DNA from: an uncultured Candidatus Saccharibacteria bacterium
GTDB lineage: Bacteria; Patescibacteriota; Minisyncoccia; Phycocordibacterales; UBA5272
NCBI GenBank assembly: GCA_964512315.1
Contig: CAZEIK010000001.1
Coordinates: 20,408 to 84,407, forward strand
Direction: 5' to 3'
Length of the DNA: 64,000 bases
The notes beneath the pieces are model-generated. The model was not told the origin of the DNA and ran no database searches. It saw only the letters and a list, made by a program, of their open reading frames with translations. This document shows, in pieces, positions 1-64,000 of this stretch. Within the stretch, counting starts at the first letter, position 1; each line of letters opens with the position of its first letter. The translations under genes were made by a program, and so were the position numbers.

Positions 1-238
1 GTCAAAAGTAAAAATGGATATGAATCCAGGTAAGAAAGACAACAAAGAGTATACATATTCGTATCACAGACCACTGCAGCATTATTTCAAAGCGTTTTCT
101 AACGCTGGATTCGCCGTCACTCGCCTCGAAGAGTGGATTAGTCACAAAGAGTCAGAACAAGGTCCAAGAAAAGAAGCCGAAGACAGAGCCCGCCACGAAT
201 TCCCAATGTTTATGTGTATCGAGTTGACAAGTCTCTAG
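1..238 (+). CDS. 3' end of a gene that begins upstream of the window (C-terminal fragment, function unclear; ends ...EFPMFMCIELTSL)
   Basis: ORF runs to the window edge with no start inside a plausible gene context; stop at 238. Confidence 0.3.
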   Translation, partial: SKVKMDMNPGKKDNKEYTYSYHRPLQHYFKAFSNAGFAVTRLEEWISHKESEQGPRKEAEDRARHEFPMFMCIELTSL

Positions 239-268
239 CTTGTTGTTAGTTTTAAAACAGTAGTTTTT

Positions 269-646
269 TTGGAGAAAAAAGTGAAAGCAATTCAAGCTTT
301 CTTTGGCAAAATGGTCCATGTTACCGGCAACTTGGAAGAGGGTAATGAGCAGACGGCAAGACGCCCCGGTGGAAGAGGAAGGGTGATATCTGTGGACCAG
401 TGTCGCCTAGATTTAACTTTTTCTGTAACTGGGTTGGATGACATACAGCTCTCGGTTTGGGTCAGTAATGAGATCAAATCTAACGCTCTCGCTGCTATCA
501 ATCGTTTACCAACCAACTGGTTCCGTTTGTCTCGCATTACGAACGTTTGTGACACCTTCAGAATCTTCAAAGAAAGTCACCCTCAAGAAATGTTCAGACT
601 TTACCCAGTATTGCGTGTAGAATCAAAAATAATTATCCCAAAATGA
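269..646 (+). CDS. hypothetical protein, uncertain; locally GC-rich ORF with TTG/ATG start ambiguity
   Basis: 125 aa ORF ending directly at a strong hairpin+T-tract terminator; no recognisable motifs; composition differs from surroundings. Confidence 0.3.
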   Translation: MEKKVKAIQAFFGKMVHVTGNLEEGNEQTARRPGGRGRVISVDQCRLDLTFSVTGLDDIQLSVWVSNEIKSNALAAINRLPTNWFRLSRITNVCDTFRIFKESHPQEMFRLYPVLRVESKIIIPK

Positions 647-650
647 AAAT

Positions 651-691
651 GGGAGCGACCACTTCAGTGGTCGCTCCCATTTCTTTTTTTT
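651..691. terminator. bidirectional rho-independent terminator (GGGAGCGACC-loop-GGTCGCTCCC flanked by A-run and T-run)
   Basis: perfect 10 bp inverted repeat followed by ATTTCTTTTTTTT; sits between convergent genes. Confidence 0.7.
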
Positions 692-1253
692 ATTTAGCTT
701 TTTTATAAGCGAAGTAGGAGATAAGTAGTACTGTTAGTCCGACAATGACAGACATGAGCGGCATAGTCACAAATCCAAAACTGACAACTTTTGCAGACTC
801 ACAACTTGCAACGAGTGGGTTAGGTGAGCATGGCATTGTAAGTGCGCTTTCACCCATTACATATTTGCGAAAGTGGAATGAGTAGTGATAAGTCGCCACA
901 AGAGTGGTCAGTGCTGCGAATATACTGATGAAGTGATGTGCAGCTCTTGTCTTTTTAAAGACTTCCACAATTGCAATCAGCAACATGCCGTATATGGTCA
1001 CACGCTGATACCAGCAGAACATACAAGGCGGGTCATTGTATACATATTCATACATATTTGCACCCACAACACCGAAGGCCACAATTGCTATTATTGCAGT
1101 CATCCAAGATTGATAAGAGATTTTTGAGACTAGGTTTTTAAATTTGTTATTTGTAAAATATAAAACCAAAACAATAATGTCTAGTGCAAGCAATGCCGCA
1201 ACTCCGACTGAGTTCAGGTCCGAGAACTGTTGAAAAGAAAGTATTTGATCCAT
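690..1253 (-). CDS. DsbB/BdbC-family disulfide bond formation membrane protein (4-5 TM, CMFC and C-x9-C loop cysteine pairs)
   Basis: CxxC in first extracytoplasmic loop plus second Cys pair ~60 aa later, hydrophobic TM pattern. Confidence 0.5.
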   Translation of the reverse strand: MDQILSFQQFSDLNSVGVAALLALDIIVLVLYFTNNKFKNLVSKISYQSWMTAIIAIVAFGVVGANMYEYVYNDPPCMFCWYQRVTIYGMLLIAIVEVFKKTRAAHHFISIFAALTTLVATYHYSFHFRKYVMGESALTMPCSPNPLVASCESAKVVSFGFVTMPLMSVIVGLTVLLISYFAYKKAK

Positions 1254-1427
1254 ATTATATTATTATATCAATAAGTAAGAGTATCGCTGCGATTATGATC
1301 CCATATGTTCCAAGTGCTGCCATTGCTAGGTCCATGAAGCTGCCCGACGGGAAGGTGATAATGTGTGAGGCGACTATTGAGATTATCGATAGCGCGAATA
1401 TTATAAAAGCAACTTTCTTAAGCATAT

Positions 1428-3194
1428 TTATTTTTTATTTTTTAATTCCTCTCCTAGTCTAGTCACTAACTCATCAATAGTAATGCTGACCTTTTCGCCA
1501 CCTCTTGACTCGAGGGTTACAGTTTTACCTTCAACTTCTGCATCACCAATCACAATCCAATACGGCACCTTCATGTCTTTGGCGGCACGCACTTTTTTAC
1601 CTAGACCATTTTTATCATCGTCTAACTCTGACTGGATACCAATATTTTTAAGTTGATTGTGTACCTCTGTTGCATACGCTAAATGCTTATCATTGTTGAT
1701 AGGGATAATAGACACAGCTGTTGGTGCGAGCCAAAGAGGGAAGTCTCCAGCAGAATGCTCGAGATATACTGACATGAATCTCTCTAGTGATCCAGCGATG
1801 GCGCAGTGTATCATCACAGGCATCTCGCGCTTACCTTCTTCATTAACGTACTCGAGACCAAAGTTAGTCGGCTGAACAAAGTCCACCTGTATAGTCCCCA
1901 CCTGATGAGTGCGACCGATCGCGTCTTTGGCCATGAAGTCAACTTTAGGGCCATAGAATGCGGCCTCGCCTTCGCCATCTATCCATTTGCCAGCAGCTCT
2001 TTCGTCCAGTAATGACTTGATTGCTGACTCTGCCTTTTCCCATAACTCTGGATTACCTTTGAATTTGGGATCGTTGTCACGTCTTGAGAAACGGGGAGTG
2101 AGAGTGGTAAATCCAAAAGTCGAATAGAATCTTTCGATAAGATTCCATATATTGTTCATCTCTTCTTTTAATTGTGACTCACGGCAGAATACGTGAGCGT
2201 CATCTTGAGTGATAGACAGTACACGTGTTAGACCGTTTAGTTCACCTGATTGCTCATCGCGATACACCATAGTTGTCTCCGAGTAACGAATAGGGAGTTC
2301 TTTGTAGCTGCGCAGACTGCTGGCATATATCTGTGCATGATGAGGACAATTCATTGGCTTCATACATAATGTATGCCCATCACGAGTTTCTATTTTGAAA
2401 AGGTCCTCGGCGTATTTATCCCAGTGACCAGACTTTTTGTACAAGTCGCTTTTTGTAACGTGAGGTATTGTAACTGGCGCATAATTGTACTCGCTGCGTA
2501 GTTCTTGTACATAATTATTAACCTTGTTTCTGATGTATGTTCCGCGTGGTGTCCAAAGTGGTAGTCCTGGTCCGACCAGGTCTGAGAATATGAATAGTCC
2601 AAGCTCGCGGCCAAGTACGCGATGATCACGCTTTTTGGCTTCTTCTATTTGCTTCTCGTAATTTTCTAATTCTTCTTTTGTATCGAATGCAAGACCGTAT
2701 ACACGAGTTAGCATTTTGTTTTTCTCGTCACCTCTCCAGTACGCTCCTGCTGCATGGGTTACTCTAAAGCTTCCGATTTCGATTTGATTTATATTCTCAA
2801 TATGTCCGCCACGGCACAAGTCGGTAAATTCTGACCCGTCAGCAAAATGTATAGTGTAAAAAGTAATCTTCTCGCCACGGGCGTTGATCTCTTCTATTAG
2901 CTCTTTCTTGTATTCATTGCCATCTACAATCTTTAAAGCCTCATCTAATGTAACCTCCTTGTGTGAAAAAGTTCCTCCTTTTTTGACTTTATTTTCTACT
3001 AGCTTTGTTATCTCTTCAAAATCTCCTGGGGTGGCAGGCCTGTCTCCATTTGAGAAGTCTATGTCATAATAAAAACCATTATCTATCGCAGGACCAAGGG
3101 TTAACTTGGCTCCAGGGTACTTTTCTATTATTACACTAGCCGTTAGGTGTGCCAGTGTATGCCTTGCCGCAGCGAGATCTACTTTTTCTTGCAT
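1428..3194 (-). CDS. thrS: threonyl-tRNA synthetase; starts at the editing-domain HxxxH motif, no N-terminal TGS domain
   Basis: class II aaRS motifs, editing domain HTLAHL, anticodon-binding C-terminus; internal Met at 3194 chosen because the longer ORF would overlap htpX. Confidence 0.9.
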   Translation of the reverse strand: MQEKVDLAAARHTLAHLTASVIIEKYPGAKLTLGPAIDNGFYYDIDFSNGDRPATPGDFEEITKLVENKVKKGGTFSHKEVTLDEALKIVDGNEYKKELIEEINARGEKITFYTIHFADGSEFTDLCRGGHIENINQIEIGSFRVTHAAGAYWRGDEKNKMLTRVYGLAFDTKEELENYEKQIEEAKKRDHRVLGRELGLFIFSDLVGPGLPLWTPRGTYIRNKVNNYVQELRSEYNYAPVTIPHVTKSDLYKKSGHWDKYAEDLFKIETRDGHTLCMKPMNCPHHAQIYASSLRSYKELPIRYSETTMVYRDEQSGELNGLTRVLSITQDDAHVFCRESQLKEEMNNIWNLIERFYSTFGFTTLTPRFSRRDNDPKFKGNPELWEKAESAIKSLLDERAAGKWIDGEGEAAFYGPKVDFMAKDAIGRTHQVGTIQVDFVQPTNFGLEYVNEEGKREMPVMIHCAIAGSLERFMSVYLEHSAGDFPLWLAPTAVSIIPINNDKHLAYATEVHNQLKNIGIQSELDDDKNGLGKKVRAAKDMKVPYWIVIGDAEVEGKTVTLESRGGEKVSITIDELVTRLGEELKNKK

Positions 3195-3287
3195 GAGATA
3201 ATAATAACACAATAATCTTAGTCTGTATAAGGCTATAAATGGTTTTCTATTGACAATTTCGGTGGGTGCTCTATAGTATTTAGACAC

Positions 3288-4181
3288 ATGAATAAAAACC
3301 ATCTTTTAGAACAAAGGTCAACTAATAATATTAAGACTTTTATTTTATTAGCAGGCATAACTGGAGCGATACTAGCTCTCGGGTACCTGGTTTCTATCGC
3401 CACAGGTAATACTAATTATCTCTGGATGGCCTTTATTATTGCTTTGGTGCAGAATGTCGCTAGTTACTTTTTTTCTGATCGTATTGCTCTGTCTATGAGT
3501 GGGGCGGTGCCAGCCGACGAGCAGAAGTACGCCGACCTACATGAAATAGTCGCAACTCTTGCAAGTAAGTATGACTTACCAAAGCCATCTGTCTACGTTA
3601 TCAACGATCCAGCACCTAATGCTTTTGCTACTGGTCGTAACGCTGAGCATTCAGCGGTGGCTGCAACCACGGGCTTACTCGCTATGCTTAATCGTGGAGA
3701 GTTGGAGGGTGTTATGGCTCACGAGCTGAGCCACATTAAGAATAAAGACATATTGATAATGTCTGTAGTTGTGGTTATGGCTAGCGTCTTGTCTACTCTT
3801 GCCAACTTTGCCATGCATGCATCATTTGTTGGAGGTAAAGATAGGAACAATAACGCACTCGTTACAATTATAGGAGTGGTTGCGAGTCTAATTATCCCAA
3901 TAGCTGCAGTAATAATACAATCATCAATATCAAGGAAGCGTGAGTTCATGGCAGACGCGGGAGGAGCGTTACTTACTGGATACCCAGAGGGACTAGCGAG
4001 CGCTTTAGTAAAGATTTCTAATTTTAAGCAGCCAATGCAGAACGCTAATCCAGCAACTGCACACCTTTATATATCTTGCCCATTAGGCGGAACTGAGCAT
4101 CAGACATTTTTCCAGAAGCTGTTCATGACTCATCCTCCAGTTGCTGAGCGCGTTGCTGCTCTTCGTGGTGAGACAAATTAG
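3288..4181 (+). CDS. htpX: HtpX-like M48 membrane zinc protease
   Basis: HELSHIKNKD zinc motif (HExxH), N-terminal TM helices. Confidence 0.85.
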   Translation: MNKNHLLEQRSTNNIKTFILLAGITGAILALGYLVSIATGNTNYLWMAFIIALVQNVASYFFSDRIALSMSGAVPADEQKYADLHEIVATLASKYDLPKPSVYVINDPAPNAFATGRNAEHSAVAATTGLLAMLNRGELEGVMAHELSHIKNKDILIMSVVVVMASVLSTLANFAMHASFVGGKDRNNNALVTIIGVVASLIIPIAAVIIQSSISRKREFMADAGGALLTGYPEGLASALVKISNFKQPMQNANPATAHLYISCPLGGTEHQTFFQKLFMTHPPVAERVAALRGETN

Positions 4182-4787
4182 GTGTATACTAACAATATGA
4201 AAAATAAAGGTTTACTTATTTTAGGTGGATTGGTAGTTTTGTTATTAATACTAGGGAGCTTTAGTTATAATAATTTTGTAAAGCTTGGCGAGGATACTAA
4301 TGCTAAATGGGCGCAAGTTACTACTCAGTATCAACGTCGTTATGATCTTATTCCTAATCTTGTGGCAACTGTTCAAGGTGTTGCCAAGCAAGAGAAAGAT
4401 GTATTTGTTGGTATCGCTGAGGCTCGTGCTAAGGTTGGTCAGGTTACTCTTTCTAAGGAGGCATTGTCTGATCCGCAAGCACTTAAGAATTTTAATGATG
4501 CACAAGGCCAGCTTGGGGTTATGGTTTCTAGATTGCTTTCTGTTGCTGAGCAATACCCACAATTAAAATCTAATGAGAACTTTTCATCTCTACAAAAAGA
4601 AATAGAAGGTACAGAGAATAGAATCGCTGTGGCCAGGAAAGACTTCAACGATGTTGTTCAGACTTACAACACAAAAGTAAAAACTTTCCCAGGAGTGTTA
4701 TTCGCTAAAATATTCGGTTTCGACGTTCGCCCATATTTTGAGTTACAACAAAATGGTGCTGAAGTTGCTCCTACAGTTAAGTTCTAA
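4182..4787 (+). CDS. lemA: LemA family membrane protein
   Basis: N-terminal TM anchor, conserved LemA core, adjacent to TPM-domain gene as is typical. Confidence 0.75.
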   Translation: MYTNNMKNKGLLILGGLVVLLLILGSFSYNNFVKLGEDTNAKWAQVTTQYQRRYDLIPNLVATVQGVAKQEKDVFVGIAEARAKVGQVTLSKEALSDPQALKNFNDAQGQLGVMVSRLLSVAEQYPQLKSNENFSSLQKEIEGTENRIAVARKDFNDVVQTYNTKVKTFPGVLFAKIFGFDVRPYFELQQNGAEVAPTVKF

Positions 4788-4795
4788 TATTTAAT

Positions 4796-5689
4796 ATGAA
4801 AAAGGCACTTGTATTATCATTTTTTATAGGTGCCTTTTTCATTTCTAATGTATTCGCTTTTGATATTCCTTATAAAGCGTCTGGATTCGTTAATGACTTT
4901 GCTAATGTTTTGTCGAGTGACAAAAAAGAAGAATTAGAGCAAGAGCTGTCCAACTTTAGAGCAAGCACTACAAATGAAATAGTAGTAGTCATAATCCCAA
5001 ATATGTCGGGGAGGTATATTGAGGAGTATGCGACTCAAATGTTCCGTGAGTGGGGAGTTGGTTCAAAACAGAATAACAATGGAGTTTTACTTTTAATTTC
5101 CCTAGAAGAAAGAAAAGACAGGATAGAAGTTGGATATGGCCTCGAGGGTGCGCTCACAGACCTGCAAAGTGATCAAATTTTAAAAACAGTTAATACATAT
5201 TTGAAAGAGGGCGACTATGACTCAGCTGTTCAGGTTGGGGCAAGCAGTATAATGTCTGCCGTGCAGGGCGAGTACAAAGCTGAAGACAACTCGGCGCCCA
5301 CAGCTTTTCTTTCTAGCTTGAGTCCTGATGTATTCATGGGGGCGATATTCTTTTTCTTCTTTTTCGTTATACCTTGGACTGCTGCGATATTAGGCAGGAC
5401 TAAGAGCTGGTGGTTAGGTGGTGTTGTGGGTTTCGTTTTGGCTGCTTTGTTGTTCGTATTTCTGATCAAAACATTATTCGTGTTCCTGTTAACATTAATT
5501 GGTTTACTCTTTGACTATGTAGTTTCTAAGAATTACGGCAAAGCCAAGTCGTCAGGCTCGGATCCTTCTTGGTGGGCGGGAGGCAGGCATATGGGTGGCG
5601 GATTCGGAGGGTTCAACTCCTCATCGGGAGGCTTCGGCGGATTCGGCGGTGGGTCATCAGGCGGAGGCGGCTCAAGTAGCAGCTGGTAG
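4796..5689 (+). CDS. TPM-domain (YgcG-like) membrane protein with Gly/Ser-rich C-terminal tail
   Basis: signal peptide, TPM phosphatase-like domain, TM segments, GGFGGF low-complexity tail. Confidence 0.7.
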   Translation: MKKALVLSFFIGAFFISNVFAFDIPYKASGFVNDFANVLSSDKKEELEQELSNFRASTTNEIVVVIIPNMSGRYIEEYATQMFREWGVGSKQNNNGVLLLISLEERKDRIEVGYGLEGALTDLQSDQILKTVNTYLKEGDYDSAVQVGASSIMSAVQGEYKAEDNSAPTAFLSSLSPDVFMGAIFFFFFFVIPWTAAILGRTKSWWLGGVVGFVLAALLFVFLIKTLFVFLLTLIGLLFDYVVSKNYGKAKSSGSDPSWWAGGRHMGGGFGGFNSSSGGFGGFGGGSSGGGGSSSSW

Positions 5690-5720
5690 TTGACTTTTTA
5701 TTAGTTTGTTGTAGTATATT

Positions 5721-6179
5721 GTGCACATGAAAAGAAAGGGTTTAATATTTTTGGATGGCGCAACGCATATTTTGAATGCTTTGGTTGAGAGGGGTGAAGG
5801 GTTGAAGCTAAATACTTTTACTTTTGGATTTTCTTTTTTCTTTGGGCTACTGATCACATCTTTTGCGTTACTTTGGAGTGGGCCATTATCTTTTATAGGT
5901 ATCACAATTTTAATCCCCTTTTTAATAGTTTCTTTTACAAGTTTTTTTATAACACCAATAGTAATGTCTGGTATTGCAAACGCTTACATGCTTCAGAATA
6001 GAGTTAAGAAGATATCAGTTAAGAACTTTATTTTGGGTGTTGCATTTTGTGTTTCGTTTTGGGTTATACCATATGTAGGGCTTTGTTTGTGGTTCATTTT
6101 GTTCTTATATTGTTTCGGCGTATTGTGTGAGTATATAAGGAATGCTTACTTTTATTGGAAATATAGTGTAGCAGCTTAG
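5721..6179 (+). CDS. hypothetical polytopic membrane protein
   Basis: 4 hydrophobic helices, no recognisable motif. Confidence 0.4.
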   Translation: MHMKRKGLIFLDGATHILNALVERGEGLKLNTFTFGFSFFFGLLITSFALLWSGPLSFIGITILIPFLIVSFTSFFITPIVMSGIANAYMLQNRVKKISVKNFILGVAFCVSFWVIPYVGLCLWFILFLYCFGVLCEYIRNAYFYWKYSVAA

Positions 6180-6216
6180 TGTATCTTTAACTTTTATCTG
6201 TGCTACACTTTGATAT

Positions 6217-6756
6217 ATGACAAAGTTTGGGTATTTGGTCCTCGTGCTTATTATCTCTACTATTTCTCTGGGCGGTTATGGAGTTTATTATTTGAGTCAC
6301 AAAATTTCTAATGTTGAGCCTGTTCAGACTGCGTCAGAGGTTAGCTCTTCATCTACTGTGGAGGCAGTTGTGGCTACTACAACTGAAGTTGCAACCGGTA
6401 GTATCGTATATATTAATGAGGACTTTGGATTCAAATTAACACTGCCTAGCACGTGGGCTGGTTACAAAGTATCAACAGGAACTGTCGACAGAGGTCAGTC
6501 TGTAACAATCACACCCGCCTGGTCCACTAATGATAAAAATAGAGAATTTGTCCCGGTTCTAATATATCCAAAAGATGTGTGGGTAGCTTGGGAGAAGAAT
6601 AATTTTGAAGATTATAAGACAGCTGCACCAATTGGTCCAACTGAAAGAGGAAGAAATTCTGACTTTGTTTTTGCTACTGCCCCTAGGTATAATTTCTCAT
6701 TTGGCACAGGTACCGAGGAAGTGGAGGGCATAGTTAAAAGTATTAAGTCCTTCTAG
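6217..6756 (+). CDS. hypothetical membrane-anchored extracytoplasmic protein
   Basis: N-terminal TM anchor followed by Ser/Thr-rich linker and beta-rich domain. Confidence 0.4.
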   Translation: MTKFGYLVLVLIISTISLGGYGVYYLSHKISNVEPVQTASEVSSSSTVEAVVATTTEVATGSIVYINEDFGFKLTLPSTWAGYKVSTGTVDRGQSVTITPAWSTNDKNREFVPVLIYPKDVWVAWEKNNFEDYKTAAPIGPTERGRNSDFVFATAPRYNFSFGTGTEEVEGIVKSIKSF

Positions 6757-6795
6757 TTTACTATTGAAGGTATTCGTGATATTATAGAGGAGTAC

Positions 6796-7059
6796 ATGAA
6801 AAAGTTATTCGTAGGCGGTATACCATTTAAATATGGTGACCAAGACCTTGCAGCGTTGTTTACCCCTTTTGGGCAAGTAATATCAGCAAAGGTGATTATT
6901 GATAGAGCAATGAATCGCTCAAAAGGATTCGGTTTCGTTGAAATGAATGCAGCGGATGCCGACAAAGCGGTCGCAGCCTTAGATGGTAGCGATCTAGAGG
7001 GACGCAGTCTTGTTGTAAACGAGGCTCGCCCAATGGTTCCACGCGACAACCGCAACTAA
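6796..7059 (+). CDS. RRM-type RNA-binding protein
   Basis: RNP-2 (LFVGGIPF) and RNP-1 (KGFGFVEM) motifs. Confidence 0.8.
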   Translation: MKKLFVGGIPFKYGDQDLAALFTPFGQVISAKVIIDRAMNRSKGFGFVEMNAADADKAVAALDGSDLEGRSLVVNEARPMVPRDNRN

Positions 7060-7116
7060 ATTTATTTAGAAAATACAAAAATCCCGCTCACGCGGGATTT
7101 TTGTTATAATGCCATT

Positions 7117-9087
7117 ATGAAATACACACAATTAGACAGTAATGATTTTGCTTGGGTGAAGATGCAAGAAAAAGAAATACTCTCTTTCCCGGCTAAAGCA
7201 AATGCAAAGATAGTTAGCACATTAGCTGATATTAAAAATATTAAAAAAGAAGATAGGACATTCGCTAACACTGTGGCGGCCTATGAGAATGCCAACGACG
7301 CAGAGAGCAAAACTTTCCACCAGATTAACTTGTTAGGAATGGTCAGCGATAAAAAGAATATTCGTGAAGCGGCACGCAAGGCTGAGGTTGAGTTCTCCAA
7401 ATACGCAGTCGACATTGCTTATGACGAAGGTATATACAAAGCAGTAAAGGAATATTATTCATACAACTACAAAAAAGAAAAAAAGAACCTAGACAGTGAG
7501 GATGATAAGTTAATCAAAGACATGATGTTAGGCTTCAAGAGATTAGGGTTCGACTTGCCTAATAGTGACAGAGAGAAGCTAAAGAAAATAGACAAAAAGT
7601 GTAGCGAGCTTGCTAATGAGTATGATGCGCGTATCAATGAAAATGCTGATTATATATTATGTAGCAAGGATGAGTTAGATGGCATACCAGAACAAATTAT
7701 AAACTCTTTTGCGATGGAATCGGGTAAGTACAAGGTCACATTGCAATACCCAGAGTATGGACCATTTATGCGTTATGCTAAGAATAGAAAAAAGAGAGAG
7801 GAGTTATATAAGCTATTCAACAATGTGGGAGGACAGAGGAATGTGTCTATTTTAAAAGAGCTGGTGAAGTTGCGTGTACAGAGAGCTAAGATATTAGGAT
7901 ATGACAATCATGCTGAATTCAAGCTTGAGGTTCGTATGGCCAAAAATAGTAAGAATGTTTATAAGATGAAGTATGATCTTTTGAAAAATCTTTCCTCTCA
8001 ATTTAAAAAAGATTATGAGTTGATTAAGGGTGAAGCTAAATCTCTTGGGTACAAAGATGTGAAAACTTCCGACACAGGATTTATTATGAATGCCATAAGA
8101 CAGAGAGATTATGCATTAGATGAGCAAGAGGTTAGGCAATATTTCGAGTCGGGCAGTGTGATGGATTTTATGTTTGAATTCTTCGGTAATCTTTTTGGAT
8201 TCAAAGTCATAGAGTCTAAGATAAAAGTCTGGCACAAAGATGTGAAGCTATTCGAGATACAAGACAAAAAGTCCAAGTCGACTGTTGCCTACCTCGCTGC
8301 AGACCTCTACCCTCGAGAAGGCAAGTTCAGTCATGCGTGTATGATGCCAATGATAGAAGGGCAGAGACTAGATAAGAATTTATATCGCACACCTTTTGCT
8401 GTTCTAATTTGCAATTTTTCAAAGCCGAACAAGTCTGTGCCATCATTATTAACTACAGGTGAAGTGGAGACTCTTTTCCATGAATTCGGTCACGGTCTTC
8501 ACAGTCTTCTGACTGAGGCCAAATATGCAACACACTCTGGTACTAATGTCGTATGGGACTTCGTAGAGATGCCGAGCCAAATAATGGAGCAGTGGGTAAC
8601 CGAACCACAAATACTCAAGAGTCTAGGCAAGCATTACAAGACAGGCGCACCTATGCCAAGCGAGCTGATTAACAAAATAGTAAATGCTAACAAATTGTTC
8701 CAGTCCGTCTTCTATACTAAGCAGTCCATACAAGCGCTATTAGACCTAGACCTCTACACAGGAGTTACCACTGACCCGGTCAAACATTTTCATTCACTCA
8801 TGAGTCAGTACATGTTGCCCGAGTCCAAAGGTGTACTGTTTGCCTCTAGATTCTCACACATTGTTGGCGGCTATGACGCGGGCTACTATTCATATCTCTG
8901 GGCAGAAAGATTGGCTCATGACGCTTTTAGTATTTTTAAAGAGGGCGGGCTCAGCAACAAGACTATAGGCGCAAGATATAGAAAAGAAATACTTTCTCGT
9001 GGTGGTAGCCGTGAGGAAAAAGAAAGCATAGAAAAGTTCCTCGGCCGAAAGCCATCCAACAAGGCTTTCCTAAATAAGCTGAAGTAG
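7117..9087 (+). CDS. pepF: M3-family oligoendopeptidase F
   Basis: HEFGHGLH zinc motif, length and conserved C-terminal region typical of M3B. Confidence 0.8.
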   Translation: MKYTQLDSNDFAWVKMQEKEILSFPAKANAKIVSTLADIKNIKKEDRTFANTVAAYENANDAESKTFHQINLLGMVSDKKNIREAARKAEVEFSKYAVDIAYDEGIYKAVKEYYSYNYKKEKKNLDSEDDKLIKDMMLGFKRLGFDLPNSDREKLKKIDKKCSELANEYDARINENADYILCSKDELDGIPEQIINSFAMESGKYKVTLQYPEYGPFMRYAKNRKKREELYKLFNNVGGQRNVSILKELVKLRVQRAKILGYDNHAEFKLEVRMAKNSKNVYKMKYDLLKNLSSQFKKDYELIKGEAKSLGYKDVKTSDTGFIMNAIRQRDYALDEQEVRQYFESGSVMDFMFEFFGNLFGFKVIESKIKVWHKDVKLFEIQDKKSKSTVAYLAADLYPREGKFSHACMMPMIEGQRLDKNLYRTPFAVLICNFSKPNKSVPSLLTTGEVETLFHEFGHGLHSLLTEAKYATHSGTNVVWDFVEMPSQIMEQWVTEPQILKSLGKHYKTGAPMPSELINKIVNANKLFQSVFYTKQSIQALLDLDLYTGVTTDPVKHFHSLMSQYMLPESKGVLFASRFSHIVGGYDAGYYSYLWAERLAHDAFSIFKEGGLSNKTIGARYRKEILSRGGSREEKESIEKFLGRKPSNKAFLNKLK

Positions 9088-9159
9088 TTTTTAGTTGACA
9101 GGCTGGTAATTAATGTTGTTTTCTGATATAATTGCGGAACATTTTAGATTTTATTATAT

Positions 9160-10956
9160 ATGCAACAAGAAATTAGAAACATCGCCATCATTGCTCACGT
9201 AGACCACGGTAAGACAACTCTTACTGATGCGCTAATGAAGCAATGTGGCACAGGAGAAGAAGGATACACAATGGACTCGAATGCACTAGAGCAGGAGCGT
9301 GGTATTACTATTTATGCCAAGAACACATCAGTTGAATACAAGGGTGTGAAGATAAATATATTGGACACACCGGGTCACGCGGACTTTGGTTCTGAGGTGG
9401 AGCGTGTGCTCCGTTCAATTGACTCGGTACTTCTTCTTGTTGATGCTCAAGAAGGTCCAATGCCACAAACAAGATTCGTGCTTAAGAAGTCTCTTGAGTT
9501 AGGTCTTAAGCCTATTGTTGTAATAAATAAAATTGATAAGCCAGCGGGAGATCCAAAGCGTGTACATGATGAGGTATTTGAGCTATTTATGGAGCTTGGG
9601 GCTAATGACGAACAGCTAGACTTCACAACTGTGTATGCTATTGGTCGCCAAGGAGTTGCGATGAAGAATGTTGATGATGAGAAAGTTAATCTCGATCCGT
9701 TGCTAGACACAATCCTAGAAAAAGTTCCAAAGGCAACAGGAGATCAGAATAACAAATTCCGCGCACAGGTATTCAACTTGGCTTATGATAACTTCCTCGG
9801 TCGTATGGCAACAGCACGTATATATGACGGTAAGGTTAAGACAGGAGAGACTATAACAGTATTGAAGTCAACAGGTGAGTCTCGTACCGGCAAAGTCTCA
9901 AAGATGTTTGCGTTTCGTGGTGTGCAACGTGTAGAGGTTGAGGAGGGTATAGCCGGAGACATTGTGATGATAGCTGGATTCCCAGACATTTTCATTGGGG
10001 AGACATTCGCAGAAGATGCCACAGTCGAGCCAGTGAAGGCTATTAACATTGATGAGCCGACTATCGCGCTTTACTTCCTAGTTAATGATTCGCCATTCGC
10101 TGGTAAGGAGGGTAAGTTCGTAACCACAAGACAGATCAGAGACAGACTTGAAAAGGAGCTTGAGGTTAACGTTGGTATGCGTGTTAATTTTGACGGTGAC
10201 AGATATGAAGTGTTCGGTCGCGGTGAGATGCATATCTCGGTACTTTTGGAGACTATGCGTCGCGAAGGTTTTGAATTACAAGTGTCACAACCTAAAGTTA
10301 TTATTCATACATTAGCTGATGGGTCTAAAGAGGAGCCATATGAGGAGCTAGTTATCGATGTTCCAACTGAGCACAGTGGTATTGTTATGGAGAAGCTCGG
10401 TAAACGTAAAGGCATGATTACTGACATGCAAGAGAAAGATGGTATCACTCGTGTGAAGGCTGAGATACCAACTCGTGGGCTACTTGGTTATCGTGGTGAA
10501 TTTATAGTAGATACTAAAGGTCTTGGAATATTGTCATCACGCTTCATCAAGTTCGGCCCTTATGCAGGCAAGATTGATCGTCGTGACGTAGGCTCGATGA
10601 CAAGTATGGAGACAGGTAAGGCGCTAGGATTCTCACTTTGGAATCTTCAAGACAGAGGTGTGCTATATATTGGTCCAGCTACTGAGGTGTATGAAGGTAT
10701 GATCATTGGTAACACAAGTAAAGGCGAGGAGATGATTGTTAATCCAACTAAGGGTAAACAGTTAACTAATATGCGTGCCAGTGGGTCAGACGAAGCTATT
10801 ACTCTTGTGCCTCCATTTGAGATTACAATTGAGCGTGGTCTTGAGATCATGAATGACGATGAGTATCTCGAGATTACTCCTAAGTCAGTTAGATTGCGCA
10901 AGCAGCTATTAACTGAGAGTGAGCGTGCCAAAGCTAATCGTAAGAAAGAAGACTAA
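9160..10956 (+). CDS. typA: translational GTPase TypA/BipA
   Basis: AHVDHGKTT G1, DTPGH, NKIDK motifs; EF-G-like domains. Confidence 0.9.
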   Translation: MQQEIRNIAIIAHVDHGKTTLTDALMKQCGTGEEGYTMDSNALEQERGITIYAKNTSVEYKGVKINILDTPGHADFGSEVERVLRSIDSVLLLVDAQEGPMPQTRFVLKKSLELGLKPIVVINKIDKPAGDPKRVHDEVFELFMELGANDEQLDFTTVYAIGRQGVAMKNVDDEKVNLDPLLDTILEKVPKATGDQNNKFRAQVFNLAYDNFLGRMATARIYDGKVKTGETITVLKSTGESRTGKVSKMFAFRGVQRVEVEEGIAGDIVMIAGFPDIFIGETFAEDATVEPVKAINIDEPTIALYFLVNDSPFAGKEGKFVTTRQIRDRLEKELEVNVGMRVNFDGDRYEVFGRGEMHISVLLETMRREGFELQVSQPKVIIHTLADGSKEEPYEELVIDVPTEHSGIVMEKLGKRKGMITDMQEKDGITRVKAEIPTRGLLGYRGEFIVDTKGLGILSSRFIKFGPYAGKIDRRDVGSMTSMETGKALGFSLWNLQDRGVLYIGPATEVYEGMIIGNTSKGEEMIVNPTKGKQLTNMRASGSDEAITLVPPFEITIERGLEIMNDDEYLEITPKSVRLRKQLLTESERAKANRKKED

Positions 10957-10966
10957 CTAAAACAAT

Positions 10967-11005
10967 AAAAGCGCCCAGGCTTTGCCTGGGCGCTTTTATT
11001 GTTTT
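10967..11005 (+). terminator. rho-independent terminator after typA (GCGCCCAGGC-loop-GCCTGGGCGC + T-run)
   Basis: 10 bp GC-rich inverted repeat followed by TTTTATTGTTTT. Confidence 0.75.
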
Positions 11006-11028
11006 AGTTGTATAATGTCTAATACTTT

Positions 11029-12789
11029 ATGCAAAAATATTTCTCTATTACATTGCGCCTTTGGAAGCTTCTAAAGCCATTCCATAGAGACTTCTATATA
11101 CAACTAGTGTCCATAGTCTTGGCTCAAGCCGCTTCTATTTTTTACATATACATGGCTGCCAAGATGTTAGATAGCATAATTTCCAAAAACTTTAACCTAG
11201 CGATTCAGGTTTTTATTTTATTTTTTGCGGTAAAAATATTAGACACAATTATTGCTTACTTTTTTGAGAAGCACTCTTTTTCAACAATTGAAACTAAAAT
11301 TCAACAATATTTGCAAGAGTATTCTTTCAGAAAAATTTTCAAGCTAAATCCTTCTCAGTACAACGAAGACCACAGCGCCATAAAAATACAAGTTGTAAGC
11401 AGAGGCGAAGGTTCGGCAGACGAGATAGTGAGCAGGTTGGTTTTGGAGATATTGCCAGTATTTACTCAGATAACTTTCTCTGTGCTGATGATATTAACTT
11501 TTTCTAAAAGTATATTCTTGATTTGCTGTATTACTTTACTTATATCTATTTTTTGGTCTTATAAGTTTACAAATTATCACAGACCTTTTGTAAAACAAAA
11601 TATGGACAACTGGGATAAGTTTCAAAAAGTTAGAACAGAGTCTTTCCAGCATTTATATCTAATAAAAATAATGTCTCAATCAGAAAAGTATATAAACAAA
11701 TACTTATCTAGCAGGGAGCAAAATATAGAGTATCATCTGTTCACTTGGTTTAAGAATATTAAGCATGCTCTTAGGAGAAGGCTATTTTTTGTTGTTAGTA
11801 GAAATATGTCTACCGCTGTTCTGGTTTATATTGCTTATTTGGGGCAGATTACAGCTGGTGGCATATATGCTGTATGGCAATATATTAATAACGTCTACGA
11901 TCAGGTCCAAGTCATAGTCCGCGCTATGCGTCAGCTGCCTTTACGTTTCGTTGAGCTGGAGAAGTATTTGGATATCATTGATAAGCAGCCTGAGTTTAGC
12001 GAGACAGGCAAACATAAGTTCTTAGATGGTGATATTATTTTTGATAATTTTTCTTTTAAGTACCCAAAGGGTGAGTCTAATGTTGTCGACAATCTGAGTC
12101 TCACTATACCGCAAGGCAATAAGGTAGCGTTCGTAGGCCACTCAGGTAGTGGCAAGAGTACAATAACCAAGTTACTTTTGCGTGCTTATGCGTATACAGA
12201 TGGCAGTATAAAGATAGGTAACTTTGAGCTTAAAGACATTAACGCAGACTCGTTAAGGCAAGGCATAGGTTATGTCGAGCAACATGTAGACCTTTTTGAC
12301 GATACCATTAAGAATAATATTTTATTTGGTGTTGATGAAAAAGTTTTAAATAAGTGGACCAAGTCAAAAGAAGTTGACGGTAAATTAGAAGAAGTTGCTA
12401 AGCTCGCCAGAATAGATGAGTTCTATAATAGGCTAGGTGAAAAGAAATTTGAAACAGAAATAGGCGAGAGAGGTATCAAGCTAAGTGGCGGTGAGCGTCA
12501 GCGTATAGGAATAGCAAGAGCTATTATAAAAGACCCTAGCATTCTTGTCTTCGATGAGGCGACATCAGCTCTCGATACAGTCAACGAGCAGTATATAAAA
12601 GAAGCCATAGACAATGTAAGTCGTGGCCGCACTACGATCATTATTGCGCATCGCTTGTCTACTATTCGTGGCGCAGATAAGATATTTGTTTTAGATCACG
12701 GACAACTAGTTGGAGAGGGTAAACATGAAGAGCTGATGCAGACTTGCTCTATATATAGAGACTTGGTAGAGCATCAAGAGTTGATGTAA
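11029..12789 (+). CDS. ABC exporter, fused permease (6 TM) + ATPase
   Basis: GHSGSGKST Walker A, LSGGERQR signature, FDEATSALD Walker B. Confidence 0.85.
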   Translation: MQKYFSITLRLWKLLKPFHRDFYIQLVSIVLAQAASIFYIYMAAKMLDSIISKNFNLAIQVFILFFAVKILDTIIAYFFEKHSFSTIETKIQQYLQEYSFRKIFKLNPSQYNEDHSAIKIQVVSRGEGSADEIVSRLVLEILPVFTQITFSVLMILTFSKSIFLICCITLLISIFWSYKFTNYHRPFVKQNMDNWDKFQKVRTESFQHLYLIKIMSQSEKYINKYLSSREQNIEYHLFTWFKNIKHALRRRLFFVVSRNMSTAVLVYIAYLGQITAGGIYAVWQYINNVYDQVQVIVRAMRQLPLRFVELEKYLDIIDKQPEFSETGKHKFLDGDIIFDNFSFKYPKGESNVVDNLSLTIPQGNKVAFVGHSGSGKSTITKLLLRAYAYTDGSIKIGNFELKDINADSLRQGIGYVEQHVDLFDDTIKNNILFGVDEKVLNKWTKSKEVDGKLEEVAKLARIDEFYNRLGEKKFETEIGERGIKLSGGERQRIGIARAIIKDPSILVFDEATSALDTVNEQYIKEAIDNVSRGRTTIIIAHRLSTIRGADKIFVLDHGQLVGEGKHEELMQTCSIYRDLVEHQELM

Positions 12790-12803
12790 AAGGTGTGACG
12801 TAT

Positions 12804-13169
12804 TTAGTAAGGTATTTTACACTCTTCAAAGCAGTGTGCATCGCGGTTAAGTTTGTATATACGATTTCTTCCAATGGTTTGGCTTTCCACCGCGTCGACA
12901 GACTGGAGAACTTGTAAGTGATGTGTGATTGTTGGTTGTTGCAAATTCATTTGTTCTGTTATTTCTCCAACAGTCATTCCTTCTTTTGTTTTGCCGAGCA
13001 TACAGACTAGGTTGTATCTACTGCGTTCCCCGACAACTTTGAAGCAGTCAGGGCAGAGCTCTTTTTCACTCGATACTTTTTTAGGAACCCATTCTGGAAC
13101 AGGGTATGTTTTTTGTTTTTCAGTATTTTTTGGTTTTTTTGGGCTTATCCCCAGCTGTTTTCTATTCAT
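12804..13169 (-). CDS. ArsR/SmtB-family HTH transcriptional regulator with extra Cys pairs
   Basis: LQQPTITHHLQVL recognition-helix motif; divergent from nrdD. Confidence 0.55.
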   Translation of the reverse strand: MNRKQLGISPKKPKNTEKQKTYPVPEWVPKKVSSEKELCPDCFKVVGERSRYNLVCMLGKTKEGMTVGEITEQMNLQQPTITHHLQVLQSVDAVESQTIGRNRIYKLNRDAHCFEECKIPY

Positions 13170-13230
13170 AGACGGTCATCTATATTATAATAAAAACTAT
13201 AGATACTTATCAATATAACATAAATATAAA

Positions 13231-15426
13231 ATGAAAACACATATACCTGTTAACATCGCTCCGAGCTTTAAAAAGATAATTAAACGTGACAGGTCACAAG
13301 TCTTGTTTGATAAGAATAAAATAGTGTTAGCAATAGCCAAAGCTGGGCATGCAACAAAAGAATTTGATTCTAATATGGCGGAATTGCTGGCAGATAAAGT
13401 TGTCACTTATCTAAACGGCATAGTTCAGGGTGATATTGTTCAAATAGAACAAGTTCAAGATGCTGTAGAGCACGTCCTGATGGTATCTCGTTTTAAAGCC
13501 ACAGCAAAAGCTTACATTTTATACAGAGAGCAACACGCAGAAATGAGAAGTTTTGCTACAATGTCATCACTCGGACTGGTTGATAATTATTTAGATAAGT
13601 TAGATTGGCAAGTAAAAGAGAATAGCAATATGGGTTATTCTCTACAAGGTTTGAACAATTACATCTTTTCAGAAGTTAGCAAAACATATTGGCTAAATAA
13701 AATATATCCAAAAGAAATACGTGACGCATACGAGGCCGGAGATATACATATACATGACTTGGGTACATTATCGATATATTGCGTTGGGTGGGACTTGATG
13801 GACTTGTTAATTACAGGCTTCAAAGGTGTTAGTGACAAGATAGAGTCAGCCCCAGCAAAGCATTTCCGTACTGCTTTGGGTCAAGTTGTGAACTTTATGT
13901 ATACGCTTCAAGGTGAAGCTGCTGGTGCGATAGCTTTTTCGAATTTCGATACATTGTTAGCACCTTTTATCCGTTATGACAACCTTAGTCAAAAAGATGT
14001 AAAGCAAGCTCTTCAAGAATTCGTCTTCAACATGAATGTTCCTACTCGTGTCGGTTTCCAGACCCCATTTTCTAATATAACTTTAGATTTGAACCCCTCT
14101 GTAAATTTCAAAGACACACCTGTAATAATAGGTGGTAAGGCACAAAAAGAAACTTATAGTGAATTTCAAAAAGAAATGGACATGTTCAACGAGGCTTTTT
14201 TTGAAGTCATGATGGAAGGCGACTCCGCAGGGAGAGTCTTTTCTTTCCCTATACCAACCGTAAACATAACAAAAGACTTTCAGTGGGATAATCCAAAATT
14301 AAAAGGATTGTGGGAGATAACTGCAAAATACGGTGTACCTTATTTTAGTAACTTTGTTAGCTCAGATATGAAGCCAGAAGACACCCGTTCTATGTGTTGT
14401 AGATTGCGTTTAGATTTAGAAGAGTTAGACAGAAGAGGCGGCGGGTTATTTGGAGCCAATGCACTTACAGGATCTGTTGGCGTGGTTACTGTTAACTTGC
14501 CTAGACTAGCTCATATTGCGAAGTCTAAAAACAAAGACTCTTTGGAGTTAGCAAAGAGAGACTTTTTCGCAAAACTCGATGAGCAGATGGATATTGCAAA
14601 AGAAAGCTTAGAAATAAAAAGAAAGTTATTAGAAAAGCTTACCGATGCTAACCTTTACCCATATACAAAGTTTTATCTTAGGAATATAAAAAGTGGTTTT
14701 GGTCAGTATTGGAAAAATCATTTCTCAACAATAGGTCTTATTGGCATGAATGAAGTATCTCTGAATCTTTTTGGAGAAAATATTGGTACACAGTCTGGTA
14801 GAGATTTTGCAGGAGAAGTTTTGGATCATATGAGGACAAGACTGGTCAAATATCAAAAAGAGACCGGGAATCTTTATAACTTAGAAGCGACTCCAGCCGA
14901 AGGAACATCCTTTCGTCTTGCTCTTAAGGATAAAAAAATGTATCCAGATATAGTTGTGGCAAATGAAAGTCTTTATAAAAAAGGAGCTAAACCTTTCTAT
15001 ACAAATTCTTCACATTTACCAGTTAATTATACAAATGACATTATTGAAACATTAAATATTCAAGATGGATTACAAACCAAGTACACAGGAGGTACAGTTA
15101 TACATTTATTTTTAGGAGAAAAGCTGACCGACTATCAATCTGTACCAAATCTTGTTAAGAAAATATGTGAGAATTATAAGTTGCCATATTTTACTATTAC
15201 GCCCACCTTCAGTGTGTGTCCTCAGCATGGCTATATATCAGGAGAATGTTTTAGCTGTGGTATGTGTGGGAACGTTTGTGAGGTCTATTCACGTATAGTT
15301 GGGTATCTCAGACCTGTTAGTCAGTGGAACGAAGGTAAACAAGCCGAGTACGATATAAGAGAAACTTATATAACAGAGCCCGTTCTTACTATTAATAGCA
15401 AAGACTTAACACAATTAGCTGCATAA
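13231..15426 (+). CDS. nrdD: anaerobic (class III) ribonucleoside-triphosphate reductase with N-terminal ATP-cone
   Basis: ATP-cone N-term, C-terminal Cys4 zinc ribbon and glycyl-radical motif RIVGY. Confidence 0.9.
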   Translation: MKTHIPVNIAPSFKKIIKRDRSQVLFDKNKIVLAIAKAGHATKEFDSNMAELLADKVVTYLNGIVQGDIVQIEQVQDAVEHVLMVSRFKATAKAYILYREQHAEMRSFATMSSLGLVDNYLDKLDWQVKENSNMGYSLQGLNNYIFSEVSKTYWLNKIYPKEIRDAYEAGDIHIHDLGTLSIYCVGWDLMDLLITGFKGVSDKIESAPAKHFRTALGQVVNFMYTLQGEAAGAIAFSNFDTLLAPFIRYDNLSQKDVKQALQEFVFNMNVPTRVGFQTPFSNITLDLNPSVNFKDTPVIIGGKAQKETYSEFQKEMDMFNEAFFEVMMEGDSAGRVFSFPIPTVNITKDFQWDNPKLKGLWEITAKYGVPYFSNFVSSDMKPEDTRSMCCRLRLDLEELDRRGGGLFGANALTGSVGVVTVNLPRLAHIAKSKNKDSLELAKRDFFAKLDEQMDIAKESLEIKRKLLEKLTDANLYPYTKFYLRNIKSGFGQYWKNHFSTIGLIGMNEVSLNLFGENIGTQSGRDFAGEVLDHMRTRLVKYQKETGNLYNLEATPAEGTSFRLALKDKKMYPDIVVANESLYKKGAKPFYTNSSHLPVNYTNDIIETLNIQDGLQTKYTGGTVIHLFLGEKLTDYQSVPNLVKKICENYKLPYFTITPTFSVCPQHGYISGECFSCGMCGNVCEVYSRIVGYLRPVSQWNEGKQAEYDIRETYITEPVLTINSKDLTQLAA

Positions 15427-15427
15427 T

Positions 15428-16117
15428 ATGTTATTTGGTGGTTTTGAAAAGTTCACTTTGATAGATTACCCAGGGAAAACTGCTTGTATGGTTTATACAG
15501 TAGGCTGCCCATTTCGTTGTCCATATTGTCACAACCCAGAGCTGGTAAGCCAGGTTTGCGAAACAAAGATTGACGAAGAAAAAGTTATAGATTTTTTAAG
15601 GTCTAGAGTTGGGCTATTGGATGGCGTCGTTATTACCGGCGGAGAGCCAAGTATGCACGGAGACAATTTGATAAATTTTATGAGAAGAGTTAAGCTGCTT
15701 AACTTTTCAATAAAGCTTGATTCCAATGGTGTCGATCCCAGCTTTTTACAAAAAGTTATTAAAGAAAATCTAGTTGATTATATAGCTATGGACATAAAGT
15801 CGCCGATGGTGAAATATATGCAAACAGTAAATAGGTCTGTGGATGTAGAAGCTATTCGCAAAAGTATAGAGTTAATTAAAAGTAGCGGTAAGGATTATGA
15901 GTTTAGGACGACCGTTCTCGATTCTTTATTATCATTTGATGATATAGATAAAATAGGTACAGAAATTTCTGGTGCCAAGAGATACTTTTTACAAAAGTTT
16001 GTATCAACAAAAACTCTTAATCCAAAGTTTGCTAAAAAGTCTACATACAAAGATGAAGATTTTATAAAAATGAAAACACTTATGGAAAGGTACGTAGACT
16101 TTTGTGGAATAAGATAA
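15428..16117 (+). CDS. nrdG: anaerobic RNR activating radical-SAM protein
   Basis: CPFRCPYCHN radical SAM CxxxCxxC motif; start 2 nt after nrdD stop. Confidence 0.85.
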   Translation: MLFGGFEKFTLIDYPGKTACMVYTVGCPFRCPYCHNPELVSQVCETKIDEEKVIDFLRSRVGLLDGVVITGGEPSMHGDNLINFMRRVKLLNFSIKLDSNGVDPSFLQKVIKENLVDYIAMDIKSPMVKYMQTVNRSVDVEAIRKSIELIKSSGKDYEFRTTVLDSLLSFDDIDKIGTEISGAKRYFLQKFVSTKTLNPKFAKKSTYKDEDFIKMKTLMERYVDFCGIR

Positions 16118-16120
16118 TTT

Positions 16121-16819
16121 ATGCTAGAAAACACAATTCAGTACATCGTTGTAAGAGTAGAAAAAGAAACGCATGATGTTTTTAGGTTAGGCCTGGCTCC
16201 AGAGGGCGGACTACTTAGTTATGTGGCAGGACAAGTTATTACAATATATTATCCAGAAGTTTCTAAAAATAAAGGCAAGGAATACAGTATCTCTAGTGCC
16301 CCAAGTGAGAATTGTTTTGAAATAACTGTAAAAAGAGTGGGAGTGTTTTCTGAGATGATTACTAGTAAAAAACCAGGGGATATTATTATCGGGTCCCTGC
16401 CTTATGGGTATTTTTATACAGAGTCAGAAGTTTCTGATTTGGTATTTTTAGCTGGAGGTATTGGAGTCGTGCCGTTCATGAGTATTATAGTAGAAACCTT
16501 GAAACTTAATCCAACTAGGAAGATTAGTCTTTTTTATTCTAATAAAAATCTCAAAGATATTGTGTTTAAAAGTAAGTTAGATAACTTGGTCAAGTTACAC
16601 AAAAGTAACTTTCATGTTTTTTATTATTTAACAAAGGAAGTATCGTGTGAGGCTGACACAAAGAGTGGCAGAATATCAGTCCAAGACGTTCTGCAATATT
16701 GTAACAACGAGACAGAGCTCTTTCTCTGTGGATCAAGCGGTTTTGTGTCTAGTTACTACAGGGCTCTTGTTCAAAATAACACATCAGAGCAAAACATTTT
16801 CACCGAAGAGTTTTCCTAG
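16121..16819 (+). CDS. FNR-family FAD/NAD(P)-binding oxidoreductase (Fpr-like ferredoxin/flavodoxin reductase module)
   Basis: R-x-Y-S FAD motif, GGIGVVP NAD(P) motif; positioned to follow nrdG. Confidence 0.6.
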   Translation: MLENTIQYIVVRVEKETHDVFRLGLAPEGGLLSYVAGQVITIYYPEVSKNKGKEYSISSAPSENCFEITVKRVGVFSEMITSKKPGDIIIGSLPYGYFYTESEVSDLVFLAGGIGVVPFMSIIVETLKLNPTRKISLFYSNKNLKDIVFKSKLDNLVKLHKSNFHVFYYLTKEVSCEADTKSGRISVQDVLQYCNNETELFLCGSSGFVSSYYRALVQNNTSEQNIFTEEFS

Positions 16820-16866
16820 GTGGTGTTATACTTTTATTAAGTTACCTTTATCTTTAAATTTAAAAC

Positions 16867-18111
16867 ATGTATTCATATATTATATTTGAAATATTATCTT
16901 GGTTGTCTGGTCTTGTGGCTGCGATAGTTTTTTTGGAGCATTTATTAAAAAGAAAGTCTATTAGAGATTTTTTTAAAAGAAAGTGGGTATATATACCAAT
17001 TATAGTTTTGGTGTTGTCATATTTTGGTGGCGTTTTATCAGATAGAACTTATTCTCCTGGGTTTGCTATGCCTATGTTCATGCACACAATGGCTCCAGGC
17101 GGGGTAGCGCCGAATTTACCTTTCGCTAATGTGATTAACTTTTTTAAAAGCCAATCTAATTTTGAAAAGGTTTCAGATATAGGAAGAGATCCTAATGATG
17201 TGCCATCAGCCTTAAGTAGAGATACATCACAAGAAGTTAAGATAAATATAAATGTTAAAGAAGTTATAAGTGAGGTATCGCCAGGAATTTATTTTAATTA
17301 TTGGACATTTGATAATGCTGTACCTGGTCCAATGTATAGAGTAAGAGAAGGGGATACTATTATCATGTCTATAACCAACGACAAGACAAGTTTACATCAT
17401 CACAACATAGATCTTCATGCCGTGACAGGTCAAGGCGGAGGAGCCTCACTTACCGACGTTATGCCAGGAGAAACCAAAACATTTAAATGGAAAGCTCTCA
17501 ATCCTGGACTTTTTATTTATCATTGTGCCATGCCAAATGTGAGTACTCATAATTCGCATGGTCAATATGGCTTGATACTTGTTGAACCGAAAGAAGGGTT
17601 AGCAAAAGTAGACAAAGAGTTTTATGTGGTTCAGGGTGAACTTTATACAATGGGGGAAATAGGTAAAAAGGGGCTAACTATTTTTGATTCACAAGCCCTT
17701 GTTGATGGGCATCCGAATTATGTTACATTCAACGGTAAGATAGAAAGCTCGCCACGTATGCACGCAAAAGTCGGAGATAAAATACGTATTTATTTTGGTA
17801 ATGGTGGTGTTAACTTAATATCTTCATTCCATGTTATTGGTGAGATATTTGACAAAGTTTATCCAGAAGGCGCAATAGGTGAAGGTGGTGCGGTTTTAAA
17901 AAATGTTCAGACAACAGCTGTGTTGCCTGGTGGGTCTACAATCGTAGAGTTTAAGGTAGATGTTCCAGGTAAATATTTGTTAGTGGATCATGCTCTAGCT
18001 AGGATGAACAAGGGAGCCTGGGCGGTGTTAGAGGTCACAGGGTCTAGTACTCCAGAAATATATTCTCCAGTATATCAAGAGGGAGAGGATATGGAAGACA
18101 TGCAGCATTAG
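16867..18111 (+). CDS. nirK: copper-containing nitrite reductase (two-cupredoxin NirK) with N-terminal 2-TM anchor
   Basis: HHHNIDLHAVTGQGG (type 1/type 2 Cu His ligands) and YHCA...H...M type 1 Cu site; N-terminal hydrophobic helices. Confidence 0.75.
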   Translation: MYSYIIFEILSWLSGLVAAIVFLEHLLKRKSIRDFFKRKWVYIPIIVLVLSYFGGVLSDRTYSPGFAMPMFMHTMAPGGVAPNLPFANVINFFKSQSNFEKVSDIGRDPNDVPSALSRDTSQEVKININVKEVISEVSPGIYFNYWTFDNAVPGPMYRVREGDTIIMSITNDKTSLHHHNIDLHAVTGQGGGASLTDVMPGETKTFKWKALNPGLFIYHCAMPNVSTHNSHGQYGLILVEPKEGLAKVDKEFYVVQGELYTMGEIGKKGLTIFDSQALVDGHPNYVTFNGKIESSPRMHAKVGDKIRIYFGNGGVNLISSFHVIGEIFDKVYPEGAIGEGGAVLKNVQTTAVLPGGSTIVEFKVDVPGKYLLVDHALARMNKGAWAVLEVTGSSTPEIYSPVYQEGEDMEDMQH

Positions 18112-18126
18112 TTAAAATAAAGTGTT

Positions 18127-18155
18127 TAAAACAGGCGCGGTTAGCGCCTGTTTTT
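18127..18155 (+). terminator. rho-independent terminator after nirK
   Basis: AAAACAGGCGCGG-TTA-GCGCCTGTTTTT. Confidence 0.75.
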
Positions 18156-18360
18156 GCGAAAGTTGTTCAGGTTGTAGGGGAGCGATGTAACCTTCCTTTG
18201 GCGAAGGTATGCAACCAGCATGCACGCCGACAACTCACTGGGGCACCTGATGAAAATAGCTTTTTTGGGTCCAAGCATTGCGACAACGTGTACGACTTTC
18301 GGTAGTGTCTTAGCGATATGTCTGAGCACTTCGCTGGAGGGAATGTAATGGTCTAACATT

Positions 18361-18699
18361 TTGCACCTGTTTCTGTCTGTGGAGCTAGTATTAAGTGTAG
18401 CATGTTATTATTTGTATATGAAAAATATCGCACTTAAGACCAAGATATGGCAATGGCCAGGCGATACGCCTTGGCATTTTGTAACAATAAGCAAAGCTGA
18501 CACCCAGAAGTTGCGAGCAGCATTCCCGCGTGCAGCAATGGTCAAGGTGGAGGCCAAAATAGAGGGTGTTGAGTGGCTAACTTCACTTTTTTACAGCAGG
18601 GAGGGTCAGGCCTATATAATGCCTATTAAGAAGGGTGTACGCCAAAAGCTAGGCCTATTCCATAGTGAGGAGGTAGAGGTGAACATAAAAGTACTGTAA
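18361..18699 (+). CDS. hypothetical protein (DUF1905-like), start uncertain
   Basis: small conserved-looking ORF; upstream 200 bp is GC-richer than surroundings. Confidence 0.4.
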   Translation: MHLFLSVELVLSVACYYLYMKNIALKTKIWQWPGDTPWHFVTISKADTQKLRAAFPRAAMVKVEAKIEGVEWLTSLFYSREGQAYIMPIKKGVRQKLGLFHSEEVEVNIKVL

Positions 18700-18738
18700 A
18701 AATAAAAACAAACCTCACCTTCGGGCAGGAATTATTTT

Positions 18739-19311
18739 TTATTCTTGTAAAGCTTCTTTTAACAGTTCTGGGAATTCTCTTGTATTCATATCTTCCAAAC
18801 AAAAGTGCCCGTAGTTTTCAAAGTTAACCAATTTAATATTTTGAATAGATTCGGTTATTTTCTCGATGCTATCTTTAACTGTCTGGTCGTCGTTAGATGA
18901 TGCAAAAATAGTAATACCTGAAGTTTTTAAAGTTAAGTTACCATCTAAGTGCAGATTATTAAACATCTCAATCTCTTCTTCGCCTTTTGAATTTATCCAA
19001 GGCGCAACAAGAACAACTTTTCCTACTTTTATATTATTTTCTGAGAGAAATTTAACAATAAATCCAGCGCCACAAGAATGTCCTACAAGAATAGTGTCTT
19101 CATTAATTTCAAACCGCTCAAAAACAGACAGCCACTTTTCATAGTTTGGGTTGTAGGATTCAGGCATTTCTGGTGCATATGAAGGTGTTCCATTTATTTC
19201 CAAATGCTCTTTTAACCAGGGTAGCCAGTGGGACCCAGATTCGCTATTTAGGTTAGGGTCCAAATATTCTTTTTTATCAGACATTCCATGAATTATTATC
19301 GCAGTTTTCAT
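18739..19311 (-). CDS. alpha/beta-fold serine hydrolase (YdeN/RBBP9-like)
   Basis: GHSCG nucleophile elbow, ~190 aa. Confidence 0.6.
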   Translation of the reverse strand: MKTAIIIHGMSDKKEYLDPNLNSESGSHWLPWLKEHLEINGTPSYAPEMPESYNPNYEKWLSVFERFEINEDTILVGHSCGAGFIVKFLSENNIKVGKVVLVAPWINSKGEEEIEMFNNLHLDGNLTLKTSGITIFASSNDDQTVKDSIEKITESIQNIKLVNFENYGHFCLEDMNTREFPELLKEALQE

Positions 19312-19318
19312 GTAAAAT

Positions 19319-19393
19319 TGGTGACCTTACGGGGAATCGAACCCCGATTTGAGCCGTGAGAGGGCTCTGTCCTAACCGTTAGACGATAAGGCC
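19319..19393 (-). tRNA. tRNA-Glu (anticodon CTC), CCA encoded
   Basis: cloverleaf: acceptor GGCCTTA/TAAGGTC, T-arm GGTTCGATTCC, anticodon loop CTCTCAC. Confidence 0.8.
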
Positions 19394-19479
19394 AATTTAT
19401 AGATAATAACATATATATAGAGAATTAGCAAAAACCCTTATAAGATAAGGCTTTTCTAGATAGTTTGACCCTAAAAGAC

Positions 19480-19508
19480 TTGACAAAAGTATATGAGTAT
19501 GCTACAAT
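19480..19508 (+). promoter_or_regulatory. sigma70 consensus promoter TTGACA-17-TACAAT, followed by a second TTGACA and a 10 bp imperfect inverted repeat
   Basis: exact consensus hexamers with 17 bp spacer ~90 nt upstream of the 19599 gene. Confidence 0.6.
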
Positions 19509-19598
19509 GCTTGACAGCTGGGATATCAATTTGTTAGTATATCCAGCATTCGTTCCTAAAATCAGTTCAGAAGTTGGTAGAGCTCATACTACTGCATC

Positions 19599-20129
19599 AT
19601 GCTAAAAAATATACAAAAATTCGGTGCCGTATTTGCCTTCGTTCCATTATTCGCAATACCAGCTACCGAACTAAATATTGCTCCTAATACAAGCCTTGTC
19701 GCTAACGACGTAGGCGCCAGTGTTGAGGAGATACGTGAGGAAAGGGCTGCTAAGATAGAGAAATATTTCTCGGATCGTAGTATGCCACTACAGGACAATG
19801 CTATGAAATTCGTTCTCGAGTCAGAGAAGTACGGACTAGACTGGAGACTGTTACCTGCGATCTCAGTACGTGAGTCGTCAGGTGGTAAGAATGCTTGTTA
19901 TAACAACCCATTCGGTTGGGGATCTTGTAAGATTAAATTCAGTAACTATGACGAAGCCATCGAGGCACTTGCGAAAAATCTTGGTGGTGCCAACAAGAAG
20001 ACAGCCTATTACTATGCAGGTAAGTCTGTAGAGGAAAAACTTTATTACTATAACGGTACTGTGGTTCCAACATATCCAAAAGAAGTGATGGCGATCATGG
20101 ACAAGTTAGATAAAGTTGAGTTAGATTAA
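19599..20129 (+). CDS. hypothetical secreted protein
   Basis: N-terminal signal-like segment; no confident domain. Confidence 0.4.
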   Translation: MLKNIQKFGAVFAFVPLFAIPATELNIAPNTSLVANDVGASVEEIREERAAKIEKYFSDRSMPLQDNAMKFVLESEKYGLDWRLLPAISVRESSGGKNACYNNPFGWGSCKIKFSNYDEAIEALAKNLGGANKKTAYYYAGKSVEEKLYYYNGTVVPTYPKEVMAIMDKLDKVELD

Positions 20130-20141
20130 AATGGAAATTAG

Positions 20142-20178
20142 AAAACGCGCGACCCTCAAGAGGGTCGCGCGTTTCGCG
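20142..20178. terminator. bidirectional terminator hairpin (ACGCGCGACCCT-loop-AGGGTCGCGCGT)
   Basis: 12 bp GC-rich inverted repeat between convergent genes. Confidence 0.65.
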
Positions 20179-20179
20179 T

Positions 20180-20428
20180 TCACTCGCCGTGCCACCGTTC
20201 ACCATCTTCATCATGAATGATGTTTTTCATTATCACCCAGAAGAAGTTGATTGCTTCGAGTGTCTGCTTTGCGGCCATCTTGTAGCCGTGGCAAGCGACA
20301 GCAATGTCGCGTTCGGCAGAGTTCTTGATGGCGAACTCTTTGTCCAAGTAGTGACACAGAAACACTCCTAAGTAAAAGACTAGAGCTACGGCTACAAGAA
20401 AGCAGCCAAACACTTCCATCATTTCCAT
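20180..20428 (-). CDS. small hypothetical membrane protein
   Basis: 82 aa ORF with one TM helix; weak. Confidence 0.3.
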   Translation of the reverse strand: MEMMEVFGCFLVAVALVFYLGVFLCHYLDKEFAIKNSAERDIAVACHGYKMAAKQTLEAINFFWVIMKNIIHDEDGERWHGE

Positions 20429-20467
20429 TTTGTACCTCCTGGATGCAATCTACAACTATATTTGAAT

Positions 20468-23400
20468 TTATGCAAGAGGCTTGATTTCGTCTAACACCAT
20501 TGTCTTGTCGCCGTTGCGACTTGCTGCTTTGCCTTTGATTATGACAGTTGTATCTTTTTTAATCTTGTCTTTGAATTTCTCATAACTTTCTGGGAATACC
20601 GCTATTTCAAAATTAGAAGAATAGTCACGCACTCCAACTAGAGCCATACGAGCACCTTTTTTTGTTTTGGTTATTTTGACACTTTCTATTAATACAGCGA
20701 GTGTGATCTCGGTGTTATCTTTGATCGCATCTTGTACTGTTCTTATGTCTATACCGCGAGCTTGTATGCGATCTTTCCAAGGATCAAGAGGGAATCCTGA
20801 TACATACAGTCCAAGCAATTCCTTTTCCCATTCTAGCTTTTGTAGGTGAGGTGTAGGTTCAGCCTTTTTTAATTTGAAGCTCGGAGCTTCGATAATGCCG
20901 AACAGTGAGTCCTGCCCACCGCTATCTTTTACTGTCTGCTTGTGATACTCGAGTATCTCGTCCATGTTGTGTATTATTTCGTTGCGCTCAGCGAATTGAT
21001 CGAGTGCTCCACACATAGCCAAAGCCTCAAGAGACTTCTTGTTTAGATTTTTGTGCTTAACGCGAGAGATGAAGTCTTCAAAAGTTTTGTAAGGGCCGTT
21101 GTCTAGTCTTTCTTTTATTATTGCGTCAGATATATCAACGCCAAGATTTTTAATTGTATAAAGTCCAAAGCGTATCTCTTCTTCATCTCTCTCATTTTTT
21201 ACAATTTCAAATCCGCCTAGCGAGTGATTAACATCAGGAGGCAGAACATTAATACCCATGCGTTTACATTCTGAGACAATTTCGGATATTTTATCTATGT
21301 CACCAGACTCATGTGTAAGTATGGCTGTCATGTAAGCGTAAGGGTAATTAGCCTTCATATAGCTGGTCTGATACGCCACACGACCGTAACTCGCTGCGTG
21401 GGCTTTGTTGAATCCATACGCCGCGAACGGCTCGATACGAGACCACAGCTCGTCAGATTTTGCTTTTGAGAGTCCGTGCTCGAGGAATCCTTTCATTAGC
21501 TTTTCTTTTTGCTCGGCCATTTCAGCTGGGATTTTCTTTCCCATAGCTTTACGTAACTTGTCAGCCTCAAGCCAAGAGTAACCTGCCAAGTGTATCGCGA
21601 TTAACATCACGTCATCTTGATATACGATTACACCGAATGATTGATCTAGTATTTGTTCGAGGCGAGGGTCTAGGAACTCTATTAACTCAGGATTGTGCTT
21701 ACGCTTGATATATTCCGGTATCATCTCGAGAGGCCCAGGGCGATACAGTGCCACCATAGCGTTAATATCGAATATAGTAGAAGGACGAAGCTCTTTTAAG
21801 AATCTTGTCATACCACTACCGTTAAGTTGGAATAGGCCTTCAGTCTCGCCACGAGCTAGCATGTCGAAAGTCTTCTTGTCGTCGAGTGGTATCTCTTCAA
21901 TGTCTATTACTTTATTATATTTTTTTTCTACTATTTCCAGAGCGGTCGCTAGTATTGAAAGGTTACGAATACCAAGGAAGTCGAATTTGAGTAATCCAGC
22001 ATCTTCAATAGTGTACATGTCGTATTGAGTGATTAGTTTGCCTTCACCTTTAGGGTCGTATTGTATAGGTGAGAACTCCCAAATCGGGGCAGGGGATATA
22101 ACAGTACCTGCCGCATGCACTGACACATGCCTCACACAACCTTCTACCTTTTTGGCCATATCTAGGATTATGGCTGCATCACGATCACCTTCATACATTT
22201 CTTTTAGCTCAGGCACTTCTTGTATTGCGCTATCAATAAAAACTGGGAAGCCTTGCTTGGGTGGTGGTATCATTCTTGATATTTTGTCACCAACAACATA
22301 AGGGAACTTCATGGCGCGCGCAACGTCACGTACTGCACCGCGTGCCATCATAGTACCAAATGTACCGATCTGGGCTACGTGGTCTGCACCGTATTTGCGT
22401 CTCGCATAGTCGAGAACGTCGTCACGGCGGTCGTCGGCATAGTCCATATCGATGTCCGGTGCCGAAGGGCGCTCAGGATTAAGGAATCTTTCAAAAGGTA
22501 ATTTGTATTCGAAGGGGTTACATTTTGTAATACGAAGTAGATATGTAACTAAGGATCCCGCCACTGATCCACGAATGTTAGTTAGGACTTTGTTCTCACG
22601 TGCGAAGCGTAACAGGTCATACACAACCAAGAAGTAAGGCGAGTAACCTTTGTCCTTGATTACTTTTAGTTCATAGTCTAATCTTTTTATAACTTCTTCA
22701 GTTGGCTCTAGCTTTCTGTCTGTTAGGCCTTTATAAGCAAGCTCGCGCAAGTCCTCGTCATAACTTTTATTGAATTCAATAGCGGGGAACACCCAGGCCC
22801 CTAGTGGTATTTCAAAATTAATCTCATCAGCAATCTTTACTGTGTTCTCTACGGCCTCAGGTACATCTTGGAACTTTTCTTTTATTTCGGCTTGTGACAA
22901 ATAAGAGAAGTCCGCAAGGGCAAAGTTAACTTTGTAGTATTCTGATGCATCTATGTCATTGTGAACACTTATAAGTGTTTTGTGTGCTGACTTATCACTT
23001 GGTGAGAGATAGTGAGTGTTAATGGTGGCTACCATCGGTATATTATTCTCCTTGGCAAAGTTAATTACATTGGCACGCATCTGGGCCCCATAATCCATAA
23101 ATGTGTGTGGCGTTACCTCCAAATATATATCTTCAAAATATTCTTTGTATGTGTCGTATATTGATCGAGCTTTTACTGTGTCATTTGTTTTTAATGCATC
23201 TGCAATCTCGCCCCAAGGGCCACCGTCTAACATTATGATGCCGCTCGATACGCCTGGCAGGTCTGACAATTCTAAATACGGCTCCTTGATATCTATACTT
23301 TTAAGATGAGCAACGGACACGAGACGCATCAAGTTCTTGTACCCATCTAATGTCTTAGCAAGCAAGACTACGGTGTACAGTCTCTCGGACTTTTTTATTT

Positions 23401-23602
23401 TTAATTCAGATCCGATTATTGGCTTTATATTCTTTTTCTTACACTCTTTGTAGAATTCAATCGCTCCATACATATTGTCATAATCAGTGAGAGCGAGTGC
23501 GGTGTATCCGTGAGATATTGTCTTCTTAACAAGGGCGTCAACTTTTGGTAGTGCGCGCAGTAAGGAATAGTGGGAGTGATTGCGTAGCGATACGAAGCTC
23601 AT
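20468..23602 (-). CDS. dnaE: DNA polymerase III alpha subunit
   Basis: N-terminal PHP domain, polymerase core, C-terminal OB fold; 1044 aa. Confidence 0.9.
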   Translation of the reverse strand: MSFVSLRNHSHYSLLRALPKVDALVKKTISHGYTALALTDYDNMYGAIEFYKECKKKNIKPIIGSELKIKKSERLYTVVLLAKTLDGYKNLMRLVSVAHLKSIDIKEPYLELSDLPGVSSGIIMLDGGPWGEIADALKTNDTVKARSIYDTYKEYFEDIYLEVTPHTFMDYGAQMRANVINFAKENNIPMVATINTHYLSPSDKSAHKTLISVHNDIDASEYYKVNFALADFSYLSQAEIKEKFQDVPEAVENTVKIADEINFEIPLGAWVFPAIEFNKSYDEDLRELAYKGLTDRKLEPTEEVIKRLDYELKVIKDKGYSPYFLVVYDLLRFARENKVLTNIRGSVAGSLVTYLLRITKCNPFEYKLPFERFLNPERPSAPDIDMDYADDRRDDVLDYARRKYGADHVAQIGTFGTMMARGAVRDVARAMKFPYVVGDKISRMIPPPKQGFPVFIDSAIQEVPELKEMYEGDRDAAIILDMAKKVEGCVRHVSVHAAGTVISPAPIWEFSPIQYDPKGEGKLITQYDMYTIEDAGLLKFDFLGIRNLSILATALEIVEKKYNKVIDIEEIPLDDKKTFDMLARGETEGLFQLNGSGMTRFLKELRPSTIFDINAMVALYRPGPLEMIPEYIKRKHNPELIEFLDPRLEQILDQSFGVIVYQDDVMLIAIHLAGYSWLEADKLRKAMGKKIPAEMAEQKEKLMKGFLEHGLSKAKSDELWSRIEPFAAYGFNKAHAASYGRVAYQTSYMKANYPYAYMTAILTHESGDIDKISEIVSECKRMGINVLPPDVNHSLGGFEIVKNERDEEEIRFGLYTIKNLGVDISDAIIKERLDNGPYKTFEDFISRVKHKNLNKKSLEALAMCGALDQFAERNEIIHNMDEILEYHKQTVKDSGGQDSLFGIIEAPSFKLKKAEPTPHLQKLEWEKELLGLYVSGFPLDPWKDRIQARGIDIRTVQDAIKDNTEITLAVLIESVKITKTKKGARMALVGVRDYSSNFEIAVFPESYEKFKDKIKKDTTVIIKGKAASRNGDKTMVLDEIKPLA

Positions 23603-23616
23603 GCTATGATTATACC

Positions 23617-24195
23617 ATGCTCGGAATAGATGAGGTTGGCAGGGGTCCGCTCGCAGGACCGGTTACAATTTGCCTATTTTACGCCCCCAAAAGTCTAGAC
23701 CTTTTAAGTCTTTTCGAAGACAGAAAGTTAAAAGATTCCAAAAAGTTGTCGAAGAAAAAGAGAGAAGAAATATACAGAAGCCTGCAAGAATTAAGACAGA
23801 AAAATAAAGTAGACTGGGTTGTTCTCAGCAGGTCAGCCAAAGATATAGATAAGTTTGGAATTAGCAAATGTATATATAAGAGCATACAAAAAGGGTTGAA
23901 TAACTTTCCTAATGTAAAGAAGAAGGATATTAAGTTAGATGGAGCTTTGCCAAAAGAGTTCGGTGAGATAATTATAAAAGGAGATGAGAAGGTGCCAGTT
24001 ATTGCTCTCGCTAGCATAGTCGCCAAGGTCACAAGGGATAGATATATGAAGTCTCTCGACAAGAAAGTGCCTGGTTATGGGTTCGCGCAACATGCAGGAT
24101 ATGGCTCGGCCGCGCATCGCGCGGCCGTCAGGTCCCTCGGCCCCAGCAAATACCACAGAATTACATATCTCGGCCGCACATTGCAAAAAAGCTAG
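23617..24195 (+). CDS. rnhB: ribonuclease HII
   Basis: GIDEVGRGPLAGPV active-site motif; internal start chosen to avoid overlap with dnaE. Confidence 0.8.
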   Translation: MLGIDEVGRGPLAGPVTICLFYAPKSLDLLSLFEDRKLKDSKKLSKKKREEIYRSLQELRQKNKVDWVVLSRSAKDIDKFGISKCIYKSIQKGLNNFPNVKKKDIKLDGALPKEFGEIIIKGDEKVPVIALASIVAKVTRDRYMKSLDKKVPGYGFAQHAGYGSAAHRAAVRSLGPSKYHRITYLGRTLQKS

Positions 24196-24212
24196 ATTTG
24201 TAGTATAATATT

Positions 24213-24401
24213 GTGACTATGGTAGTAAGAATGAGACACACAAGAGCACACACAGGCAATCGCCGTGCTCATCATGCATTGAAATCTTTGAATCTCGCAG
24301 CATGTCCTAATTGTAATGCGGTAATACGCCCACATCGTGTTTGCGACGCTTGTGGATTTTATAAAGGTAAACAAGTAATAACAGTTAAAAAAACCTCTTA
24401 A
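24213..24401 (+). CDS. rpmF: 50S ribosomal protein L32 (zinc-ribbon form)
   Basis: basic N-terminus, CPNC...CDAC zinc ribbon. Confidence 0.8.
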   Translation: MTMVVRMRHTRAHTGNRRAHHALKSLNLAACPNCNAVIRPHRVCDACGFYKGKQVITVKKTS

Positions 24402-24433
24402 CAAACTAATCAGTTCTTTCTAAACTAAATATT

Positions 24434-25315
24434 ATGAGTGCGAGACACACAGGAAGGGTAATAGCGATGCAGACAATGTATGAGCTGGACATTAACGAAA
24501 GCCTTGGAGTCTCTCATGCGGAGGCTAAGAATGTGTTGCGTCATAATATAGAAGAGTTTGGAAGTGCTTTGCGTGAGACTGAATTTGTAGAGAAGTTATT
24601 ATTGGATACATTATCGAGAATTACTACTCTCGATGAGATTATACAAAAGGCAGCTCCTGAGTGGCCAATGGATAAGATAAGCATAGTAGACAGAAATGTC
24701 TTACGTGTTGGTCTTTGTGAGTTACTTTTTGGAGATAGGGATCATGTTCCTCCAAAAGTAGCTATCGACGAGGCTATTGAGATTGCAAAGGAGTACGGTG
24801 GTGAGTCTAGCGGTAGATTTGTTAATGGTGTACTTGGCGCTGTGTACAAGGAGATGGGTGAGCCTGGCAAAAAGGAATCTTCTCAGAAGCCTATAACAGT
24901 CGAAGAGTTAGTTGGAGTGATAGTCACTAGCACTTATGGTGATAAGAAATATGTTGGTATGGTGCATGACATATTTGGACATTGGACTTTGTGCAAGTCA
25001 CACAAAGCAGAAGGCGAGTCTATAGATGAAGCTGTTGCTCGTGTTGTCAAAAAGGAGTTCGGCTTAAGTGGAGCAACTGTTGTCGAGAAGATAGGTCAGA
25101 ATGCCTATGTAGCTCATCATCCTGAGAAGGGTAAGGTGCGCAAGCAAGTTGAGTATTACTTGGCTAGGACTAATCACGAGGCTCCAAAAGTCGAAGACAG
25201 TAAAGGTCTAGACGATGCAAAGTGGTGGAGGTTGGACGAGGTAAGCATCTTGCCAGTGTATGAAGATATGAGGCCAATCATTTTAAAGGCAGTAGATATA
25301 GTAGCAAATGAATAG
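24434..25315 (+). CDS. nusB: NusB antitermination factor fused to a C-terminal Nudix-like domain
   Basis: NusB fold in first ~140 aa; C-terminal GESIDEAVARVVKKEFGL approximates the Nudix box. Confidence 0.65.
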   Translation: MSARHTGRVIAMQTMYELDINESLGVSHAEAKNVLRHNIEEFGSALRETEFVEKLLLDTLSRITTLDEIIQKAAPEWPMDKISIVDRNVLRVGLCELLFGDRDHVPPKVAIDEAIEIAKEYGGESSGRFVNGVLGAVYKEMGEPGKKESSQKPITVEELVGVIVTSTYGDKKYVGMVHDIFGHWTLCKSHKAEGESIDEAVARVVKKEFGLSGATVVEKIGQNAYVAHHPEKGKVRKQVEYYLARTNHEAPKVEDSKGLDDAKWWRLDEVSILPVYEDMRPIILKAVDIVANE

Positions 25316-26003
25316 TTTAGAAATAATTTTAAATAAAAATAATATAACTCCTAAAAAAATAGAGTTGTATGAGCAAGCTTTTGTACACAGGAGCTTTATC
25401 AACGAGAATCCAAAATTCAAATTAGGGCACAACGAAAGATTAGAATTCTTGGGTGACTCGGTCCTCGAGTTGATTGTGACTGACGCGTTGTATTTCAAAT
25501 ATCCGGACCATTCAGAAGGCGACCTTACTTCTTATCGTGCCGCATTAGTTAACACTACCTCGATCGGTGAGACGGCTTATAATTTGGGATTCAATGACTT
25601 ATTAAAATTATCCAAAGGCGAGCAGAAGGATACTGGCAAGGCGAGACTATCTATCTTGGCTGACACTTATGAGGCCTTTTTGGGAGCTCTTTATTTGGAT
25701 CTCGGATATGACAGATGCGTATCTTGGGTAAAGGAGACACTGCTAATCAACACAGACAATATTGTTCGTGGGGGATTGTTCAAAGACCCTAAGTCATTAG
25801 TTCAAGAGAAGGCTCAAGAGAAGTTACAAGTCACACCTAGTTATAAGACTATATCTGAGACAGGTCCTGATCATGATAAGTTGTTTGTGGTTGGTATATA
25901 TTTTGGTAATGACATGGTCTCGGATGGAAGCGGTAAAAGCAAACAAGAAGCCGAAGTCTCTGCTGCAAAAGCAGCTTTAGCTAAATACAAATGGACAAGT
26001 TAA
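25308..26003 (+). CDS. rnc: ribonuclease III
   Basis: ERLEFLGDSVLE catalytic signature, C-terminal dsRBD. Confidence 0.85.
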   Translation: MNSLEIILNKNNITPKKIELYEQAFVHRSFINENPKFKLGHNERLEFLGDSVLELIVTDALYFKYPDHSEGDLTSYRAALVNTTSIGETAYNLGFNDLLKLSKGEQKDTGKARLSILADTYEAFLGALYLDLGYDRCVSWVKETLLINTDNIVRGGLFKDPKSLVQEKAQEKLQVTPSYKTISETGPDHDKLFVVGIYFGNDMVSDGSGKSKQEAEVSAAKAALAKYKWTS

Positions 26004-26713
26004 GATTGGATGTTTTTCTTGTGGAGAGTGGTCTGTGCAAGTCCAGGACATCAGCCAAAGTTTTGATAGAAGATGGTAAGGTTTCGGTTAATAATTTGAT
26101 TGAGAATCAGCCTAGCAAAAAAGTTTCAAAAGAAGATAATGTGGTATTGCTCGAGCAGCAGAAGTTCGTATCTCGTGGAGGAGAGAAGTTAGAGGGGGCG
26201 TTAAACTTTTTTGGAATTAATCCAGAAGGGAAAACTGCAATTGATGTCGGCTCATCAACTGGAGGCTTTACCGATTGCTTGCTACAACATGGAGCAGTCC
26301 ATGTCACAGCTGTTGATGTTGGACGAGATCAATTTGACCAAACTCTTTTAAATAAAAACAAAGACAAAATAAGTCTTTTTGAAGGGATGGATATTAGAGA
26401 TTTTAATATGGGAACAAGTTATGACTTGTTAGTCTGTGACTTATCATTTATTTCTATTCGTAATGTAGTTGAAAGTTTTTATAAACTTTTAAAAGTTGGT
26501 GGCGTTGGAGTAATACTTGTGAAGCCACAATTTGAAGTTGGTAAAGGCAATACAAAAAAGGGTATAGTGCGCGAATTAGAATTGCGTGAGCAGGCTCTCG
26601 CTGATGTGGTATCAGAGTTAGAAAAGCACAACTTCAAAATACTCGGTACTTGTGACTCGCCAATACAAGGTGGTGATGGCAATCACGAGTATTTCGTCTG
26701 TATACAAAAGTAA
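25991..26713 (+). CDS. tlyA: TlyA-family rRNA 2'-O-methyltransferase (S4 + FtsJ-like)
   Basis: N-terminal S4 domain, SAM-binding VDVGSSTGGFT motif. Confidence 0.8.
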   Translation: MDKLRLDVFLVESGLCKSRTSAKVLIEDGKVSVNNLIENQPSKKVSKEDNVVLLEQQKFVSRGGEKLEGALNFFGINPEGKTAIDVGSSTGGFTDCLLQHGAVHVTAVDVGRDQFDQTLLNKNKDKISLFEGMDIRDFNMGTSYDLLVCDLSFISIRNVVESFYKLLKVGGVGVILVKPQFEVGKGNTKKGIVRELELREQALADVVSELEKHNFKILGTCDSPIQGGDGNHEYFVCIQK

Positions 26714-26715
26714 TA

Positions 26716-28203
26716 TTATTTAACCCCAGAGATTTTGCCTAGATCCAATGTCTTGTTGATGCCAACTTGGCGAACGAAGTCGTTAACGTGAGATACAAGT
26801 ATCAGAACTCCTTGATAATTCTTGAGTGCTTCAGCGATAACTGGTATGTGCAAGAAGTTAACGTGATTAGTTGGTTCATCAATTATAAGTATTCCTGGCT
26901 CATACATAGTTATATATGCCCACATCAGCAATGCCTTCTGTCCCTCAGACAGTGACCCGATTTTTGTCGCCAACTCCTTACCGCCAATTAGGAACCCTGC
27001 CGCAACCGAGCGCAGATGTTGATCGTCGAGACGCTTGAATATTTTTGCTAGCTCCTCATATGCTGTCTTGTTGAAGTCTAGAGTAGAGAAGTCTTGTCTG
27101 TAATAACCGATCTTGATGTCATCTTTTATTTTGATACCTTGTGCATTAGGCTTGCCTATAAGGTTGAAGAAAGTTGTCTTACCGATTCCATTAGGGCCAA
27201 CTATTTGTAGTTTGTCACCTTTGCGCAAGTCTATTTCAACATCAAAATCTTTCTTTTGTCCTTCGACTAATAACTCGATACTTCTAATCTCAACAATGTT
27301 ACCTGACAACTCGTCAGAATTTTTAATATTGAATTTCTTGATTACGCGATCGTCTTTTCTTTCGTCCACCTTACTATCCTCCATCTCTTCTATTTCGTCA
27401 CGCAGCTTACTAGCAAGCTTTCTCATCTTTCCTCCTTTTAGTGCGAAGTAGTTAACTTTGTCTTTGTTCTCTTGTATCTCTTTGGCTAGCTGAGCGTTAG
27501 CTTTTCTTTCGGCCTCTTTTTTGCGTTCTATTTCTTCTAATGCTTTGAAATAGTTACCAACATATTGCTCAATCTTTTTGAATTGAGTGTTCACATACAC
27601 GATACCGTGAGTAAAGTCATTTAGGAATTTCTCATCGTGAGAGATAACTAGGGCAGTGCCTTCATAATCTTTCATGAACTCGGTCAGGTCCTTGATTCCA
27701 TTTTTATCTAGGTTGTTAGTCGGCTCGTCCATAAGCACAATGTCAGGATTAGCAACCAATGACTTTGCGATTAGTAGGCGGCCTTTCTGGCCACCGGACA
27801 GGTCCTTAATATGTTTGTCGAGTGGTATATTCCATTTCAACTTTTCAAATATTTTTTTAGAGCGTGGCTCGATGTCATACACCTTCTCGCTAAATGCCTT
27901 TTGCATATACTCCAATCCTGTCATGTGCCACTCTTCGTGGGGTATGTATTGCTCAGCGATAGAAATGTTTAGCTTGTTCTCCTCGACCACACGACCTTCA
28001 ACTGGCTTCAGTGTCCCCAAGACCATTTTGAATATTGTAGACTTGCCTGCACCATTTGGTCCCATCAGTGTTAATTTTGCTCCACGACGCAGAACAAAAG
28101 ACGACTCCTCGAGCAACATTTTGTTCTCCTCATATCCAAAAGACACATCTTCGAATCGAAGTAATACTTCTCCATGCTCTGGTACTGCTTTTTCTACTGC
28201 CAT
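26716..28203 (-). CDS. ABC-F family ATPase (two NBDs, no TMD)
   Basis: two Walker A sites (GPNGAGKST, GPNGIGKTT), two LSGGQ signatures, linker between. Confidence 0.8.
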   Translation of the reverse strand: MAVEKAVPEHGEVLLRFEDVSFGYEENKMLLEESSFVLRRGAKLTLMGPNGAGKSTIFKMVLGTLKPVEGRVVEENKLNISIAEQYIPHEEWHMTGLEYMQKAFSEKVYDIEPRSKKIFEKLKWNIPLDKHIKDLSGGQKGRLLIAKSLVANPDIVLMDEPTNNLDKNGIKDLTEFMKDYEGTALVISHDEKFLNDFTHGIVYVNTQFKKIEQYVGNYFKALEEIERKKEAERKANAQLAKEIQENKDKVNYFALKGGKMRKLASKLRDEIEEMEDSKVDERKDDRVIKKFNIKNSDELSGNIVEIRSIELLVEGQKKDFDVEIDLRKGDKLQIVGPNGIGKTTFFNLIGKPNAQGIKIKDDIKIGYYRQDFSTLDFNKTAYEELAKIFKRLDDQHLRSVAAGFLIGGKELATKIGSLSEGQKALLMWAYITMYEPGILIIDEPTNHVNFLHIPVIAEALKNYQGVLILVSHVNDFVRQVGINKTLDLGKISGVK

Positions 28204-28307
28204 CTTTGTTTTGTCTTAAAATTTCTCGCAAATTATAACACATTTTTACTAATTTGAAAAGAAAAATAAAAACGCACATCAAATATGTGCGCCTCTACTT
28301 TTTCTAA

Positions 28308-28616
28308 CTATTCAGCCTTTTTGTCTATTTTGTTTAGTGGAGACTTCACAAAAACAAAATACACAACAGCGAGTACTGCACAGAAGTCTATAAGACTTGA
28401 GATGAATGCGCCGTACTTGAATGTGATGGTTGTAAGTGGGACAGTGTAGGCCATTTCGTTCAGGTTACCAGCTGAACCAGTTACGAATCCAATAACAGGG
28501 TTAAGTAAATTCTCTACAATGCTAGTAACAAACTTTGTCACAGCACCACCCATGATAATACCAACAGCGAGACCGAGTACACCTTTCTCGCGGATAAAAT
28601 GAATAAATTCTTTCAT
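28308..28616 (-). CDS. mscL: large-conductance mechanosensitive channel
   Basis: conserved N-terminal helix and GAVTKFV-like TM1 region, 102 aa. Confidence 0.8.
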   Translation of the reverse strand: MKEFIHFIREKGVLGLAVGIIMGGAVTKFVTSIVENLLNPVIGFVTGSAGNLNEMAYTVPLTTITFKYGAFISSLIDFCAVLAVVYFVFVKSPLNKIDKKAE

Positions 28617-28699
28617 GTTTTTAAATTATTTTAAACCCATACTATGCAATATTATGAGTGTTATCAGTATAGCAGATTTGTGATATAATGTTCGTCATC

Positions 28700-28789
28700 G
28701 GAAACGTGGCTGAGCTGGTCTAAGGCACCTCACTGCTAACGAGGCGACCCCTTAAAGGTCCGTGGGTTCGAATCCCACCGTTTCCGCCA
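28700..28789 (+). tRNA. tRNA-Ser (anticodon GCT), long variable arm, CCA encoded
   Basis: 90 nt; acceptor GGAAACG/CGTTTCC, T-arm GGTTCGAATCC, anticodon loop CTGCTAA. Confidence 0.85.
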
Positions 28790-28814
28790 AGAGAATTTAT
28801 CACCAGATATTTAT

Positions 28815-29234
28815 ATGAATAAAATAACAGTTAAAACGGTTGTTAATTGTGACCTAGAAAAAACTTGGGAATATTTTACTAATCCAATACATATTAATAA
28901 TTGGTGCCACGCTTCGTCTGACTGGGCTGCAAAAGATGCCGAGAATGACTTGCGTATTGGTGGCAGATTCAAAACTACAATGTATGCAATTGACGGTAGT
29001 GCAAGTTTTGACTTTGGTGGGGTGTATGATGGGGTGGATTTAAAAAAGTCTTATTCTTATACAATGGATGGAGATGACAAAAGACAGGTGTCAGTGATGT
29101 TTAGCTCTATTAATGAGGCAACAACTGAAGTCGTTGAAACTTTTGACCCAGAGAATATTAACAACGAAGAGAGGCAGCAACAAGGATGGCAGGCTATATT
29201 AGATAACTTTAAATCCTATACAGAGAGTAATTAA
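28815..29234 (+). CDS. SRPBCC/AHSA1-like small protein
   Basis: length and pattern typical of Aha1-domain proteins; weak. Confidence 0.45.
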   Translation: MNKITVKTVVNCDLEKTWEYFTNPIHINNWCHASSDWAAKDAENDLRIGGRFKTTMYAIDGSASFDFGGVYDGVDLKKSYSYTMDGDDKRQVSVMFSSINEATTEVVETFDPENINNEERQQQGWQAILDNFKSYTESN

Positions 29235-29249
29235 TATCTTTTTATTTAA

Positions 29250-29561
29250 TTAATTTTTAAGATCTGTGAAATTTTGTCCCCACTGCCAGCGTGGTGTTTC
29301 GCCTTTCCAGTAGCATATTATTATTAGAATAATCAGAGCAAAGAAAGTTTGTATGACAAATGGTCTTATGGTGTCACTGTTTGAATGTGACACAGAGTCT
29401 AGTCTGAGAAAATTCCAAAACTCGAAAACTACAAAAGCTAGAATTACTAGCCATCCTTGCCAAGAGACAGGTATCCATCCCCAGCCATAGAGTTTTCTTT
29501 TAAACCAGAGATTTTTAGGATTGTCATTAATATATTCCCAATATTGTTTCAACATATACAC
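29250..29561 (-). CDS. small hypothetical membrane protein
   Basis: 2 TM helices, Trp-rich. Confidence 0.35.
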   Translation of the reverse strand: MYMLKQYWEYINDNPKNLWFKRKLYGWGWIPVSWQGWLVILAFVVFEFWNFLRLDSVSHSNSDTIRPFVIQTFFALIILIIICYWKGETPRWQWGQNFTDLKN

Positions 29562-29652
29562 AAGTCTATTCCGTTTGTTATTAAATTACAATTAATATTT
29601 TACTTAATCACAGGTTGGTTGATGCGAGTGATGCTATAATCAAAATAGCATT

Positions 29653-31980
29653 ATGAAAGAAGAAAAAGCTTTTGAGAAGTACGTAAGAGCGGCTAATTAT
29701 TTGTCAGCAGCTCAGATTTTCTTGCAGGATAATTTTCTTCTGAAGAGGCCGCTGAAGTTCTCGGACATTAAGCCGAGACTGCTCGGTCACTGGGGTACTG
29801 CGCCAGGTGTGAATCTGGTATATGCGCATTTAAATAGGCTAGTAAGAGATAATGACCAGGAGATGATTTTTGTACTTGGCCCAGGGCATGGCTTTGCAGC
29901 ACTGCAGGCTAATCTTTTTATGGAGGGGACATTAAGTAAGTATTATCCAGAGTATCCAAGGGATGTGGATGGTATGAGCAAGATGATAAAGATGTTCAGC
30001 TGGCCTTACGGATTCCCAAGCCATACTAATCCTGGTACGCCTGGGGCAATATTAGAAGGAGGAGAGCTGGGCTACTCATTGTCTACCGCTTATGGGGCAG
30101 TACTAGATAATCCTAACTTAATAGCAGCGGTGTTAGTTGGTGATGGCGAAGCAGAGACAGGACCACTAGCTACTTCGTGGCATATTAACAAATTCATAGA
30201 CCCAAAGACATGTGGCACGGTGCTACCTATATTGCATAGGAATGGATATAAGATCTCGGGGCCAACTATTTTTGGTAGAATGAGTGAAGAAGAATTGGAG
30301 GCACTGTTTACTGGTTATGGATATCATCCTTATTTTGTTTCGGGAGGTAAAAATGTTCATCGTGACCTGTCTGCGACACTGGATAAATGTTACAAAGAGA
30401 TACAAAAAATAAAGTCACAAGATGGGGATTTTGTTCCACGCTTCCCAATGATTATATTAACTACTGAAAAGGGTGAAGGTGGTGTAAAAGAGTTAAACGG
30501 AAGAAAAGTAGAAGGCAATTTTGCTTCGCATCAAGTGGTATTAACTGATGCTAACAATAGCAAAGAGCAGTTAGTGATGTTAGAAGAGTGGCTGAAGAGT
30601 TATAAATTTGAGGAGCTGTTCGACGAGGAGGTTGGCTTCTGCGAGGAGATAGAGTCACTAATACCCAAGTCAGAAAGAAGAATAGGTAATAATAGGCAAT
30701 GCTTCGGCGGTGAAGCGGTGTGTAAGGACTTATTCTTGCCTGATATAACGCCAGATGCAGTACAAGTTGTAGCTCCAGGCGATAACTCGTCTAGTAACAT
30801 GCGTGCAGCAGGAGCTTATCTAAAGCGTGTAATTGAGATGAATGAAGTATCTAAAAATTTTAGAGTATTTTCTCCAGATGAGACTTATTCCAATAAGCTT
30901 GATGCTATTTTCCAGAAGACCACTAGGCAATTCTTATGGCCAATCAAAAAGCAAGACGAAGACATGTCTAGGAGCGGTAGGGTCATAGAGATGTTGAGCG
31001 AGCATTCACTGCAAGGCATGATGCAAGGTTATATATTAACGGGCAGGCATGCAGTGTTCCCATCTTATGAGGCATTTGTTCAGATCGTTAGTAGTATGGC
31101 TGATCAATACGCCAAGTTCATTAGAGTCGCAAGAGAGATACCGTGGCGTGGGCATGTGGCCTCTCTTAATTATATTCTAACTAGCCCAGGCTGGGCTCAG
31201 GAGCATAATGGCTTCTCACATCAGAATCCTGGCTTCATAGATACTGTATTACAAAAACACGGCTCATTTGTTCATGTCTATTTCCCGACAGACAGAAATA
31301 GTACATTAGTAGTACTTGAAAAGTGTCTCGCTTCCAAGGAAGGCATTAACTTAATTGTCTCAGGTAAGGCCGATACCCCTGAGTGGCTCAATTTGGACCA
31401 AGCTAGAAAAATGGGAGATATGGGTCTAGCCATATGGGACTTTGCTAGCGATCAGAATCCAGATATTGTCTTTGCGGCAGTGGGTGACTATTTAACCAGG
31501 GAGTGCTTGGCAGCTATAATGATTTTGAAAGAAGATGTAGAGGGTATTCGTTTGAGGTTTGTAAATATTTTAGAACTGACTGCACTATTGCCTCAGAATG
31601 GTAAAAGATTTGAAAGTTTTAATAATTATTTTACTGAAGATAAGCCAGTTATAATAAATTTTCATGGTTATCCAGAGACTATAAAACAAATACTTTTTGA
31701 TATGGGTAGTGCGGCGGGCCGTATGTATATACATGGATACTTAGAGAGCGGGTCAACGACTACGGCTTTTGATATGCAAGTTCGTAATGAGACAAGTCGT
31801 TATCACCTAGCAATGCAGACCTTAGATATTTTGTATAAAAAGGGAGAGCTAAGCTCAGACTTGTATCAGAATCTTAAAAATAAATATAAACTTATACTCG
31901 AGGAACACCGTAAATATATTATTGAAAATGGTGAAGACCCAGAATTTATATCAAAATGGAAATGGAGAAAAATATATTAG
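29653..31980 (+). CDS. xfp: xylulose-5-phosphate/fructose-6-phosphate phosphoketolase
   Basis: 775 aa, TPP-binding GDGE motif region, conserved XFP N-terminus (LLGHWGT). Confidence 0.9.
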   Translation: MKEEKAFEKYVRAANYLSAAQIFLQDNFLLKRPLKFSDIKPRLLGHWGTAPGVNLVYAHLNRLVRDNDQEMIFVLGPGHGFAALQANLFMEGTLSKYYPEYPRDVDGMSKMIKMFSWPYGFPSHTNPGTPGAILEGGELGYSLSTAYGAVLDNPNLIAAVLVGDGEAETGPLATSWHINKFIDPKTCGTVLPILHRNGYKISGPTIFGRMSEEELEALFTGYGYHPYFVSGGKNVHRDLSATLDKCYKEIQKIKSQDGDFVPRFPMIILTTEKGEGGVKELNGRKVEGNFASHQVVLTDANNSKEQLVMLEEWLKSYKFEELFDEEVGFCEEIESLIPKSERRIGNNRQCFGGEAVCKDLFLPDITPDAVQVVAPGDNSSSNMRAAGAYLKRVIEMNEVSKNFRVFSPDETYSNKLDAIFQKTTRQFLWPIKKQDEDMSRSGRVIEMLSEHSLQGMMQGYILTGRHAVFPSYEAFVQIVSSMADQYAKFIRVAREIPWRGHVASLNYILTSPGWAQEHNGFSHQNPGFIDTVLQKHGSFVHVYFPTDRNSTLVVLEKCLASKEGINLIVSGKADTPEWLNLDQARKMGDMGLAIWDFASDQNPDIVFAAVGDYLTRECLAAIMILKEDVEGIRLRFVNILELTALLPQNGKRFESFNNYFTEDKPVIINFHGYPETIKQILFDMGSAAGRMYIHGYLESGSTTTAFDMQVRNETSRYHLAMQTLDILYKKGELSSDLYQNLKNKYKLILEEHRKYIIENGEDPEFISKWKWRKIY

Positions 31981-33113
31981 TTCTAAATATCGGTAGCTCA
32001 TCTAAAAAGTATTCGCTCTTTAGTGGCGACAAGCATTTGTATTCTGCACATTTTGAAAAAGTTGGTGATGGGTATGTAGTTAAGTATGGTATAGAAAATG
32101 AAGTCGCTTCTAATGCTTTTGAATACGGCGAGGCCGTTGAGTGTTTCTATAAAAAGGTTAATGGATTGGGGTTTGTAAAAGATAGACTTGATGTTGACCT
32201 TGTCGCCATTCGTGTCGTTGCTCCTGGGACAAAATTCCAACAAAATTGTCTAGTTGATGACGTGTACATATCGTCACTGGGAGAGGTTGCTGCTGATGGT
32301 TACTTGCATGCACAAATAGTTCAAGAGGAGATAGTGAAAGTTAGAAAGTTTTTAAATGAAGTTAAGATTGTTGCAGTCTCAGACAGTGCATTCCATTCTA
32401 ATCTGCCTCGAGTCTCTCGAAATTATGCATTACCAAAAAATATTATAGAAGAAAATGACTTGTATCGTTTCGGTTATCATGGGCTATCTGTAGCAGCTGC
32501 GGCTAGATTTTTAAAAAGTGTTAACAGATTAGAAAGTAGAGCTATAGTGTGCCACCTCGGTAGTGGTGCAAGTGTGACAGCATTGATTAATGGTCGTAGT
32601 GTAGACACTAGTATGGGATATGCTCCATTCGACGGGTTAATCATGAGCTCGAGGTCCGGTAATGTTGATCCTGGTGCAGTGTTAAAGTTATCTAAAAAGT
32701 ATAGCCCAAATGAAATAGAAAATATTTTGTATAAAGATAGCGGACTCTTGGCTATAAGTAACATATCCAAAGATATGAGGGACCTCCTGGCTCTGGAGCA
32801 GAAGGGAGACAAGAATGCTGAGCTTGCAATTAACTCTTTTGTTTATTCTGTTAAGAAGTATATTGGTGCCTATGCTGCAGCTATGGGTGGAGTAGATGCG
32901 ATAGTATTCTCAGGCACAATGGGTATAAGGTCGGAGCCAATCAGGAGACGCATTTGCTCTAGTATGAAGTTTTTAAATATTGAATTAGATCAAGACAAAA
33001 ACAAAGAAGGTCAATTCAATAAAAACACCTCTACAGAAAAGTCCGTTCCAGTTTATCTTGTAGAAACAGATGAAGCCAAAGAGATGGCGTTAGTTGCTCT
33101 TTCCTTTTTGTAG
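31956..33113 (+). CDS. ackA: acetate kinase
   Basis: ILVLNIGSSS N-terminal ATPase motif; overlaps xfp stop (translational coupling). Confidence 0.85.
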   Translation: MEMEKNILVLNIGSSSKKYSLFSGDKHLYSAHFEKVGDGYVVKYGIENEVASNAFEYGEAVECFYKKVNGLGFVKDRLDVDLVAIRVVAPGTKFQQNCLVDDVYISSLGEVAADGYLHAQIVQEEIVKVRKFLNEVKIVAVSDSAFHSNLPRVSRNYALPKNIIEENDLYRFGYHGLSVAAAARFLKSVNRLESRAIVCHLGSGASVTALINGRSVDTSMGYAPFDGLIMSSRSGNVDPGAVLKLSKKYSPNEIENILYKDSGLLAISNISKDMRDLLALEQKGDKNAELAINSFVYSVKKYIGAYAAAMGGVDAIVFSGTMGIRSEPIRRRICSSMKFLNIELDQDKNKEGQFNKNTSTEKSVPVYLVETDEAKEMALVALSFL

Positions 33114-33130
33114 AACTATACTTATAAATT

Positions 33131-33838
33131 ATGGAAGCAAGAAAAGAGAATCAAGAGTTCGAGTTACTTTGCGCGCAATTAAATGACCCGAAAGTTCTTG
33201 AAGATTATAAACATTGTGATGATAATTATCGTCCAGCATTAGTGCCTAGGATGCTGGGCAAATTACTTGTAACCGCTGGTAACATTGTATATGGTTACAA
33301 GTCATCGTATTTAAAATTTAGAGCAGTGGAGGTTATTGCTCGCGTTCCTTATCATTCTTGGGACTCGGCAATGTTCACACTTCAGACAATGTTCTACTCT
33401 AATGAGAACAAGGCAATGCAATTATCTAAAATAGCCGAGTTCTCAAGAGTGGCAGCAGAGAATGAGACCATGCATGTAATAGTTATATCTAGCATTGCCA
33501 AAAAGGAGCACAAACGTGCTGGTATATTGAGGCACACTGTTATACCGATGTTATTCGCATTCTTCTATTTCTGGATGTCATATTTCTTATATATGATAAA
33601 GCCTAGATATTCATATGAGCTTAATTATCTTTTTGAACAACACGCATTCGACTCTTACAGTGAATTCTTAGAGCTTGATGGAGAGTCTTTAAAAAAGAAA
33701 ACAGTAGATAGTGAATTCTTGAGATGGTACGGACGCAATCCGATAAGTCAGTATGACTTTTTCTTGTCGGTTCGTAACGATGAGATAATACACAGAAATA
33801 CTTCTATAAGAGAGATTGAAAGAGTGGAGAGTATCTAA
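33131..33838 (+). CDS. alternative oxidase (AOX/PTOX-like membrane diiron carboxylate oxidase)
   Basis: four AOX signature boxes in order: VEVIARVP (LETVA), ENETMHV (NERMHL), EQHAFDSYSEFL (LEEEAxHSYTEFL), RNDEIIHR (RADEAHHR), with a hydrophobic interfacial segment between boxes 2 and 3. Confidence 0.7.
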   Translation: MEARKENQEFELLCAQLNDPKVLEDYKHCDDNYRPALVPRMLGKLLVTAGNIVYGYKSSYLKFRAVEVIARVPYHSWDSAMFTLQTMFYSNENKAMQLSKIAEFSRVAAENETMHVIVISSIAKKEHKRAGILRHTVIPMLFAFFYFWMSYFLYMIKPRYSYELNYLFEQHAFDSYSEFLELDGESLKKKTVDSEFLRWYGRNPISQYDFFLSVRNDEIIHRNTSIREIERVESI

Positions 33839-33842
33839 ATAC

Positions 33843-33874
33843 AAAAAGTCGCCCGCGGAGCGGGCGACTTTTTG
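33843..33874. terminator. bidirectional terminator (AAAAAGTCGCCCGC-GGAG-CGGGCGACTTTTT)
   Basis: perfect 12 bp inverted repeat with flanking A/T runs. Confidence 0.8.
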
Positions 33875-33881
33875 TATTTTA

Positions 33882-34376
33882 TTATTTATAATGATCGCGT
33901 ATCTCGAACAATATATAGAAACCAATAAGAGCACTAACAAAAGTTCCTACAAATCCACCAAACATCAAAACCATACTGACGACACCACTTATTACACTAA
34001 GTATCTCACTGTAAAAAGCATAATCCCAACCTTTCTTTGTTCTGGCTGCCAGTCCCTTGTAAGCCATCAATAAGAATATTGCAGAAGCAAGAGATATTAA
34101 CAGAACTACAAGTAATGGTAAGCTGGCTCCCAGACTTAACACTGTTAATCCTGCTGTTAAGATCCCTCCTGTAGCAAGACCGATAACACCCAATATTCCA
34201 AACACTAGAGCGACGTAAGGAGAAACATCTACTAAGAATTTTCTTCCACCCTCGGGTAAGTGTGGAAAGTTTTTAAAGAAGTCCGCAAGAACAGACTCTA
34301 ATTTGCTAGCATGAGAGTGCACCTTGTGATGCATGTTCTCATGTGAAGCATGTTCATGATTTGTTGTATTTTCCAT
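33882..34376 (-). CDS. hypothetical 4-TM membrane protein with His-rich N-terminus (HEHASHENMHHKVHSH)
   Basis: hydrophobic helices; metal-binding-like His cluster. Confidence 0.4.
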   Translation of the reverse strand: MENTTNHEHASHENMHHKVHSHASKLESVLADFFKNFPHLPEGGRKFLVDVSPYVALVFGILGVIGLATGGILTAGLTVLSLGASLPLLVVLLISLASAIFLLMAYKGLAARTKKGWDYAFYSEILSVISGVVSMVLMFGGFVGTFVSALIGFYILFEIRDHYK

Positions 34377-34400
34377 AATATTTAAAGTATACTACAATTC

Positions 34401-35108
34401 ATGGAACAAGTACTTCTACCTTTACACTTACTAAGTTTATTATATTGTATCGTTACAATAATACGTTCTGACCTGTTGGGGTCTAAATGGTTACGCGGCA
34501 AAATAGATACGATAAATAAAGACAAATTACAAAGCCTACACAAGCAAGCTTGGATAGGATTAATATTAATGATAGCCACAGGCTCGGTATTGTTCTATCA
34601 AAGTATGGACGTGTTACTTGCTTCAGCACCATTCTATGTCAAAATGGCGTGTGTTCTGGCATTAGTAATAAATGCTTTTGCAATAGGCAGGCTAATGAAA
34701 GTTGCTACAGAAAAGAAGTTCTCAGAAGTAAGTAAGGAGGTAAAGGTTAAATTATTTGTATCAGGGTTTGTTTCTATATTTTGTTGGATAATGGCAGCCA
34801 CAGCCGCATTCTTTATCTTGCCTGAAGGTGAAGATGCTGTACTTCCTATAATAGACAATCAATCAACAACAAAAACTTTTACACTAGCTGAAGTTGCTAC
34901 ACACGGAGGAGAGGACAGTTGTTATACAGCGATCAATGGTAATGTATACGACATAACAAAATACATATCATTGCATCCGGGAGGCAAGACTGCAATTATG
35001 AGAGTTTGTGGTAATGATGGAACTGCAACATTTACTCGTAAGCATGGTGACGATGAGAAGCCAAATTTGATTTTACGCAGCATGCAAGTAGGGGTGCTTA
35101 CTCAATAA
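34401..35108 (+). CDS. membrane protein with C-terminal cytochrome b5-like heme-binding domain
   Basis: 4 N-terminal TM helices; C-terminal YDITKYISLHPGG...GNDGTATF...KHG matches the cyt b5 HPGG fold signature with the second His. Confidence 0.6.
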   Translation: MEQVLLPLHLLSLLYCIVTIIRSDLLGSKWLRGKIDTINKDKLQSLHKQAWIGLILMIATGSVLFYQSMDVLLASAPFYVKMACVLALVINAFAIGRLMKVATEKKFSEVSKEVKVKLFVSGFVSIFCWIMAATAAFFILPEGEDAVLPIIDNQSTTKTFTLAEVATHGGEDSCYTAINGNVYDITKYISLHPGGKTAIMRVCGNDGTATFTRKHGDDEKPNLILRSMQVGVLTQ

Positions 35109-35110
35109 AT

Positions 35111-35497
35111 ATGAAAGCTGTAGTTAACTTTTTCGACAAATTAGAAGATCATGTAAGAGGAGGACTCTCTAAATATCCACTTATATACTCTTTCTTTGGG
35201 GGCACTGGTGTTATCTTGTTTTGGAGAGGGCTTTGGCATAGCGCAGACTGGTTAGAAAGTAACACATTGTATGGCGAAGTGCTTTTTTCTAATGTTGGGT
35301 CAATGCTTTTGGGTATAGTTCTATTGCTTATTACTGGCTTATTCGTGTCTGTTTTTATTGGAGACAGCATAATCATGACAGGCGTTAAGCATGAAAAGAA
35401 ATTGACCGAAAAAACAGAAGACGAAATAGAAGAGGAAAAATTAGAGCTACTACATCTTCACAAAGACTTAGAGGACATAAAAGATAAGTTGAATTAA
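35111..35497 (+). CDS. small 2-TM protein with acidic coiled-coil tail
   Basis: ORF immediately follows the cyt b5 gene (3 nt gap). Confidence 0.35.
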   Translation: MKAVVNFFDKLEDHVRGGLSKYPLIYSFFGGTGVILFWRGLWHSADWLESNTLYGEVLFSNVGSMLLGIVLLLITGLFVSVFIGDSIIMTGVKHEKKLTEKTEDEIEEEKLELLHLHKDLEDIKDKLN

Positions 35498-36144
35498 TGA
35501 GCAACTGTAAAAGCTATCACACTTTTTACACCGCTTGGAATCAATAACTTTCTTATTTCGTAAAGAGTAACACCGGTTGTGGTTATGTCATCAATGATTA
35601 TTACGTCTTTATTTTTAATTTCTTCTAAAAATTGATCGTTAACAGTAAAAGAGTTTTCTATTTCTATTTTCCTTTCGTCTATATTTTGAGTTTTGAAAAG
35701 CTTGTTGGTATTTTTGGTTCTAGTTAATGCATCGCAAATCTTAAAATTATTGTTCCCATTCGCTAGGCCGCCTGCTACAGACAGCGCCTGGTTATAACCT
35801 CTTTCTGAGAGTCTTGATTTTGATATTGGGACGGGGATGAGTAAGAATTGTCCATCTTTTACTTTTTGTTTTAAGTGGTCACGTGAGTATTGTCCTAAAA
35901 TATATCCAAGTTCCTCAACGTGATCATACTTTAACTTGAAAAGAAGTTTCCTTACGTCACTGTCTTCGTAGGAGTATTTGCTATGTATCCAGTCTGGTAG
36001 TGTTCGATGGTTTAGCTTAAGTCTGGACTCACACTCTTCACATAATAGATAATTATATTTGTCACACAAAATACAAAATTTTGGGAATAATAATTTACTT
36101 AAAATGCTTAGAAGTTTTGTTAAGCTCACAATAAAAGTATACAA
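35494..36144 (-). CDS. comFC: ComF-family phosphoribosyltransferase-domain protein
   Basis: N-terminal CxxC...CxxC zinc finger, C-terminal PRTase motif VIIIDDITTTG. Confidence 0.6.
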   Translation of the reverse strand: MYTFIVSLTKLLSILSKLLFPKFCILCDKYNYLLCEECESRLKLNHRTLPDWIHSKYSYEDSDVRKLLFKLKYDHVEELGYILGQYSRDHLKQKVKDGQFLLIPVPISKSRLSERGYNQALSVAGGLANGNNNFKICDALTRTKNTNKLFKTQNIDERKIEIENSFTVNDQFLEEIKNKDVIIIDDITTTGVTLYEIRKLLIPSGVKSVIAFTVAH

Positions 36145-36191
36145 GAAAAGCCTTATTTAAATAAGTTTTTCAGCTTTAATTCGAGTGCTTT

Positions 36192-38654
36192 TTGTGGTAT
36201 AATCTTCGAATGTCATTAATTTCTAAAATATTCCCTAGCGAAGACTCACGCACCATAAAAAAGCTTGAGCCAACAGTGAAAAAAATCCTGGATCTAGAAG
36301 AAGAGCTCAAGGCTCTATCTGATGAGGAGCTTAAGCAGAAGTCTCTAAGCTTGCGTGACAAGATACGCGCAGCTGAGCACAAGTCTAAAGAGTTAGACGA
36401 TAATATACATATTGCTTTTGCTCTATGTCGTGAAGCAGCGAGACGTACGCTCGGCATGATGCATTATCGTGTACAGTTAATAGGAGGACTATTAATTCAC
36501 AAAGGACACATAGCGGAGATGCGTACAGGAGAGGGTAAGACATTAGTAGCCACACTTCCAGCTTATGCGAATGCGCTGGTAGGTGAGGGTGTACATGTTG
36601 TAACTGTGAATGATTATTTGTCACGTCGCGACGCAGTATGGATGGGTCAAGTGTACGCCGCACTTGGAGTTAGTGTTGGTATTATCAATCACGAGAAGAG
36701 TTACCTCTATACAGAAGTAATGAACAAAGAGGAGGATCGTGTTCGTGATGAGGCCGGTGGATACAAGGTTGAGTATGACTATCTTAAGACTGTAGACAGA
36801 AAAGATGCCTACAATGCAGATGTGACTTATGGAACCAATAATGAGTTTGGGTTCGACTACTTGCGCGATAATTTAGTGTATACAATGGAGGAGACTTCTC
36901 AGCGTGGACATTACTTTGCAATTGTTGACGAGGTGGACTCTATCTTGATCGACGAGTCTCGTACGCCGCTTATTATTTCTAATGCGGCTCGCGACAGTGA
37001 AGACTTATACAAGACTTTTGCAAACATCGCAGAGGGGTTAGTTAAAGATGTCGACTACACAGTAGACGAAAAGCAGAATGCAATTGCTATGACGGAGTCG
37101 GGTATTGCAAAGGCCGAGGCAAAATTAAGAGTACCGAGTCTTTATACCGCAGAAAATATGAAGCTGGTGCATCACTTAGAGACTGCGGTTAAAGCTAAGG
37201 CTTTATATATAAGAGAGAAGCAATATGTTGTGCGCGACAATGAAGTGATAATTGTAGATGAGTTCACTGGTCGTATGCAGCCAGGACGTCGCTGGTCAGA
37301 CGGGTTACACCAAGCGGTGGAGGCAAAGGAAAATGTAGAAGTTCAGAAAGAGTCTAGAACTGTTGCCTCTATTACTTTCCAGAATTATTTTAGATTCTAT
37401 AAGAAGCTTTCTGGTATGACAGGTACAGCTAAGACTAGTGCCGAAGAGTTCTACAAAGTATACGGTCTCGTGGTTACTACTGTCCCAACACATAACCCAA
37501 TCAAGCGTATCGACCACAGCGATCTTATTTATCAGACAGAAAAAGGTAAATTCAAAGCACTAGCTAAAAAAGTAAAAGAGTTAAACGACAAAGGTCAACC
37601 AGTTCTAATTGGTACTATTTCAATTGAGAACAATGAGATACTTTCTAAATATCTAGAGCGCGAAGGCATAACTCACTCAGTACTTAATGCTAAGAATCAC
37701 GAGAGAGAGGGGGAGATTATTGCTGATGCTGGTAAGCGTGGTGCAGTGACTATTGCAACTAACATGGCTGGTCGTGGAGTGGACATCAAGTTAGGTGGTG
37801 CCAATGCTACAAAAGATCAACATGATGAAGTAGAGGGCTTGGGCGGACTGTTTGTAATCGGTACAGAGCGTCATGAGGCACGTCGTATTGATAATCAGTT
37901 GCGTGGTCGCGCTGGTCGCCAAGGAGACAGAGGTGAGACACAATTCTATGTATCATTAGAAGACGATCTTATGCGTGTGTTCGGCTCTGACAGGATTAAG
38001 AGCATGATGGGCAAGTTCGGCATACCAGAAGATGAGGCAATATCTAACAAAATGGTATCGCGCGCTCTCGAGACAGCTCAAGAGAAGATAGAAGGTTATC
38101 ATTTTGATGCACGTAAGCACACATTGCAGTACGATGATGTGCTCAATCAGCAACGTACTAGTGTATACGACAGACGTCGTAAGGCTCTAGAGAATAATGT
38201 TAACTATATAGAAGAGGTCCTGAGTGATCTTTCTAAAGATGAGAAGGTTGCAACTATTATCAACGAAAAGCGTATCAAGTATCCAGCTGAGTTCAATTCT
38301 CTTGTTCGTGCTGTGTTACTTCAAATATATGACGTAGTGTGGATGGACCACCTGGAGCACATGGACAATCTTCGCCAGACTGTTAACCTGCGTGCATATG
38401 GTCAGCGTGACCCATTGGTAGAATACAAACGCGAAGGACTCTCAATGTACAAGCATTTAGACTCTAGAGTTAAGTCAGACCTGGCGGCGTTTATTACTCA
38501 CATGGACTCGGTTGTTATGCAAATGCGTATGGCTGAAGTATCTAAGACAAAAGATGCAGTTGGTGACCTGGGACGTAATGATCCATGCCCATGTGGTAGC
38601 GGTAAGAAGTTAAAGAAATGTGATTGTAAGGAGTACGCACATCTTAGAAATTAG
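36192..38654 (+). CDS. secA: preprotein translocase ATPase SecA
   Basis: DEAD-like motor motifs, C-terminal CPCGSGKK zinc finger. Confidence 0.9.
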   Translation: MWYNLRMSLISKIFPSEDSRTIKKLEPTVKKILDLEEELKALSDEELKQKSLSLRDKIRAAEHKSKELDDNIHIAFALCREAARRTLGMMHYRVQLIGGLLIHKGHIAEMRTGEGKTLVATLPAYANALVGEGVHVVTVNDYLSRRDAVWMGQVYAALGVSVGIINHEKSYLYTEVMNKEEDRVRDEAGGYKVEYDYLKTVDRKDAYNADVTYGTNNEFGFDYLRDNLVYTMEETSQRGHYFAIVDEVDSILIDESRTPLIISNAARDSEDLYKTFANIAEGLVKDVDYTVDEKQNAIAMTESGIAKAEAKLRVPSLYTAENMKLVHHLETAVKAKALYIREKQYVVRDNEVIIVDEFTGRMQPGRRWSDGLHQAVEAKENVEVQKESRTVASITFQNYFRFYKKLSGMTGTAKTSAEEFYKVYGLVVTTVPTHNPIKRIDHSDLIYQTEKGKFKALAKKVKELNDKGQPVLIGTISIENNEILSKYLEREGITHSVLNAKNHEREGEIIADAGKRGAVTIATNMAGRGVDIKLGGANATKDQHDEVEGLGGLFVIGTERHEARRIDNQLRGRAGRQGDRGETQFYVSLEDDLMRVFGSDRIKSMMGKFGIPEDEAISNKMVSRALETAQEKIEGYHFDARKHTLQYDDVLNQQRTSVYDRRRKALENNVNYIEEVLSDLSKDEKVATIINEKRIKYPAEFNSLVRAVLLQIYDVVWMDHLEHMDNLRQTVNLRAYGQRDPLVEYKREGLSMYKHLDSRVKSDLAAFITHMDSVVMQMRMAEVSKTKDAVGDLGRNDPCPCGSGKKLKKCDCKEYAHLRN

Positions 38655-38667
38655 TTAAAATATAAAC

Positions 38668-39942
38668 ATGAAAGAGCTCGTTAAATACATCATAGTTACC
38701 ATAATCACCCAAGAGGCCAAGTTAATTCTAAAAAAACATAAGCCATTTGTAATAGGTGTTACTGGTAATCTTGGTAAAACGAGCACAAAAGACAGCATTG
38801 TTGCGGCGTTATCTAGTCTCTCAGTGAGAGGAACAGAAAAGTCTCTTAACAGTGAATTCGGTGTGCCTCTTACGATAATTGGCGAGAAAAGTGGTTGGAA
38901 TAATTTGTTCAAGTGGCTGAGGATTATATATCGCGGGCTTGTAGTTTATTTTTCTAAAAACTATCCTAAATACTTAGTCTTAGAAATTGGTGCTGACCAC
39001 AAAGGTGACATAGAGTCAGTTACAAAGTGGCTCAAAACTGACGTAACAGTTTTGACTCAATTCTCAGAGATACCTGTACATGTCGAGAACTTTGCCTCCA
39101 GAGAGGAGCTGGTAAGAGAGAAGCAATTCTTGGCAGAAGCGGTAAAAGAGGGCGGGCTATTTATCTACAATCAAGACTGTCACGACAGTGTCGGGATAGC
39201 AGCAAAGATTAAAAGGAATAAAATTTCTTTTGGTGTACACAGTGGTGACTGGGTAGCCAGAAATATATCCAACTCTCTAGCTAATACTGGCTCAGTATCA
39301 GCTGAGATATTTAACAAAGACAAACATTTAACAGATATATCTTGCGCTGGAGTATTAGGTGAGAGTCCTATATTGTGCGCATTACCAGCCCTTATTGTTG
39401 CGGACTATTTGGAAGTGAATGTGAATGACGCAGCTAAGGGGGTAAGTAATATGAAGCGCGCGGCAGGCAGGATGAGAGTCTTAGAAGGCAAGATGAATTC
39501 AATCCTTATCGACGATACTTATAATGCTTCACCGCTTGCGACTATGCACGGGCTACATACATTAGGTAACTTGGATGGCAAGAGAAAAATTGCGGTCCTG
39601 GGCGACATGTTAGAGCTAGGCGAATACACCAAAGAGGCTCATACAAAAGTTGGCGCCTTAGCTGCTAAGACCGCTCACTTAATATTCACAGTTGGCAATC
39701 GTGCTCGCACCACAGCAGAAGCAGCGCTTGATAATGGCGCAGCGGGTGAGTCTGTTATACAGTGTGAGAATTCTCGTGATGTAGGCAGGGAAGTTTTGAA
39801 GATATTGCAGCCTGGTGACATAGTCTATTTAAAAGGCTCGCAGGGTATACGTATGGAAAGAGCGGTTAAGATGCTCCTTGCTGACCACCTGGACCCATCT
39901 ATCAACCTTGTTCGCCAAGACGAAGAGTGGCTCAAGAGATAA
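38668..39942 (+). CDS. murF: Mur ligase family protein (MurF-like)
   Basis: GNLGKTSTK P-loop, DDTYNASP motif. Confidence 0.65.
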   Translation: MKELVKYIIVTIITQEAKLILKKHKPFVIGVTGNLGKTSTKDSIVAALSSLSVRGTEKSLNSEFGVPLTIIGEKSGWNNLFKWLRIIYRGLVVYFSKNYPKYLVLEIGADHKGDIESVTKWLKTDVTVLTQFSEIPVHVENFASREELVREKQFLAEAVKEGGLFIYNQDCHDSVGIAAKIKRNKISFGVHSGDWVARNISNSLANTGSVSAEIFNKDKHLTDISCAGVLGESPILCALPALIVADYLEVNVNDAAKGVSNMKRAAGRMRVLEGKMNSILIDDTYNASPLATMHGLHTLGNLDGKRKIAVLGDMLELGEYTKEAHTKVGALAAKTAHLIFTVGNRARTTAEAALDNGAAGESVIQCENSRDVGREVLKILQPGDIVYLKGSQGIRMERAVKMLLADHLDPSINLVRQDEEWLKR

Positions 39943-39967
39943 CGCATCTGATGTATAATATATTTAT

Positions 39968-40465
39968 ATGAAAATATTATTCTGGTTATTTTTAATAACC
40001 GTTGTTTATATAATTTATAAAAAGCATTTTGTAAATTATGAAGATAAGATCACAAGCGATAAAGATATACCTATAGAAAAAAGACCTTTTGTATTTGATA
40101 TACAGTCAGAATTAGTGCTCTATAAGGTATTATTAGAAACATTTTCCGATAAGTATTTTGTAATGCCACAAATTGGTTACGAGAGATTGATAAAAGTAAA
40201 AGCAGGAGAAGATCGATACTTTAGAAATTTTTTTGATAAAAAAAGAGCTGATTTTGTATTGTGTGATATAGAGAGAGGCGTGGCTAAGCTTGTTATAGAG
40301 CTAGATGGACCAAGTCATGGTTCACAACAAAAAATTGATAGAGATGAAAAGGTTGATCAAATGATGGAAGCCATAAAGCTTCCTATACTTCATTTAACAA
40401 CAAATAACTTCGATAAAGAATACTTAAGACAAGAGGTTAATAAAAAAATATCTGAATATTTATAA
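39968..40465 (+). CDS. DUF2726/NERD-like domain protein with N-terminal TM anchor
   Basis: restriction-endonuclease-like core pattern (D...E.D...K); weak. Confidence 0.35.
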   Translation: MKILFWLFLITVVYIIYKKHFVNYEDKITSDKDIPIEKRPFVFDIQSELVLYKVLLETFSDKYFVMPQIGYERLIKVKAGEDRYFRNFFDKKRADFVLCDIERGVAKLVIELDGPSHGSQQKIDRDEKVDQMMEAIKLPILHLTTNNFDKEYLRQEVNKKISEYL

Positions 40466-40467
40466 TT

Positions 40468-41088
40468 TTATTTATTATTTATATTTATCATTAGATACAC
40501 CAACAAAGTAACTGCTAGGGTAGTTGTAAGCCAGACTACATTTCTATACAACGAGTCGCTGCCGTAAGTAAATATAAATGCAAAAGGGGTTATACCGATC
40601 AGCGTGGTTGCAGCATTCATTTTGTGCGTTACTTGTTTCGAGAATAATGCTAGTCCATATGACAGTACATCAACTGGGAATGTCATGCGTAAGAGTATTA
40701 ATTTCCAGAATACATTACCGCTACTTATCATCCGGTCTATATATAGATAATTCTTAAAAGAAGGGAATTTGGTTAGTAGTAGCTCGCTATAATGCCTACC
40801 AATAGCGAATGACCCCACAGACCCGATCCACCATCCGAGTATACACAGCACAGCTGCCCAGAATGGTCCGAATACAGCAGTACCAAGCGGTATGAACATC
40901 ATGTTTGTAAAAGATGGGAACACTACCGCAAGCGCCGCCAGCATTACAAACACCACACTTCCCATCGTGTGATGATTGATAACGTATCCGAGTACTTCAT
41001 CTTTTAAGTAGTAAGACAAAAGTAAACCAATACCAAAAATTAAAACACTTACTACAACTGGCTTAACAATAACTGAGCTCCACTTCAT
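40468..41088 (-). CDS. TVP38/TMEM64 (DedA-like) family membrane protein
   Basis: polytopic, conserved G-x-x-x-G/F-x-x-A-x-x-x-R pattern. Confidence 0.55.
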   Translation of the reverse strand: MKWSSVIVKPVVVSVLIFGIGLLLSYYLKDEVLGYVINHHTMGSVVFVMLAALAVVFPSFTNMMFIPLGTAVFGPFWAAVLCILGWWIGSVGSFAIGRHYSELLLTKFPSFKNYLYIDRMISSGNVFWKLILLRMTFPVDVLSYGLALFSKQVTHKMNAATTLIGITPFAFIFTYGSDSLYRNVVWLTTTLAVTLLVYLMININNK

Positions 41089-41121
41089 GTCTAGAGTATA
41101 CCCTAATAAAACTTTATTTTG

Positions 41122-41193
41122 TGATCCCAGGGGGAGTCGAACCCCCGTTAACGGATTGAAAACCCGTTGTCCTAACCATTAGACGATGGGACC
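41122..41193 (-). tRNA. tRNA-Glu (anticodon TTC)
   Basis: 72 nt; acceptor GGTCCCA/TGGGATC, T-arm GGTTCGACTCC, anticodon loop TTTTCAA. Confidence 0.8.
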
Positions 41194-41260
41194 TGAATAG
41201 GGTATATATTAACACATTTTATGTCTTTTGAAAATAGAAGCATTATAATTAAAATGGGAA

Positions 41261-42088
41261 CTAGTTCTCGATTTTGTTAAGGTAAGAGTTGATGTTAGAT
41301 AGGACTTTTTGAGTGTCGTTTATCTTGTTTACAATTGTCTGGGCGCTGGTAAAGAGGTCGCCAGTCCAAGAGAAAATAGCTAAGACACTACCGAGGCCTA
41401 TTCTGCCACGAAGGAATAGCGAGACGGCTATTATGAGTGATAAGTAACGGGTGAAGATTATCAATAGCTCGCGCCTGTGCCCGTGGGTAAGTCCGTAGCT
41501 GAGGGTTAGGGTGTGATATTTTAAGAAGTTAAGGCTTCGATGTTTCCAATTCTCTTCGTTCTTCTCTGCCATGTTGTTGTGTAGTGTTGCGAACTTTTTG
41601 ATCCAGAGTATTAATATGGCTATCTTTATCATACACAAGACTGCGATAAAAGGTGAGTAGTAGGATATAGCTAAGACAATAAGCGTTAGGTATGAGAGGC
41701 TGGGTAATATGTAGTTAAAGTAATTAGTCACCAGTAGGTTGATGCCTTGCTCACCTTTTAACTTGATAGTATCACTCGAGTCTAGATTCTTCTCTGAGAA
41801 GTTCTCCAAAAAAGTGTGTAGCTTAACTTCTAATTTCTTGAGGCTGTGAAGCTTCTGGAAAAGTTCAGCACGATTAAGTATAAGTGAGACTATAGGATAA
41901 GTGAGTAGCCACAAAACAACCATGTTAACGTCCTTGATGTATAGATTATTAATTATCTCAGAGAGGAGTAGGGTGAGTAGTATCTTAGATATTTGTATAC
42001 AAAAGTTAACCAAGAATTGAACATAGAAGTCCTTATGGAAGGGCTTGAGCATTCTCCAAATCTTATATATAAAAAACTTCTCTTTCAT
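41261..42088 (-). CDS. ABC exporter transmembrane domain only (NBD-less paralog of the 11029-12789 gene; possible pseudogene remnant)
   Basis: N-terminal 50 aa nearly colinear with the 11029 gene product (W-x-LKPFH-x-DFY-x-Q); ORF stops where the NBD would begin; no NBD remnant before tRNA-Glu. Confidence 0.5.
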   Translation of the reverse strand: MKEKFFIYKIWRMLKPFHKDFYVQFLVNFCIQISKILLTLLLSEIINNLYIKDVNMVVLWLLTYPIVSLILNRAELFQKLHSLKKLEVKLHTFLENFSEKNLDSSDTIKLKGEQGINLLVTNYFNYILPSLSYLTLIVLAISYYSPFIAVLCMIKIAILILWIKKFATLHNNMAEKNEENWKHRSLNFLKYHTLTLSYGLTHGHRRELLIIFTRYLSLIIAVSLFLRGRIGLGSVLAIFSWTGDLFTSAQTIVNKINDTQKVLSNINSYLNKIEN

Positions 42089-42146
42089 AAGTTGAGTTAA
42101 TTATAACAAAAACATATCATTTTGAATGATAGTTTTTGACAGGTGC

Positions 42147-43064
42147 CTATTTAGTACGAAGGTGTACGTATATATCCTCGATAGCACGCACAGCGTCACC
42201 TGAGGCTATATTGTTCTGATGATACAAAATATTAGTACAATCCCCAGCAGCCCAAACATTGTCTCCCGCTTGTTGTGTCCAAGGGTCTATTTTGACTCTG
42301 TTGCTGTCGTCGAGTGTGACTATGTCTTTACACCAGGCAGTGGCTGGTATCTGTCCAACCTCTACAAATATTCCAGATACTTCTAATTTGTTTACTTGCC
42401 CGTCAGAATCTCTGTAGCTGAGTGCGTTTACGAATTTGTCACCGTGTACTTCGGTTGGGACTGCATTTTCAATTAATTTGAATTTAGGATTTGATTTTAA
42501 TTTTTCAATTGTTATGGCGTCCGCTCTTGCGGCGCTCCTCGAGAGCAAGGTTACTGATTTACAATATGCAAGCAGTTGGGCAGCAGACTCGAATCCAGCA
42601 TTACCACCACCGACCACAACCACATCCATACCAGAGAAGAATGGCCCGTCACAACTAGCGCAATAAGTGAGGCCTTTGTGTTCGAATACATCCGCATTAA
42701 CGGCATCCAATTTTCTTCTCTGTGATCCGGTTGTTATAAGTAGGGCAGAAGAGGTGTATTCAGATCCATCTTCTAGTTTTATTTTGACTTGATTATTATC
42801 GCGAGATGCAGACGATACATATGAGCCATCTTTTATGTCGAGGAATTCACCTTTGTATTCCATTACGTGTTGCTTCAAGCTCTCGGCTAATTTTGCGCCA
42901 CTGATGTGCGGTGTACCTATCCAGTTTTGTATATCTTCTGAGACAGTACTTTGCCCGCCCCATTCCTTGAGAATGAGCAGTGTGCGTAGCTGCTTCCTGG
43001 CAGCATAAACAGCAGCAGATGTTCCTGCTGGCCCACCTCCAACAATAATTAAGTCATATGTCAT
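42147..43064 (-). CDS. trxB: thioredoxin reductase
   Basis: GGGPAG FAD motif, CASCDG redox-active disulfide, GGGNAG NADPH motif. Confidence 0.85.
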   Translation of the reverse strand: MTYDLIIVGGGPAGTSAAVYAARKQLRTLLILKEWGGQSTVSEDIQNWIGTPHISGAKLAESLKQHVMEYKGEFLDIKDGSYVSSASRDNNQVKIKLEDGSEYTSSALLITTGSQRRKLDAVNADVFEHKGLTYCASCDGPFFSGMDVVVVGGGNAGFESAAQLLAYCKSVTLLSRSAARADAITIEKLKSNPKFKLIENAVPTEVHGDKFVNALSYRDSDGQVNKLEVSGIFVEVGQIPATAWCKDIVTLDDSNRVKIDPWTQQAGDNVWAAGDCTNILYHQNNIASGDAVRAIEDIYVHLRTK

Positions 43065-43094
43065 AATTATATGATTATAACATATTAATATTTC

Positions 43095-43245
43095 TTATCC
43101 CCTTCCTATATATATATACATATATATACTGTATAAGATGAGATCGCCTGTTCGTGGATTCACTTTATTAGAGCTAATAGTAGTCATAGCTATTATAGGA
43201 GTATTGTCAGTAATAATAATACCGAGTTTTAGGACGGCGCTGGAT
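43095..43245 (+). repeat. copy 1 of a duplicated ~150-200 bp pilin promoter + 5' CDS cassette (TTATCCCCTTCC box, interrupted TA tract, first ~35 codons)
   Basis: ~85% nucleotide identity to 54880-55030. Confidence 0.7.
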
Positions 43246-43932
43246 AGGGCTAATGATACAAAGTTGAAACAGTTTGCTATCACATTAGATAAGAAGAATG
43301 ACATTATAAATAAATATGATTTTGAAGAGGGTTCAGGATTGTTGTCAAAAGATAGCAATGTATATCAACGAAACAATTTAACCCTCCCAGGTTCTGGTGT
43401 TACATTTAGTCAAAATACATATTCTAGTTCCTCGGCTTACTCTTTACTATTTGATGGTACTAGTTTTGTTACTTCTCAAAATAACCTACCCGTTATTGAT
43501 GGCAAGTCATTTTCGGTGTCGGTTTGGGTTAAAAAAACTCAATCTGACCCATTGAAGAAAACCTTATTTGGTAAATATTCTGGCCTTAATGGATTAGTAT
43601 TTGTTTTTAATAATAATATATTTGCAGTTGAGCGAGCAGGTTTTGTGTCTTGTTCATTGCCATATTCCAGTGATACAAATTGGCATCATTATGTTTTTTC
43701 TTTTAACTCTAATTCAAACATGGGGGTTATTTATGTTGATTCAAAAAAAGAAAATCAATGTAATATGGGAGGGGTGTATGTTGGTAACGATACTCAGCCA
43801 ATAATTTTGGGTCCTGCTATTAATGCTACTTATATGGATGATTTAAGGTTCTTTGATAAGGATATACTTTCCAGTGAAGTGCAGAAGTTATATGCCGAAG
43901 GGCTCAGTAGTGGCAAGTTTGCGAACAGGTAA
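43138..43932 (+). CDS. type IV pilin-like protein (prepilin cleavage/methylation N-terminus) fused to a LamG/concanavalin-like domain
   Basis: MRSPVRG|FTLLELIVVIAIIGVLS class III leader with Glu+5; C-terminal jelly-roll-like region shared with the 54926 paralog. Confidence 0.7.
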   Translation: MRSPVRGFTLLELIVVIAIIGVLSVIIIPSFRTALDRANDTKLKQFAITLDKKNDIINKYDFEEGSGLLSKDSNVYQRNNLTLPGSGVTFSQNTYSSSSAYSLLFDGTSFVTSQNNLPVIDGKSFSVSVWVKKTQSDPLKKTLFGKYSGLNGLVFVFNNNIFAVERAGFVSCSLPYSSDTNWHHYVFSFNSNSNMGVIYVDSKKENQCNMGGVYVGNDTQPIILGPAINATYMDDLRFFDKDILSSEVQKLYAEGLSSGKFANR

Positions 43933-43935
43933 AAT

Positions 43936-43972
43936 TAAAGTGCGGCCACGTAGTGACCCCGCACTTTAATTT
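43936..43972. terminator. bidirectional terminator between pilin gene and ftsZ
   Basis: AAAGTGCGG-loop-CCGCACTTT hairpin with flanking A/T runs. Confidence 0.6.
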
Positions 43973-43976
43973 CACC

Positions 43977-45215
43977 CTATTTCTTTCTTCTTTGTAAGAA
44001 TGGAGGCAGCGATCCCCAGTCATCATCTTCATCCTCATCAACATTAACCATTGGTTTGGTTTTTTTGTCTTCTGAGAATTTTTCAACTTTGCTCTCTTTC
44101 TCTTGTGTGTCACTTTCAGTCACTGAGTTGTCGATTCTATTCTCTGTATCTTTTTTAGAGATTGCATCACGAAGAGTTACCTCCTTCTCTAGTTTTGGTT
44201 CCGGTTTAGGAGTCTCCCTGTTGTAAAAAGTTTCTCTGTCTTCTGAGTGTTTGCGAGAAGTAGGGAAGCCAGTAGCTATTACAGTTACTTTTATCTCATC
44301 TTTTTTCAAAGTCTCATCATTGTAAATACCGTATATAATCTTGGCATCATTAGAAACAGATTCAGTAACAATACGAGAAGCGTCAGCAGTTTCGAGTAAT
44401 GTTAAGTCATCTGAGCCGAATATTACATATAGCAGTCCTGTTGCATTGTTGATTGATATATCCAAAAGCGGATTAGATATAGCGGCTGTGGCTGCGTCTG
44501 CTGCGCGACTCTCTCCAGCGGCACGCCCCATACCGAATAATGCTGTGCCAGAATCCTTGAGAATGCGTCTAATATCATTGAAGTCCAGATTCATGCGGCC
44601 CGATAGGCGTATAATCTCCGAGATGCCTTCTACGGCTTGTTTTAATATCTCGTCACACATCGCGAAGGCTTGTGTCACAGTAGTGTTCTTGTCTACAACA
44701 GATAATATTCTGTCATTCGGAATTGTGATGAGTGCATCAACCTCTTTCTCCAAATCCTCCAAACCTTTCTCAGCTAGACGCATACGTTGTGCACCTTCGA
44801 AGAAGAATGGCTTAGTAGCAACAGCAACAGTTAATATACCTTCATTTTTACAAATACTAGCAACAACAGGAGCGGCACCAGTGAATGTTCCTCCTCCGCA
44901 ACCTCCAGCAATGAATACCATGTCGGCACCCTTGATAGCCTCCATTATCTCCTCGCGAGTCTCTTCTGCTGATCTCTTGCCAACTTCTGGATCCATACCA
45001 GCCCCGAGGCCTCGTGTTAAGTTCTTGCCGATGTGAATTTTCTTCTCAGCTAGACAATTGTGAAGATCTTGAGTGTCTGTGTTTATAGCGATGAACTCAA
45101 CTCCTTTTATTTTTGAGTTAACCATGTGATTCAGTGCGTTCTTGCCTGATCCTCCTATGCCGATAACTTTTATATTTGCTGCTGTTTCTATTGTTGTACC
45201 TGTGATTTTAGCCAT
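43977..45215 (-). CDS. ftsZ: cell division GTPase FtsZ with long acidic C-terminal extension
   Basis: GGGTFTGAAP tubulin signature, T7 loop. Confidence 0.9.
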   Translation of the reverse strand: MAKITGTTIETAANIKVIGIGGSGKNALNHMVNSKIKGVEFIAINTDTQDLHNCLAEKKIHIGKNLTRGLGAGMDPEVGKRSAEETREEIMEAIKGADMVFIAGGCGGGTFTGAAPVVASICKNEGILTVAVATKPFFFEGAQRMRLAEKGLEDLEKEVDALITIPNDRILSVVDKNTTVTQAFAMCDEILKQAVEGISEIIRLSGRMNLDFNDIRRILKDSGTALFGMGRAAGESRAADAATAAISNPLLDISINNATGLLYVIFGSDDLTLLETADASRIVTESVSNDAKIIYGIYNDETLKKDEIKVTVIATGFPTSRKHSEDRETFYNRETPKPEPKLEKEVTLRDAISKKDTENRIDNSVTESDTQEKESKVEKFSEDKKTKPMVNVDEDEDDDWGSLPPFLQRRKK

Positions 45216-45287
45216 ACTTTTTAATGTGAGTAATGGGTTAAGTATAGCAAAGAAATATTTGTATAGCTAAGTTGACAAAGGTGTCTT

Positions 45288-46472
45288 TTATGGTAGAAAT
45301 CTCTTTATAAAATTAGATGTTTTTGCGAATCCTCTTTTAAGCAATGACATATATAGACCTCCCTCGGATATAGATTCAGCGAAAAATGTTAGGCCGTACA
45401 CACGGGCATATTTTATATCGTCTATGTAGAATCTCTCACTTGCGCGCAAGTTGCGTAGCGCATTACCAATAGGTAGCCTCAGGTCGAATCTAAAGTAGTG
45501 CTCAATCTTATTTAGAAGTGAGGTGCCTCCCAATAATACAACTCCAGCAGGCAATAATTCAGCGCGCATTATTCTCGCTAGTTCATCTGTGATTTTCATT
45601 GCCATGTCACTGACTCTGGCTTCTACTATTTCTTCATATCTTCTCTTTGAATATTCAGTGTCATTGTTACCGTGCTTGATCTCTTCCGCTATGTCTACTG
45701 GTACGCGTAGCCCTAATGCTATGTCACTAGTAATCTGTTCGCCGCCAGCTTTTATTATTGAGATTAATAGTGGCACACTGTTCTCATATACGCATATCGA
45801 TGTTGTGTCTGCACCTAGGTTAATGCTAGCCGAGCCTATTCTTTTTTCTCTTTTAGAAAGTGATACATATGCATCAGCAAGTGGGGCAGAGACGAGCATG
45901 TCTATGTCCAATCCTATTGAGTCGAATACTTCGTTAACTATTTGCTCTTGCTTGGAGTCGTCTGAGATTATTAGTATTTTACTTTCTATTTTAGAGCCGC
46001 GTAAACCTTCTGGGCTACCAACAACTTCTACACCATCTATCCAGTTTTTAATTGGTATAGCGTGTAATACGGTTTTGTTCTTGGCATTGTCGCATTTTTC
46101 TTTGGCTAGGTCTGTGAGCTTTTCTATATCTAAAAATGTAATCATGCCGTCTGCACGAGATACAAAAGTGTTAACTGTGGTAGTGCCAGAGCGCTGACCT
46201 ATTCCGCCGAGACCAACTATTGTCTGGCCCGGAATCTTTTTGTAATTCTTAGTAACTTTCTTACTTAGCTTTTGTAGTGAGTCTTTGAATAGATCTGGCT
46301 CTACAATGACTCCGCAAGATACACCAGCCGAAGGCTCCTCATAAGCATCCAATAGCAAGCCGTCATGTGTTGTAACTGCAGCACGCAAGAATGATGAACC
46401 AATATCAATACCGAGCCTCAAGTTCTCAGTAGACAATTCTTTTTTATTTGTAGAATTTTTTGGTAAGTTCAT
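45288..46472 (-). CDS. ftsA: FtsA-like actin-fold cell division protein
   Basis: LGIDIGSS phosphate-1 motif, located upstream of ftsZ. Confidence 0.7.
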   Translation of the reverse strand: MNLPKNSTNKKELSTENLRLGIDIGSSFLRAAVTTHDGLLLDAYEEPSAGVSCGVIVEPDLFKDSLQKLSKKVTKNYKKIPGQTIVGLGGIGQRSGTTTVNTFVSRADGMITFLDIEKLTDLAKEKCDNAKNKTVLHAIPIKNWIDGVEVVGSPEGLRGSKIESKILIISDDSKQEQIVNEVFDSIGLDIDMLVSAPLADAYVSLSKREKRIGSASINLGADTTSICVYENSVPLLISIIKAGGEQITSDIALGLRVPVDIAEEIKHGNNDTEYSKRRYEEIVEARVSDMAMKITDELARIMRAELLPAGVVLLGGTSLLNKIEHYFRFDLRLPIGNALRNLRASERFYIDDIKYARVYGLTFFAESISEGGLYMSLLKRGFAKTSNFIKRFLP

Positions 46473-46833
46473 CTTCTAGTTCTTCCATTCTACTACTATG
46501 ATCGTGTCCTTTCAAATGCAATATCCCGTGTACGACTAATAACGTGAGATATTTTTCATAATTCATATCAAAATCTTTGTATTGTTTTCTGGCTACACTT
46601 CTGCAAATATATATTTCGCCATTATTCTCATCTAGAGGGAAAGTTAATATGTTAGGAATATAATCTTTTTGTCTGTATGTTTTGTTCAGGTGCAGAGCTT
46701 TCTTTGGTCCTATAAAAATTAAGTTAAGGTTGAACTTTTTTCCTAAAATGTACTCTTTAATTTGCAAAACAGGCACATTTGGAATTGTGCCTGTTTCTGA
46801 AACTATTTCTACGTTGTGTAGAGACTTTCTCAT
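46444..46833 (-). CDS. ybeY: rRNA maturation endoribonuclease YbeY
   Basis: HGILHLKGHDH zinc motif. Confidence 0.8.
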   Translation of the reverse strand: MRKSLHNVEIVSETGTIPNVPVLQIKEYILGKKFNLNLIFIGPKKALHLNKTYRQKDYIPNILTFPLDENNGEIYICRSVARKQYKDFDMNYEKYLTLLVVHGILHLKGHDHSSRMEELEDELTKKFYK

Positions 46834-46835
46834 TC

Positions 46836-47072
46836 TTATTTCTTTTTCTTATCTAGAGACACTCCAAGTCTTTTTAGTTTTGCGTATTTTGCTGCTCCAG
46901 CTAATTTTTTCAATTTAGCGCGTTTAACTTTCAGTCCTGATATTTCACGCTCACTGTATCTTATGCTGCGAACACGAGGAAGAACTCCAGATTCTTGAAC
47001 CTTCTTCTGAAATCTGCGAAGCAGGCTTGCAGCTGGCTCTGTCTTGTTTTTATCTACTTTAACATTAATCAT
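46836..47072 (-). CDS. rpsU: 30S ribosomal protein S21
   Basis: LRRFQKKVQESGVL and basic C-terminus. Confidence 0.7.
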   Translation of the reverse strand: MINVKVDKNKTEPAASLLRRFQKKVQESGVLPRVRSIRYSEREISGLKVKRAKLKKLAGAAKYAKLKRLGVSLDKKKK

Positions 47073-47162
47073 TGTCATGCAGGGCATCATATCACATTTT
47101 AGAGGAATCGTAAAGCGCCGCCCCTCCGAGGCGGCGCTTTACGAAGTCACAAATATCGCCTT

Positions 47163-48467
47163 TTATTTAAGATTTTTGATGTACTCACAAAGCTTTTCTA
47201 TTTTAACTGTGTCTTGGCTGTGAGTTTTCATATTGCGAACTATGACAGTGTTATCCATCGCTTCTTTTTGGCCGAATATAACACAATAAGGTATATTCAT
47301 TTTTTCTGCTACAGCTAATTGTTGAGACAGGGAGTCCTTGGACAGTGACTGGTGTATTGGTATATGAGCCTTGCGAAGTATTTCTATTATTTTTAGAGAT
47401 TTGAGTTTAGCTTCGAATCCTAGTTGAATAAAGTACACTTTAGCTGGCTTCATTATACGAGGCATTAGCTTAGCGCATTCAGGGAATAGCATTATGCGAT
47501 CGAAACCAAGAGCTGTACCAACAGCGGGGACATCTTTTTTACTGCCTAGGTCTTTGGCTAAGTAATCATAGCGTCCCCCACCAGTTATAGTGATTTCTTT
47601 TTCATTACCTTTTTCGTCTACTTCTGTTTTGATTACTTCGAATACTGTGCGACTGTAATAGCTAAGACCACGCACTAGTCCTGGGTTAATACGATAAGGT
47701 ATATTCATCTCCTCGAGATATTGCAGAACCTCTTTGAAATGCTTGCGTGCATCAGAAGAGAGGAAAGATATAGATTGAGGTGCATTTTCTTTGTATGGCT
47801 GACATTCTTCTTTTTTACAGTCGAGCATACGTAGAGGGTTGGTCTTGATTCTCTCCTTACAATCGTCACACATATTAGATACGTTCTTCTTGTAATAATT
47901 AGTTAGCTCACGCAAATATTGTGGGCGTGTCTCTTTGTCACCCATAGAATTAATATCTATAGTTAAATCCTTGAATCCAAATTCTTCTAATATGTCATAC
48001 AAAGTTCTTATGACTAACGCATCAGCTACTGACTTCTGTGTACCTATTATCTCTATGTCGAATTGTCTAAATTCGCGAAGGCGTCCACGTTGAGGATTCT
48101 CATGGCGGAAAAGTGGGCCATATGAGTAGAGCAGTACTGGTTGAGGGAGGTTCTGCATACCATTCTCCATGTATGCACGCATAATGCTTGCGGTGTATTC
48201 TGGGCGCATTGCTACTTTGTCGCTACCTTTAACTGAGAATGAGTACATCTCCTTGTCTACAACGTCAGTTCCTTCTCCTATAGCTGAAGTAAAAGTGTCT
48301 AGTCGCTCTAGTGTTGGTGTCTCTATGGGGGTGAATCCATAATAAACAGCAACCTCTTGAGCTTTCTCAAACATTCCTTGGTATTGATAATAAACATCTC
48401 CTATCAAATCCTGTGTACCTTTTAATTTTATCGGGGCTTCTTTTTTGTTTTGCGTTTCTTTGCTCAT
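47163..48467 (-). CDS. hisS: histidyl-tRNA synthetase
   Basis: class II motifs, HisRS-specific boxes, anticodon-binding domain. Confidence 0.9.
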   Translation of the reverse strand: MSKETQNKKEAPIKLKGTQDLIGDVYYQYQGMFEKAQEVAVYYGFTPIETPTLERLDTFTSAIGEGTDVVDKEMYSFSVKGSDKVAMRPEYTASIMRAYMENGMQNLPQPVLLYSYGPLFRHENPQRGRLREFRQFDIEIIGTQKSVADALVIRTLYDILEEFGFKDLTIDINSMGDKETRPQYLRELTNYYKKNVSNMCDDCKERIKTNPLRMLDCKKEECQPYKENAPQSISFLSSDARKHFKEVLQYLEEMNIPYRINPGLVRGLSYYSRTVFEVIKTEVDEKGNEKEITITGGGRYDYLAKDLGSKKDVPAVGTALGFDRIMLFPECAKLMPRIMKPAKVYFIQLGFEAKLKSLKIIEILRKAHIPIHQSLSKDSLSQQLAVAEKMNIPYCVIFGQKEAMDNTVIVRNMKTHSQDTVKIEKLCEYIKNLK

Positions 48468-48487
48468 AATTAATTGATTTTCAGATT

Positions 48488-49183
48488 TTATTTTTCACTA
48501 GTATACGATATTTTTCCTGGCATTACATCAAGCACCGGGAATAGTTCCAAAATTACCTTTCCTGCTATTTGGTGACTGTGTACAGCACCCCAACTTCTCG
48601 AGTCATAACTACCATCTCTGTTATCTCCCATCACGAAGTATTCGTCGGGTAGTAATTGCTTTGATATATACTGATCAACTTTTTGATATTTGACGAATGA
48701 CTCATCTGGGTGAAGTGTTCCGTCAGGTGTGATTATTGTTGTGCTGGTGCCATCCACAATAATAGTGTCACCAGGAAGGCCTATTAGTCTTTTTATAAAG
48801 TATTTGCCATCTAAGTCGCTACCTTCTTTTTCAAACTTGAACACAACAACATCGCCACGATGTGGAGTACCTATTTTGTAAGACAGCTTATCTACTATAA
48901 GTAGATTGTTATTATAAAAAGTTGGTAGCATTGATGACCCGTCAACCAGGAATGGTTGTATGACGAAGACTTGTATAACTCGCACTATTAGTATTAGCCC
49001 AACTATCCAGCCTAGGAACTCTTTTGGGTCCTCGTCTGCATCTAGCAGTCTAATTAGTCTTAAAGCTTTTCTCCAACCTTCGCTCCATATTGATATTATT
49101 AAGCTGAGTATTAGCGCTCCTATTAAAAATATAAAAAATAGTGCCAAGGGGTTATCGGGTAGCTCAAAGAATTGTGAAAGCAT
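48488..49183 (-). CDS. lepB: signal peptidase I
   Basis: GSSMLPT Ser box, GDNR box, N-terminal TM. Confidence 0.8.
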   Translation of the reverse strand: MLSQFFELPDNPLALFFIFLIGALILSLIISIWSEGWRKALRLIRLLDADEDPKEFLGWIVGLILIVRVIQVFVIQPFLVDGSSMLPTFYNNNLLIVDKLSYKIGTPHRGDVVVFKFEKEGSDLDGKYFIKRLIGLPGDTIIVDGTSTTIITPDGTLHPDESFVKYQKVDQYISKQLLPDEYFVMGDNRDGSYDSRSWGAVHSHQIAGKVILELFPVLDVMPGKISYTSEK

Positions 49184-49209
49184 AATAGTATGAGTATACT
49201 ATACACAAG

Positions 49210-49707
49210 ATGAAATACACCATATTCCCATTAGGCAACCCAGGTAGTGAATATGAATACACTAGACATAATGCAGCGAGGATTGCTTTTAGGAATGCTA
49301 ACTTAGAAGACACTGGTGCAGAATTAGTAACGCCTGATTGTTATATGAATGAGTCTGGAAGATTTGTTAAGTCTTATCTTAAATATCGCAATAATTGTAT
49401 ACCGGTGATTGTATACGACGACATAGACTTGCCGCTAGCCAAGATTAAGATAAGCTTTGGTCGTAGTGCAGGAGGGCATAATGGTGTGCAGAATGTTATA
49501 GATGAGCTAGGCACTGAGGACTTTGTGCGTATACGAATCGGCATTGGTGGCAAGCCACACAAAGAGATGCTCTTGCAGGATTATGTAATATCAAAGTTAT
49601 CCAAAGAAGAAGTGGAGATTCTAAAGGCCTTAGGTAAAAGCTTATCTGATATTGTCGCAACAATAGTAAAAAGTGGAGTGGACAAAGCAATGGAGAAGTA
49701 TAACTAA
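49210..49707 (+). CDS. pth: peptidyl-tRNA hydrolase
   Basis: GNPGSEYEYTRHN motif. Confidence 0.85.
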   Translation: MKYTIFPLGNPGSEYEYTRHNAARIAFRNANLEDTGAELVTPDCYMNESGRFVKSYLKYRNNCIPVIVYDDIDLPLAKIKISFGRSAGGHNGVQNVIDELGTEDFVRIRIGIGGKPHKEMLLQDYVISKLSKEEVEILKALGKSLSDIVATIVKSGVDKAMEKYN

Positions 49708-49718
49708 GATAGAATAAC

Positions 49719-49748
49719 AAAAGGCCGCGCGAAGCGCGGCCTTTTGTT
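49719..49748. terminator. bidirectional terminator (AAAAGGCCGCGC-GAA-GCGCGGCCTTTT)
   Basis: perfect inverted repeat between convergent pth and rpsA. Confidence 0.8.
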
Positions 49749-49753
49749 ATTAT

Positions 49754-50833
49754 TTACTTAGACTCTTTTAATACCAATGTCATCTTCTGCTCAGACGCAT
49801 CGAATAGTGAGATTTCGAATTTGTACATCTTACCAAGAGAAACCTTCTCTCTCATTTTCTCTTCAGATCCAAAGTCAGAAATATGCATAAGACCAGCTAC
49901 ACCTTCTTCAACAGACACAAGGGCTCCGTGTTTGTTGAACTTGATAACAAGCCCAGAAACAACATCACCTTTTTTGTATTTGTTAGTAGCCTCTTTCCAA
50001 GGGTTCTCGCGCATAGTCTTAATAGAAAGTGAAACTTTACCAGCCTTAACTTCTATTACTTTAGCTTTGATAGTGTCACCAACCTTTGCATGATTGTGTG
50101 TATCTTCTACTAGACCCCAGTCGATCTCTGACTTGTGCACTAGTCCTTCTGATCCGTCTTTTAATTTGACGAATATACCGAATTCAACAACACCAGTCAC
50201 AACACCTTCTACAACATCACCAACCTCATACTTAGCGTTAGTCTCATTAACAACCTCATCAAGATCTATCTTTTCGTTACCATCAACACCTTTTTGGCTG
50301 AATATAAGCTTGCCTTCTTTTGGTTGAGCTGAGATGATATTCATCGATAAACGTTTGCCGATAAGCTTCTTAAGAGCAATCATAATCTTATCCTTGTCTC
50401 CATCTTCTACACGAGGATAGTTCTTCTCATCAAGTTGTGAAGCAGGCAAGAATCCTTGTATGCTTTGCCATTCAACGATAAGACCACCTTTGTTAGCATC
50501 CTTAACAACAATATCAAGTACACGCTTGTCTCTGATTGCGGCTTCTGCCTCACTCCAGATAATAGCTTGTCTTGCCTCCTTTAGAGATAGCTCAACATAA
50601 CCATCCTCATTCTCAGTTAAGATTACTTTAGCACTAATAACATCACCGATGTTGATGCGTTTGATAATCTCACGAGCGTTGATGTACTCACTACCGTATA
50701 TAATACCTGTTCCTAGTGGTCCAAGGTCAACATATACAGCTGAGCGGTCAATTGTTATAACTGTACCCTCAACAACATCTTCGTAGTTAAGTGTTTTTGA
50801 ATTTTCTAATAATTTTTCAGCAATAGTTTGCAT
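49754..50833 (-). CDS. rpsA: 30S ribosomal protein S1 (multiple S1 domains)
   Basis: repeated S1 OB-fold units; internal Met chosen as start. Confidence 0.8.
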   Translation of the reverse strand: MQTIAEKLLENSKTLNYEDVVEGTVITIDRSAVYVDLGPLGTGIIYGSEYINAREIIKRINIGDVISAKVILTENEDGYVELSLKEARQAIIWSEAEAAIRDKRVLDIVVKDANKGGLIVEWQSIQGFLPASQLDEKNYPRVEDGDKDKIMIALKKLIGKRLSMNIISAQPKEGKLIFSQKGVDGNEKIDLDEVVNETNAKYEVGDVVEGVVTGVVEFGIFVKLKDGSEGLVHKSEIDWGLVEDTHNHAKVGDTIKAKVIEVKAGKVSLSIKTMRENPWKEATNKYKKGDVVSGLVIKFNKHGALVSVEEGVAGLMHISDFGSEEKMREKVSLGKMYKFEISLFDASEQKMTLVLKESK

Positions 50834-50975
50834 ATAAAATAAAAATTTTCCGCACGCGAACGGAAAAGTGTAATGCGTGCTCGTGGCCGGTCTAGTTTTT
50901 CCATTTCTGAATACTTCTAGGGTTATCGATCTCGAGTTGGTTATTAAAAATAACTTAAATACAATAATACCACAC

Positions 50976-51004
50976 TTGACTAGTATTTTCAATGGGTGTA
51001 AAAT
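50976..51004 (+). promoter_or_regulatory. sigma70-like promoter TTGACT-17-TAAAAT
   Basis: near-consensus hexamers, 17 bp spacer, lies in the rpsA/MBL intergenic region. Confidence 0.5.
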
Positions 51005-51010
51005 ATTGTC

Positions 51011-51098
51011 ACTGCGGTTCGAGAGGAGGTGATCTTAAGAGCGCAGTACCCCCGAGGTGGCCAACGACGTGAGTCGTAAGCCACCTCATTTTATTTTA
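51011..51098 (+). ncRNA. candidate ~90 nt small RNA or 5' leader with its own promoter and intrinsic terminator
   Basis: 5' hairpin ACTGCG...CGCAGT enclosing GGAGGTGATC (a perfect anti-16S-tail sequence) and a palindromic TCTTAAGA; 3' hairpin GAGGTGGC-[CGAC GUGA GUCG]-GCCACCTC + AUUUUAUUUUAU. Confidence 0.35.
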
Positions 51099-51116
51099 TG
51101 ATATAATATTCTCACT

Positions 51117-51740
51117 ATGATTATTACTTATCACGGCAAAGGTCATGTTAAATTGGTAACAGGTGACACAACTATTGCCCTAGGACCAGTATCCAAAGAT
51201 TCAAAGAAAAGACAGACAAAGTATGGTGCAGATCTAGCGATGATACCTATTAATCATGTTGATTATAATGGAGCTGATAATGTAACACATGGTAACAAGG
51301 AGCCATTTGTAATTAAGAGTGCTGGTGAGTTCGAGGTGTCGGGAATATTTATTAATGGATTTGCCGAGAAGGTTACGCGTGAGGGTAAGGAGTATATGAC
51401 TAACAGTTATGTGTTTAATTTTGACGGTATACGTGTTGTGTACTTGGGTCAGATACAAGATCAATTAAAGCCAGAACACAAAGAGATAATTGACGAGGTG
51501 GATGTACTGTTCGTCCCGGTTGGTGGAGATGGAGAATCTCTTAATGCGTACGATGCAGCAAAGCTTGCGACAGCTTTGGAGCCAAAAATTATTATTCCAA
51601 TTGACCACAATGAGAAGACTTTACCAGTATTTATGAAAGAAATGGGTGCAGAAGGAACTCAAGCTGTAGACAAGTTAACAATAAAGAAAAAAGACATAAT
51701 GGAGAAGCAGGGTGAGGTGGTATTAATTGAAGAGATGTAA
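51117..51740 (+). CDS. MBL-fold metallo-hydrolase (UPF0173-like)
   Basis: MIITYHGKGHVKL N-terminus typical of small MBL-fold hydrolases; no SD and start only ~20 nt after the upstream terminator. Confidence 0.5.
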   Translation: MIITYHGKGHVKLVTGDTTIALGPVSKDSKKRQTKYGADLAMIPINHVDYNGADNVTHGNKEPFVIKSAGEFEVSGIFINGFAEKVTREGKEYMTNSYVFNFDGIRVVYLGQIQDQLKPEHKEIIDEVDVLFVPVGGDGESLNAYDAAKLATALEPKIIIPIDHNEKTLPVFMKEMGAEGTQAVDKLTIKKKDIMEKQGEVVLIEEM

Positions 51741-51741
51741 T

Positions 51742-52134
51742 ATGGCAATCTTACGCAAGTATTTAGAATATCTGAAGCGTGAGAGAAAAGAAATACAAAA
51801 AGTTCATGCTGTTTTTGTTGCAGCAATAATGACGGCATTTTTTACGGGTATTTACTTATATGTTCTGTACGACATAACTCCACCAAAGCCAGAGATTAGT
51901 TTCAATCAAAGTCATATCTATGTAAGAGATCCTAATTCTGATTTTATTAATAACAATACTATAAATGACATTCAGGTAGACAACAGTGAATATTATGCGA
52001 AGCAGAATGAGAACAAGTTAACTGGAATATTAGATAGGTTTGCAAATGCTTTTGTTGGCTTCCAAGCGGAGATAGAAAATTTGAAGCAAGTATTGCAATC
52101 AGAGAAGACTTATAAAGCGGAAACAGTGGAATAA
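51742..52134 (+). CDS. hypothetical single-TM protein
   Basis: ORF with one TM helix and coiled-coil C-terminus. Confidence 0.35.
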   Translation: MAILRKYLEYLKRERKEIQKVHAVFVAAIMTAFFTGIYLYVLYDITPPKPEISFNQSHIYVRDPNSDFINNNTINDIQVDNSEYYAKQNENKLTGILDRFANAFVGFQAEIENLKQVLQSEKTYKAETVE

Positions 52135-52170
52135 TTAGCGCTTTTTGTGTTATAATGTATAGACAAAAAT

Positions 52171-54642
52171 ATGGCAAAAACTAGAGAAGAGCAAGGTCAA
52201 AATGAAGACGAAAACAAGCCAATAACAGGTATAATAAATGCTCCTATAGTTGAGGAGATGCGCAAGAGCTATCTTGATTATGCGATGAGCGTTATTACAA
52301 GCCGCGCCTTGCCTGATGCGAGAGACGGTCTCAAGCCAGTACATCGTCGCATATTGTACAGTATGTATAAGAATGGACTTTCTCCATCTGCTAAGTTCAA
52401 GAAGTCAGCTACAGTAGTAGGAGATGTACTAGGAGCATATCACCCTCATGGTGATGCGTCTGTGTATGATGCTATGGTGCAACTTGCTCAAGATTTCAAG
52501 TCAAGATATCCTCTCGTGCTCGGTCAAGGTAACTTCGGATCAATAGATGGTGACGGTGCTGCTGCCTACAGGTATACAGAGGCTAAGATGAGTAAGGTTG
52601 CAGCTGAGATGATGCAAGACATAGAGAAGGAGACTGTAGACATGAGGCCTAACTATGACGGTAGCAAACGCGAGCCAGTGGTACTTCCAACAACAGTGCC
52701 AGGGTTACTACTTAATGGAACTTTGGGTATTGCTGTAGGTATGGCTACCAACATCCCGCCACATAACCTGGGTGAAGTAATAGACGCAGCCACACATTTG
52801 ATAGATAACAAAGATGCAACTATTGATGATCTGGCTTCTTTTATAAAGGGTCCGGACTTCCCAACTGGAGGATTAGTGTTCGGCGAGTCAGATATTAAGC
52901 ATGCTTATGCGACAGGACGTGGCGGAATGCTCTGTCGTGGTGAAGCGGAAATAGTTGAGACCAAGAATGGAATGTTCCAAATTGTTATCACTTCTATTCC
53001 ATTTCGTGTTGTTAAGGCGAACCTTCTAGAGAGAATAGGAGAGTTGGTGGGTGAGAAGAAAATAGAAGGTATCAAAGATATACGTGACGAGTCTACTACA
53101 GACATACGTATTGTTATAGACCTAAAGAGCAATTCTCAACCAGAGAAGATTTTGAATTATCTATACAAGCATACCGATCTTGAGACAACTTTCCACATGA
53201 ACATGGTAGCTCTTGTTAAGGGTGTACCACAGACTCTTTCTATTAAGGGTGCTTTGTCAGAATTCTTGGACCATAGAAAAGAAGTCGTTCGTCGCAGATG
53301 CGAGTTCGATTTGAAGCGTGCTCTTGAGCGTGAGCATATATTGTTAGGACTTAAGAAGGCTCTCGATCATATAGACGAGATAATACAGACTATTAAAAAG
53401 TCCAAAGATACCCCTGATGCACACGCGCAGTTGATGAAGAAGTTCGGCTTTTCTCCAATTCAGGCTACAGCTATTCTTGAAATGAAATTGCAGCGTCTAG
53501 CTGGACTTGAGCGCAAGAAAATAGAGGATGAGCTCAAGGCTGTACAAGAGCTGATCGAGGAGTTGCGTGCAATACTTGCTAGCGAGAAGAAAATGCTCAA
53601 GATCATTAAGGATGAGTTGGTTGAGGTTAAGAAGTTATATGGCGACGAGAGACGTACCAAGGTAGTTAAGCACAAAGCCAAAGACTTTAACCCAGAAGAC
53701 CTGATCGCTGAGAAGGAGGCCGTGCTAGTTTATACCAAGGGTGGTTATATTAAGCGTACTGATCCAGAGGAGTTCAGAACACAGAAGCGTGGAGGAGTTG
53801 GTGTGGTTGATCTCGATACAAAAGAGGAGGACTTCGTTTCTATATCGCTCACCGCTTCGACTCATGCCGACATGTTATTCTTCACCGACAAAGGTAAGGC
53901 TTATCAGATCAAGATGTATGAATTACCAGAAGGTAAGCGTGCCACAAGAGGTAAGAGCATAATGAATTTCTTACAACTAACAGAAGGTGAGAAGGTTACA
54001 AGTATATTAGAAGTCGACAAAGACAAAGACTATTCAGCGCTAAGTATTATGATGGTGACTAAGAATGGTGTTGCCAAGAAATGCGCAGCTGAAAGCTTTA
54101 AAGATGTACGCAGAAGTGGAATCATCGCTATTCGTCTCGAGGATGCTGACGAGTTGGTTACTACAATACTAACAGGTGAAGGTGATAGCGTGATACTGAC
54201 TTCTCAAGACGGTCAATCGATCAGATTCGCCGAGAGCGATGTGCGTGAGATGGGTCGTACTGCAGGAGGAGTAACAGCAATGAAGCTAGACAAGGGTGAC
54301 GTGATAGTTAGCGCTCAAGTAATAGATGCTAGCAACAAAAAAGCCAAGCTTCTTATATTAACTGCTAATGGTTACGGCAAGATGACTGAGATAACTGAGT
54401 ACAAGATACAAAAGCGCGCTGGTAGCGGTATCAAGACTGTAAAAGTAACAGACAAAACTGGTAAGTTGGTAGTAGCTAGAATTGTAGGTGAAGGTACAGA
54501 AGAGATATTAGCTATTTCTAAAGCTTCTCAAGTTATCAAGACTGAACTTGCGACTATCCCGACACTAGGACGCGATACACAAGGCGTGCGTGTTATGAAG
54601 TTACGCGAAGGCGACTCAATTGCTGGGTTAAATCTTCTTTAA
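52171..54642 (+). CDS. gyrA: DNA gyrase subunit A
   Basis: AAMRYTE active-site Tyr region, QRDR motif, C-terminal beta-pinwheel repeats. Confidence 0.9.
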
Positions 54643-54851
54643 TTCACGCTTACTATTTTGTGGGGGTGGAGGTGGCCGCTGACTATTTTGATATTGGAGT
54701 TAGGGTGATGCTCACGAAGAATTTCTAATAGTCTCTGATTGGCGAGTCCGCGCTCCGCAGGAGCGCGGACTGATATCTCATACAACTCACTATTTATAAC
54801 TTTAAAAGAGTCATCTTTTGCGTCCGGTCGTAGATGTATCTTTATATACAT
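54639..54851 (-). CDS. DUF167 (YggU-like) small protein
   Basis: 70 aa, conserved IVSG-x-L-x-P-x-KIV motif typical of UPF0235/DUF167. Confidence 0.45.
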
Positions 54852-54879
54852 GTGTATACTTTATCATAAAATAATTTCC

Positions 54880-55030
54880 CTCTTATCCCCTTCCATATAT
54901 ATATATATATATATATACTCAAAACATGAGACATCATGTTCGAGGTTTTACTTTACTAGAGTTAATAGTAGTAATAGCTATAATAGGTGTATTGTCAGTA
55001 ATAATAATACCTTCATTCAAAACAGCATTA
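54880..55030 (+). repeat. copy 2 of the duplicated pilin promoter + 5' CDS cassette
   Basis: ~85% identity to 43095-43245 including the TTATCCCCTTCC box and first ~35 codons. Confidence 0.7.
54895..54917 (+). repeat. (AT)11 dinucleotide microsatellite in the pilin promoter, 8 nt upstream of the ATG
   Basis: uninterrupted ATATAT... 23 nt; the paralogous copy at 43107-43128 is interrupted by C. Confidence 0.9.
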
Positions 55031-55699
55031 AGTAGAGCTAATGATACAAAGTTAAAACAAAATATTACCAACATAATAAAAAGGTATGATGTAATTGCAA
55101 AATGGGAGTTAGAAGAAGGGTTCGGTAATATTGCCAAAGACACATCTATCAATCAAATAGATAATACAATACAGAATAATGCCACGATACCAGGCTCAGG
55201 AGTGACTTGGTCTACAGACACATATGCTAGCTCTTCACAGTATTCACTCGCATTTAATGGTACTAACTATTTAACTACAGTTAATAATACTTATCCAAAA
55301 TTAGATGGTTCGTCATTCTCTTTTTCGCTTTGGTTCAAGAGAACTGGAGGATTTGGTGTGGGAGACAGAATGCTTTTAGCTAAGGGCACCCATGGGACAA
55401 GGCAGTGTCTTGCTGTTGGATTTAGAGATGATGAGTTGATGATAGGTCCATGGGGTCCTGAGTATATGACAGGATTGCGTATTACGGATCAGAATTGGCA
55501 TAATCTTATGTTTAGTTTTGACGCTAGCACAAACATTGTGACCGCCTATGTAGACAACAGATTAATTGGACGAGGTAACTGGGGAGGGTCACTAGCAAAC
55601 ACAGATTCATATCCGCTAAGGATTGGTACTTATGGTGGTGGTAACTTTATAGGTAACATCGACGATGTTTATTATTTTAAAGATCTTATCGTTAAGTAA
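54926..55699 (+). CDS. type IV pilin-like protein with LamG/concanavalin-like domain (paralog of 43138-43932)
   Basis: identical MR..VRGFTLLELIVVIAIIGVLSVIIIPSF N-terminus; shared downstream blocks (GSGVT-S-TY-SSS, DG-SFS-S-W-K-T, NWH, YVD, DD-FFD). Confidence 0.7.
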   Translation: MRHHVRGFTLLELIVVIAIIGVLSVIIIPSFKTALSRANDTKLKQNITNIIKRYDVIAKWELEEGFGNIAKDTSINQIDNTIQNNATIPGSGVTWSTDTYASSSQYSLAFNGTNYLTTVNNTYPKLDGSSFSFSLWFKRTGGFGVGDRMLLAKGTHGTRQCLAVGFRDDELMIGPWGPEYMTGLRITDQNWHNLMFSFDASTNIVTAYVDNRLIGRGNWGGSLANTDSYPLRIGTYGGGNFIGNIDDVYYFKDLIVK

Positions 55700-55754
55700 A
55701 ATCTTGTGAACATATAAGTTTTACTGTTTTGTTTTGATGGTATAATTTTGTTAT

Positions 55755-56273
55755 ATGGCATTTCTGTCCCCAAGACAAATGGTTGACTTGTTAGACATAA
55801 CACCAGGGTCTACGGTGGTGGATTTGGGGTCTGGATCTGGAGCTTATGTGTATGAAGTTTGCAAAGTTAATGGCCCGCATGGAAGAGTAATAGCAGTAGA
55901 TATAGACAGAGATAAGTTACAAATGGTTGATTCCGCAGCTAAGATAGGCGGCTACAAAATAGATACATTACTAGCTGACCTAGATAAAAGCATTATTTTG
56001 CCTGATTATTTTGCTGATTACATTATCCTCGCTAACACTTTACACTTGGTTGATAACAAGCTTGGACTACTGCGTGAGTGCGCAAGAATGCTTTCTCCTA
56101 CTGGTTACATGTTGTTGGTTGACTGGAGTTCTGATTCTAATTTGGGACCAAAGAGTGATAAACTAGACAAGACGTCCCTTGTGGCATCTCTGGCTGCGGC
56201 CAAGTTACGTGTGAGACGCGAACTACCAGCCGGGGATCATCATTTTGGATTTATAATAGAACCGCTAAAATAA
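55755..56273 (+). CDS. class I SAM-dependent methyltransferase
   Basis: VVDLGSGSG motif I, acidic motif II (VDID), 172 aa. Confidence 0.6.
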   Translation: MAFLSPRQMVDLLDITPGSTVVDLGSGSGAYVYEVCKVNGPHGRVIAVDIDRDKLQMVDSAAKIGGYKIDTLLADLDKSIILPDYFADYIILANTLHLVDNKLGLLRECARMLSPTGYMLLVDWSSDSNLGPKSDKLDKTSLVASLAAAKLRVRRELPAGDHHFGFIIEPLK

Positions 56274-56274
56274 A

Positions 56275-57627
56275 ATGGACAAACCAAATATATTTAAAAT
56301 AGTAACAGTAGGAATAGGATTATTCATAGGAATATTTGCTATATTAGTTTTTAGTGGCAAGATACCAGGGTTAAGTAACTCCTCAACGGCTAATGCTAAT
56401 AAGCCAACGATAAATGTTTGGGGCACTATACCTGAGGACGCCTTTACTTCTGCTGCTTCAGAGATGTCTATTAGGACTGGTAAGCAGACATCTATTGCTT
56501 ATACATATATACCAGCTGAGCAATTCGCAGACAAGCTTTCTCGCGCTGTTGCGGTTAATTCTGCACCGGACCTAGTGCTAGCTCAGCATGACATATTGCT
56601 ATCAGTTAATAGCTTGCTGTACCCAATGTCTTATACTTACATGTCAGAATTGGAGTACAAAGACACTTTTGTAGACGCGACTCATGCATTTGCTTTGCCA
56701 TTCGGTGCCGTATTTTATCCAGTCTTAATCGACCCAGTAATCACTTTTTACAATCGTGGCATGTTAAGTCAAAAAGGTTTTACAACACCAGTTAAGACTT
56801 GGAATGATTTGGCAAAGTATCAAAAAGAGTTAACTGAGTACGATGTGAGTGGCAAGCCGAAACAGAGCGCTTTTGCAATAGGTGCTTACTTGAATGTTGC
56901 ATACGCCAAAGATATCTTAATGGCTATGATTATGCAGTTGGGCCATATTCCAGTTACTGCTATTTTCTACACAGATGCTAGTAACAAAATTGTCGGTAAT
57001 ATTAATACTGACGTCGGACTGGGTACAACAGGTGACGATACTGTTCCGGACTTGGTTAAGTTGCTCCGCTTCCAATCAGCCTTTAGCGACCCACAGAAGA
57101 CAACATTTACTTGGAGTGAGTCAGGTGACAGAGATATAAGCATGTTCTCAAGAGGACAATTGGCATTCTATTTTGGAAGAGCTAGTGACATGAATAAAGT
57201 TAGAGGTGTAAATAAAAACATAGATATAGGTATTACTTACTTCCCGCAATTCTCTGGCTCTAGTTTGGTTGTTACAAGTGGTTCAATATATGGAGCCGCT
57301 CCTGTTAAGACAACGTCTGATCCCGTTTATGCAATCTCAGTTGCTAGAAAGTTCTCAGATAATGTATTCTCGTCCGTGCTCTCTAGTGTGTTAGGTATGT
57401 CTTCAGCGAGACGTGACGTTCTGGCTGGTACTGATGGATCCGAGAGGGCAGAAGTCGTCGGTAGAAGTGCCCTAATTATGAAGAGTTTCTATGATCCTAA
57501 TCCTATCAACTCTAGCGCTCTGGTTAGAGGTCTGTATGACAATATATTATCGGGGCGCAAGTCAATATCAGAAGCGGTGGATGCATTTGATAGAGACTGG
57601 TCAAAATTATATACTAGTAACAAATAA
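56275..57627 (+). CDS. N-terminally anchored extracytoplasmic solute-binding-protein-like protein (SBP family 1-like)
   Basis: TM/signal anchor, then alpha/beta pattern resembling ABC substrate-binding proteins; no cognate permease or ATPase adjacent. Confidence 0.45.
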   Translation: MDKPNIFKIVTVGIGLFIGIFAILVFSGKIPGLSNSSTANANKPTINVWGTIPEDAFTSAASEMSIRTGKQTSIAYTYIPAEQFADKLSRAVAVNSAPDLVLAQHDILLSVNSLLYPMSYTYMSELEYKDTFVDATHAFALPFGAVFYPVLIDPVITFYNRGMLSQKGFTTPVKTWNDLAKYQKELTEYDVSGKPKQSAFAIGAYLNVAYAKDILMAMIMQLGHIPVTAIFYTDASNKIVGNINTDVGLGTTGDDTVPDLVKLLRFQSAFSDPQKTTFTWSESGDRDISMFSRGQLAFYFGRASDMNKVRGVNKNIDIGITYFPQFSGSSLVVTSGSIYGAAPVKTTSDPVYAISVARKFSDNVFSSVLSSVLGMSSARRDVLAGTDGSERAEVVGRSALIMKSFYDPNPINSSALVRGLYDNILSGRKSISEAVDAFDRDWSKLYTSNK

Positions 57628-57632
57628 AAATT

Positions 57633-58316
57633 ATGCCAGCTGATACAATAGACGGAAACACAACTAAGCTAGTAACTTGCGGTAATGTAGATCAGAAAGT
57701 TTGTCAGTTGTCGGATTTGTTTTCTGTGGCTAATTTGTTCGCAGAATATGTAATCAAGTTTTTCTTACCAACACTTTTCTTCGTCGGACTGTTCTTAACT
57801 TTTTGGCCTATAATTAAGAATCCGAGTTCAGCTGAAGCCTTAGCCGAAGCAAAAGGTAGATTCATTAAGCTATTAATAGGAACAGTCGTAGTGGTGGGGG
57901 CGTATCTTATTGTTAGGGTGGTTCTTCTGAGTATTGGAGTAGACAGCGGATCAGGTGTACTTCAAAAAGCTGTAGGCGGCAAGCCTTCTCTTAACGTTCC
58001 ATTTATAGAAAGAGTTTATGCAGCAGAAGACACTGAGAATACTGGTAAGTTCAATAATCCACTAGACTCTGTGTCTATTCAAACAGTAGTAGCCGGTATT
58101 GCGAACATTGTAGTTTATCTTGGTACTATTGGCGTTATTTATCTCTATATAAGAGGTGCTATGTATTTGGTTATGAGTCAAGAAAGGCCCGAGAATCTTT
58201 CCAAAGGTAAAAAGTATATATTTTGGGCTACGGTAATAGGGCTATGTATTTTTGGTGCTGAGATGATATATACTACTCTTGTAGATACAACCAATTCAAT
58301 TTTTAAAACTAAGTAA
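57633..58316 (+). CDS. tandem double 2-TM hairpin membrane protein (first and largest member of the hairpin family)
   Basis: two consecutive TM-loop-TM units; the second (GKKYIFWATVIGLCIFGAEMIYTTL) matches the family core. Confidence 0.4.
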   Translation: MPADTIDGNTTKLVTCGNVDQKVCQLSDLFSVANLFAEYVIKFFLPTLFFVGLFLTFWPIIKNPSSAEALAEAKGRFIKLLIGTVVVVGAYLIVRVVLLSIGVDSGSGVLQKAVGGKPSLNVPFIERVYAAEDTENTGKFNNPLDSVSIQTVVAGIANIVVYLGTIGVIYLYIRGAMYLVMSQERPENLSKGKKYIFWATVIGLCIFGAEMIYTTLVDTTNSIFKTK

Positions 58317-58319
58317 CAT

Positions 58320-58733
58320 ATGCTGAAAAACATTACAGATCTATTCGACGGACTTAACAAATTAATAGGTGGAGGAGTCACTACATTTTTAATGGGGCTA
58401 GCTTTTGTAGCCTTCCTCTTATCTATTATTAATTTTATTTGGAAGAGAAGGTCAGGAGATGGTGACGGTGTGCAAGATGCCAAGAACATGTTGGGCTGGA
58501 GTATTGTGGCGCTGTTTGTGATGACGGCGGTGTGGGGGTTGGTTACTTTTATAAGTTCTGCTCTGGGCGTGGACGGTCAGACAAGTATCAAACGCCCTCA
58601 GACAGTATTCACAAGCAGCTCGACTAACACAACAGGTAAAAAAGCAGCAGGTGAGACTTGTACAAACAACTCTGATTGTCAGAGTAATAGTTGTTACTTA
58701 GAAAAAACTTTAAGCAAGTACACTTGCCAATAA
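58320..58733 (+). CDS. 2-TM hairpin mini-protein, family member with Cys4 C-terminal tail
   Basis: TM1, loop KRRSGDGDGVQDAKNMLGW, TM2 SIVALFVMTAVWGLVTFIS; tail CTNNSDCQSNSC...KYTCQ. Confidence 0.5.
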   Translation: MLKNITDLFDGLNKLIGGGVTTFLMGLAFVAFLLSIINFIWKRRSGDGDGVQDAKNMLGWSIVALFVMTAVWGLVTFISSALGVDGQTSIKRPQTVFTSSSTNTTGKKAAGETCTNNSDCQSNSCYLEKTLSKYTCQ

Positions 58734-58746
58734 TTAATAAAATTCT

Positions 58747-59241
58747 ATGAAAAAAATAATTACAACTTTATCAATATTATCACTAGTTCAAGTAGTAGCG
58801 GCTCAGCAAGTTCTGAATAATGTCGAGACCATAGTCACAAAGTCATCCGGCATTATCGGTAGTGGAGTAACAGGCCTATTAATGGGTGTTACTTTTGTGG
58901 TGTTCCTAATATCTATCATTACATTCTTATTAAAGAGAAGATCTGGAGACGACAAGGGTCTACAAGATGCCAAGAATATGTTGGGCTGGAGCGTGATTGC
59001 TATGTTCGTTATGGTTGCTGTGTGGGGCTTGGTTACATTTATTTCTCAGACTTTTAATATAGGGCTCGGCGGGCAAGTTGCCAGACCTTCTGCTATCCCT
59101 ATAGAGAAAAATTCTAATCAACCTGGCGATACCCCAGGTTCTGGGTTAGGAGCTGTTGGTTCTGTTTGTAGTCAGCCCTCAGATTGTTTGAGTGGTAAGT
59201 GTACTGCAGCAGCTAATTCTTCTATAAAGACCTGTGATTAG
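58747..59241 (+). CDS. 2-TM hairpin mini-protein with signal peptide and Cys4 C-terminal tail
   Basis: signal peptide ...VVAAQQ; core KRRSGDDKGLQDAKNMLGWSVIAMFVMVAVWGLVTFIS; tail CSQPSDCLSGKC...KTCD. Confidence 0.5.
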   Translation: MKKIITTLSILSLVQVVAAQQVLNNVETIVTKSSGIIGSGVTGLLMGVTFVVFLISIITFLLKRRSGDDKGLQDAKNMLGWSVIAMFVMVAVWGLVTFISQTFNIGLGGQVARPSAIPIEKNSNQPGDTPGSGLGAVGSVCSQPSDCLSGKCTAAANSSIKTCD

Positions 59242-59243
59242 TT

Positions 59244-59555
59244 ATGACCACTTTAAAAGATTCTGTTAACTCAATAAGTGACTTCGTAGGTAACACTATT
59301 ACCAGCTTGCTTCTAACTGTTGCTGTTGCGGCATTCTTTTGGTCAGTAGTGATGTTTCTCTTCAATAGATCAAGAGGTAACACTGACGCGATGCAGGATG
59401 CTAAGAATAAGTTGCTGTGGAGTATTATCGGGCTATTTGTAATGTTTTCTATTTGGGGCATTATTACCTTTTTCCAAGAAGGTTTTGGAATAAAAGATAA
59501 AAACACTGTAAAAGTACCAAGTATTGAGGCTAGTTCTAACTCAGAGAGTAATTAA
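59244..59555 (+). CDS. 2-TM hairpin mini-protein, Ser-rich tail
   Basis: core NRSRGNTDAMQDAKNKLLWSIIGLFVMFSIWGIITFF. Confidence 0.5.
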   Translation: MTTLKDSVNSISDFVGNTITSLLLTVAVAAFFWSVVMFLFNRSRGNTDAMQDAKNKLLWSIIGLFVMFSIWGIITFFQEGFGIKDKNTVKVPSIEASSNSESN

Positions 59556-59642
59556 TACTTTAAGGGTTAAAGTGGACAAGCTATTGCTTATTAAAATTAA
59601 TATAGATACACTTAAGACTATACATATAGTATTTGTAAAATT

Positions 59643-60059
59643 ATGAAAAAAATTATTTCTTCTGTTACCGCTCTTGCTACTGTTGCAGTTGCTTCAGCTC
59701 AAACACAGCTTAATCTTCCTCAGGTTCCTCCTTCTGCTAACGGCGGATCACAAAGTAGTATTGGGCAAACTTTAATTAATATCGTTCTTCAATTCAAACA
59801 GATTTCAACCTTAGTTTACTCATCTCTGTTTGTTGTTGCTTTGATTTTATTCTTCTTCGGTATTTTCCAATACTTAGCACCAGGTAAAAGTGGTGAAGAC
59901 AGAAAGAAAGGTTATGAGTATATGGGCTTCGGTATCTTGGCTCTATTTGTGATGGTTGCTATCTGGGGACTTGTAACATTCATCTCTCAGACTCTTGGGG
60001 TAGGTATCGGTGGAGACATTATGACTCCTGGTGTACCAGTTAACGTTCGTACATATTAA
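59643..60059 (+). CDS. 2-TM hairpin mini-protein with signal peptide
   Basis: signal peptide ...VASAQTQ; core GKSGEDRKKGYEYMGFGILALFVMVAIWGLVTFIS. Confidence 0.5.
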   Translation: MKKIISSVTALATVAVASAQTQLNLPQVPPSANGGSQSSIGQTLINIVLQFKQISTLVYSSLFVVALILFFFGIFQYLAPGKSGEDRKKGYEYMGFGILALFVMVAIWGLVTFISQTLGVGIGGDIMTPGVPVNVRTY

Positions 60060-60071
60060 TTTACTCTAATC

Positions 60072-60407
60072 GTGCTCTCTTCTTTTATACAAGTCGTACA
60101 CGCTCAGGACGACTCAGGTGAGCCTATAGACGGCTTTACCGGTAACTCTGGAGTGGATACAATTTTATCTAAAATATTAACTGATGTAATCAGTCCACTT
60201 CTTGGTCTTGCAACTGTGCTCATGCTCGCATGGTTCATGTATGGAGTAGTCAGATTCATATTACTTAAAGATAAAAGTCCTGAAGAAGCAGATAGGGGCA
60301 AGAAACATTTAGTCTGGGGTGCTATAGGGTTATTTATAGCTACATCACTCTGGGGTATAATGGGATTCTTGGCTGACGTAACAGACTCAAATGTTTGGTT
60401 CAGATAA
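60072..60407 (+). CDS. 2-TM hairpin mini-protein, GTG start, truncated leader
   Basis: core KSPEEADRGKKHLVWGAIGLFIATSLWGIMGFL; reading frame continuous with the stop codon of the previous gene. Confidence 0.4.
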   Translation: MLSSFIQVVHAQDDSGEPIDGFTGNSGVDTILSKILTDVISPLLGLATVLMLAWFMYGVVRFILLKDKSPEEADRGKKHLVWGAIGLFIATSLWGIMGFLADVTDSNVWFR

Positions 60408-60413
60408 ATACTA

Positions 60414-60448
60414 AAAGGCGCCCAAGGCTTTGCCTTGGGCGCCTTTTA
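60414..60448 (+). terminator. rho-independent terminator closing the hairpin-protein array
   Basis: AAAAGGCGCCCAAGGC-TTT-GCCTTGGGCGCCTTTT. Confidence 0.8.
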
Positions 60449-60476
60449 GTATTTTGTGTTATTATATTTTCTATCT

Positions 60477-61916
60477 ATGGCACAAAATAAACAAGTAAAT
60501 ATGGAGGATATTGTATCGCTTTGTAAGCGTCGCGGTTTCATTTTCTCTGGTTCTGAGATATATGGTGGCCTTGCTGGCACATTCGACTATGGTCCAATGG
60601 GAACTCTTCTAAAGAGAAATATTGAAAATGCTTGGTGGAAGCACTTTGTCGAGAATCGTGAAGATATGTATGGTATGGACGCGGATATTTTGATGAATCC
60701 AAAAGCTTGGGAAGCCTCTGGTCACGTCGCAGGATTCTCAGACCCGCTCATTGAGTGTAATAATTGTCATAAAAGATTTAGAACAGATCACATAATAAAT
60801 GAAACCGAGTATCAAACCTATTTTGATAACTTTAAAGATAACCCAGAAGCGCCATGGAAGTTAGAAAACAAATGGTTGGGTATTTTACCAACTACATTTT
60901 TAACACAAAGTAATTTTAAATGTAAAGAGTGTGGTGTTTGTAAGTGGGGTGAGTCTCGTCAATTTAACATGATGTTTAAGACACAGGTTGGTGCGATGGA
61001 GGATAGTAGCTCTACTGTATACTTGCGCCCCGAGACAGCTGGAGGAATGTTTGTAAACTACAAAAATGTTATGGATAGTATACATCCAAAGCTTCCATTT
61101 GGATTAGCCCAAATTGGTAAAGCTTTCCGTAACGAGATAACTCCGAGAGACTTTATATTTAGATTACGTGAACTGTCTCAGATGGAAATAGAGTATTTCG
61201 TAGATCCAAAAACATGGGAAGAAAACTTTGAAGAGTTACGCAAATCTTTCAAGGATTTTATGATTTCGATTGGCATAAGAGAAGAAGGCATACATGAAGT
61301 AGAAATAGGTGATGGCGACAGAGCTCATTATAGTAAACGCACAATTGATTTCGAATTTGATTTCCCTATAGGACAAAAAGAGTTAGCTGGACTCGCTTAT
61401 CGTGGAGACTTTGACCTTAGTTCACATGCTAGTATGAGCGGGGCTAAGCTAGATTATTTAGACGAGTCTACAGGAGAGAAATTCATACCACATGTTATTG
61501 AGCCATCTATTGGAGTTGAGCGCACAGTTCTTGCTGTTCTTGCTAGCGCTTATGAAGAGCAAGACCTGGATGAAGGTGACTCGCGTGTTGTGCTACATCT
61601 AAAACCAAGCATAGCCCCAGTTAAGGTGTGCGTTTCTCCATTGCTTAAGAATAAAGAACAACTTGTCGGCAAAGCTCGTGAAGTGTTTACAACTCTTAAA
61701 AAAGAATTTGGTGCTGTTGTGTATGATGACAATGGTAATATTGGTAAGAGGTACAGAAGACAGGATGAGATAGGCACACCATATTGTGTAGTGGTAGATT
61801 TTGACACAATTGAGACTGATGGATGCGTGGGCGTGCGTGATAGGGACACCATGGAGCAGGCAAGGGTGAAGATTGAAGATTTGAAGTCCTATCTTGCAGA
61901 GAGGCTCAAAATATAG
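60477..61916 (+). CDS. glyQS: glycyl-tRNA synthetase (dimeric alpha2 type)
   Basis: class II motifs, GlyRS-specific insertion with Cys cluster, anticodon-binding domain. Confidence 0.9.
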   Translation: MAQNKQVNMEDIVSLCKRRGFIFSGSEIYGGLAGTFDYGPMGTLLKRNIENAWWKHFVENREDMYGMDADILMNPKAWEASGHVAGFSDPLIECNNCHKRFRTDHIINETEYQTYFDNFKDNPEAPWKLENKWLGILPTTFLTQSNFKCKECGVCKWGESRQFNMMFKTQVGAMEDSSSTVYLRPETAGGMFVNYKNVMDSIHPKLPFGLAQIGKAFRNEITPRDFIFRLRELSQMEIEYFVDPKTWEENFEELRKSFKDFMISIGIREEGIHEVEIGDGDRAHYSKRTIDFEFDFPIGQKELAGLAYRGDFDLSSHASMSGAKLDYLDESTGEKFIPHVIEPSIGVERTVLAVLASAYEEQDLDEGDSRVVLHLKPSIAPVKVCVSPLLKNKEQLVGKAREVFTTLKKEFGAVVYDDNGNIGKRYRRQDEIGTPYCVVVDFDTIETDGCVGVRDRDTMEQARVKIEDLKSYLAERLKI

Positions 61917-61931
61917 TAATATACTAGAACT

Positions 61932-62087
61932 ATGTCACAAGACCGCCTAATCAAAATAACCAACAAAGAATCTGGTCAGGTTATTTACACCACAAAAAAT
62001 AAAAAGAAAGTAACTCGTAAGATTGAGCTTAAGAAATATTCTAAAACTCTTCGCAAGCACGTTGCCTTCAAGGAGTCTAAGAAATAA
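61932..62087 (+). CDS. rpmG: 50S ribosomal protein L33 (51 aa; below the ORF-track length cutoff)
   Basis: translated by eye: MSQDRLIKITNKESGQVIYTTKNKKKVTRKIELKKYSKTLRKHVAFKESKK. Confidence 0.7.
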   Translation: MSQDRLIKITNKESGQVIYTTKNKKKVTRKIELKKYSKTLRKHVAFKESKK

Positions 62088-62102
62088 AGATTTTATAATA
62101 AG

Positions 62103-62130
62103 AAAAACCTTGCGTTAGCAAGGTTTTTCT
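62103..62130 (+). terminator. rho-independent terminator after rpmG
   Basis: AAAAACCTTGC-GTTA-GCAAGGTTTTTCT. Confidence 0.75.
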
Positions 62131-62145
62131 TATCCACAACTAACC

Positions 62146-62174
62146 TTGACTTTTATATATAAAAGTGTTAAGAT
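62146..62174 (+). promoter_or_regulatory. sigma70-like promoter TTGACT-17-TAAGAT
   Basis: immediately upstream of the 62175 ORF. Confidence 0.45.
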
Positions 62175-62615
62175 ATGGATCAGTACAGACCTCAACCACG
62201 AAAGGAGCCGGTTATGGCAAAGCAATACACTGCCACCAAAGGCATTCTTGGGCGGGCAGAAAACAAAATCAAGAGAGTGTATCAGCAAGATTGCGGGTTT
62301 TTTGATTGGAGAGGCCGCGAGACCAGTAATTTGGGCTGCGCTGTTGAGTGCCTTGAATATCTAGTCAAAGCCTTCGAGTCAAAGCTCGCTGAGGGGCATT
62401 CTGAGGAAGATGCGCTTGAGCTTACTTTCTCAGCCTATAACCGAGATGCATTATCTAGGAATGTCTCGCAGAAAAATCGAGATTTGATGCGAGAGGCTAT
62501 GGAGATGGTGATTGCTGAGGCAAAAGAAATCAAAGAGGATTCTGCCTCAACTCGTCGCCACAGAGACACTCGTCCTTGGTGGTTGCAGCAAGAAGACGAT
62601 CGCGTTCCTGGATGA
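62175..62615 (+). CDS. hypothetical protein in a GC-rich block, followed by its own terminator
   Basis: composition contrasts with neighbours; no recognisable motif; lies just 5' of tRNA-Trp. Confidence 0.35.
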   Translation: MDQYRPQPRKEPVMAKQYTATKGILGRAENKIKRVYQQDCGFFDWRGRETSNLGCAVECLEYLVKAFESKLAEGHSEEDALELTFSAYNRDALSRNVSQKNRDLMREAMEMVIAEAKEIKEDSASTRRHRDTRPWWLQQEDDRVPG

Positions 62616-62629
62616 ATAGTGCGCTCATG

Positions 62630-62670
62630 GCGCCCTCTAGCCGAAAGGTTGAGGGCGCTTTCTTTTTCTG
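62630..62670 (+). terminator. rho-independent terminator (GCGCCCTC-loop-GAGGGCGC + T-run)
   Basis: hairpin followed by TTTCTTTTTCT. Confidence 0.7.
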
Positions 62671-62720
62671 TTCAACAACCTATTTTTTTGTTAGAATGCA
62701 ATGGTTAGTAATTCAAATAA

Positions 62721-62791
62721 GGGCCTATCGTACAGTGGTAGTATACCGGTCTCCAAAACCGTTGACCGAGGTTCGAATCCTCGTGGGCCCG
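62721..62791 (+). tRNA. tRNA-Trp (anticodon CCA)
   Basis: acceptor GGGCCTA/TGGGCCC, T-arm CGAGGTTCGAATCCTCG, anticodon loop CTCCAAA; followed by a terminator-like hairpin at 62795-62820. Confidence 0.8.
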
Positions 62792-62899
62792 CAAAAAAAG
62801 TGATAGAGATCACTTTTTGTGAGGATGAGAATATTGGGCCGAGGAGCAACATTTTTATTGAGTTCAAAGAACGAAAAGAAAAGTGTATGCGAGACTGGC

Positions 62900-62921
62900 C
62901 GAATCCTCGTGGGCCCGCAAA
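62900..62921 (+). repeat. exact 22 bp direct repeat of the tRNA-Trp 3' end (CGAATCCTCGTGGGCCCGCAAA), att-like
   Basis: identical to 62774-62795. Confidence 0.85.
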
Positions 62922-62947
62922 TAAGCAATAGAGGAATATGTTTCGTG

Positions 62948-62961
62948 ACCGAATCCTCGCC
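62948..62961 (+). repeat. third, degenerate copy of the tRNA-Trp T-arm/3' segment (GACCGAATCCTCGCC)
   Basis: 11 bp exact match CCGAATCCTCG plus flanking similarity. Confidence 0.6.
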
Positions 62962-63033
62962 GGTTTGTTGATTTAAATAAAGTTTAAGAACAACAAATTA
63001 TTAAAGAATTAATTTTTAAGTTAAAATAGTGAT

Positions 63034-63690
63034 ATGGAGCGTTCACCATCAAATACTACAATAGCTGAAAATAAGATTGAAAAAACTCCGATAAAGGAAG
63101 GGGTTGATTTTGTGTTCGACCAACATCCAGAATTAGCATCGATTGGCACCAAGGAGCAGTATTCTAAATATATTGGAACAATTTTTCCTGATAGCAAATT
63201 TAAGGAGATTGTATACCATAACTCCGACGCTGAATTTAAGAATGACACATTTAAGCCAATGAAGCCAAATTTTGAAACTCTTAACAGTATTGAAGGGGTA
63301 TATAATTTTAGCTCGAATCGTATGTTTATTAGACGTTATGGTGCAAATACTTACGCTGTTGTTTTGGATATTCATAATCCCATAGAAGATTCTTCTTCTG
63401 GAGAATATTCCGACGATATGGATAGGCCTTTGTCTGAAGCGTTGTTTAGAATTGGAAAACAAAAAGATCAAAATCTTTTGGCTCCGGAATACGACGAGAG
63501 CCTAAGAAATTCCGATGCAGTGGTCAATCGTATTTCAGGGGATGGTTATGTAGAAAAGCACCCAAGAACAGGAGAGGAGTGGGGTATTCCTAAGCAAGTA
63601 GTTGTAAGCGTATTTAATCATTATCAAATACACACCCTGGGTTCGTCATCCGACATGCAAAGATTTAAAGAATTTGTAGAAAGAGACTAG
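63034..63690 (+). CDS. hypothetical soluble protein
   Basis: 218 aa ORF immediately downstream of the tRNA-Trp att-like repeats. Confidence 0.4.
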   Translation: MERSPSNTTIAENKIEKTPIKEGVDFVFDQHPELASIGTKEQYSKYIGTIFPDSKFKEIVYHNSDAEFKNDTFKPMKPNFETLNSIEGVYNFSSNRMFIRRYGANTYAVVLDIHNPIEDSSSGEYSDDMDRPLSEALFRIGKQKDQNLLAPEYDESLRNSDAVVNRISGDGYVEKHPRTGEEWGIPKQVVVSVFNHYQIHTLGSSSDMQRFKEFVERD

Positions 63691-63736
63691 TTCGCTAATA
63701 AGTTTTTATTTTAAAATAATACTGTAAACTTAAATT

Positions 63737-64000
63737 ATGTTATATCCAATTATTTCAATAGTTAGCATAGTCTTCCTGGTTATATTTTTCGTTAGCTTTA
63801 TTCCAAAGTTCTTCAAAGAGAACTCTTTGGGTTTTAGATTTGTAATTGCTGTTGCACTCGGCGTTATGCTTGGTATCGCATCTCTACACTTATTGCCCGA
63901 GGTGTATTCTACTGGGGAGGAGGGCGGACTAGCGTTCCTGGGATCATTATTATTCTTTGTAGTATTGCTGTGGCTTACTCACTCGCATGAGCATGGTGAG
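63737..64000 (+). CDS. ZIP-family metal transporter, N-terminal part (continues past window end)
   Basis: TM helices and HSHEHGE metal-binding motif. Confidence 0.5.
   Translation, partial: MLYPIISIVSIVFLVIFFVSFIPKFFKENSLGFRFVIAVALGVMLGIASLHLLPEVYSTGEEGGLAFLGSLLFFVVLLWLTHSHEHGE

Follow-up and report, generated by a model that had tools for sequence, protein, structure and literature searches.

A candidate ArsR-controlled nrdD-nrdG-fnr-nirK regulon with a stand-alone FNR-fold flavoprotein in Patescibacteria

Background

In the E. coli paradigm of class III ribonucleotide reductase (RNR), electrons pass from NADPH through the reductase Fpr to flavodoxin, and thence to the radical-SAM activase NrdG (PMC4122359, PMC8941971); among radical-SAM enzymes, the cognate reductants are mostly unknown (PMC8941971). 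E. coli NrdD uses formate; an adjacent-cysteine motif (SCCR) defines the NrdD2 group, which includes a thioredoxin-using enzyme (PMC4493059). The electron donor of the MIS system for Fe-S cluster assembly (MisS/MisU) was stated to be unknown (PMC13066941). The copper nitrite reductase (NirK) of CPR bacteria is already known, and its ligands in Parcubacteria/CPR were reported as conserved by Danczak et al. 2017 (PMC5581439).

The window, that is, the whole 64-kb stretch of DNA analysed here, contained five intact and real genes that bring these themes together: a divergent ArsR-type regulator, nrdD, nrdG, a 232-aa FNR-fold flavoprotein (fnr) and nirK. The region is probably best explained as a single divergently organised Patescibacteria regulon; on this reading, which was favoured with some confidence, nrdD-nrdG-fnr-nirK is ArsR-controlled and the flavoprotein is an electron-input module. 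Neither the logic of the operon nor its regulator nor the variant features of NirK appear to have been described.

Results

The arsR-like gene (12804-13169, minus strand; 121 aa) encoded an ArsR/SmtB-family winged-helix regulator and was divergent from nrdD (13231-15426, plus strand; 731 aa), as the preliminary description had stated. The remaining genes, all on the plus strand, were nrdG (15428-16117; 229 aa), fnr (16121-16819), encoding a stand-alone two-domain NAD(P)H flavoprotein, and nirK (16867-18111; 414 aa). The fnr gene did begin 3 nt past the nrdG stop codon, as first described, and nirK followed after a 47-nt gap; co-transcription of nirK with fnr is only putative, because there is a weak promoter-like match across the start of nirK. 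Homologues and related loci were all from Patescibacteria, and the organism itself is a Paceibacteria-like member of that group.

NrdD comprised an N-terminal ATP-cone and an NRDD domain (NF006126, 1037 bits; cut-off 548), with key residues at C184, C389-C390 (SMCCR) and G691 (RIVGY), while NrdG matched TIGR02495 (206 bits; cut-off 131) and carried its CX3CX2C motif at C27, C31 and C34. Together they constitute a class III glycyl-radical ribonucleoside-triphosphate reductase, with an NrdD2-type SMCCR motif, and its radical-SAM activase. Elsewhere in the window, the AOX noted previously was recovered as an AOX-like protein at 33131-33838 (PF01786, 47 bits; cut-off 22.7). The lifestyle at oxic/anoxic interfaces that had been read from these genes is plausible on sequence grounds.

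NirK was a genuine nitrite reductase rather than a laccase, according to both its profile (TIGR02376, 298.3 bits; cut-off 296.3) and its alignment with AniA (1KBV; E = 1e-96), the best PDB match, which the PDB names 'Major outer membrane protein PAN 1'. All catalytic residues were present in this alignment (D182 and H322), as were the type 2 Cu ligands (H184, H219 and H375). The copper motifs that had been called clear therefore stood for type 2, for catalysis and for three type 1 ligands (H179, C220 and H228), but not for the axial type 1 position, where Met was replaced by Gln233.

AniA is a lipoprotein. The window NirK had the two-helix N-terminal anchor claimed for it, a helical hairpin encoded at 16879..17040 (plus strand) with, by hydropathy scan, TM1 at residues ~5-24, a K/R-rich loop at 25-40 and TM2 at ~41-58; it was conserved in all 20 N-termini sampled among the 120 closest homologues. 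The positive-inside rule predicted an N-out, loop-in topology with the catalytic domain outside. Anchor and catalytic domain were joined by a Met/His-rich linker, FAMPMFMHTMAPGG (17062..17103, plus strand; residues 66-79), the motif of which occurred in 117 of 120 Gln-type homologues and in none of 124 Met-type cluster representatives. NirK would be an extracytoplasmic, hairpin-anchored enzyme that reduces nitrite to NO and has a stellacyanin-like His2-Cys-Gln type 1 Cu; both its electron donor and its physiological role are presumed.

Of 80 related loci, 8 held nirK, and all eight also had ArsR (hypergeometric p = 1.5e-4). There were at least three arrangements of nirK within the regulon: a Gln-type gene at the end of the nrdD operon (the window lineage), a Met-type gene after fnr (L082), and an arsR-nirK operon with gaps of 3-15 nt (L042, L047, L054, L060, L076, L081, L104 and L111).

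The regulator narrowly exceeded the NF033788 cut-off (56.2 bits against 55), with additional matches to HTH_20 and HTH_5, and its AF2 model resembled CzrA, SmtB and ArsR. Its conserved cysteines were C39 and C42 (CPDC), C56, and C113 and C117 (AHCFEEC); across 32 locus orthologues four were invariant (CxxC and CxxxC) and the fifth nearly so, while in an alignment of 46 sequences all five were invariant. The 61-bp spacer between arsR and nrdD contained two putative operator boxes. Box 1, ATAGACGGTCATCTAT (13168..13183), was an exact ATAGAY-N4-RTCTAT palindrome overlapping the arsR start codon; box 2, ATAGATACTTATCAAT (13199..13214), had one mismatch and overlapped the -35-like TTGATA of the arsR promoter. 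This promoter, TTGATA-18-TATAAT (13184..13213, minus strand), was the best sigma-70-like match in the region (11/12, as a consensus match only), directed toward arsR and flanked by the two boxes. The palindrome occurred within 260 bp upstream of nrdD at all 27 of the loci that have a divergent arsR and at one of the 30 that lack it (Fisher p = 2e-15), against a background of 0.003 per 270 bp. Two boxes were found in 17 of 57 related loci, and about half of the related operons were without both regulator and operator. We suggest that the regulator binds both copies of the palindrome and would thereby control arsR itself as well as nrdD-nrdG-fnr-nirK. It is likely to be a repressor, and its signal may be redox, O2, NO or Fe-S status, perceived through the cysteines, although the four or five cysteines might hold merely structural Zn.

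A minor possibility is that the regulator is a conventional thiolate metal sensor (of Cu(I), Zn or Cd) for which NirK is the true target, nrdD being regulated incidentally because the spacer is shared. Characterised ArsR/SmtB members are mostly metal sensors, and both the presence of the regulator in every NirK-bearing locus and the closely spaced arsR-nirK operons are consistent with this. However, approximately 20 of the 27 divergent-arsR loci had no nirK nearby and yet retained boxes before nrdD. Furthermore, where nirK did not adjoin arsR it sat behind the nrdD promoter, which argues that the nrdD promoter is itself regulated. Metal-efflux genes were not found in the neighbourhood, and among the alignments listed with characterised ArsR proteins in the PDB, which ended at about residue 109, none had the regulator's cysteine positions.

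The flavoprotein contained FAD_binding_6 and NAD_binding_1 domains, and its flavin and NAD motifs were conserved (K53-x-Y-S, P94-Y-G, G112-G-I-G-x-x-P and C203-G-S). Being full-length, conserved and stand-alone, it was not the degraded flavohaemoprotein fragment that had been considered as a refutation. Its AF2 model (mean pLDDT 94.9) gave TM-scores of 0.83-0.87 against FNR-family structures, and its fold was no closer to any one of Fpr, Hmp, Fre and b5 reductase than to the others. Among the sequences found, the family was confined to Patescibacteria; the nearest relatives found elsewhere were archaeal, about 32% identical, and sat between two B12-binding radical-SAM genes.

An FNR-centred scan of 80 species-level Patescibacteria genomes showed that fnr shared a tightly packed operon with nrdD-nrdG (median intergenic gaps -4 to -16 nt), which bears out the functional tie to nrdDG proposed at the outset. 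It was nearly always the fifth gene in nrdD-nrdG-nifS(misS)-nifU(misU)-fnr. NifU was directly upstream in 76/78 loci (a count that includes six loci with overlaps of 1-4 nt; 70 otherwise); the operon counts for NifS, NrdG and NrdD were 72/74, 65/69 and 55/58. Hence nifU/misU, rather than nrdG as had been supposed, was the partner that tracked fnr most tightly. Downstream of nrdG in an nrdG-centred metagenome scan, nifS, nifU and fnr were all present at 23 loci and all absent at 21 (Fisher p = 5e-13, phylogeny ignored). These counts probably reflect, for the most part, one vertically inherited ancestral operon, and are therefore dependent events. The few independent rearrangements were evenly split between nifSU-linked and nrdG-linked fnr: the latter adjoined nrdG without nifSU in the window and in L001, L002, L007, L087 and L089, while L068 and L072 kept fnr with nifSU but without nrdDG. 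The nrdDG-fnr-nirK synteny, a check proposed in the preliminary description, recurred in the same five loci, but only in those close relatives. Neither nifS nor nifU was found within the window, and its lineage appears to have lost nifSU from the operon and gained nirK.

It is unlikely, given its sequence, that the protein is the Fpr-type flavodoxin/ferredoxin:NADP+ reductase first proposed, passing electrons through flavodoxin to NrdG as in E. coli. That paradigm, the position of fnr inside an nrdDG operon and the presence of 8DOS, 2XNJ and 1FDR among the best Foldseek matches (TM-scores 0.83-0.85) all speak for it. Flavins of the FNR type, at about -300 mV, are as a rule too oxidising for the reduction of radical-SAM clusters unless flavodoxin or ferredoxin takes part; this speaks against the favoured reading, and a mediator would remove the difficulty. 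However, the protein was not a recognisable Fpr: its score with the equivalog NF008178 was 31 bits (cut-off 390), and its best sequence relatives were the reductase modules of Hmp, BenC and NqrF (2e-29, compared with 3.5e-14 for Fpr). A search of the window and the first 94 loci (~1.1 Mb) for ORFs resembling flavodoxin or 4Fe-4S ferredoxin found none, which is a weak test using an approximate FldA query; a mediator gene could lie elsewhere in the genome. The absence of fnr from nrdDG operons without nifSU, as in the second scan, also counts against Fpr.

A Fre-type free-flavin or ferric reductase, delivering Fe(II) to NifS/NifU with no protein electron partner, is quite improbable. The length and architecture are those of E. 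coli Fre (233 aa), NF005963 aligned along the full length (5-231 against 3-230 of 233), 1QFJ gave a TM-score of 0.83, the ferric-reductase NAD and FAD models (PF08030 and PF08022) matched, and the coupling of fnr with nifU is tight. Nevertheless, the Fre equivalog reached only 48.9 bits against a cut-off of 230, and K-x-Y-S-I-S-S and P-Y-G-x-F, both conserved, are motifs like those of Hmp/PDR-type modules, which bind FAD tightly; neither the retention of fnr beside nrdG after the loss of nifSU nor the archaeal radical-SAM context would be explained. Finally, a partnership with NirK, whether as the cytoplasmic end of its electron path or in globin-less, Hmp-like NO detoxification, is most improbable: although the best NCBIfam and PDB matches of the flavoprotein were to the flavohaemoglobin reductase domain, and nirK comes directly after fnr both in the window lineage and, independently, in L082, fnr was without nirK in 72/80 related loci, the arsR-nirK arrangement places nirK on the opposite side of the divergon, the predicted location of the NirK catalytic domain is outside whereas the flavoprotein has no signal peptide, TM segment or globin domain, and a gene that inserts into an operon disrupts it least at the 3' end.

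Discussion

In the favoured reading, the flavoprotein is a cytoplasmic, NAD(P)H-oxidising enzyme that would provide electron input for the operon, most likely for Fe-S assembly and/or NrdG activation. In almost all relatives fnr directly follows the minimal Fe-S pair NifS/NifU-N (MisS/MisU), where it may supply electrons for cluster building on the scaffold; alternatively, it may reduce the [4Fe-4S] cluster of NrdG and so enable SAM cleavage. We infer its electron acceptor to be one of these or both, reached directly or via a partner that has no gene nearby. In the window lineage, nifS-nifU would have left the operon, fnr remained beside nrdG, and nirK joined the 3' end. A tiny-genome Patescibacterium may place an O2-sensitive RNR, a flavin reductase and a membrane-tethered NirK under one cysteine-rich putative repressor, and we suggest that the electron donor still missing from minimal Fe-S assembly is, in its relatives, the flavin reductase.

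Comparison with known systems

As in E. coli, the RNR is an ATP-cone glycyl-radical reductase with its activase encoded directly downstream, the cluster of which needs a one-electron reductant. Unlike E. coli, the window NrdD has the finger-loop Cys-Cys of NrdD2; the FNR-fold reductase gene, scoring below the Fpr model, is within the operon; and no flavodoxin gene was found nearby. The relatives resemble MIS (PMC13066941) in possessing a cysteine desulfurase together with a single-domain scaffold of the IscU kind, without chaperones or carriers, and their NAD(P)H flavoprotein gene follows directly where ISC and MIS require an electron donor. Unlike in ISC, the donor proposed here has an FNR fold and stands alone, and no ferredoxin gene was found; unlike in both, the genes as a group lie inside an nrdDG operon, from which misS/misU are missing in the window. 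A flavin module driven by pyridine nucleotide and genetically tied to a radical-SAM enzyme has parallels in the flavodoxin domain of TYW1, and in the FNR and ferredoxins that serve MiaB in T. maritima (PMC8941971); here, however, the module is FNR-fold rather than flavodoxin-fold, is a separate polypeptide, and has no ferredoxin encoded alongside.

The window NirK belongs to the reported CPR-specific nirK clade (PMC5581439) and shares with AniA of Neisseria gonorrhoeae (1KBV/5TB7) the two-domain core, the type 2 Cu ligands and the catalytic Asp and His. It departs from these in its axial Gln, its Met/His-rich linker, its hairpin anchor and its recruitment to the proposed ArsR/nrdD regulon. Its His2-Cys-Gln site is like that of TsNirK from Thermus scotoductus (6HBE, PMC6400189), a distant relative (E = 5e-36, compared with 1e-96 for AniA) that has three domains, including a C-terminal cupredoxin, and Ser for the catalytic Asp, whereas the window NirK retains Asp182 and lacks the extra cupredoxin.

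The regulator shares the winged-helix ArsR fold and a cysteine-based putative sensory site with CzrA, SmtB, ArsR and BigR/SqrR/HlyU, and, as in ArsR/SmtB repressors, its predicted palindromic operators overlap a divergent, autoregulated promoter. Its cysteines are distributed as a CxxC before helix 1, one residue in helix 2, and a CxxxC within the short C-terminal tail found in place of the usual helix 5; in size the protein falls far below the winged-helix Fe-S sensors SufR and ArnR (PMC12343034). Like the ArnR, FNR and NsrR regulons, its putative targets combine anaerobic or N-oxide functions with Fe-S biogenesis.

Gene content of the cluster and its surroundings

An ORF scan, family models and diagnostic residues recovered the five-gene cluster at 12804–18160 as the preliminary description had it. 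The gene for an ArsR-like regulator lies on the reverse strand (12804–13169; ArsR/SmtB model NF033788, 56.2 against a cut-off of 55), divergent from four forward-strand genes: nrdD (13231–15426; NF006126, 1037 against 548, ATP-cone present), nrdG (15428–16117; TIGR02495, 206 against 131), a 232-aa FNR-like flavoprotein gene, fnr (16121–16819; FAD_binding_6 and NAD_binding_1), which does begin 3 nt past the nrdG stop codon, and, after a 47-nt gap, nirK (16867–18111; TIGR02376, 298.3 against 296.3). Four of the five products passed curated family thresholds; the exception was the flavoprotein, which reached no equivalog threshold. An Rfam scan returned four tRNAs only, without any riboswitch or further RNA element in the region. 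All named homologues and genome records recovered came from Patescibacteria/CPR (Paceibacterota, Nomurabacteria, Kaiserbacteria, Jorgensenbacteria and Taylorbacteria among them), and several metagenome contigs held a near-identical copy of the cluster. Such a cluster is ordinary among these bacteria, and no oddity of the window.

The assignment of NrdD was also evident from TIGR02487 (576 against 326) and PF13597 (E-value 1e-193). With NrdD2 residue definitions taken from PMC4493059, the protein displayed the glycyl-radical motif R688-I-V-G691-Y, the finger-loop pair C389-C390 in SMCCR and the bottom-face C184. In the C-terminal Zn-ribbon region the first pair was C663-x-x-H666 instead of CxxC, while the second was C676-x-x-C679, with more cysteines nearby. 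The radical-SAM motif CX3CX2C of NrdG was formed by C27, C31 and C34. No thioredoxin gene was found in the window, where the sole match was a thioredoxin-reductase-like (TrxB-like) flavoprotein at 42147–43064 on the reverse strand (TIGR01292, 234 bits, under the cut-off of 343); this protein could help to supply reductant to the Cys-Cys-type NrdD.

The AOX that had been reported elsewhere in the window is present as an AOX-like di-iron oxidase at 33131–33838 (PF01786, 47 bits; no NCBIfam match). It is preceded by phosphoketolase (xfp, 29653–31980) and acetate kinase (31956–33113), and followed by an ORF of no assigned family (33882–34376, -) and a protein that ends in a cytochrome b5-like haem domain (34401–35108). 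The run from 29653 to 35108 is possibly an O2-handling module in a fermentative Patescibacterium. A DsbB-like protein was also encoded at 690–1253 on the reverse strand (PF02600). DsbB, like AOX, normally requires quinone, and the DsbB-like and AOX-like genes are worthy of note because Patescibacteria are generally thought to be without quinone biosynthesis. Two pilin-like proteins, at 43138–43932 and 54926–55699, each combined an N-terminal methylation motif with a Laminin_G_3 (concanavalin-like) domain.

Identity of the flavoprotein

Both domains of the FNR fold were matched in the flavoprotein, i.e., the FAD-binding barrel (PF00970) and the NAD(P)-binding Rossmann domain (PF00175), and its motifs were K53-E-Y-S (with Lys in place of the usual Arg), G112-G-I-G-V-V-P and C203-G-S. 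The possibility that it is the degraded remnant of a larger flavohaemoprotein was dismissed: the protein is full length, AF2 models it with a mean pLDDT of 94.9, and about 100 homologues of 229–250 aa, in a stand-alone family kept over 80+ species, conserve the flavin and NAD motifs. Assignment to Hmp itself fared little better, since NF009805 scored 95.6 against 432 and aligned at profile positions 156–392 only; the globin domain is absent and the protein begins at the reductase module. The Fre model scored 48.9 against 230 (NF005963) despite aligning end to end, and the Fpr model 31.3 bits against a cut-off of 390 (NF008178). In a profile search of the PDB, the reductase modules from flavohaemoglobin (2e-29), BenC and NqrF greatly outranked Fre (1e-14) and Fpr (3.5e-14). 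Foldseek returned TM-scores of 0.82–0.87, at about 20% identity, to Fpr, Hmp, Fre, NqrF and b5 reductase alike, and the fold is thus uninformative about the partner. Fold and sequence describe an NAD(P)H-to-flavin electron module, and do not indicate its acceptor. Searches of the 64-kb window and of approximately 1.1 Mb of related loci turned up neither a flavodoxin nor a ferredoxin gene, which is a weak negative. At one related locus (L069, 1160–1861) there was a second, different FNR-like ORF of 233 aa, with an RRAYS motif and convergent with arsR.

Operon context of the flavoprotein

A scan centred on fnr, with the family alignment as query and one genome taken per species, produced 80 loci. 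The gene immediately 5' of fnr was nifU-N in 76 of 78 loci, and nifS (72/74), nrdG (65/69) and nrdD (55/58) were similarly frequent; intergenic gaps within the operon had medians of -4 to -16 nt. These counts and the tight gaps define the conserved unit as a single operon, nrdD-nrdG-nifS-nifU-fnr. The nrdDG-fnr-nirK order, whose recurrence the preliminary description had proposed to check, was found only in close relatives of the window and is not a widespread synteny. When metagenome loci were instead centred on nrdG, nifS, nifU and fnr were all present in 23 and all absent in 21. The co-occurrence counts of both scans probably reflect, for the most part, one inherited arrangement.

The NifS/NifU-N pair of the relatives, which occurs without chaperones and without carriers, corresponds to the minimal Fe-S assembly (MIS) system, misS and misU. 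The NifS-like protein scored 451 with TIGR03402, under the cut-off of 531, and the NifU_N protein is single-domain. Neither nifS nor nifU was found within the 64 kb of the window.

Independent rearrangements cut both ways. In the lineage of the window nifSU is gone and fnr still stands beside nrdG (the window, L001, L002, L007, L087 and L089), while two loci keep nifS-nifU-fnr with nrdDG absent (L068 and L072), and two others keep nrdDG with nifS, nifU and fnr absent (L101 and L102). A further locus, L076, had arsR-nirK and fnr, with nrdDG and nifSU absent; here, a 134-aa ORF of no family match (7577–7981) separated fnr from the operator region of arsR. On a low-coverage contig (L088, 623–3160; 3.5x), apparently from the species of the window, no fnr was called and NirK was truncated to 347 aa, which could be assembly error or pseudogenisation. 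The nearest relatives of the flavoprotein outside Patescibacteria were archaeal, and were flanked by two B12-binding radical-SAM genes whose best matches were HpnJ/BchE-like, all below cut-off (L090, 4497–8216; also L091, L093 and L094). The archaeal FNR-fold protein has 233 aa and about 32% identity to that of the window.

The regulator and its operator

The regulator adopts the winged-helix fold of ArsR/SmtB, with CzrA, SmtB and ArsR as the top Foldseek matches. Its cysteines are C39-x-x-C42, C56 and C113-x-x-x-C117; all five were invariant in an alignment of 46 sequences, and among 32 orthologues from the loci four were invariant and C56 was present in 31. None of the characterised ArsR sensory sites (alpha3 CxC, alpha3N, alpha5 D/H/E or alpha2-alpha5 dithiol) was recognised, the CVC motif being absent. 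Alignments to ArsR proteins in the PDB ended at about residue 109, before the C-terminal CFEEC motif, and neither CPDC nor CFEEC had a counterpart in the alignments to solved ArsR proteins that were displayed. The regulator had 685 homologues, which carried generic names at most among the matches listed.

Comparison of arsR-nrdD spacers identified a palindrome, ATAGAY-N4-RTCTAT, mostly in two copies. In the 61-bp spacer of the window (13170–13230), an exact box at 13168–13183 overlaps the arsR start codon, and a box with one mismatch at 13199–13214 overlaps the -35-like hexamer of the sole strong promoter match. The palindrome stood upstream of nrdD in 27 of 27 loci with a divergent arsR, but in only 1 of 30 without (Fisher p = 2e-15), against a background of 0.003 per 270 bp. 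Together, these observations argue strongly for a cognate pair of regulator and operator that would control both transcription units. The signal candidates are a Fe-S cluster, a thiol-disulfide switch or a metal; alternatively, the cysteines may merely hold structural Zn.

A wider regulon within the window was sought with the operator and rejected, since only the two arsR-nrdD boxes were credible; matches with two mismatches numbered 26 where 14.7 ± 4 were expected, which is near chance. An operator-like sequence, ATATACACAAGTCTAT at 29554–29569, lies about 85 bp upstream of xfp. It is probably no true operator site, because the invariant G at position 4 is broken and the match is within chance expectation.

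NirK and its type 1 copper site

The closest solved relative of NirK was AniA (E = 1e-96), and alignment with AniA placed the type 2 Cu ligands at H184, H219 and H375 and the catalytic residues at D182 and H322. A laccase or other multicopper oxidase was excluded, since such models scored only 21–49 bits where the cut-offs exceed 470, and the catalytic residues of NirK are complete; the original identification stands, TIGR02376 being above its cut-off. A nitrite-reducing role is predicted from this score and the ligand residues. The preliminary description saw clear motifs for both copper sites, which holds for type 2; the type 1 set is His179, Cys220, His228 and Gln233, rather than the canonical His2-Cys-Met. 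The axial residue was Gln in 120 of 120 closest homologues; in the nearest clusters at 50% identity, represented by 150 sequences, it was Met in 125, Gln in 5, Leu in 4 and Ala in 1. The representatives with Leu or Ala (P0366, P0372, P0436, P0488 and P0379) indicate that natural variation at the axial site exceeds Met and Gln.

In close homologues with N-termini inspected, two hydrophobic helices were separated by a K/R-rich loop, which predicts an outward-facing catalytic domain. A Met/His-rich linker (FAMPxFMH...; in the window, FAMPMFMHTMAPGG) was present in 117 of 120 close homologues and in 0 of 124 Met-type representatives. As for an electron donor, the window held no recognisable cupredoxin or cytochrome c. 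NirK from CPR was described in 2017, with its ligands reported as conserved (PMC5581439); the picture that emerges here is instead of a cell-surface enzyme that is anchored by a predicted hairpin and whose type 1 Cu site is non-canonical. A His2-Cys-Gln type 1 site is known from Thermus scotoductus (PMC6400189). However, that enzyme is distant, has three domains and carries Ser at the position of the catalytic Asp, whereas the NirK of the window keeps D182.

NirK occurred within 8 kb in 8 of 80 loci, and the regulator was also present in all eight (p = 1.5e-4). In the lineage of the window, a Gln-type NirK is terminal in the nrdD operon; in L082, a Met-type NirK comes after fnr; and in L042, L047, L054, L060 and L076, a Met-type NirK forms an arsR-nirK operon with gaps of 3–15 nt, with L081, L104 and L111 similar. 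The recurrence of two NirK types in at least three arrangements under one control region favours selection over chance. Judged by gene arrangement, NirK would belong to the ArsR/nrdD regulon. Such co-regulation with O2-sensitive cytoplasmic machinery argues against a simple respiratory role. It is also puzzling, as an enzyme that produces NO would be co-regulated with machinery sensitive to NO and O2.

Proposed function and comparison with known systems

Our reading is that the flavoprotein probably feeds electrons into the operon's Fe-S and radical-SAM chemistry. Among possible acceptors, Fe-S assembly on the scaffold has the best support, with NrdG second or an alternative. The relay first suggested, in which an Fpr-type reductase feeds flavodoxin to NrdG, survives in its link to the nrdDG operon; its Fpr-flavodoxin part is not supported on present evidence, and the tightest partner of the flavoprotein is the Fe-S scaffold. 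According to a 2026 review, the electron donor of the MIS system is unclear (PMC13066941), and the flavoprotein is a concrete candidate. Cognate reductants have been linked to one particular radical-SAM enzyme in two systems only (PMC8941971), and work on the flavoprotein bears on how a radical-SAM activase is reduced without flavodoxin.

Literature searches found no paper that describes this operon in CPR, or its regulator, and the group-wide pattern (the operon, a Cys-rich ArsR paired with its operator, and the variant NirK together with its recruitment) appears to be undescribed in the literature searched. Two open biochemical questions thereby gain concrete candidates. With respect to redox sensing, few recognisable regulators are known in Patescibacteria; for the family identified here, an operator is defined and the regulon is small. 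All three questions, i.e., the MIS donor, the activase reductant and redox sensing in Patescibacteria, are testable with small, soluble and easily expressed proteins.

A combined model is put forward tentatively, as one that we think rather unlikely to hold in full. In Patescibacteria, MisS, MisU and the flavoprotein would form a self-contained Fe-S machine of three components, in which the flavoprotein is the MIS donor and maybe also a direct, flavodoxin-independent reductant of NrdG. This module, together with the Gln-ligated, membrane-tethered NirK, would be controlled by a Cys4-type ArsR protein of a new kind, which would sense O2, NO or redox state, probably through an Fe-S cluster or thiols, and would stand in functionally for FNR, NsrR or IscR in these reduced genomes. 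Functional precedents for such a regulator are SufR and ArnR, both of them winged-helix Fe-S sensors.

Follow-up and report, generated by a model that had tools for sequence, protein, structure and literature searches.

Alternative oxidases (AOX) of the mitochondrial type are exemplified by the trypanosomal enzyme (TAO) and by bacterial proteins of Novosphingobium and Vibrio. To our knowledge, every characterised member of the AOX/PTOX family is a quinol oxidase. The second branch, PTOX, is found in cyanobacteria, cyanophages and plastids. CPR genomes generally lack quinone biosynthesis, and the presence in some of them of the quinol oxidases cytochrome bo3 and bd is a recognised puzzle, for which O2 detoxification with host-derived or external quinones has been proposed (PMC4508563, PMC8407418, PMC9938205). 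An AOX-type enzyme is mentioned neither in these three papers nor in the 2026 Minisyncoccota review. We describe here such a gene located directly downstream of an xfp-ackA pair, the genes of the Xfp-Ack pathway of bifidobacteria, heterofermentative lactic acid bacteria and fungi.

The DNA analysed is a 64-kb stretch (the window) from a Patescibacterium. All ORFs named in a first-pass annotation were present where it had placed them, and the order it gave (xfp, ackA, AOX, terminator, His-rich gene, cytochrome b5 gene) agreed with ORF coordinates and domains. L numbers designate related loci, L001-L003 being the syntenic nearest relatives. The features are as follows:

690-1253, minus strand: DsbB/BdbC-family thiol oxidase (Pfam DsbB; motif CMFCWYQR and C141/C150)
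13231-18111, plus strand: nrdD-nrdG, FNR-like flavoprotein and nirK (profile matches; TIGR02376 for NirK)
29653-31980, plus strand: xfp, phosphoketolase, 775 aa (Pfam XFP_N/XFP/XFP_C; NCBIfam NF003619)
31956 (or 31962)-33113, plus strand: ackA, acetate/propionate-family kinase, 385 or 383 aa (Pfam Acetate_kinase; TIGR00016)
33094-33122, plus strand: promoter-like element of the AOX gene (conservation in the window, L001 and L002)
33131-33838, plus strand: AOX/PTOX-family membrane-associated diiron oxidase, 235 aa, of a Patescibacteria-specific clade (Pfam PF01786, ligands, AF2 model)
33837-33879, no strand assigned: bidirectional intrinsic terminator (GC-rich 20-bp stem, A-run and T-run flanks)
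33882-34376, minus strand: His-rich 4-TM protein, family not recognised (hydrophobic segments, His count)
34401-35108, plus strand: 4-TM domain with a C-terminal cytochrome b5 domain, predicted extracytoplasmic (Pfam PF00173, alignment, AF2 model)
35111-35497, plus strand: small membrane protein with an acidic coiled-coil tail (conserved beside the cytochrome b5 gene)

The ORF at 33131-33838 genuinely belongs to the AOX/PTOX family of diiron proteins and has kept all of its ligands. It matches PF01786 (E 2.5e-12, 47.4 bits against a gathering cutoff of 22.7), and the four signature boxes claimed for it could be read: VEVIARVPY (E67), NETMH (E112/H115), FEQHAFDSYSEFL (E169, Y176) and RNDEIIHR (E218/H221). 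The six iron ligands E67, E112, H115, E169, E218 and H221 follow the E...ExxH...E...ExxH pattern of TAO. Together with the active-site Y176, N111 and D217, they were invariant in an alignment with 50 varied sequences of the superfamily, annotated cyanophage PTOX among them, so that the loss of a ligand, which the first-pass annotation had raised as a concern, was not observed. A broad profile matches TAO (E 2e-11) and brings all four motifs into line, and the TAO pocket residues have conservative counterparts (R118 to K62, L122 to V66, A216 to A172, T219 to S175, Y220 to Y176). The interfacial hydrophobic helix of TAO is also kept (residues 138-156), and no signal peptide was found in the ORF.

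The fold agrees with this assignment. The top 14 PDB matches of the AF2 model (pLDDT 90) were all TAO (reference structures 3VV9/3VVA), the sole confident match, with TM 0.63-0.68 and probability 1.0. A COQ7 identity was rejected (TM 0.34 at E 0.5 in the same PDB structure comparison), as were MiaE, rubrerythrin and other ferritin-like families, on the basis of PF01786, the ligands and the TAO-only structural matches.

Nevertheless, the protein differs clearly from both characterised branches. It is only about 19-20% identical to mitochondrial-type AOX, with NETMHV and FEQHA in place of NERMHL and LEEEA. The nearest annotated relative is PTOX: the cyanophage protein is 24-25% identical to the ORF product over 74-81% of the length, and the ARVPY and ExHA...Y motifs as well as all ligands are common to both. 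Unlike phage PTOX, the ORF product is extended at the N-terminus by about 58 residues and contains an insert of 17 residues (194-210), both specific to its clade by alignment. Since identity to characterised AOX and PTOX is only 19-25% and the clade's own profile does not reach TAO by sequence, substrate specificity is here inferred.

The ORF belongs to a distinct and highly conserved clade specific to Patescibacteria (Paceibacteria), separate from classical AOX and PTOX. This clade is represented by about 975 database clusters, all with PF01786, and by at least 106 species genomes; the clusters come from Yonath-, Kaiser-, Adler-, Nomura- and Giovannonibacteria and Paceibacterota, and identity across these lineages is 57-67%. 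In the phylogeny it branches apart from PTOX, its sister being a prokaryotic 'NEQWH' group that is not yet characterised, and no classical AOX was present among the 150 nearest cluster representatives of the ORF. In an earlier AOX phylogeny, a single CPR sequence grouped with proteobacterial ones and was suggested to be a contaminant or a transfer (PMC9540462). A mis-binned contaminant or a recent, inconsequential transfer from Proteobacteria is, however, effectively refuted here by the distribution data: hundreds of homologs lie on long Patescibacteria contigs, which reach 831 kb, and have typical CPR genes on either side; nor does the clade belong to the classical NERMHL type of AOX. The window is moreover syntenic with relatives throughout (ABC-F, mscL, tRNA-Ser, comF, secA), with native-like GC and GC3.

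Upstream of the AOX gene, the xfp product carries the XFP_N/XFP/XFP_C domains (E down to 5e-140) and scores 983 bits against NF003619 (cutoff 962); a TATAAT box is located 12 nt 5' of its ATG. The ackA product matches Pfam Acetate_kinase (E 1.8e-82) and TIGR00016 at 280 bits, slightly under the cutoff of 293. The two genes do overlap, by 25 or 19 nt depending on the ackA start, which may be the second ATG (Logan gene call: 383 aa). Adjacency with overlap is what one would expect of a pair that turns acetyl-phosphate into acetate and ATP, and is shared with the known Xfp-Ack pathway. The next gene had been placed 18 nt after ackA: it is indeed close and on the same strand, but its start is the 18th nucleotide past the ackA stop and the true gap is 17 nt, without hairpin or terminator.

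This arrangement could represent a functional operon in which AOX, by reducing O2, removes reducing equivalents while acetyl-phosphate yields acetate and ATP, similar to the NADH oxidase of heterofermentative lactic acid bacteria, which lets the phosphoketolase pathway yield more ATP. In addition to the continuous strand, the overlap and the terminator-free gap, the same xfp-ackA-AOX order was present on an independent Logan contig from the same sample, and xfp and ackA have native-like GC and GC3. However, neither gene was found near AOX at any of 80 related loci, including L001-L003, whose AOX proteins are 75-86% identical to that of the window. The slot, downstream of tRNA-Ser, varies among strains: in L001 the position 5' of AOX is occupied by a VOC/glyoxalase gene and in L002 by DUF2127, SDR and a hypothetical ORF. 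Thus, in contrast to the described pathway, the xfp-ackA pair is missing from this slot in the closest relatives. Even the commonest AOX neighbour family occurs at no more than 13 of 70 loci. Short same-strand gaps 5' of AOX are common with unrelated upstream genes because these genomes are compact, three distant ackA loci that were recovered contained neither xfp nor AOX, and no NADH-to-quinone link was seen within the window.

The AOX gene also retains a promoter-like element of its own: TTGCTC (33094-33099, inside the last ackA codons), a 17-nt spacer, TATACT (33117-33122) and 8 nt to the ATG. The element is under the consensus-scan threshold (3/6 matches in the -35 box) and was called from conservation, the TTGnnn-17-TATACT arrangement being kept in register in the window, L001 and L002 despite differing upstream genes. 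On this evidence, the placement of AOX beside xfp-ackA is specific to this strain and falls in a genomic slot of variable content, and we consider the operon unlikely; the view of an oxidase "hard-wired" to substrate-level phosphorylation is not supported. Because the 17-nt gap has no terminator, transcription from the xfp promoter may run on into AOX in this strain, but this would not be a conserved design. The adjacency itself is undescribed, as the first-pass annotation had suspected, although it is confined to this lineage and the wider puzzle of CPR quinol oxidases was already recognised with bo3 and bd. Across Paceibacteria-type Patescibacteria, gene contexts point to AOX as a widespread, normally stand-alone and independently transcribed gene.

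Downstream, the claimed bidirectional terminator is well supported. The hairpin at 33837-33879, located where the convergent AOX and His-rich genes meet, has a 20-bp stem and is bordered by runs of A and T; its dG is about -32 kcal/mol on either strand (z = -8.9 and -9.9). The His-rich protein, with 8 His in its first 22 residues and 4 hydrophobic segments, was annotated correctly as a convergent 4-TM protein; among the 80 loci, homologs occur only in L001-L003.

The ORF at 34401-35108 encodes, as annotated, four long TM helices followed by a cytochrome b5 domain (PF00173, E 1.9e-17) with both axial histidines (H193 in HPGG, and H216) and conserved C174/C203; H9 and H47 are conserved in the 4-TM domain. 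By Foldseek, the model (pLDDT 81) matches cytochrome b5 structures at TM 0.8 and rmsd 1.5 A, whereas the 4-TM domain, which also exists alone as a 142-aa protein, had no PDB match. The joint-highest identity among PDB matches (34%, TM 0.84) is to the soluble bacterial cytochrome b558 of Ectothiorhodospira vacuolata (1CXY); the domain in the window, which has both axial His and the Cys pair and is predicted extracytoplasmic, differs in being tethered to the 4-TM domain with its conserved His9 and His47. Loops 25-52 and 97-118 are strongly positive, the homologs P0127 and P0130 have long Ser/Thr/Pro-rich linkers, and P0134 is a cytochrome b5 with a lipoprotein signal. With the Cys pair, these features predict a heme domain facing outward. 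The small membrane protein gene begins 2 nt past the cytochrome b5 gene, with which it is therefore probably co-transcribed, and is kept beside it in L001-L003 and L084-L086.

It had been proposed that this cytochrome b5, instead of quinol, donates electrons to the diiron oxidase, as it does for membrane desaturases. Its gene lies less than 600 bp from AOX in the window and in L001-L003, the fold is genuine, and an FNR/cytochrome-b5-reductase-like flavoprotein is encoded at 16121-16819. Yet full-length homologs of the fusion number about 10, those of AOX about 975, and 77 of the 80 AOX loci lack the fusion. A strong terminator and a convergent gene separate it from AOX, and its heme domain would face outward while AOX carries no signal peptide. 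A donor role is thus very improbable, and the cluster constitutes a separate, lineage-restricted module, predicted to be outward-facing.

If not cytochrome b5, the reductant might still be something other than quinol: the protein, with its AOX fold and diiron site, could act as an oxidase or hydroxylase on another lipophilic or soluble reductant, or be a diiron enzyme related to NO or ROS. The general lack of quinone biosynthesis in CPR genomes, the deep divergence and separate branch, and the extension and insert are all compatible with this. So is gene context, since nirK adjoins AOX in L015, nrdDG-nirK lies near AOX in L080 and L004, and one sister-clade member sits in a Fur/PerR-rubrerythrin-rubredoxin-Msr cluster. 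The remaining sister-clade contexts, however, show no stress link. The catalytic Tyr, the AOX-specific second-shell residues (N111, D217 and R/K at TAO R118) and the hydrophobic membrane-binding helix are retained, and the characterised relatives all use quinol. In the window, the DsbB homolog (E 7.5e-12, 46 bits against a cutoff of 22), with an intact CxxC...R (CMFCWYQR) and the second Cys pair C141/C150, implies a quinone pool. This DsbB type is restricted to the lineage (15 homologs) and therefore fails to account for the role of AOX in the clade at large. Apart from DsbB, the 64-kb window showed no gene for quinone biosynthesis, no NDH-2 and no other obvious quinone reductase. We regard a different substrate as unlikely.

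We therefore favour, with a probability of roughly 0.55, an independent, non-energy-conserving O2 reductase acting on scavenged quinol and encoded by a stand-alone gene of this Patescibacteria clade; the O2-reducing role first proposed remains the most reasonable one. The expected chemistry is the non-proton-pumping quinol:O2 oxidoreduction of mitochondrial-type AOX, in a host without respiratory chain or known quinone synthesis and, unlike that of PTOX, without a photosynthetic plastoquinone pool. The puzzle is the one posed by CPR bo3 and bd (an O2-reducing quinol oxidase in a fermentative genome lacking quinone biosynthesis and a complete chain), and so is the suggested role, O2 detoxification on externally supplied quinone. 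However, those heme-copper and bd families are unrelated to the diiron carboxylate AOX and conserve energy, whereas the AOX type does not.

The enzyme would sit at the cytoplasmic membrane face through its hydrophobic helices, draw two electrons at a time from membrane quinol and reduce O2 to water at the diiron centre without proton pumping. Its quinone would probably be scavenged from the host or the environment, as quinone synthesis is not known in these organisms. The window encodes the O2-sensitive anaerobic ribonucleotide reductase NrdD/NrdG, and a NirK (TIGR02376, 298 bits against a cutoff of 296). Like PTOX, the enzyme may be thought of as a safety-valve O2 reductase: by scavenging O2 and disposing of quinol electrons, it would shield O2-labile enzymes such as NrdD and re-oxidise the quinol produced by enzymes such as the DsbB homolog.

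A mechanical ORF listing recovered all the genes that the first-pass annotation had placed at this locus, and their families were confirmed by Pfam and NCBIfam. The genes and the terminator are arranged as follows.

29653-31980, + strand: xfp, phosphoketolase (Pfam, three XFP domains; NCBIfam NF003619, 983 bits against a cutoff of 962)
31956-33113, + strand: ackA, acetate kinase (Pfam, E 1.8e-82)
33131-33838, + strand: AOX-like ORF, 235 aa (PF01786, E 2.5e-12, 47.4 bits against a gathering score of 22.7)
33837-33879, both strands: bidirectional terminator hairpin with a 20-bp stem (folding energy, A- and T-run flanks)
33882-34376, - strand: His-rich membrane protein, 164 aa, convergent (ORF listing)
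34401-35108, + strand: membrane protein with a C-terminal cytochrome b5 domain, 235 aa (Pfam Cyt-b5, E 1.9e-17)
35111-35497, + strand: membrane protein, 128 aa, 2 nt after the cytochrome b5 gene (ORF listing)

Both the XFP domains and the NCBIfam subfamily score, which exceeds its cutoff, identify the xfp product as a phosphoketolase. The overlap of xfp and ackA was found again and measures 25 nt, or 19 nt when the second ATG is taken as the start, as in an independent Logan gene call. The ackA stop codon and the start of the AOX-like ORF are separated by 17 nt, and no terminator-like element was found in this gap. The bidirectional terminator claimed downstream of the AOX-like gene is likewise present, with a folding energy of about -32 kcal/mol on each strand (z = -8.9 and -9.9 against shuffles); since the hairpin is flanked by an A-run and a T-run, we consider it a true bidirectional terminator. 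TATACT or TATAAT boxes at 33117-33122, 34385-34390 and 29632-29637 lie 7-12 nt before the ATG of the AOX-like, cytochrome b5 and xfp genes, respectively, none of which carries an obvious Shine-Dalgarno sequence. This combination suggests leaderless or near-leaderless mRNAs in the organism.

The PF01786 match of the AOX-like ORF spans profile positions 53-210 of 216. Residues E67, E112, H115, E169, E218, H221 and Y176 were invariant in 31 close homologs (alignment A1), remained so when annotated cyanophage PTOX was added (A2), and were still invariant in 50 diverse sequences covering the whole detectable superfamily (A5). The ligands are carried by four helices in the order Glu, Glu-x-x-His, Glu, Glu-x-x-His (E67, E112/H115, E169, E218/H221), in register with those of trypanosomal AOX (TAO; E67=E123, E112/H115=E162/H165, E169=E213, E218/H221=E266/H269). 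Y176 follows the third Glu by seven residues and corresponds to the Tyr in TAO LEEEAVITY (Y220). PDB sequence searches using the single protein, the clade profile A1 or phage PTOX returned nothing, TAO included; TAO was reached only by the broad superfamily profile A5 (E 2e-11), with four motifs in register (TAO/AOX-like ORF: LETVAGVP/VEVIARVP, NERMHL/NETMHV, LEEEAVITY/FEQHAFDSY and RADEAEHR/RNDEIIHR).

An AlphaFold2 model built from the family alignment (pLDDT 90, pTM 0.88) was compared with the PDB by Foldseek. The best 14 matches were all TAO (probability 1.0, TM 0.63-0.68); unrelated helical proteins and folds of other ferritin-like families came after a gap (E > 0.25 for the next folds). 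COQ7 (7sss) reached only E 0.52 and TM 0.34, Dps, YciE and ADO were similarly weak, and the ORF gave no Pfam or NCBIfam match to COQ7, MiaE or rubrerythrin. With its ligands intact and the fold of TAO, the protein belongs to the AOX family (PF01786), as first proposed, and not to these other diiron families; the assignment of 33131-33838 is solid. No N-terminal hydrophobic signal or signal peptide was detected. A very hydrophobic and aromatic helix (138-156) aligns, at the level of sequence, with the membrane-binding helix of TAO, and by analogy with other family members the protein should be located on the cytoplasmic face.

A full HMMER scan over 1.84 billion cluster representatives retrieved 455 relatives at E ≤ 1e-3, 145 at E ≤ 1e-10 and 15 at E ≤ 1e-30. 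Three motif tiers were distinguished: the Patescibacteria clade (NETMHV ... RNDExxHRN), an uncharacterised prokaryotic 'NEQWH' group (QDNEQWHLLI ... DERxHK) and a PTOX-like tier (SWNE[LM]HHLLI or ADNELHHLLI ... RDDExEH). Classical mitochondrial or proteobacterial AOX was rejected as the subfamily, since its NERMHL, LEEEA and RADEAxHR signatures are replaced by NETMHV, FEQHA and RNDEIIHR; none of the 150 nearest representatives carried the NERMHL signature. Nor is the protein a member of the PTOX subfamily (NE[LM]HHL...RDDExEH): in a simple neighbour-joining distance tree, drawn without support values, the Patescibacteria clade pairs with the 'NEQWH' group as its sister, PTOX and cyanophage PTOX being placed elsewhere. 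Two features absent from phage PTOX are found in the clade: about 58 extra residues at the N terminus and, ahead of the last helix, an insert of 17 residues. We are left with a new clade, as yet uncharacterised, within a known enzyme family.

For a clade this divergent, the main alternative to quinol oxidation is that it acts on a different substrate, which we consider unlikely. The TAO residues R118, L122, A216, T219 and Y220, which we take to line the quinol/inhibitor pocket, align with conservative counterparts in the AOX-like protein (K62, V66, A172, S175 and Y176, respectively).

The gene for one sister-clade protein, P0163 (locus L088, 504-5788), is flanked on one side by genes for a divergent Fur/PerR-family regulator, three or four rubrerythrins and a rubredoxin, and on the other by a fused MsrB-MsrA, a setting typical of an oxidative-stress island of an anaerobe. 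The setting was not repeated in L089-L091, three loci (two further proteins) in which the gene follows that of a MaoC dehydratase.

A word-indexed search returned 975 clusters at 90% identity, and PF01786 was found in 120 out of 120 clusters among the matches listed. Named sources include Yonath-, Kaiser- and Adlerbacteria and Paceibacterota/Minisyncoccia, to which a genome scan added Nomura- and Giovannonibacteria; some homologs are already labelled 'alternative oxidase' (NCBI) or 'ubiquinol oxidase' (JGI). Scanning one genome per species gave 106 encoding stretches, from which 80 loci were retrieved on contigs of up to 831 kb. Outside its own genus-level group, homologs are 52-67% identical to the AOX-like protein of the window. 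Such identities are high for CPR lineages and would imply strong purifying selection.

The first-pass annotation had viewed the oxidase as hard-wired to a substrate-level-phosphorylation operon. When window proteins were compared by tblastn with all 80 AOX loci (1.17 Mb), no xfp and no ackA were detected; neither gene lies within 10 kb of AOX in any of the 80. The nearest relatives, L001 (86% identity in AOX), L002 and L003 (both 75%), share with the window the gene order ABC-F, mscL, tRNA-Ser(GCT), small TM protein, AOX, His-rich TM protein, TM-cytochrome b5 protein, small TM protein, comF and secA. In L002, genes for a DUF2127 protein and an SDR and a hypothetical ORF are located between the first small TM protein and AOX, and in L001 a VOC/glyoxalase gene is directly upstream of AOX. 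Since other genes occupy this interval in the relatives, the segment from tRNA-Ser to AOX is a strain-variable slot. In the window (28700-33130) the slot includes AHSA1, the small TM protein, xfp and ackA; in L002 (5665-10000) it includes four other ORFs, the same small TM protein, and the DUF2127, SDR and hypothetical ORFs.

A promoter-like element (TTGnnn, a 17-nt spacer, TATACT and 6-8 nt to the ATG) is conserved in register directly before AOX in three genomes, the window, L001 and L002, despite differing upstream genes. In the window it occupies 33094-33122, with the -35 box within the last ackA codons. Among the roughly 70 loci where an AOX gene was called, no neighbour gene family is shared by more than 13, the commonest neighbours being a DUF5673-like protein, cobalamin adenosyltransferase and riboflavin kinase. 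Unrelated upstream genes often precede AOX on the same strand with a short gap, as expected in compact genomes. The GC and GC3 of xfp and ackA do not deviate from those of native genes, giving no compositional sign of recent transfer, and the direct and inverted repeats sought around xfp-ackA as traces of an insertion amounted to short AT-rich chance matches. A search of metagenome contigs for ackA yielded three distant loci only (33-34% identity) with neither xfp nor AOX, and is uninformative on close relatives.

As judged from gene content across the loci, the variable slot and its own conserved promoter-like element, the AOX gene is independent of xfp-ackA, and the hard-wired operon does not hold. 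A minor alternative is a functional synergy of xfp-ackA with AOX specific to the window strain, where read-through from the xfp promoter into AOX is possible; in heterofermentative lactic acid bacteria, O2-dependent reductant disposal raises the ATP yield of phosphoketolase fermentation. However, the xfp-ackA-AOX arrangement recurs in none of the 80 related loci and other genes fill the slot of the nearest syntenic relatives, and we regard such a synergy as improbable.

The second partner proposed for the oxidase was the neighbouring cytochrome b5. The heme domain is a genuine cytochrome b5 (PF00173, E 1.9e-17), with HPGG and the axial H193 and H216 conserved. In the model of the whole protein (pLDDT 81), four long TM helices are joined by a disordered linker to a canonical b5 fold, which Foldseek superimposed (rmsd about 1.5 A) on known cytochrome b5 structures, one of them that of soluble bacterial cytochrome b558 (34% identity). 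The TM-cytochrome b5 fusion is rare: a search of 5.8 billion proteins gave about 10 homologs of full length, besides which three stand-alone 142-aa copies of the TM domain and one cytochrome b5 with a lipoprotein signal were found. Among the 80 loci the fusion is next to AOX only in L001-L003, and its gene is separated from AOX by the bidirectional terminator and the convergent gene. Loops 25-52 and 97-118 are strongly positive, from which both termini are predicted to be outside. In the homologs P0127 and P0130, TM4 is connected to the heme domain by a long linker rich in Ser, Thr and Pro, and P0134 carries an ...LTAC lipobox. A Cys pair is conserved in the b5 domain. A rare fusion, encoded beyond a terminator and with a heme domain predicted to face outward, is unlikely to be the electron donor to AOX. 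The fusion and the probably co-transcribed small TM protein resemble an outward-facing redox module of their own. Thus, the initial sequence observation was correct, while the idea of a substrate-level-phosphorylation operon extended by an oxidase with a cytochrome b5 donor is not supported, because the comparison of loci goes against both conserved linkage and the donor role.

The 4-TM domain of this protein (34401-34830) carries conserved His9, Asp24, Trp30, His47 and Asn91 and also exists as the stand-alone 142-aa proteins (P0131-P0133). It gave no confident Pfam or PDB match, with weak hints of HemJ, NnrS and CydB. A possible role for it is that of a heme-binding conduit carrying electrons across the membrane. 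On two Logan contigs (L085, 939-1325; L086, 762-1148) the cytochrome b5 protein is 100% identical to that of the window; identity falls to 74% in the small TM protein downstream, after which comes a different same-strand gene, and the boundary between the two genes seems to mark a recombination breakpoint. Divergence between the window and L001 is mosaic (in L001, 11369-12283 versus 1715-2419): the TrxB-like protein is 99% identical, SecA 90% and AOX 86%, and the His-rich, cytochrome b5 and small TM proteins 73-75%, which points to recombination among related strains.

Pfam and NCBIfam annotation of the 64-kb window detected no men, ubi, NDH-2 or ATP synthase genes. A UbiE-like methyltransferase candidate (55755-56273) was rejected, its generic class-I methyltransferase signal being far below UbiE cutoffs. 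Two other regions are relevant to quinone and O2, and a thioredoxin-reductase-like gene is also present.

690-1253, - strand: DsbB/BdbC-family thiol oxidase (PF02600, 46.3 bits against a cutoff of 22.1)
13231-18111, + strand: nrdD-nrdG, an FNR-like flavoprotein gene and nirK, copper nitrite reductase (NirK: TIGR02376, 298 bits against a cutoff of 296)

The DsbB homolog carries C77-M-F-C80-W-Y-Q-R84 together with C141 and C150, and scores below the NCBIfam equivalog cutoffs. It implies extracytoplasmic disulfide formation in this Patescibacterium. To our knowledge, all characterised DsbB/BdbC members hand electrons to membrane quinones, and its presence hints that the cell holds quinone and needs quinol re-oxidation. 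This type of DsbB is lineage-restricted, with 15 homologs at the sensitivity of the search; given so few homologs and no dsbB near AOX in the 80 loci, DsbB was rejected as a general partner of AOX.

The nrdD-nrdG pair encodes an O2-sensitive glycyl-radical ribonucleotide reductase; NirK is NO-producing and AOX-type oxidases are heme-free. Among the other AOX loci, nirK directly precedes AOX in L015 (321-1457) and is 7.5 kb away from it in L004 (17582-18757), and in L080 (4505-8736) a distance of 1-5 kb separates nrdD-nrdG-nirK from AOX. The association of nirK and nrdDG with AOX is thus loose but recurrent. The window further contains pilin-like genes (N_methyl and Laminin_G_3 at 43138-43932 and 54926-55699) and, downstream of gyrA, T4SS_pilin family ORFs at about 59241-60059; such genes are typical of the episymbiotic CPR surface apparatus.

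Taken together, these results lead us to propose, with a probability of roughly 0.55 for the scheme as a whole, that the protein is an interfacial diiron quinol:O2 oxidoreductase working on scavenged quinone; the data show its family, ligands and fold, the distribution of the clade and its independence from xfp-ackA and from cytochrome b5, and its chemistry, donor and physiological role are what we infer. The enzyme would reduce O2 to water without energy conservation, using quinone scavenged from the host or the environment. By scavenging O2 it would protect enzymes such as NrdD, and it would serve as a sink for quinol-generating enzymes such as DsbB. A broader proposal is put forward more tentatively: a Patescibacteria-specific AOX/PTOX branch of about 1000 clusters, 57-67% identical across candidate phyla and distinct from AOX and PTOX, might be the commonest O2-reducing enzyme of Paceibacteria and operate, in cells unable to make quinones, on host-membrane quinol or a non-quinone donor, and read-through from the inserted xfp-ackA could add a coupling to acetate- and ATP-yielding fermentation in the window strain.

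The prevailing view of CPR/Patescibacteria is that they are obligate fermenters and lack electron transport. Quinol oxidases of the cytochrome bo3 and bd types have been described in CPR genomes without quinone biosynthesis, with O2 detoxification or use of host-supplied quinones as proposed roles (PMC4508563, PMC8407418, PMC9938205), and a 2026 review of Minisyncoccota mentions only bo3/bd oxidases. Searches for AOX in Parcubacteria, CPR, Patescibacteria or Minisyncoccota, or for K17893, found nothing relevant in the searchable literature except a passing remark on a single CPR AOX hit, probably from Proteobacteria (PMC9540462). As far as this literature shows, the gene is known to annotation pipelines and is not discussed as CPR biology. 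The few bo3 and bd oxidases reported in CPR are treated as oddities that detoxify O2, and the present window points to a wider phenomenon: an AOX/PTOX-type diiron oxidase is broadly and strongly conserved in Paceibacteria. If active, it would explain the aerotolerance of Paceibacteria and would pose a testable question on the source of quinol or of an alternative reductant. Should host-membrane quinol be the donor, its oxidation would be a direct metabolic read-out of episymbiosis.

Follow-up and report, generated by a model that had tools for sequence, protein, structure and literature searches.

Two pilin-LamG genes of a Saccharibacteria genome are each preceded by a C-rich box and a tract of TA repeats, which raises the question of whether they share a copied promoter cassette through which both the expression and the sequence of the pilins can vary. 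A preliminary description of this DNA had read the two loci in that way, as a dispersed duplication of promoter and N-terminal region with TA repeats of the kind that drive phase variation of fimbriae and with the layout of pilin allele switching. Here we analysed the whole 64-kb stretch of DNA (the window), together with the loci of relatives, which were gathered by exact-protein look-ups and one metagenome pattern scan.

Two pilin-LamG genes and their shared upstream module

The window has a G+C content of 39.5% and comes from a member of Candidatus Saccharibacteria (TM7). When species-representative genomes were scanned with a profile of the family alignment, the close relatives were two Saccharibacteria MAGs only, and the remaining matches were mostly unrelated pilin N-termini of Acidobacteriota and others. 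One Logan contig (L002) was 100% identical to window positions 51926-58699. Gene A (43138-43932, plus strand) encodes 264 aa with Pfam matches to N_methyl (2e-07) and Laminin_G_3 (1.8e-10), and has trxB on one side and ftsZ on the other. Gene B (54926-55699, plus strand) encodes 257 aa with matches to the same two families (7.2e-08 and 8.4e-11, respectively) and is positioned downstream of gyrA. The genes, box and tracts of the preliminary description were all found at their coordinates, and the Pfam assignments agreed with its placement of the core genes ftsZ, ftsA, hisS, rpsA (S1) and gyrA between the two loci. Type IV pili are reported to be near-universal in the Saccharibacteria phylum (PMC11623550). 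No pilus machinery, prepilin peptidase included, was detected among the window genes scanned, and A and B are thus orphans amid housekeeping genes. Downstream of locus B, at 57633-60059 (plus strand), five small ORFs in succession, whose matches to PF18895 T4SS_pilin (VirB2-like) are weak to moderate, follow a methyltransferase and a solute-binding protein; this run is kept in the relatives L006 and L008.

Both pilins carry the prepilin motif MRxxVRG/FTLLELIVVIAIIGVLSVIIIP, in which the leader ends in G and is followed by F-T-L-x-E and a hydrophobic alpha-1 helix. The layout of gene A comprises the prepilin leader (MRSPVRG/FTLLE), the hydrophobic helix and a LamG/ConA-like domain. Over the whole protein A and B share 44% amino acid identity (112/256), being near-identical in residues 1-46 apart from leader residues 3-4 and identical at about one third of positions beyond. 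The leader peptides, which had been described as identical, read MRSPV in A and MRHHV in B. The shared DNA, put earlier at about 85% identity, measured 81.7% over 180 nt (BLAST; 43093-43271 versus 54881-55059). Sequence matches in the PDB covered the pilin helix alone. An AlphaFold2 model of B (mean pLDDT 80) showed a helix (residues 10-53) and, after it, a beta jelly roll, and a Foldseek search with this model returned lectin-like ConA/LamG folds with E-values of 1e-6 to 1e-8, among them the lectin-like binding subdomain of BoNT/NTNH, domain 4 of the GH43 enzyme AbnA, pentraxin and the LNS domain of neurexin. A and B are therefore predicted to be modular type IV pilins that combine a pilin N-terminus with a predicted LamG/ConA lectin-like head. 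The genes are paralogous and complete, each with its own predicted promoter. At E<=1e-10 the pilin-LamG family comprises only 25 clusters; contigs were retrieved for part of the family, cluster members P0026-P0034 excepted.

The upstream elements stand in the same order at both genes: the box CTTATCCCCTTCC, the TA tract, TATACT, 6-7 nt and the ATG. At locus A the box (43094-43106, plus strand) is followed by the tract (TA)6-C-(AT)4A at 43107-43128 (plus strand), which ends 9 nt before the ATG, and by TATACT at 43125-43130 (plus strand), 7 nt before the ATG. At locus B the box lies at 54882-54894, the tract (AT)11A at 54895-54917, ending 8 nt before the ATG, and TATACT at 54914-54919, 6 nt before the ATG, all on the plus strand. 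In each case the tract would be a promoter spacer and TATACT a putative -10 hexamer. The two boxes match at 13/13 positions; the C-rich sequence TTATCCCCTTCC stands at 43095 and 54883, and the exact common box is 13 nt long. Two exact copies of the box occur in the window, both in pilin promoters, with no third. Matches with two mismatches at 1350-1362 and 35829-35841 were at chance level, and the one that was inspected (1350-1362) lies within a coding region. The similarity between A and B begins abruptly at the box, with no alignment upstream of it. We also considered the reverse complement of the box (GGAAGGGG) as a Shine-Dalgarno site of a minus-strand gene; this reading was rejected because there is no such gene at locus B and the genome is generally without Shine-Dalgarno sites. 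An Rfam scan of the whole window found four tRNAs only and had no match at either pilin promoter.

The tracts stand out from the rest of the window. Apart from two T8 runs, the two tracts were the only simple repeats that a census of the 64 kb returned, and they were its only dinucleotide repeats of at least 5 units. The expected number of 12-nt TA runs was 0.00 in 100 dinucleotide-preserving shuffles, and the next longest TA run of the window measures 9 nt.

The start regions of all 65 genes of the window were compared. A Shine-Dalgarno-like motif was present at 4 of the 65, and TATAAT-like hexamers (TATACT, TATAAT) peaked 6-9 nt before the start codons, with 18 occurrences across the 65 genes, and were rare more than 20 nt upstream. 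Hexamers resembling a -10 element also clustered 12-17 nt before the start codons of the 65 ORFs. The scarcity of Shine-Dalgarno sites together with -10-like hexamers near the starts suggests that this Saccharibacteria lineage uses mostly leaderless or near-leaderless mRNAs, as it appears to from its gene starts. We found no paper on leaderless mRNAs in Saccharibacteria. Many of the -10 hexamers in the window have a TGn extension, and TATACT is a recurring variant among them. The pilin promoters A and B have neither a TGn extension nor a Shine-Dalgarno site, and the box is probably needed there because the extended -10 common at other promoters is lacking. Family members without the box (the P0004, P0014 and P0016 groups) have TATAAT or TAAAAT 6-7 nt before the ATG. 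No -35 consensus emerged among 29 window promoters aligned on their -10 elements. A generic sigma-70 scan gave no site at A and, at B, one non-conserved site upstream of the box, which was rejected because the homology between A and B starts at the box.

In the promoter that we propose, the mRNA of each pilin gene would be leaderless and the TA tract would form the spacer between the box, in the -35 region, and the -10 hexamer TATACT; in the window this spacer would consist of 18-19 nt of TA repeats. The box would then lie at about -43 to -31 from the predicted transcription start, where it is a candidate -35-region element or class II activator site. We infer these roles of box and TATACT from geometry only. 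The earlier assignment of the TA tract to a promoter is probably correct, since the tract leads directly into TATACT, a hexamer conserved 6-7 nt ahead of the ATG, and the genome looks largely leaderless. A promoter model of this type, which places the -10 element 6-7 nt ahead of the ATG and dispenses with a Shine-Dalgarno site, could be used for gene calling and for genetic tools in Saccharibacteria.

The module at five loci and its repeat-number variation

The module also precedes pilin-LamG genes at three loci of relatives beyond A and B, here called C, D and E. Locus A, between trxB and ftsZ, was seen in the window and in L001, L004, L015/16, L096 and L130-132 with the box CTTATCCCCTTCC and a TA-repeat spacer of 18-20 nt. 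Locus B, between gyrA and a methyltransferase gene, was seen in the window, L002, L003 and L005; its box is CTTATCCCCTTCC, with A as the last base in L005, and its spacer measures 19 nt in the window, L002 and L003 and 18 nt in L005. Locus C adjoins the GAPDH gene (L117-125) and has the box TTATTCACTTTC with an interrupted spacer of 18 nt. Locus D, between an ABC transporter gene and His_Phos_1 (L126-128), has the box CTAATCCACTTCC and a spacer of 25 or 27 nt of the form (AC)4(AT)n. Locus E, between rpoC and the rpsN operon (L133), has the box CTTATCCTCTTCC and a degenerate spacer of 19 nt. The metagenome scan, which used the pattern of box plus GFTLLE, recovered one contig. In 282 kb of Saccharibacteria loci the box with at most two mismatches occurred almost only upstream of pilin-LamG genes, and TATACT was kept in all box-bearing promoters compared.

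Loci A, B, C and E, with repetitive and degenerate spacers alike, kept a distance of 18-20 nt from the box to TATACT. This constancy at four loci despite the spacer sequence supports a positioned promoter element. Loci C and E are presumably functional with degenerate spacers, in which case repetitiveness would not be required for promoter function. The distance of 25-27 nt at locus D does not fit a simple -35 role of the box; the long spacer there may be an expanded one, possibly in a low or off state, or another upstream element may be in use.

Several features of individual family members were noted beside this. The third paralogue, P0011 (locus C, L117-L125), was present in samples SRR11567528 and SRR11567520, the same samples that hold contigs identical to window locus B; an 81-kb NCBI contig carries it too. 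P0011 is probably part of the window's genome, which would then have at least three box-bearing pilin loci. In the contigs L107-L116, which encode P0014 and lack the box, ATTTTGTA/ATACAAAAT form an inverted repeat some 20-40 nt before the gene, just ahead of TATAAT; it could be an operator. In the P0016 group (L097-L106) the annotated start is ATG in 4 contigs and GTG in 6, with the upstream DNA otherwise near-identical. A GTG start is unusual on a leaderless mRNA, and in this group it could itself modulate translation.

Repeat number differed among near-identical strains, as expected for the slippage-prone tract of hif type that had been postulated. At locus D a single AT unit separates the contigs L126 and L128 from L127 in about 240 nt of otherwise unchanged sequence; all three contigs, from sibling JGI samples, encode one and the same protein. 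Among four strains compared at locus A, some 200 nt differ in nothing but the tract and a few leader codons, and each strain has a tract of its own: (TA)6C(AT)4A, (TA)7C(AT)3A, (TA)8C(AT)3A and TATAA(TA)4C(AT)4A. Interrupted tracts were invariant, both in 9 contigs at locus C and in 6 contigs of the TATAAT variant of locus A. The locus B tract (AT)11A was the same in three assemblies (window, L002 and L003), two of which belong to one sequencing series. Variation among pure tracts and constancy of interrupted ones fits slippage as their source. A further Logan contig, L129 (SRR23702464_254971, encoding P0012), which is listed in 6 samples, starts inside the TA tract, 16 nt before the ATG. This start may be an assembly break caused by tract-length heterogeneity, and we take it as a weak hint.

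By analogy with the hifA/hifB promoters, gain or loss of TA units would shift the box relative to the -10 element and thereby tune or switch transcription. On/off switching of the pilin promoters within a population is a hypothesis, the differences recorded here being those between strains. Most assembled variants hold the distance from box to -10 at 18-20 nt, some of them through compensating changes: in the window and L001 the C of the tract is shifted by one unit with the length kept, and the L005 tract at locus B, (AC)6(AT)5A, has the same total length as (AT)11A. Such a kept distance would agree with switching as well as with selection on length; together with the invariant locus B tract, it favours a held length over on/off switching that is frequent.

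These same data bear on the possibility that the tract is a static spacer, an AT-rich and easily melted or bendable stretch of a conserved pilin promoter, repetitive by chance, in which length differences are neutral or mildly deleterious products of slippage that selection corrects, with no adaptive switching. The box-to--10 distance kept in almost all variants, the exchange of AC for AT in L005 and the shift between the window and L001, the spacers of loci C and E, equal in length but degenerate and free of repeats, and the uniform locus B tract in three assemblies all suit such a spacer. It would not, however, account well for pure tracts of at least 11 units at several loci of a genome otherwise without simple repeats, nor for changes of plus or minus one unit in otherwise identical DNA. 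The locus D tract, 6-8 nt longer than the others, indicates that length is not always held, and modular pilins with a predicted lectin-like module are a surface class typical of contingency loci. We regard the static spacer as a serious possibility, albeit not the likely one.

Origin of the shared 5' segment and mosaic structure of the alleles

In codons 1-46 of A and B there are 40 comparable codons, which specify the same degenerate amino acid in both genes, and 17 of these (43%) are synonymously different. The 5' segment is therefore not a recent DNA copy. The codons of the N-terminal part nevertheless match more often than codon usage predicts, in 23 of 40 cases versus 13.6 expected (P=0.002), whereas those of the rest of the gene do not (33 of 69 versus 27.8 expected, P=0.12). 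The excess could reflect either a more recent common ancestor of the 5' part or extra constraint on it. The coding similarity is most readily ascribed to ordinary purifying selection on the pilin leader and helix, to which older segmental recombination may have added. The non-coding box is a different case: a match of 13/13 against a background of 43% synonymously changed codons points to selection on a regulatory element. Thus, the part of the copied-cassette claim that stands is the conserved 5' part on variable, mosaic 3' parts; a recent copying event between A and B does not.

The mosaic structure was evident from nucleotide identity in sliding windows. Comparisons among P0001, P0007, P0009, P0002 and gene B of the window showed stretches of 100% identity in alternation with others of only 32-70%. 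P0001 and P0007 are 100% identical from the upstream region through approximately the first 300 nt, 32-70% identical in the 3' half and again 100% identical at the end. Between P0007 and P0009 identity is 100% in the 3' half and falls to 63-87% around nt 150-360, a region where P0009 agrees with P0002 at 100%. The 3' half of P0001, which occupies locus A in another strain, has 91-100% nucleotide identity to window gene B. Among loci B, C and D the identity is 90-98% for the 5' cassettes and about 45-55% for the 3' parts. These exchanges were seen between strains and between loci in metagenomes, and transfer within a lineage or between lineages could each have produced them.

Whole alleles also differ at a single site. 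At locus A the alleles of different strains have 54-58% nucleotide identity, and the flanking trxB and ftsZ genes 96-99%. Such divergent alleles between near-identical flanks mark locus A as a hypervariable slot within the species. A second hypervariable gene lies two genes from pilin A: a 275-aa ORF at 41261-42088 (minus strand), without a Pfam match, has about 60-84% nucleotide identity between strains in which trxB and ftsZ are 96-99% identical.

A MAG contig with the locus A pilin (L016, CAZGVC010000010.1) contains a direct repeat of 271 nt with 100% identity, at 3767-4037 and 4926-5196 (spacing 1159 nt). In it are found the 5' end of trxB, the region between the two genes with box and tract, and the opening 37 nt of the pilin gene. 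After the pilin gene come a terminator and some 100 nt from the 3' end of ftsZ; there the sequence passes abruptly into the interior of trxB, and the second copy of the 271-nt repeat closes the contig. The ftsZ'/'trxB junction is what a tandem duplication of a unit running from the trxB 5' end through promoter, pilin gene and terminator to the ftsZ 3' end would produce, with an assembly chimera as the alternative. In sample ERZ27282978 two alleles were recovered on short contigs with identical ends (L004 and L132), which is compatible with co-existing strains or with tandem copies.

Mosaic alleles of this kind recall pilE/pilS-type antigenic variation, in which the shared 5' segment would anchor the copying of silent 3' cassettes into an expression site within one lineage. 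The sharp borders between 100% identical and divergent DNA, the locus B 3' half found at locus A in another strain, the excess of similarity in the 5' cassettes of B, C and D over their 3' parts and the N-terminal codon match above chance all speak for such a system. However, a tblastn search of the 64-kb window with both proteins found the two full genes only and no silent, promoterless, truncated or partial pilin cassette. The family members recovered are without exception full genes, and each one with upstream DNA available has a promoter-like -10 hexamer just ahead of its start; the synonymous differences leave no recent conversion tract between A and B. As the window holds no silent cassettes and both loci are complete genes of the expressed type, the arrangement is not the Neisseria pilE/pilS layout, and the allele-switching layout that had been proposed was not borne out; we consider antigenic variation of this type improbable. 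That the A/B likeness is a coincidence of a universal pilin N-terminus and low-complexity AT-rich DNA, with tract differences due to assembly or sequencing errors, is extremely unlikely: type IV pilin N-termini are indeed conserved in all bacteria, the PDB matches reach the helix only and TA repeats are error-prone in Illumina data, but the non-coding box is the same at 13/13 positions in A and B and is found at five loci with its spacing kept but scarcely anywhere else, the tracts (22-31 nt) are shorter than the reads and, the longest one of locus D apart, also than the assembly k-mers, and the same variants are found in independent assemblies (L126 = L128; L004 = L015 = L130-132; L002 = L003 = window).

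Proposed mechanism and comparison with known systems

The reading that we prefer joins three components: a leaderless promoter with a repeat spacer, transcription tuned by slippage in that spacer, and recombining pilin alleles. We judge this full mechanism to be somewhat more probable than its negation. Its observed basis consists of the module anatomy, the conservation of the module at five loci, the repeat-number polymorphism and the mosaicism. From the predicted transcription start and the putative -10 and -35 elements onward it is conditional: slippage would have to proceed at a phase-variation rate, and expression would follow spacer length. The family would diversify in three ways, namely by exchange of segments between alleles and loci, by replacement of whole alleles between conserved flanks and, probably, by tandem duplication. 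The repeat changes among strains and the shuffled segments together suggest that these host-attached bacteria may be able to vary a predicted lectin-like pilin.

A more far-reaching version may be considered, in which the C-box, a YR-dinucleotide repeat, TATACT, the leaderless ATG and the leader and helix would constitute a portable module that has been duplicated to at least five sites. Repeat changes in the module would switch expression on and off or set its level, as a rheostat does, and the module would also anchor, at the 5' side, the recombination by which LamG modules are shuffled between loci; the resulting contingency system would let an obligate episymbiont alter the host surface glycans bound and hence its host range. 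The duplication suggested by the tandem ftsZ'/'trxB junction would be a means of seeding the module at several sites. We put this version forward tentatively, as possible but less than likely.

The locus described here provides a concrete candidate for variation of the host-recognition surface in these tiny genomes: a family of lectin-pilins whose alleles are shuffled within the species and whose promoters carry the only long simple repeats of the region. We found no paper on simple-repeat phase variation or on pilin mosaicism in the Saccharibacteria phylum.

The closest precedent for the repeat is the hifA/hifB region of Haemophilus influenzae, where (TA)9-11 between the -35 and -10 elements controls the fimbrial promoter (van Ham et al. 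1993, summarised in PMC2651432). The predicted pilin promoters resemble it in that a TA tract of roughly 11 units, polymorphic between strains, precedes a pilus or fimbrial gene and is flanked by an upstream element and a putative -10, and the promoter at locus A is likewise back-to-back with a divergent gene (trxB). The systems differ, however, in that switching and an effect on expression belong to hif, whereas the pilin case is known from sequence alone. The pilin tract, about 8 nt from the ATG, abuts a putative -10, in an apparently leaderless format, whereas the hif tract lies 100-225 bp upstream. The upstream element of the pilin promoters is a C-rich box with no recognisable TTGACA. Moreover, the product here is a type IV pilin and not a chaperone-usher fimbria, and the pilin module occurs at several dispersed loci.

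With Neisseria pilE/pilS the Saccharibacteria genes have in common that they encode type IV pilins with conserved 5' and variable 3' parts and form mosaics by segmental recombination. The Saccharibacteria copies are nevertheless complete, with no silent promoterless cassettes found in the 64-kb window or in the recovered relatives, and no G4 or other recombination-initiating element was identified for them; the exchange is documented between strains and loci in metagenomes. A further parallel is offered by babA/babB of Helicobacter pylori, which are expressed paralogous adhesins at separate loci with conserved ends and inter-locus chimeras, and in which a CT dinucleotide repeat in the coding region gives phase variation by frameshift. 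Expressed paralogues at separate loci, inter-locus chimeras and a dinucleotide repeat are shared by both systems, but in the pilin genes the repeat belongs to the predicted promoter, not to the coding region as in bab, and the proteins are of unrelated families.

At the protein level, the L-type-lectin-like minor pilin PilX1 of TM7x comes from the same phylum (PMC11623550), and type IV pili and lectin-like minor pilins of TM7x have been implicated in host binding, with host glycans proposed as the targets (PMC11623550). Modular pilins of Streptococcus sanguinis join a pilin N-terminus to a beta-jelly-roll lectin-like module (PMC8179133). A and B are like both by concept, as a pilin N-terminus fused to a lectin-like beta jelly roll; they differ in being smaller (257-264 aa) orphans amid housekeeping genes, outside a type IV pilus operon, and neither hypervariability nor a repeat-bearing promoter has been described for PilX1. 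Simple-repeat contingency promoters and mosaic pilins are both of known kinds; what appears to be unreported is their combination, in a leaderless promoter format, on orphan lectin-pilins of a CPR episymbiont.
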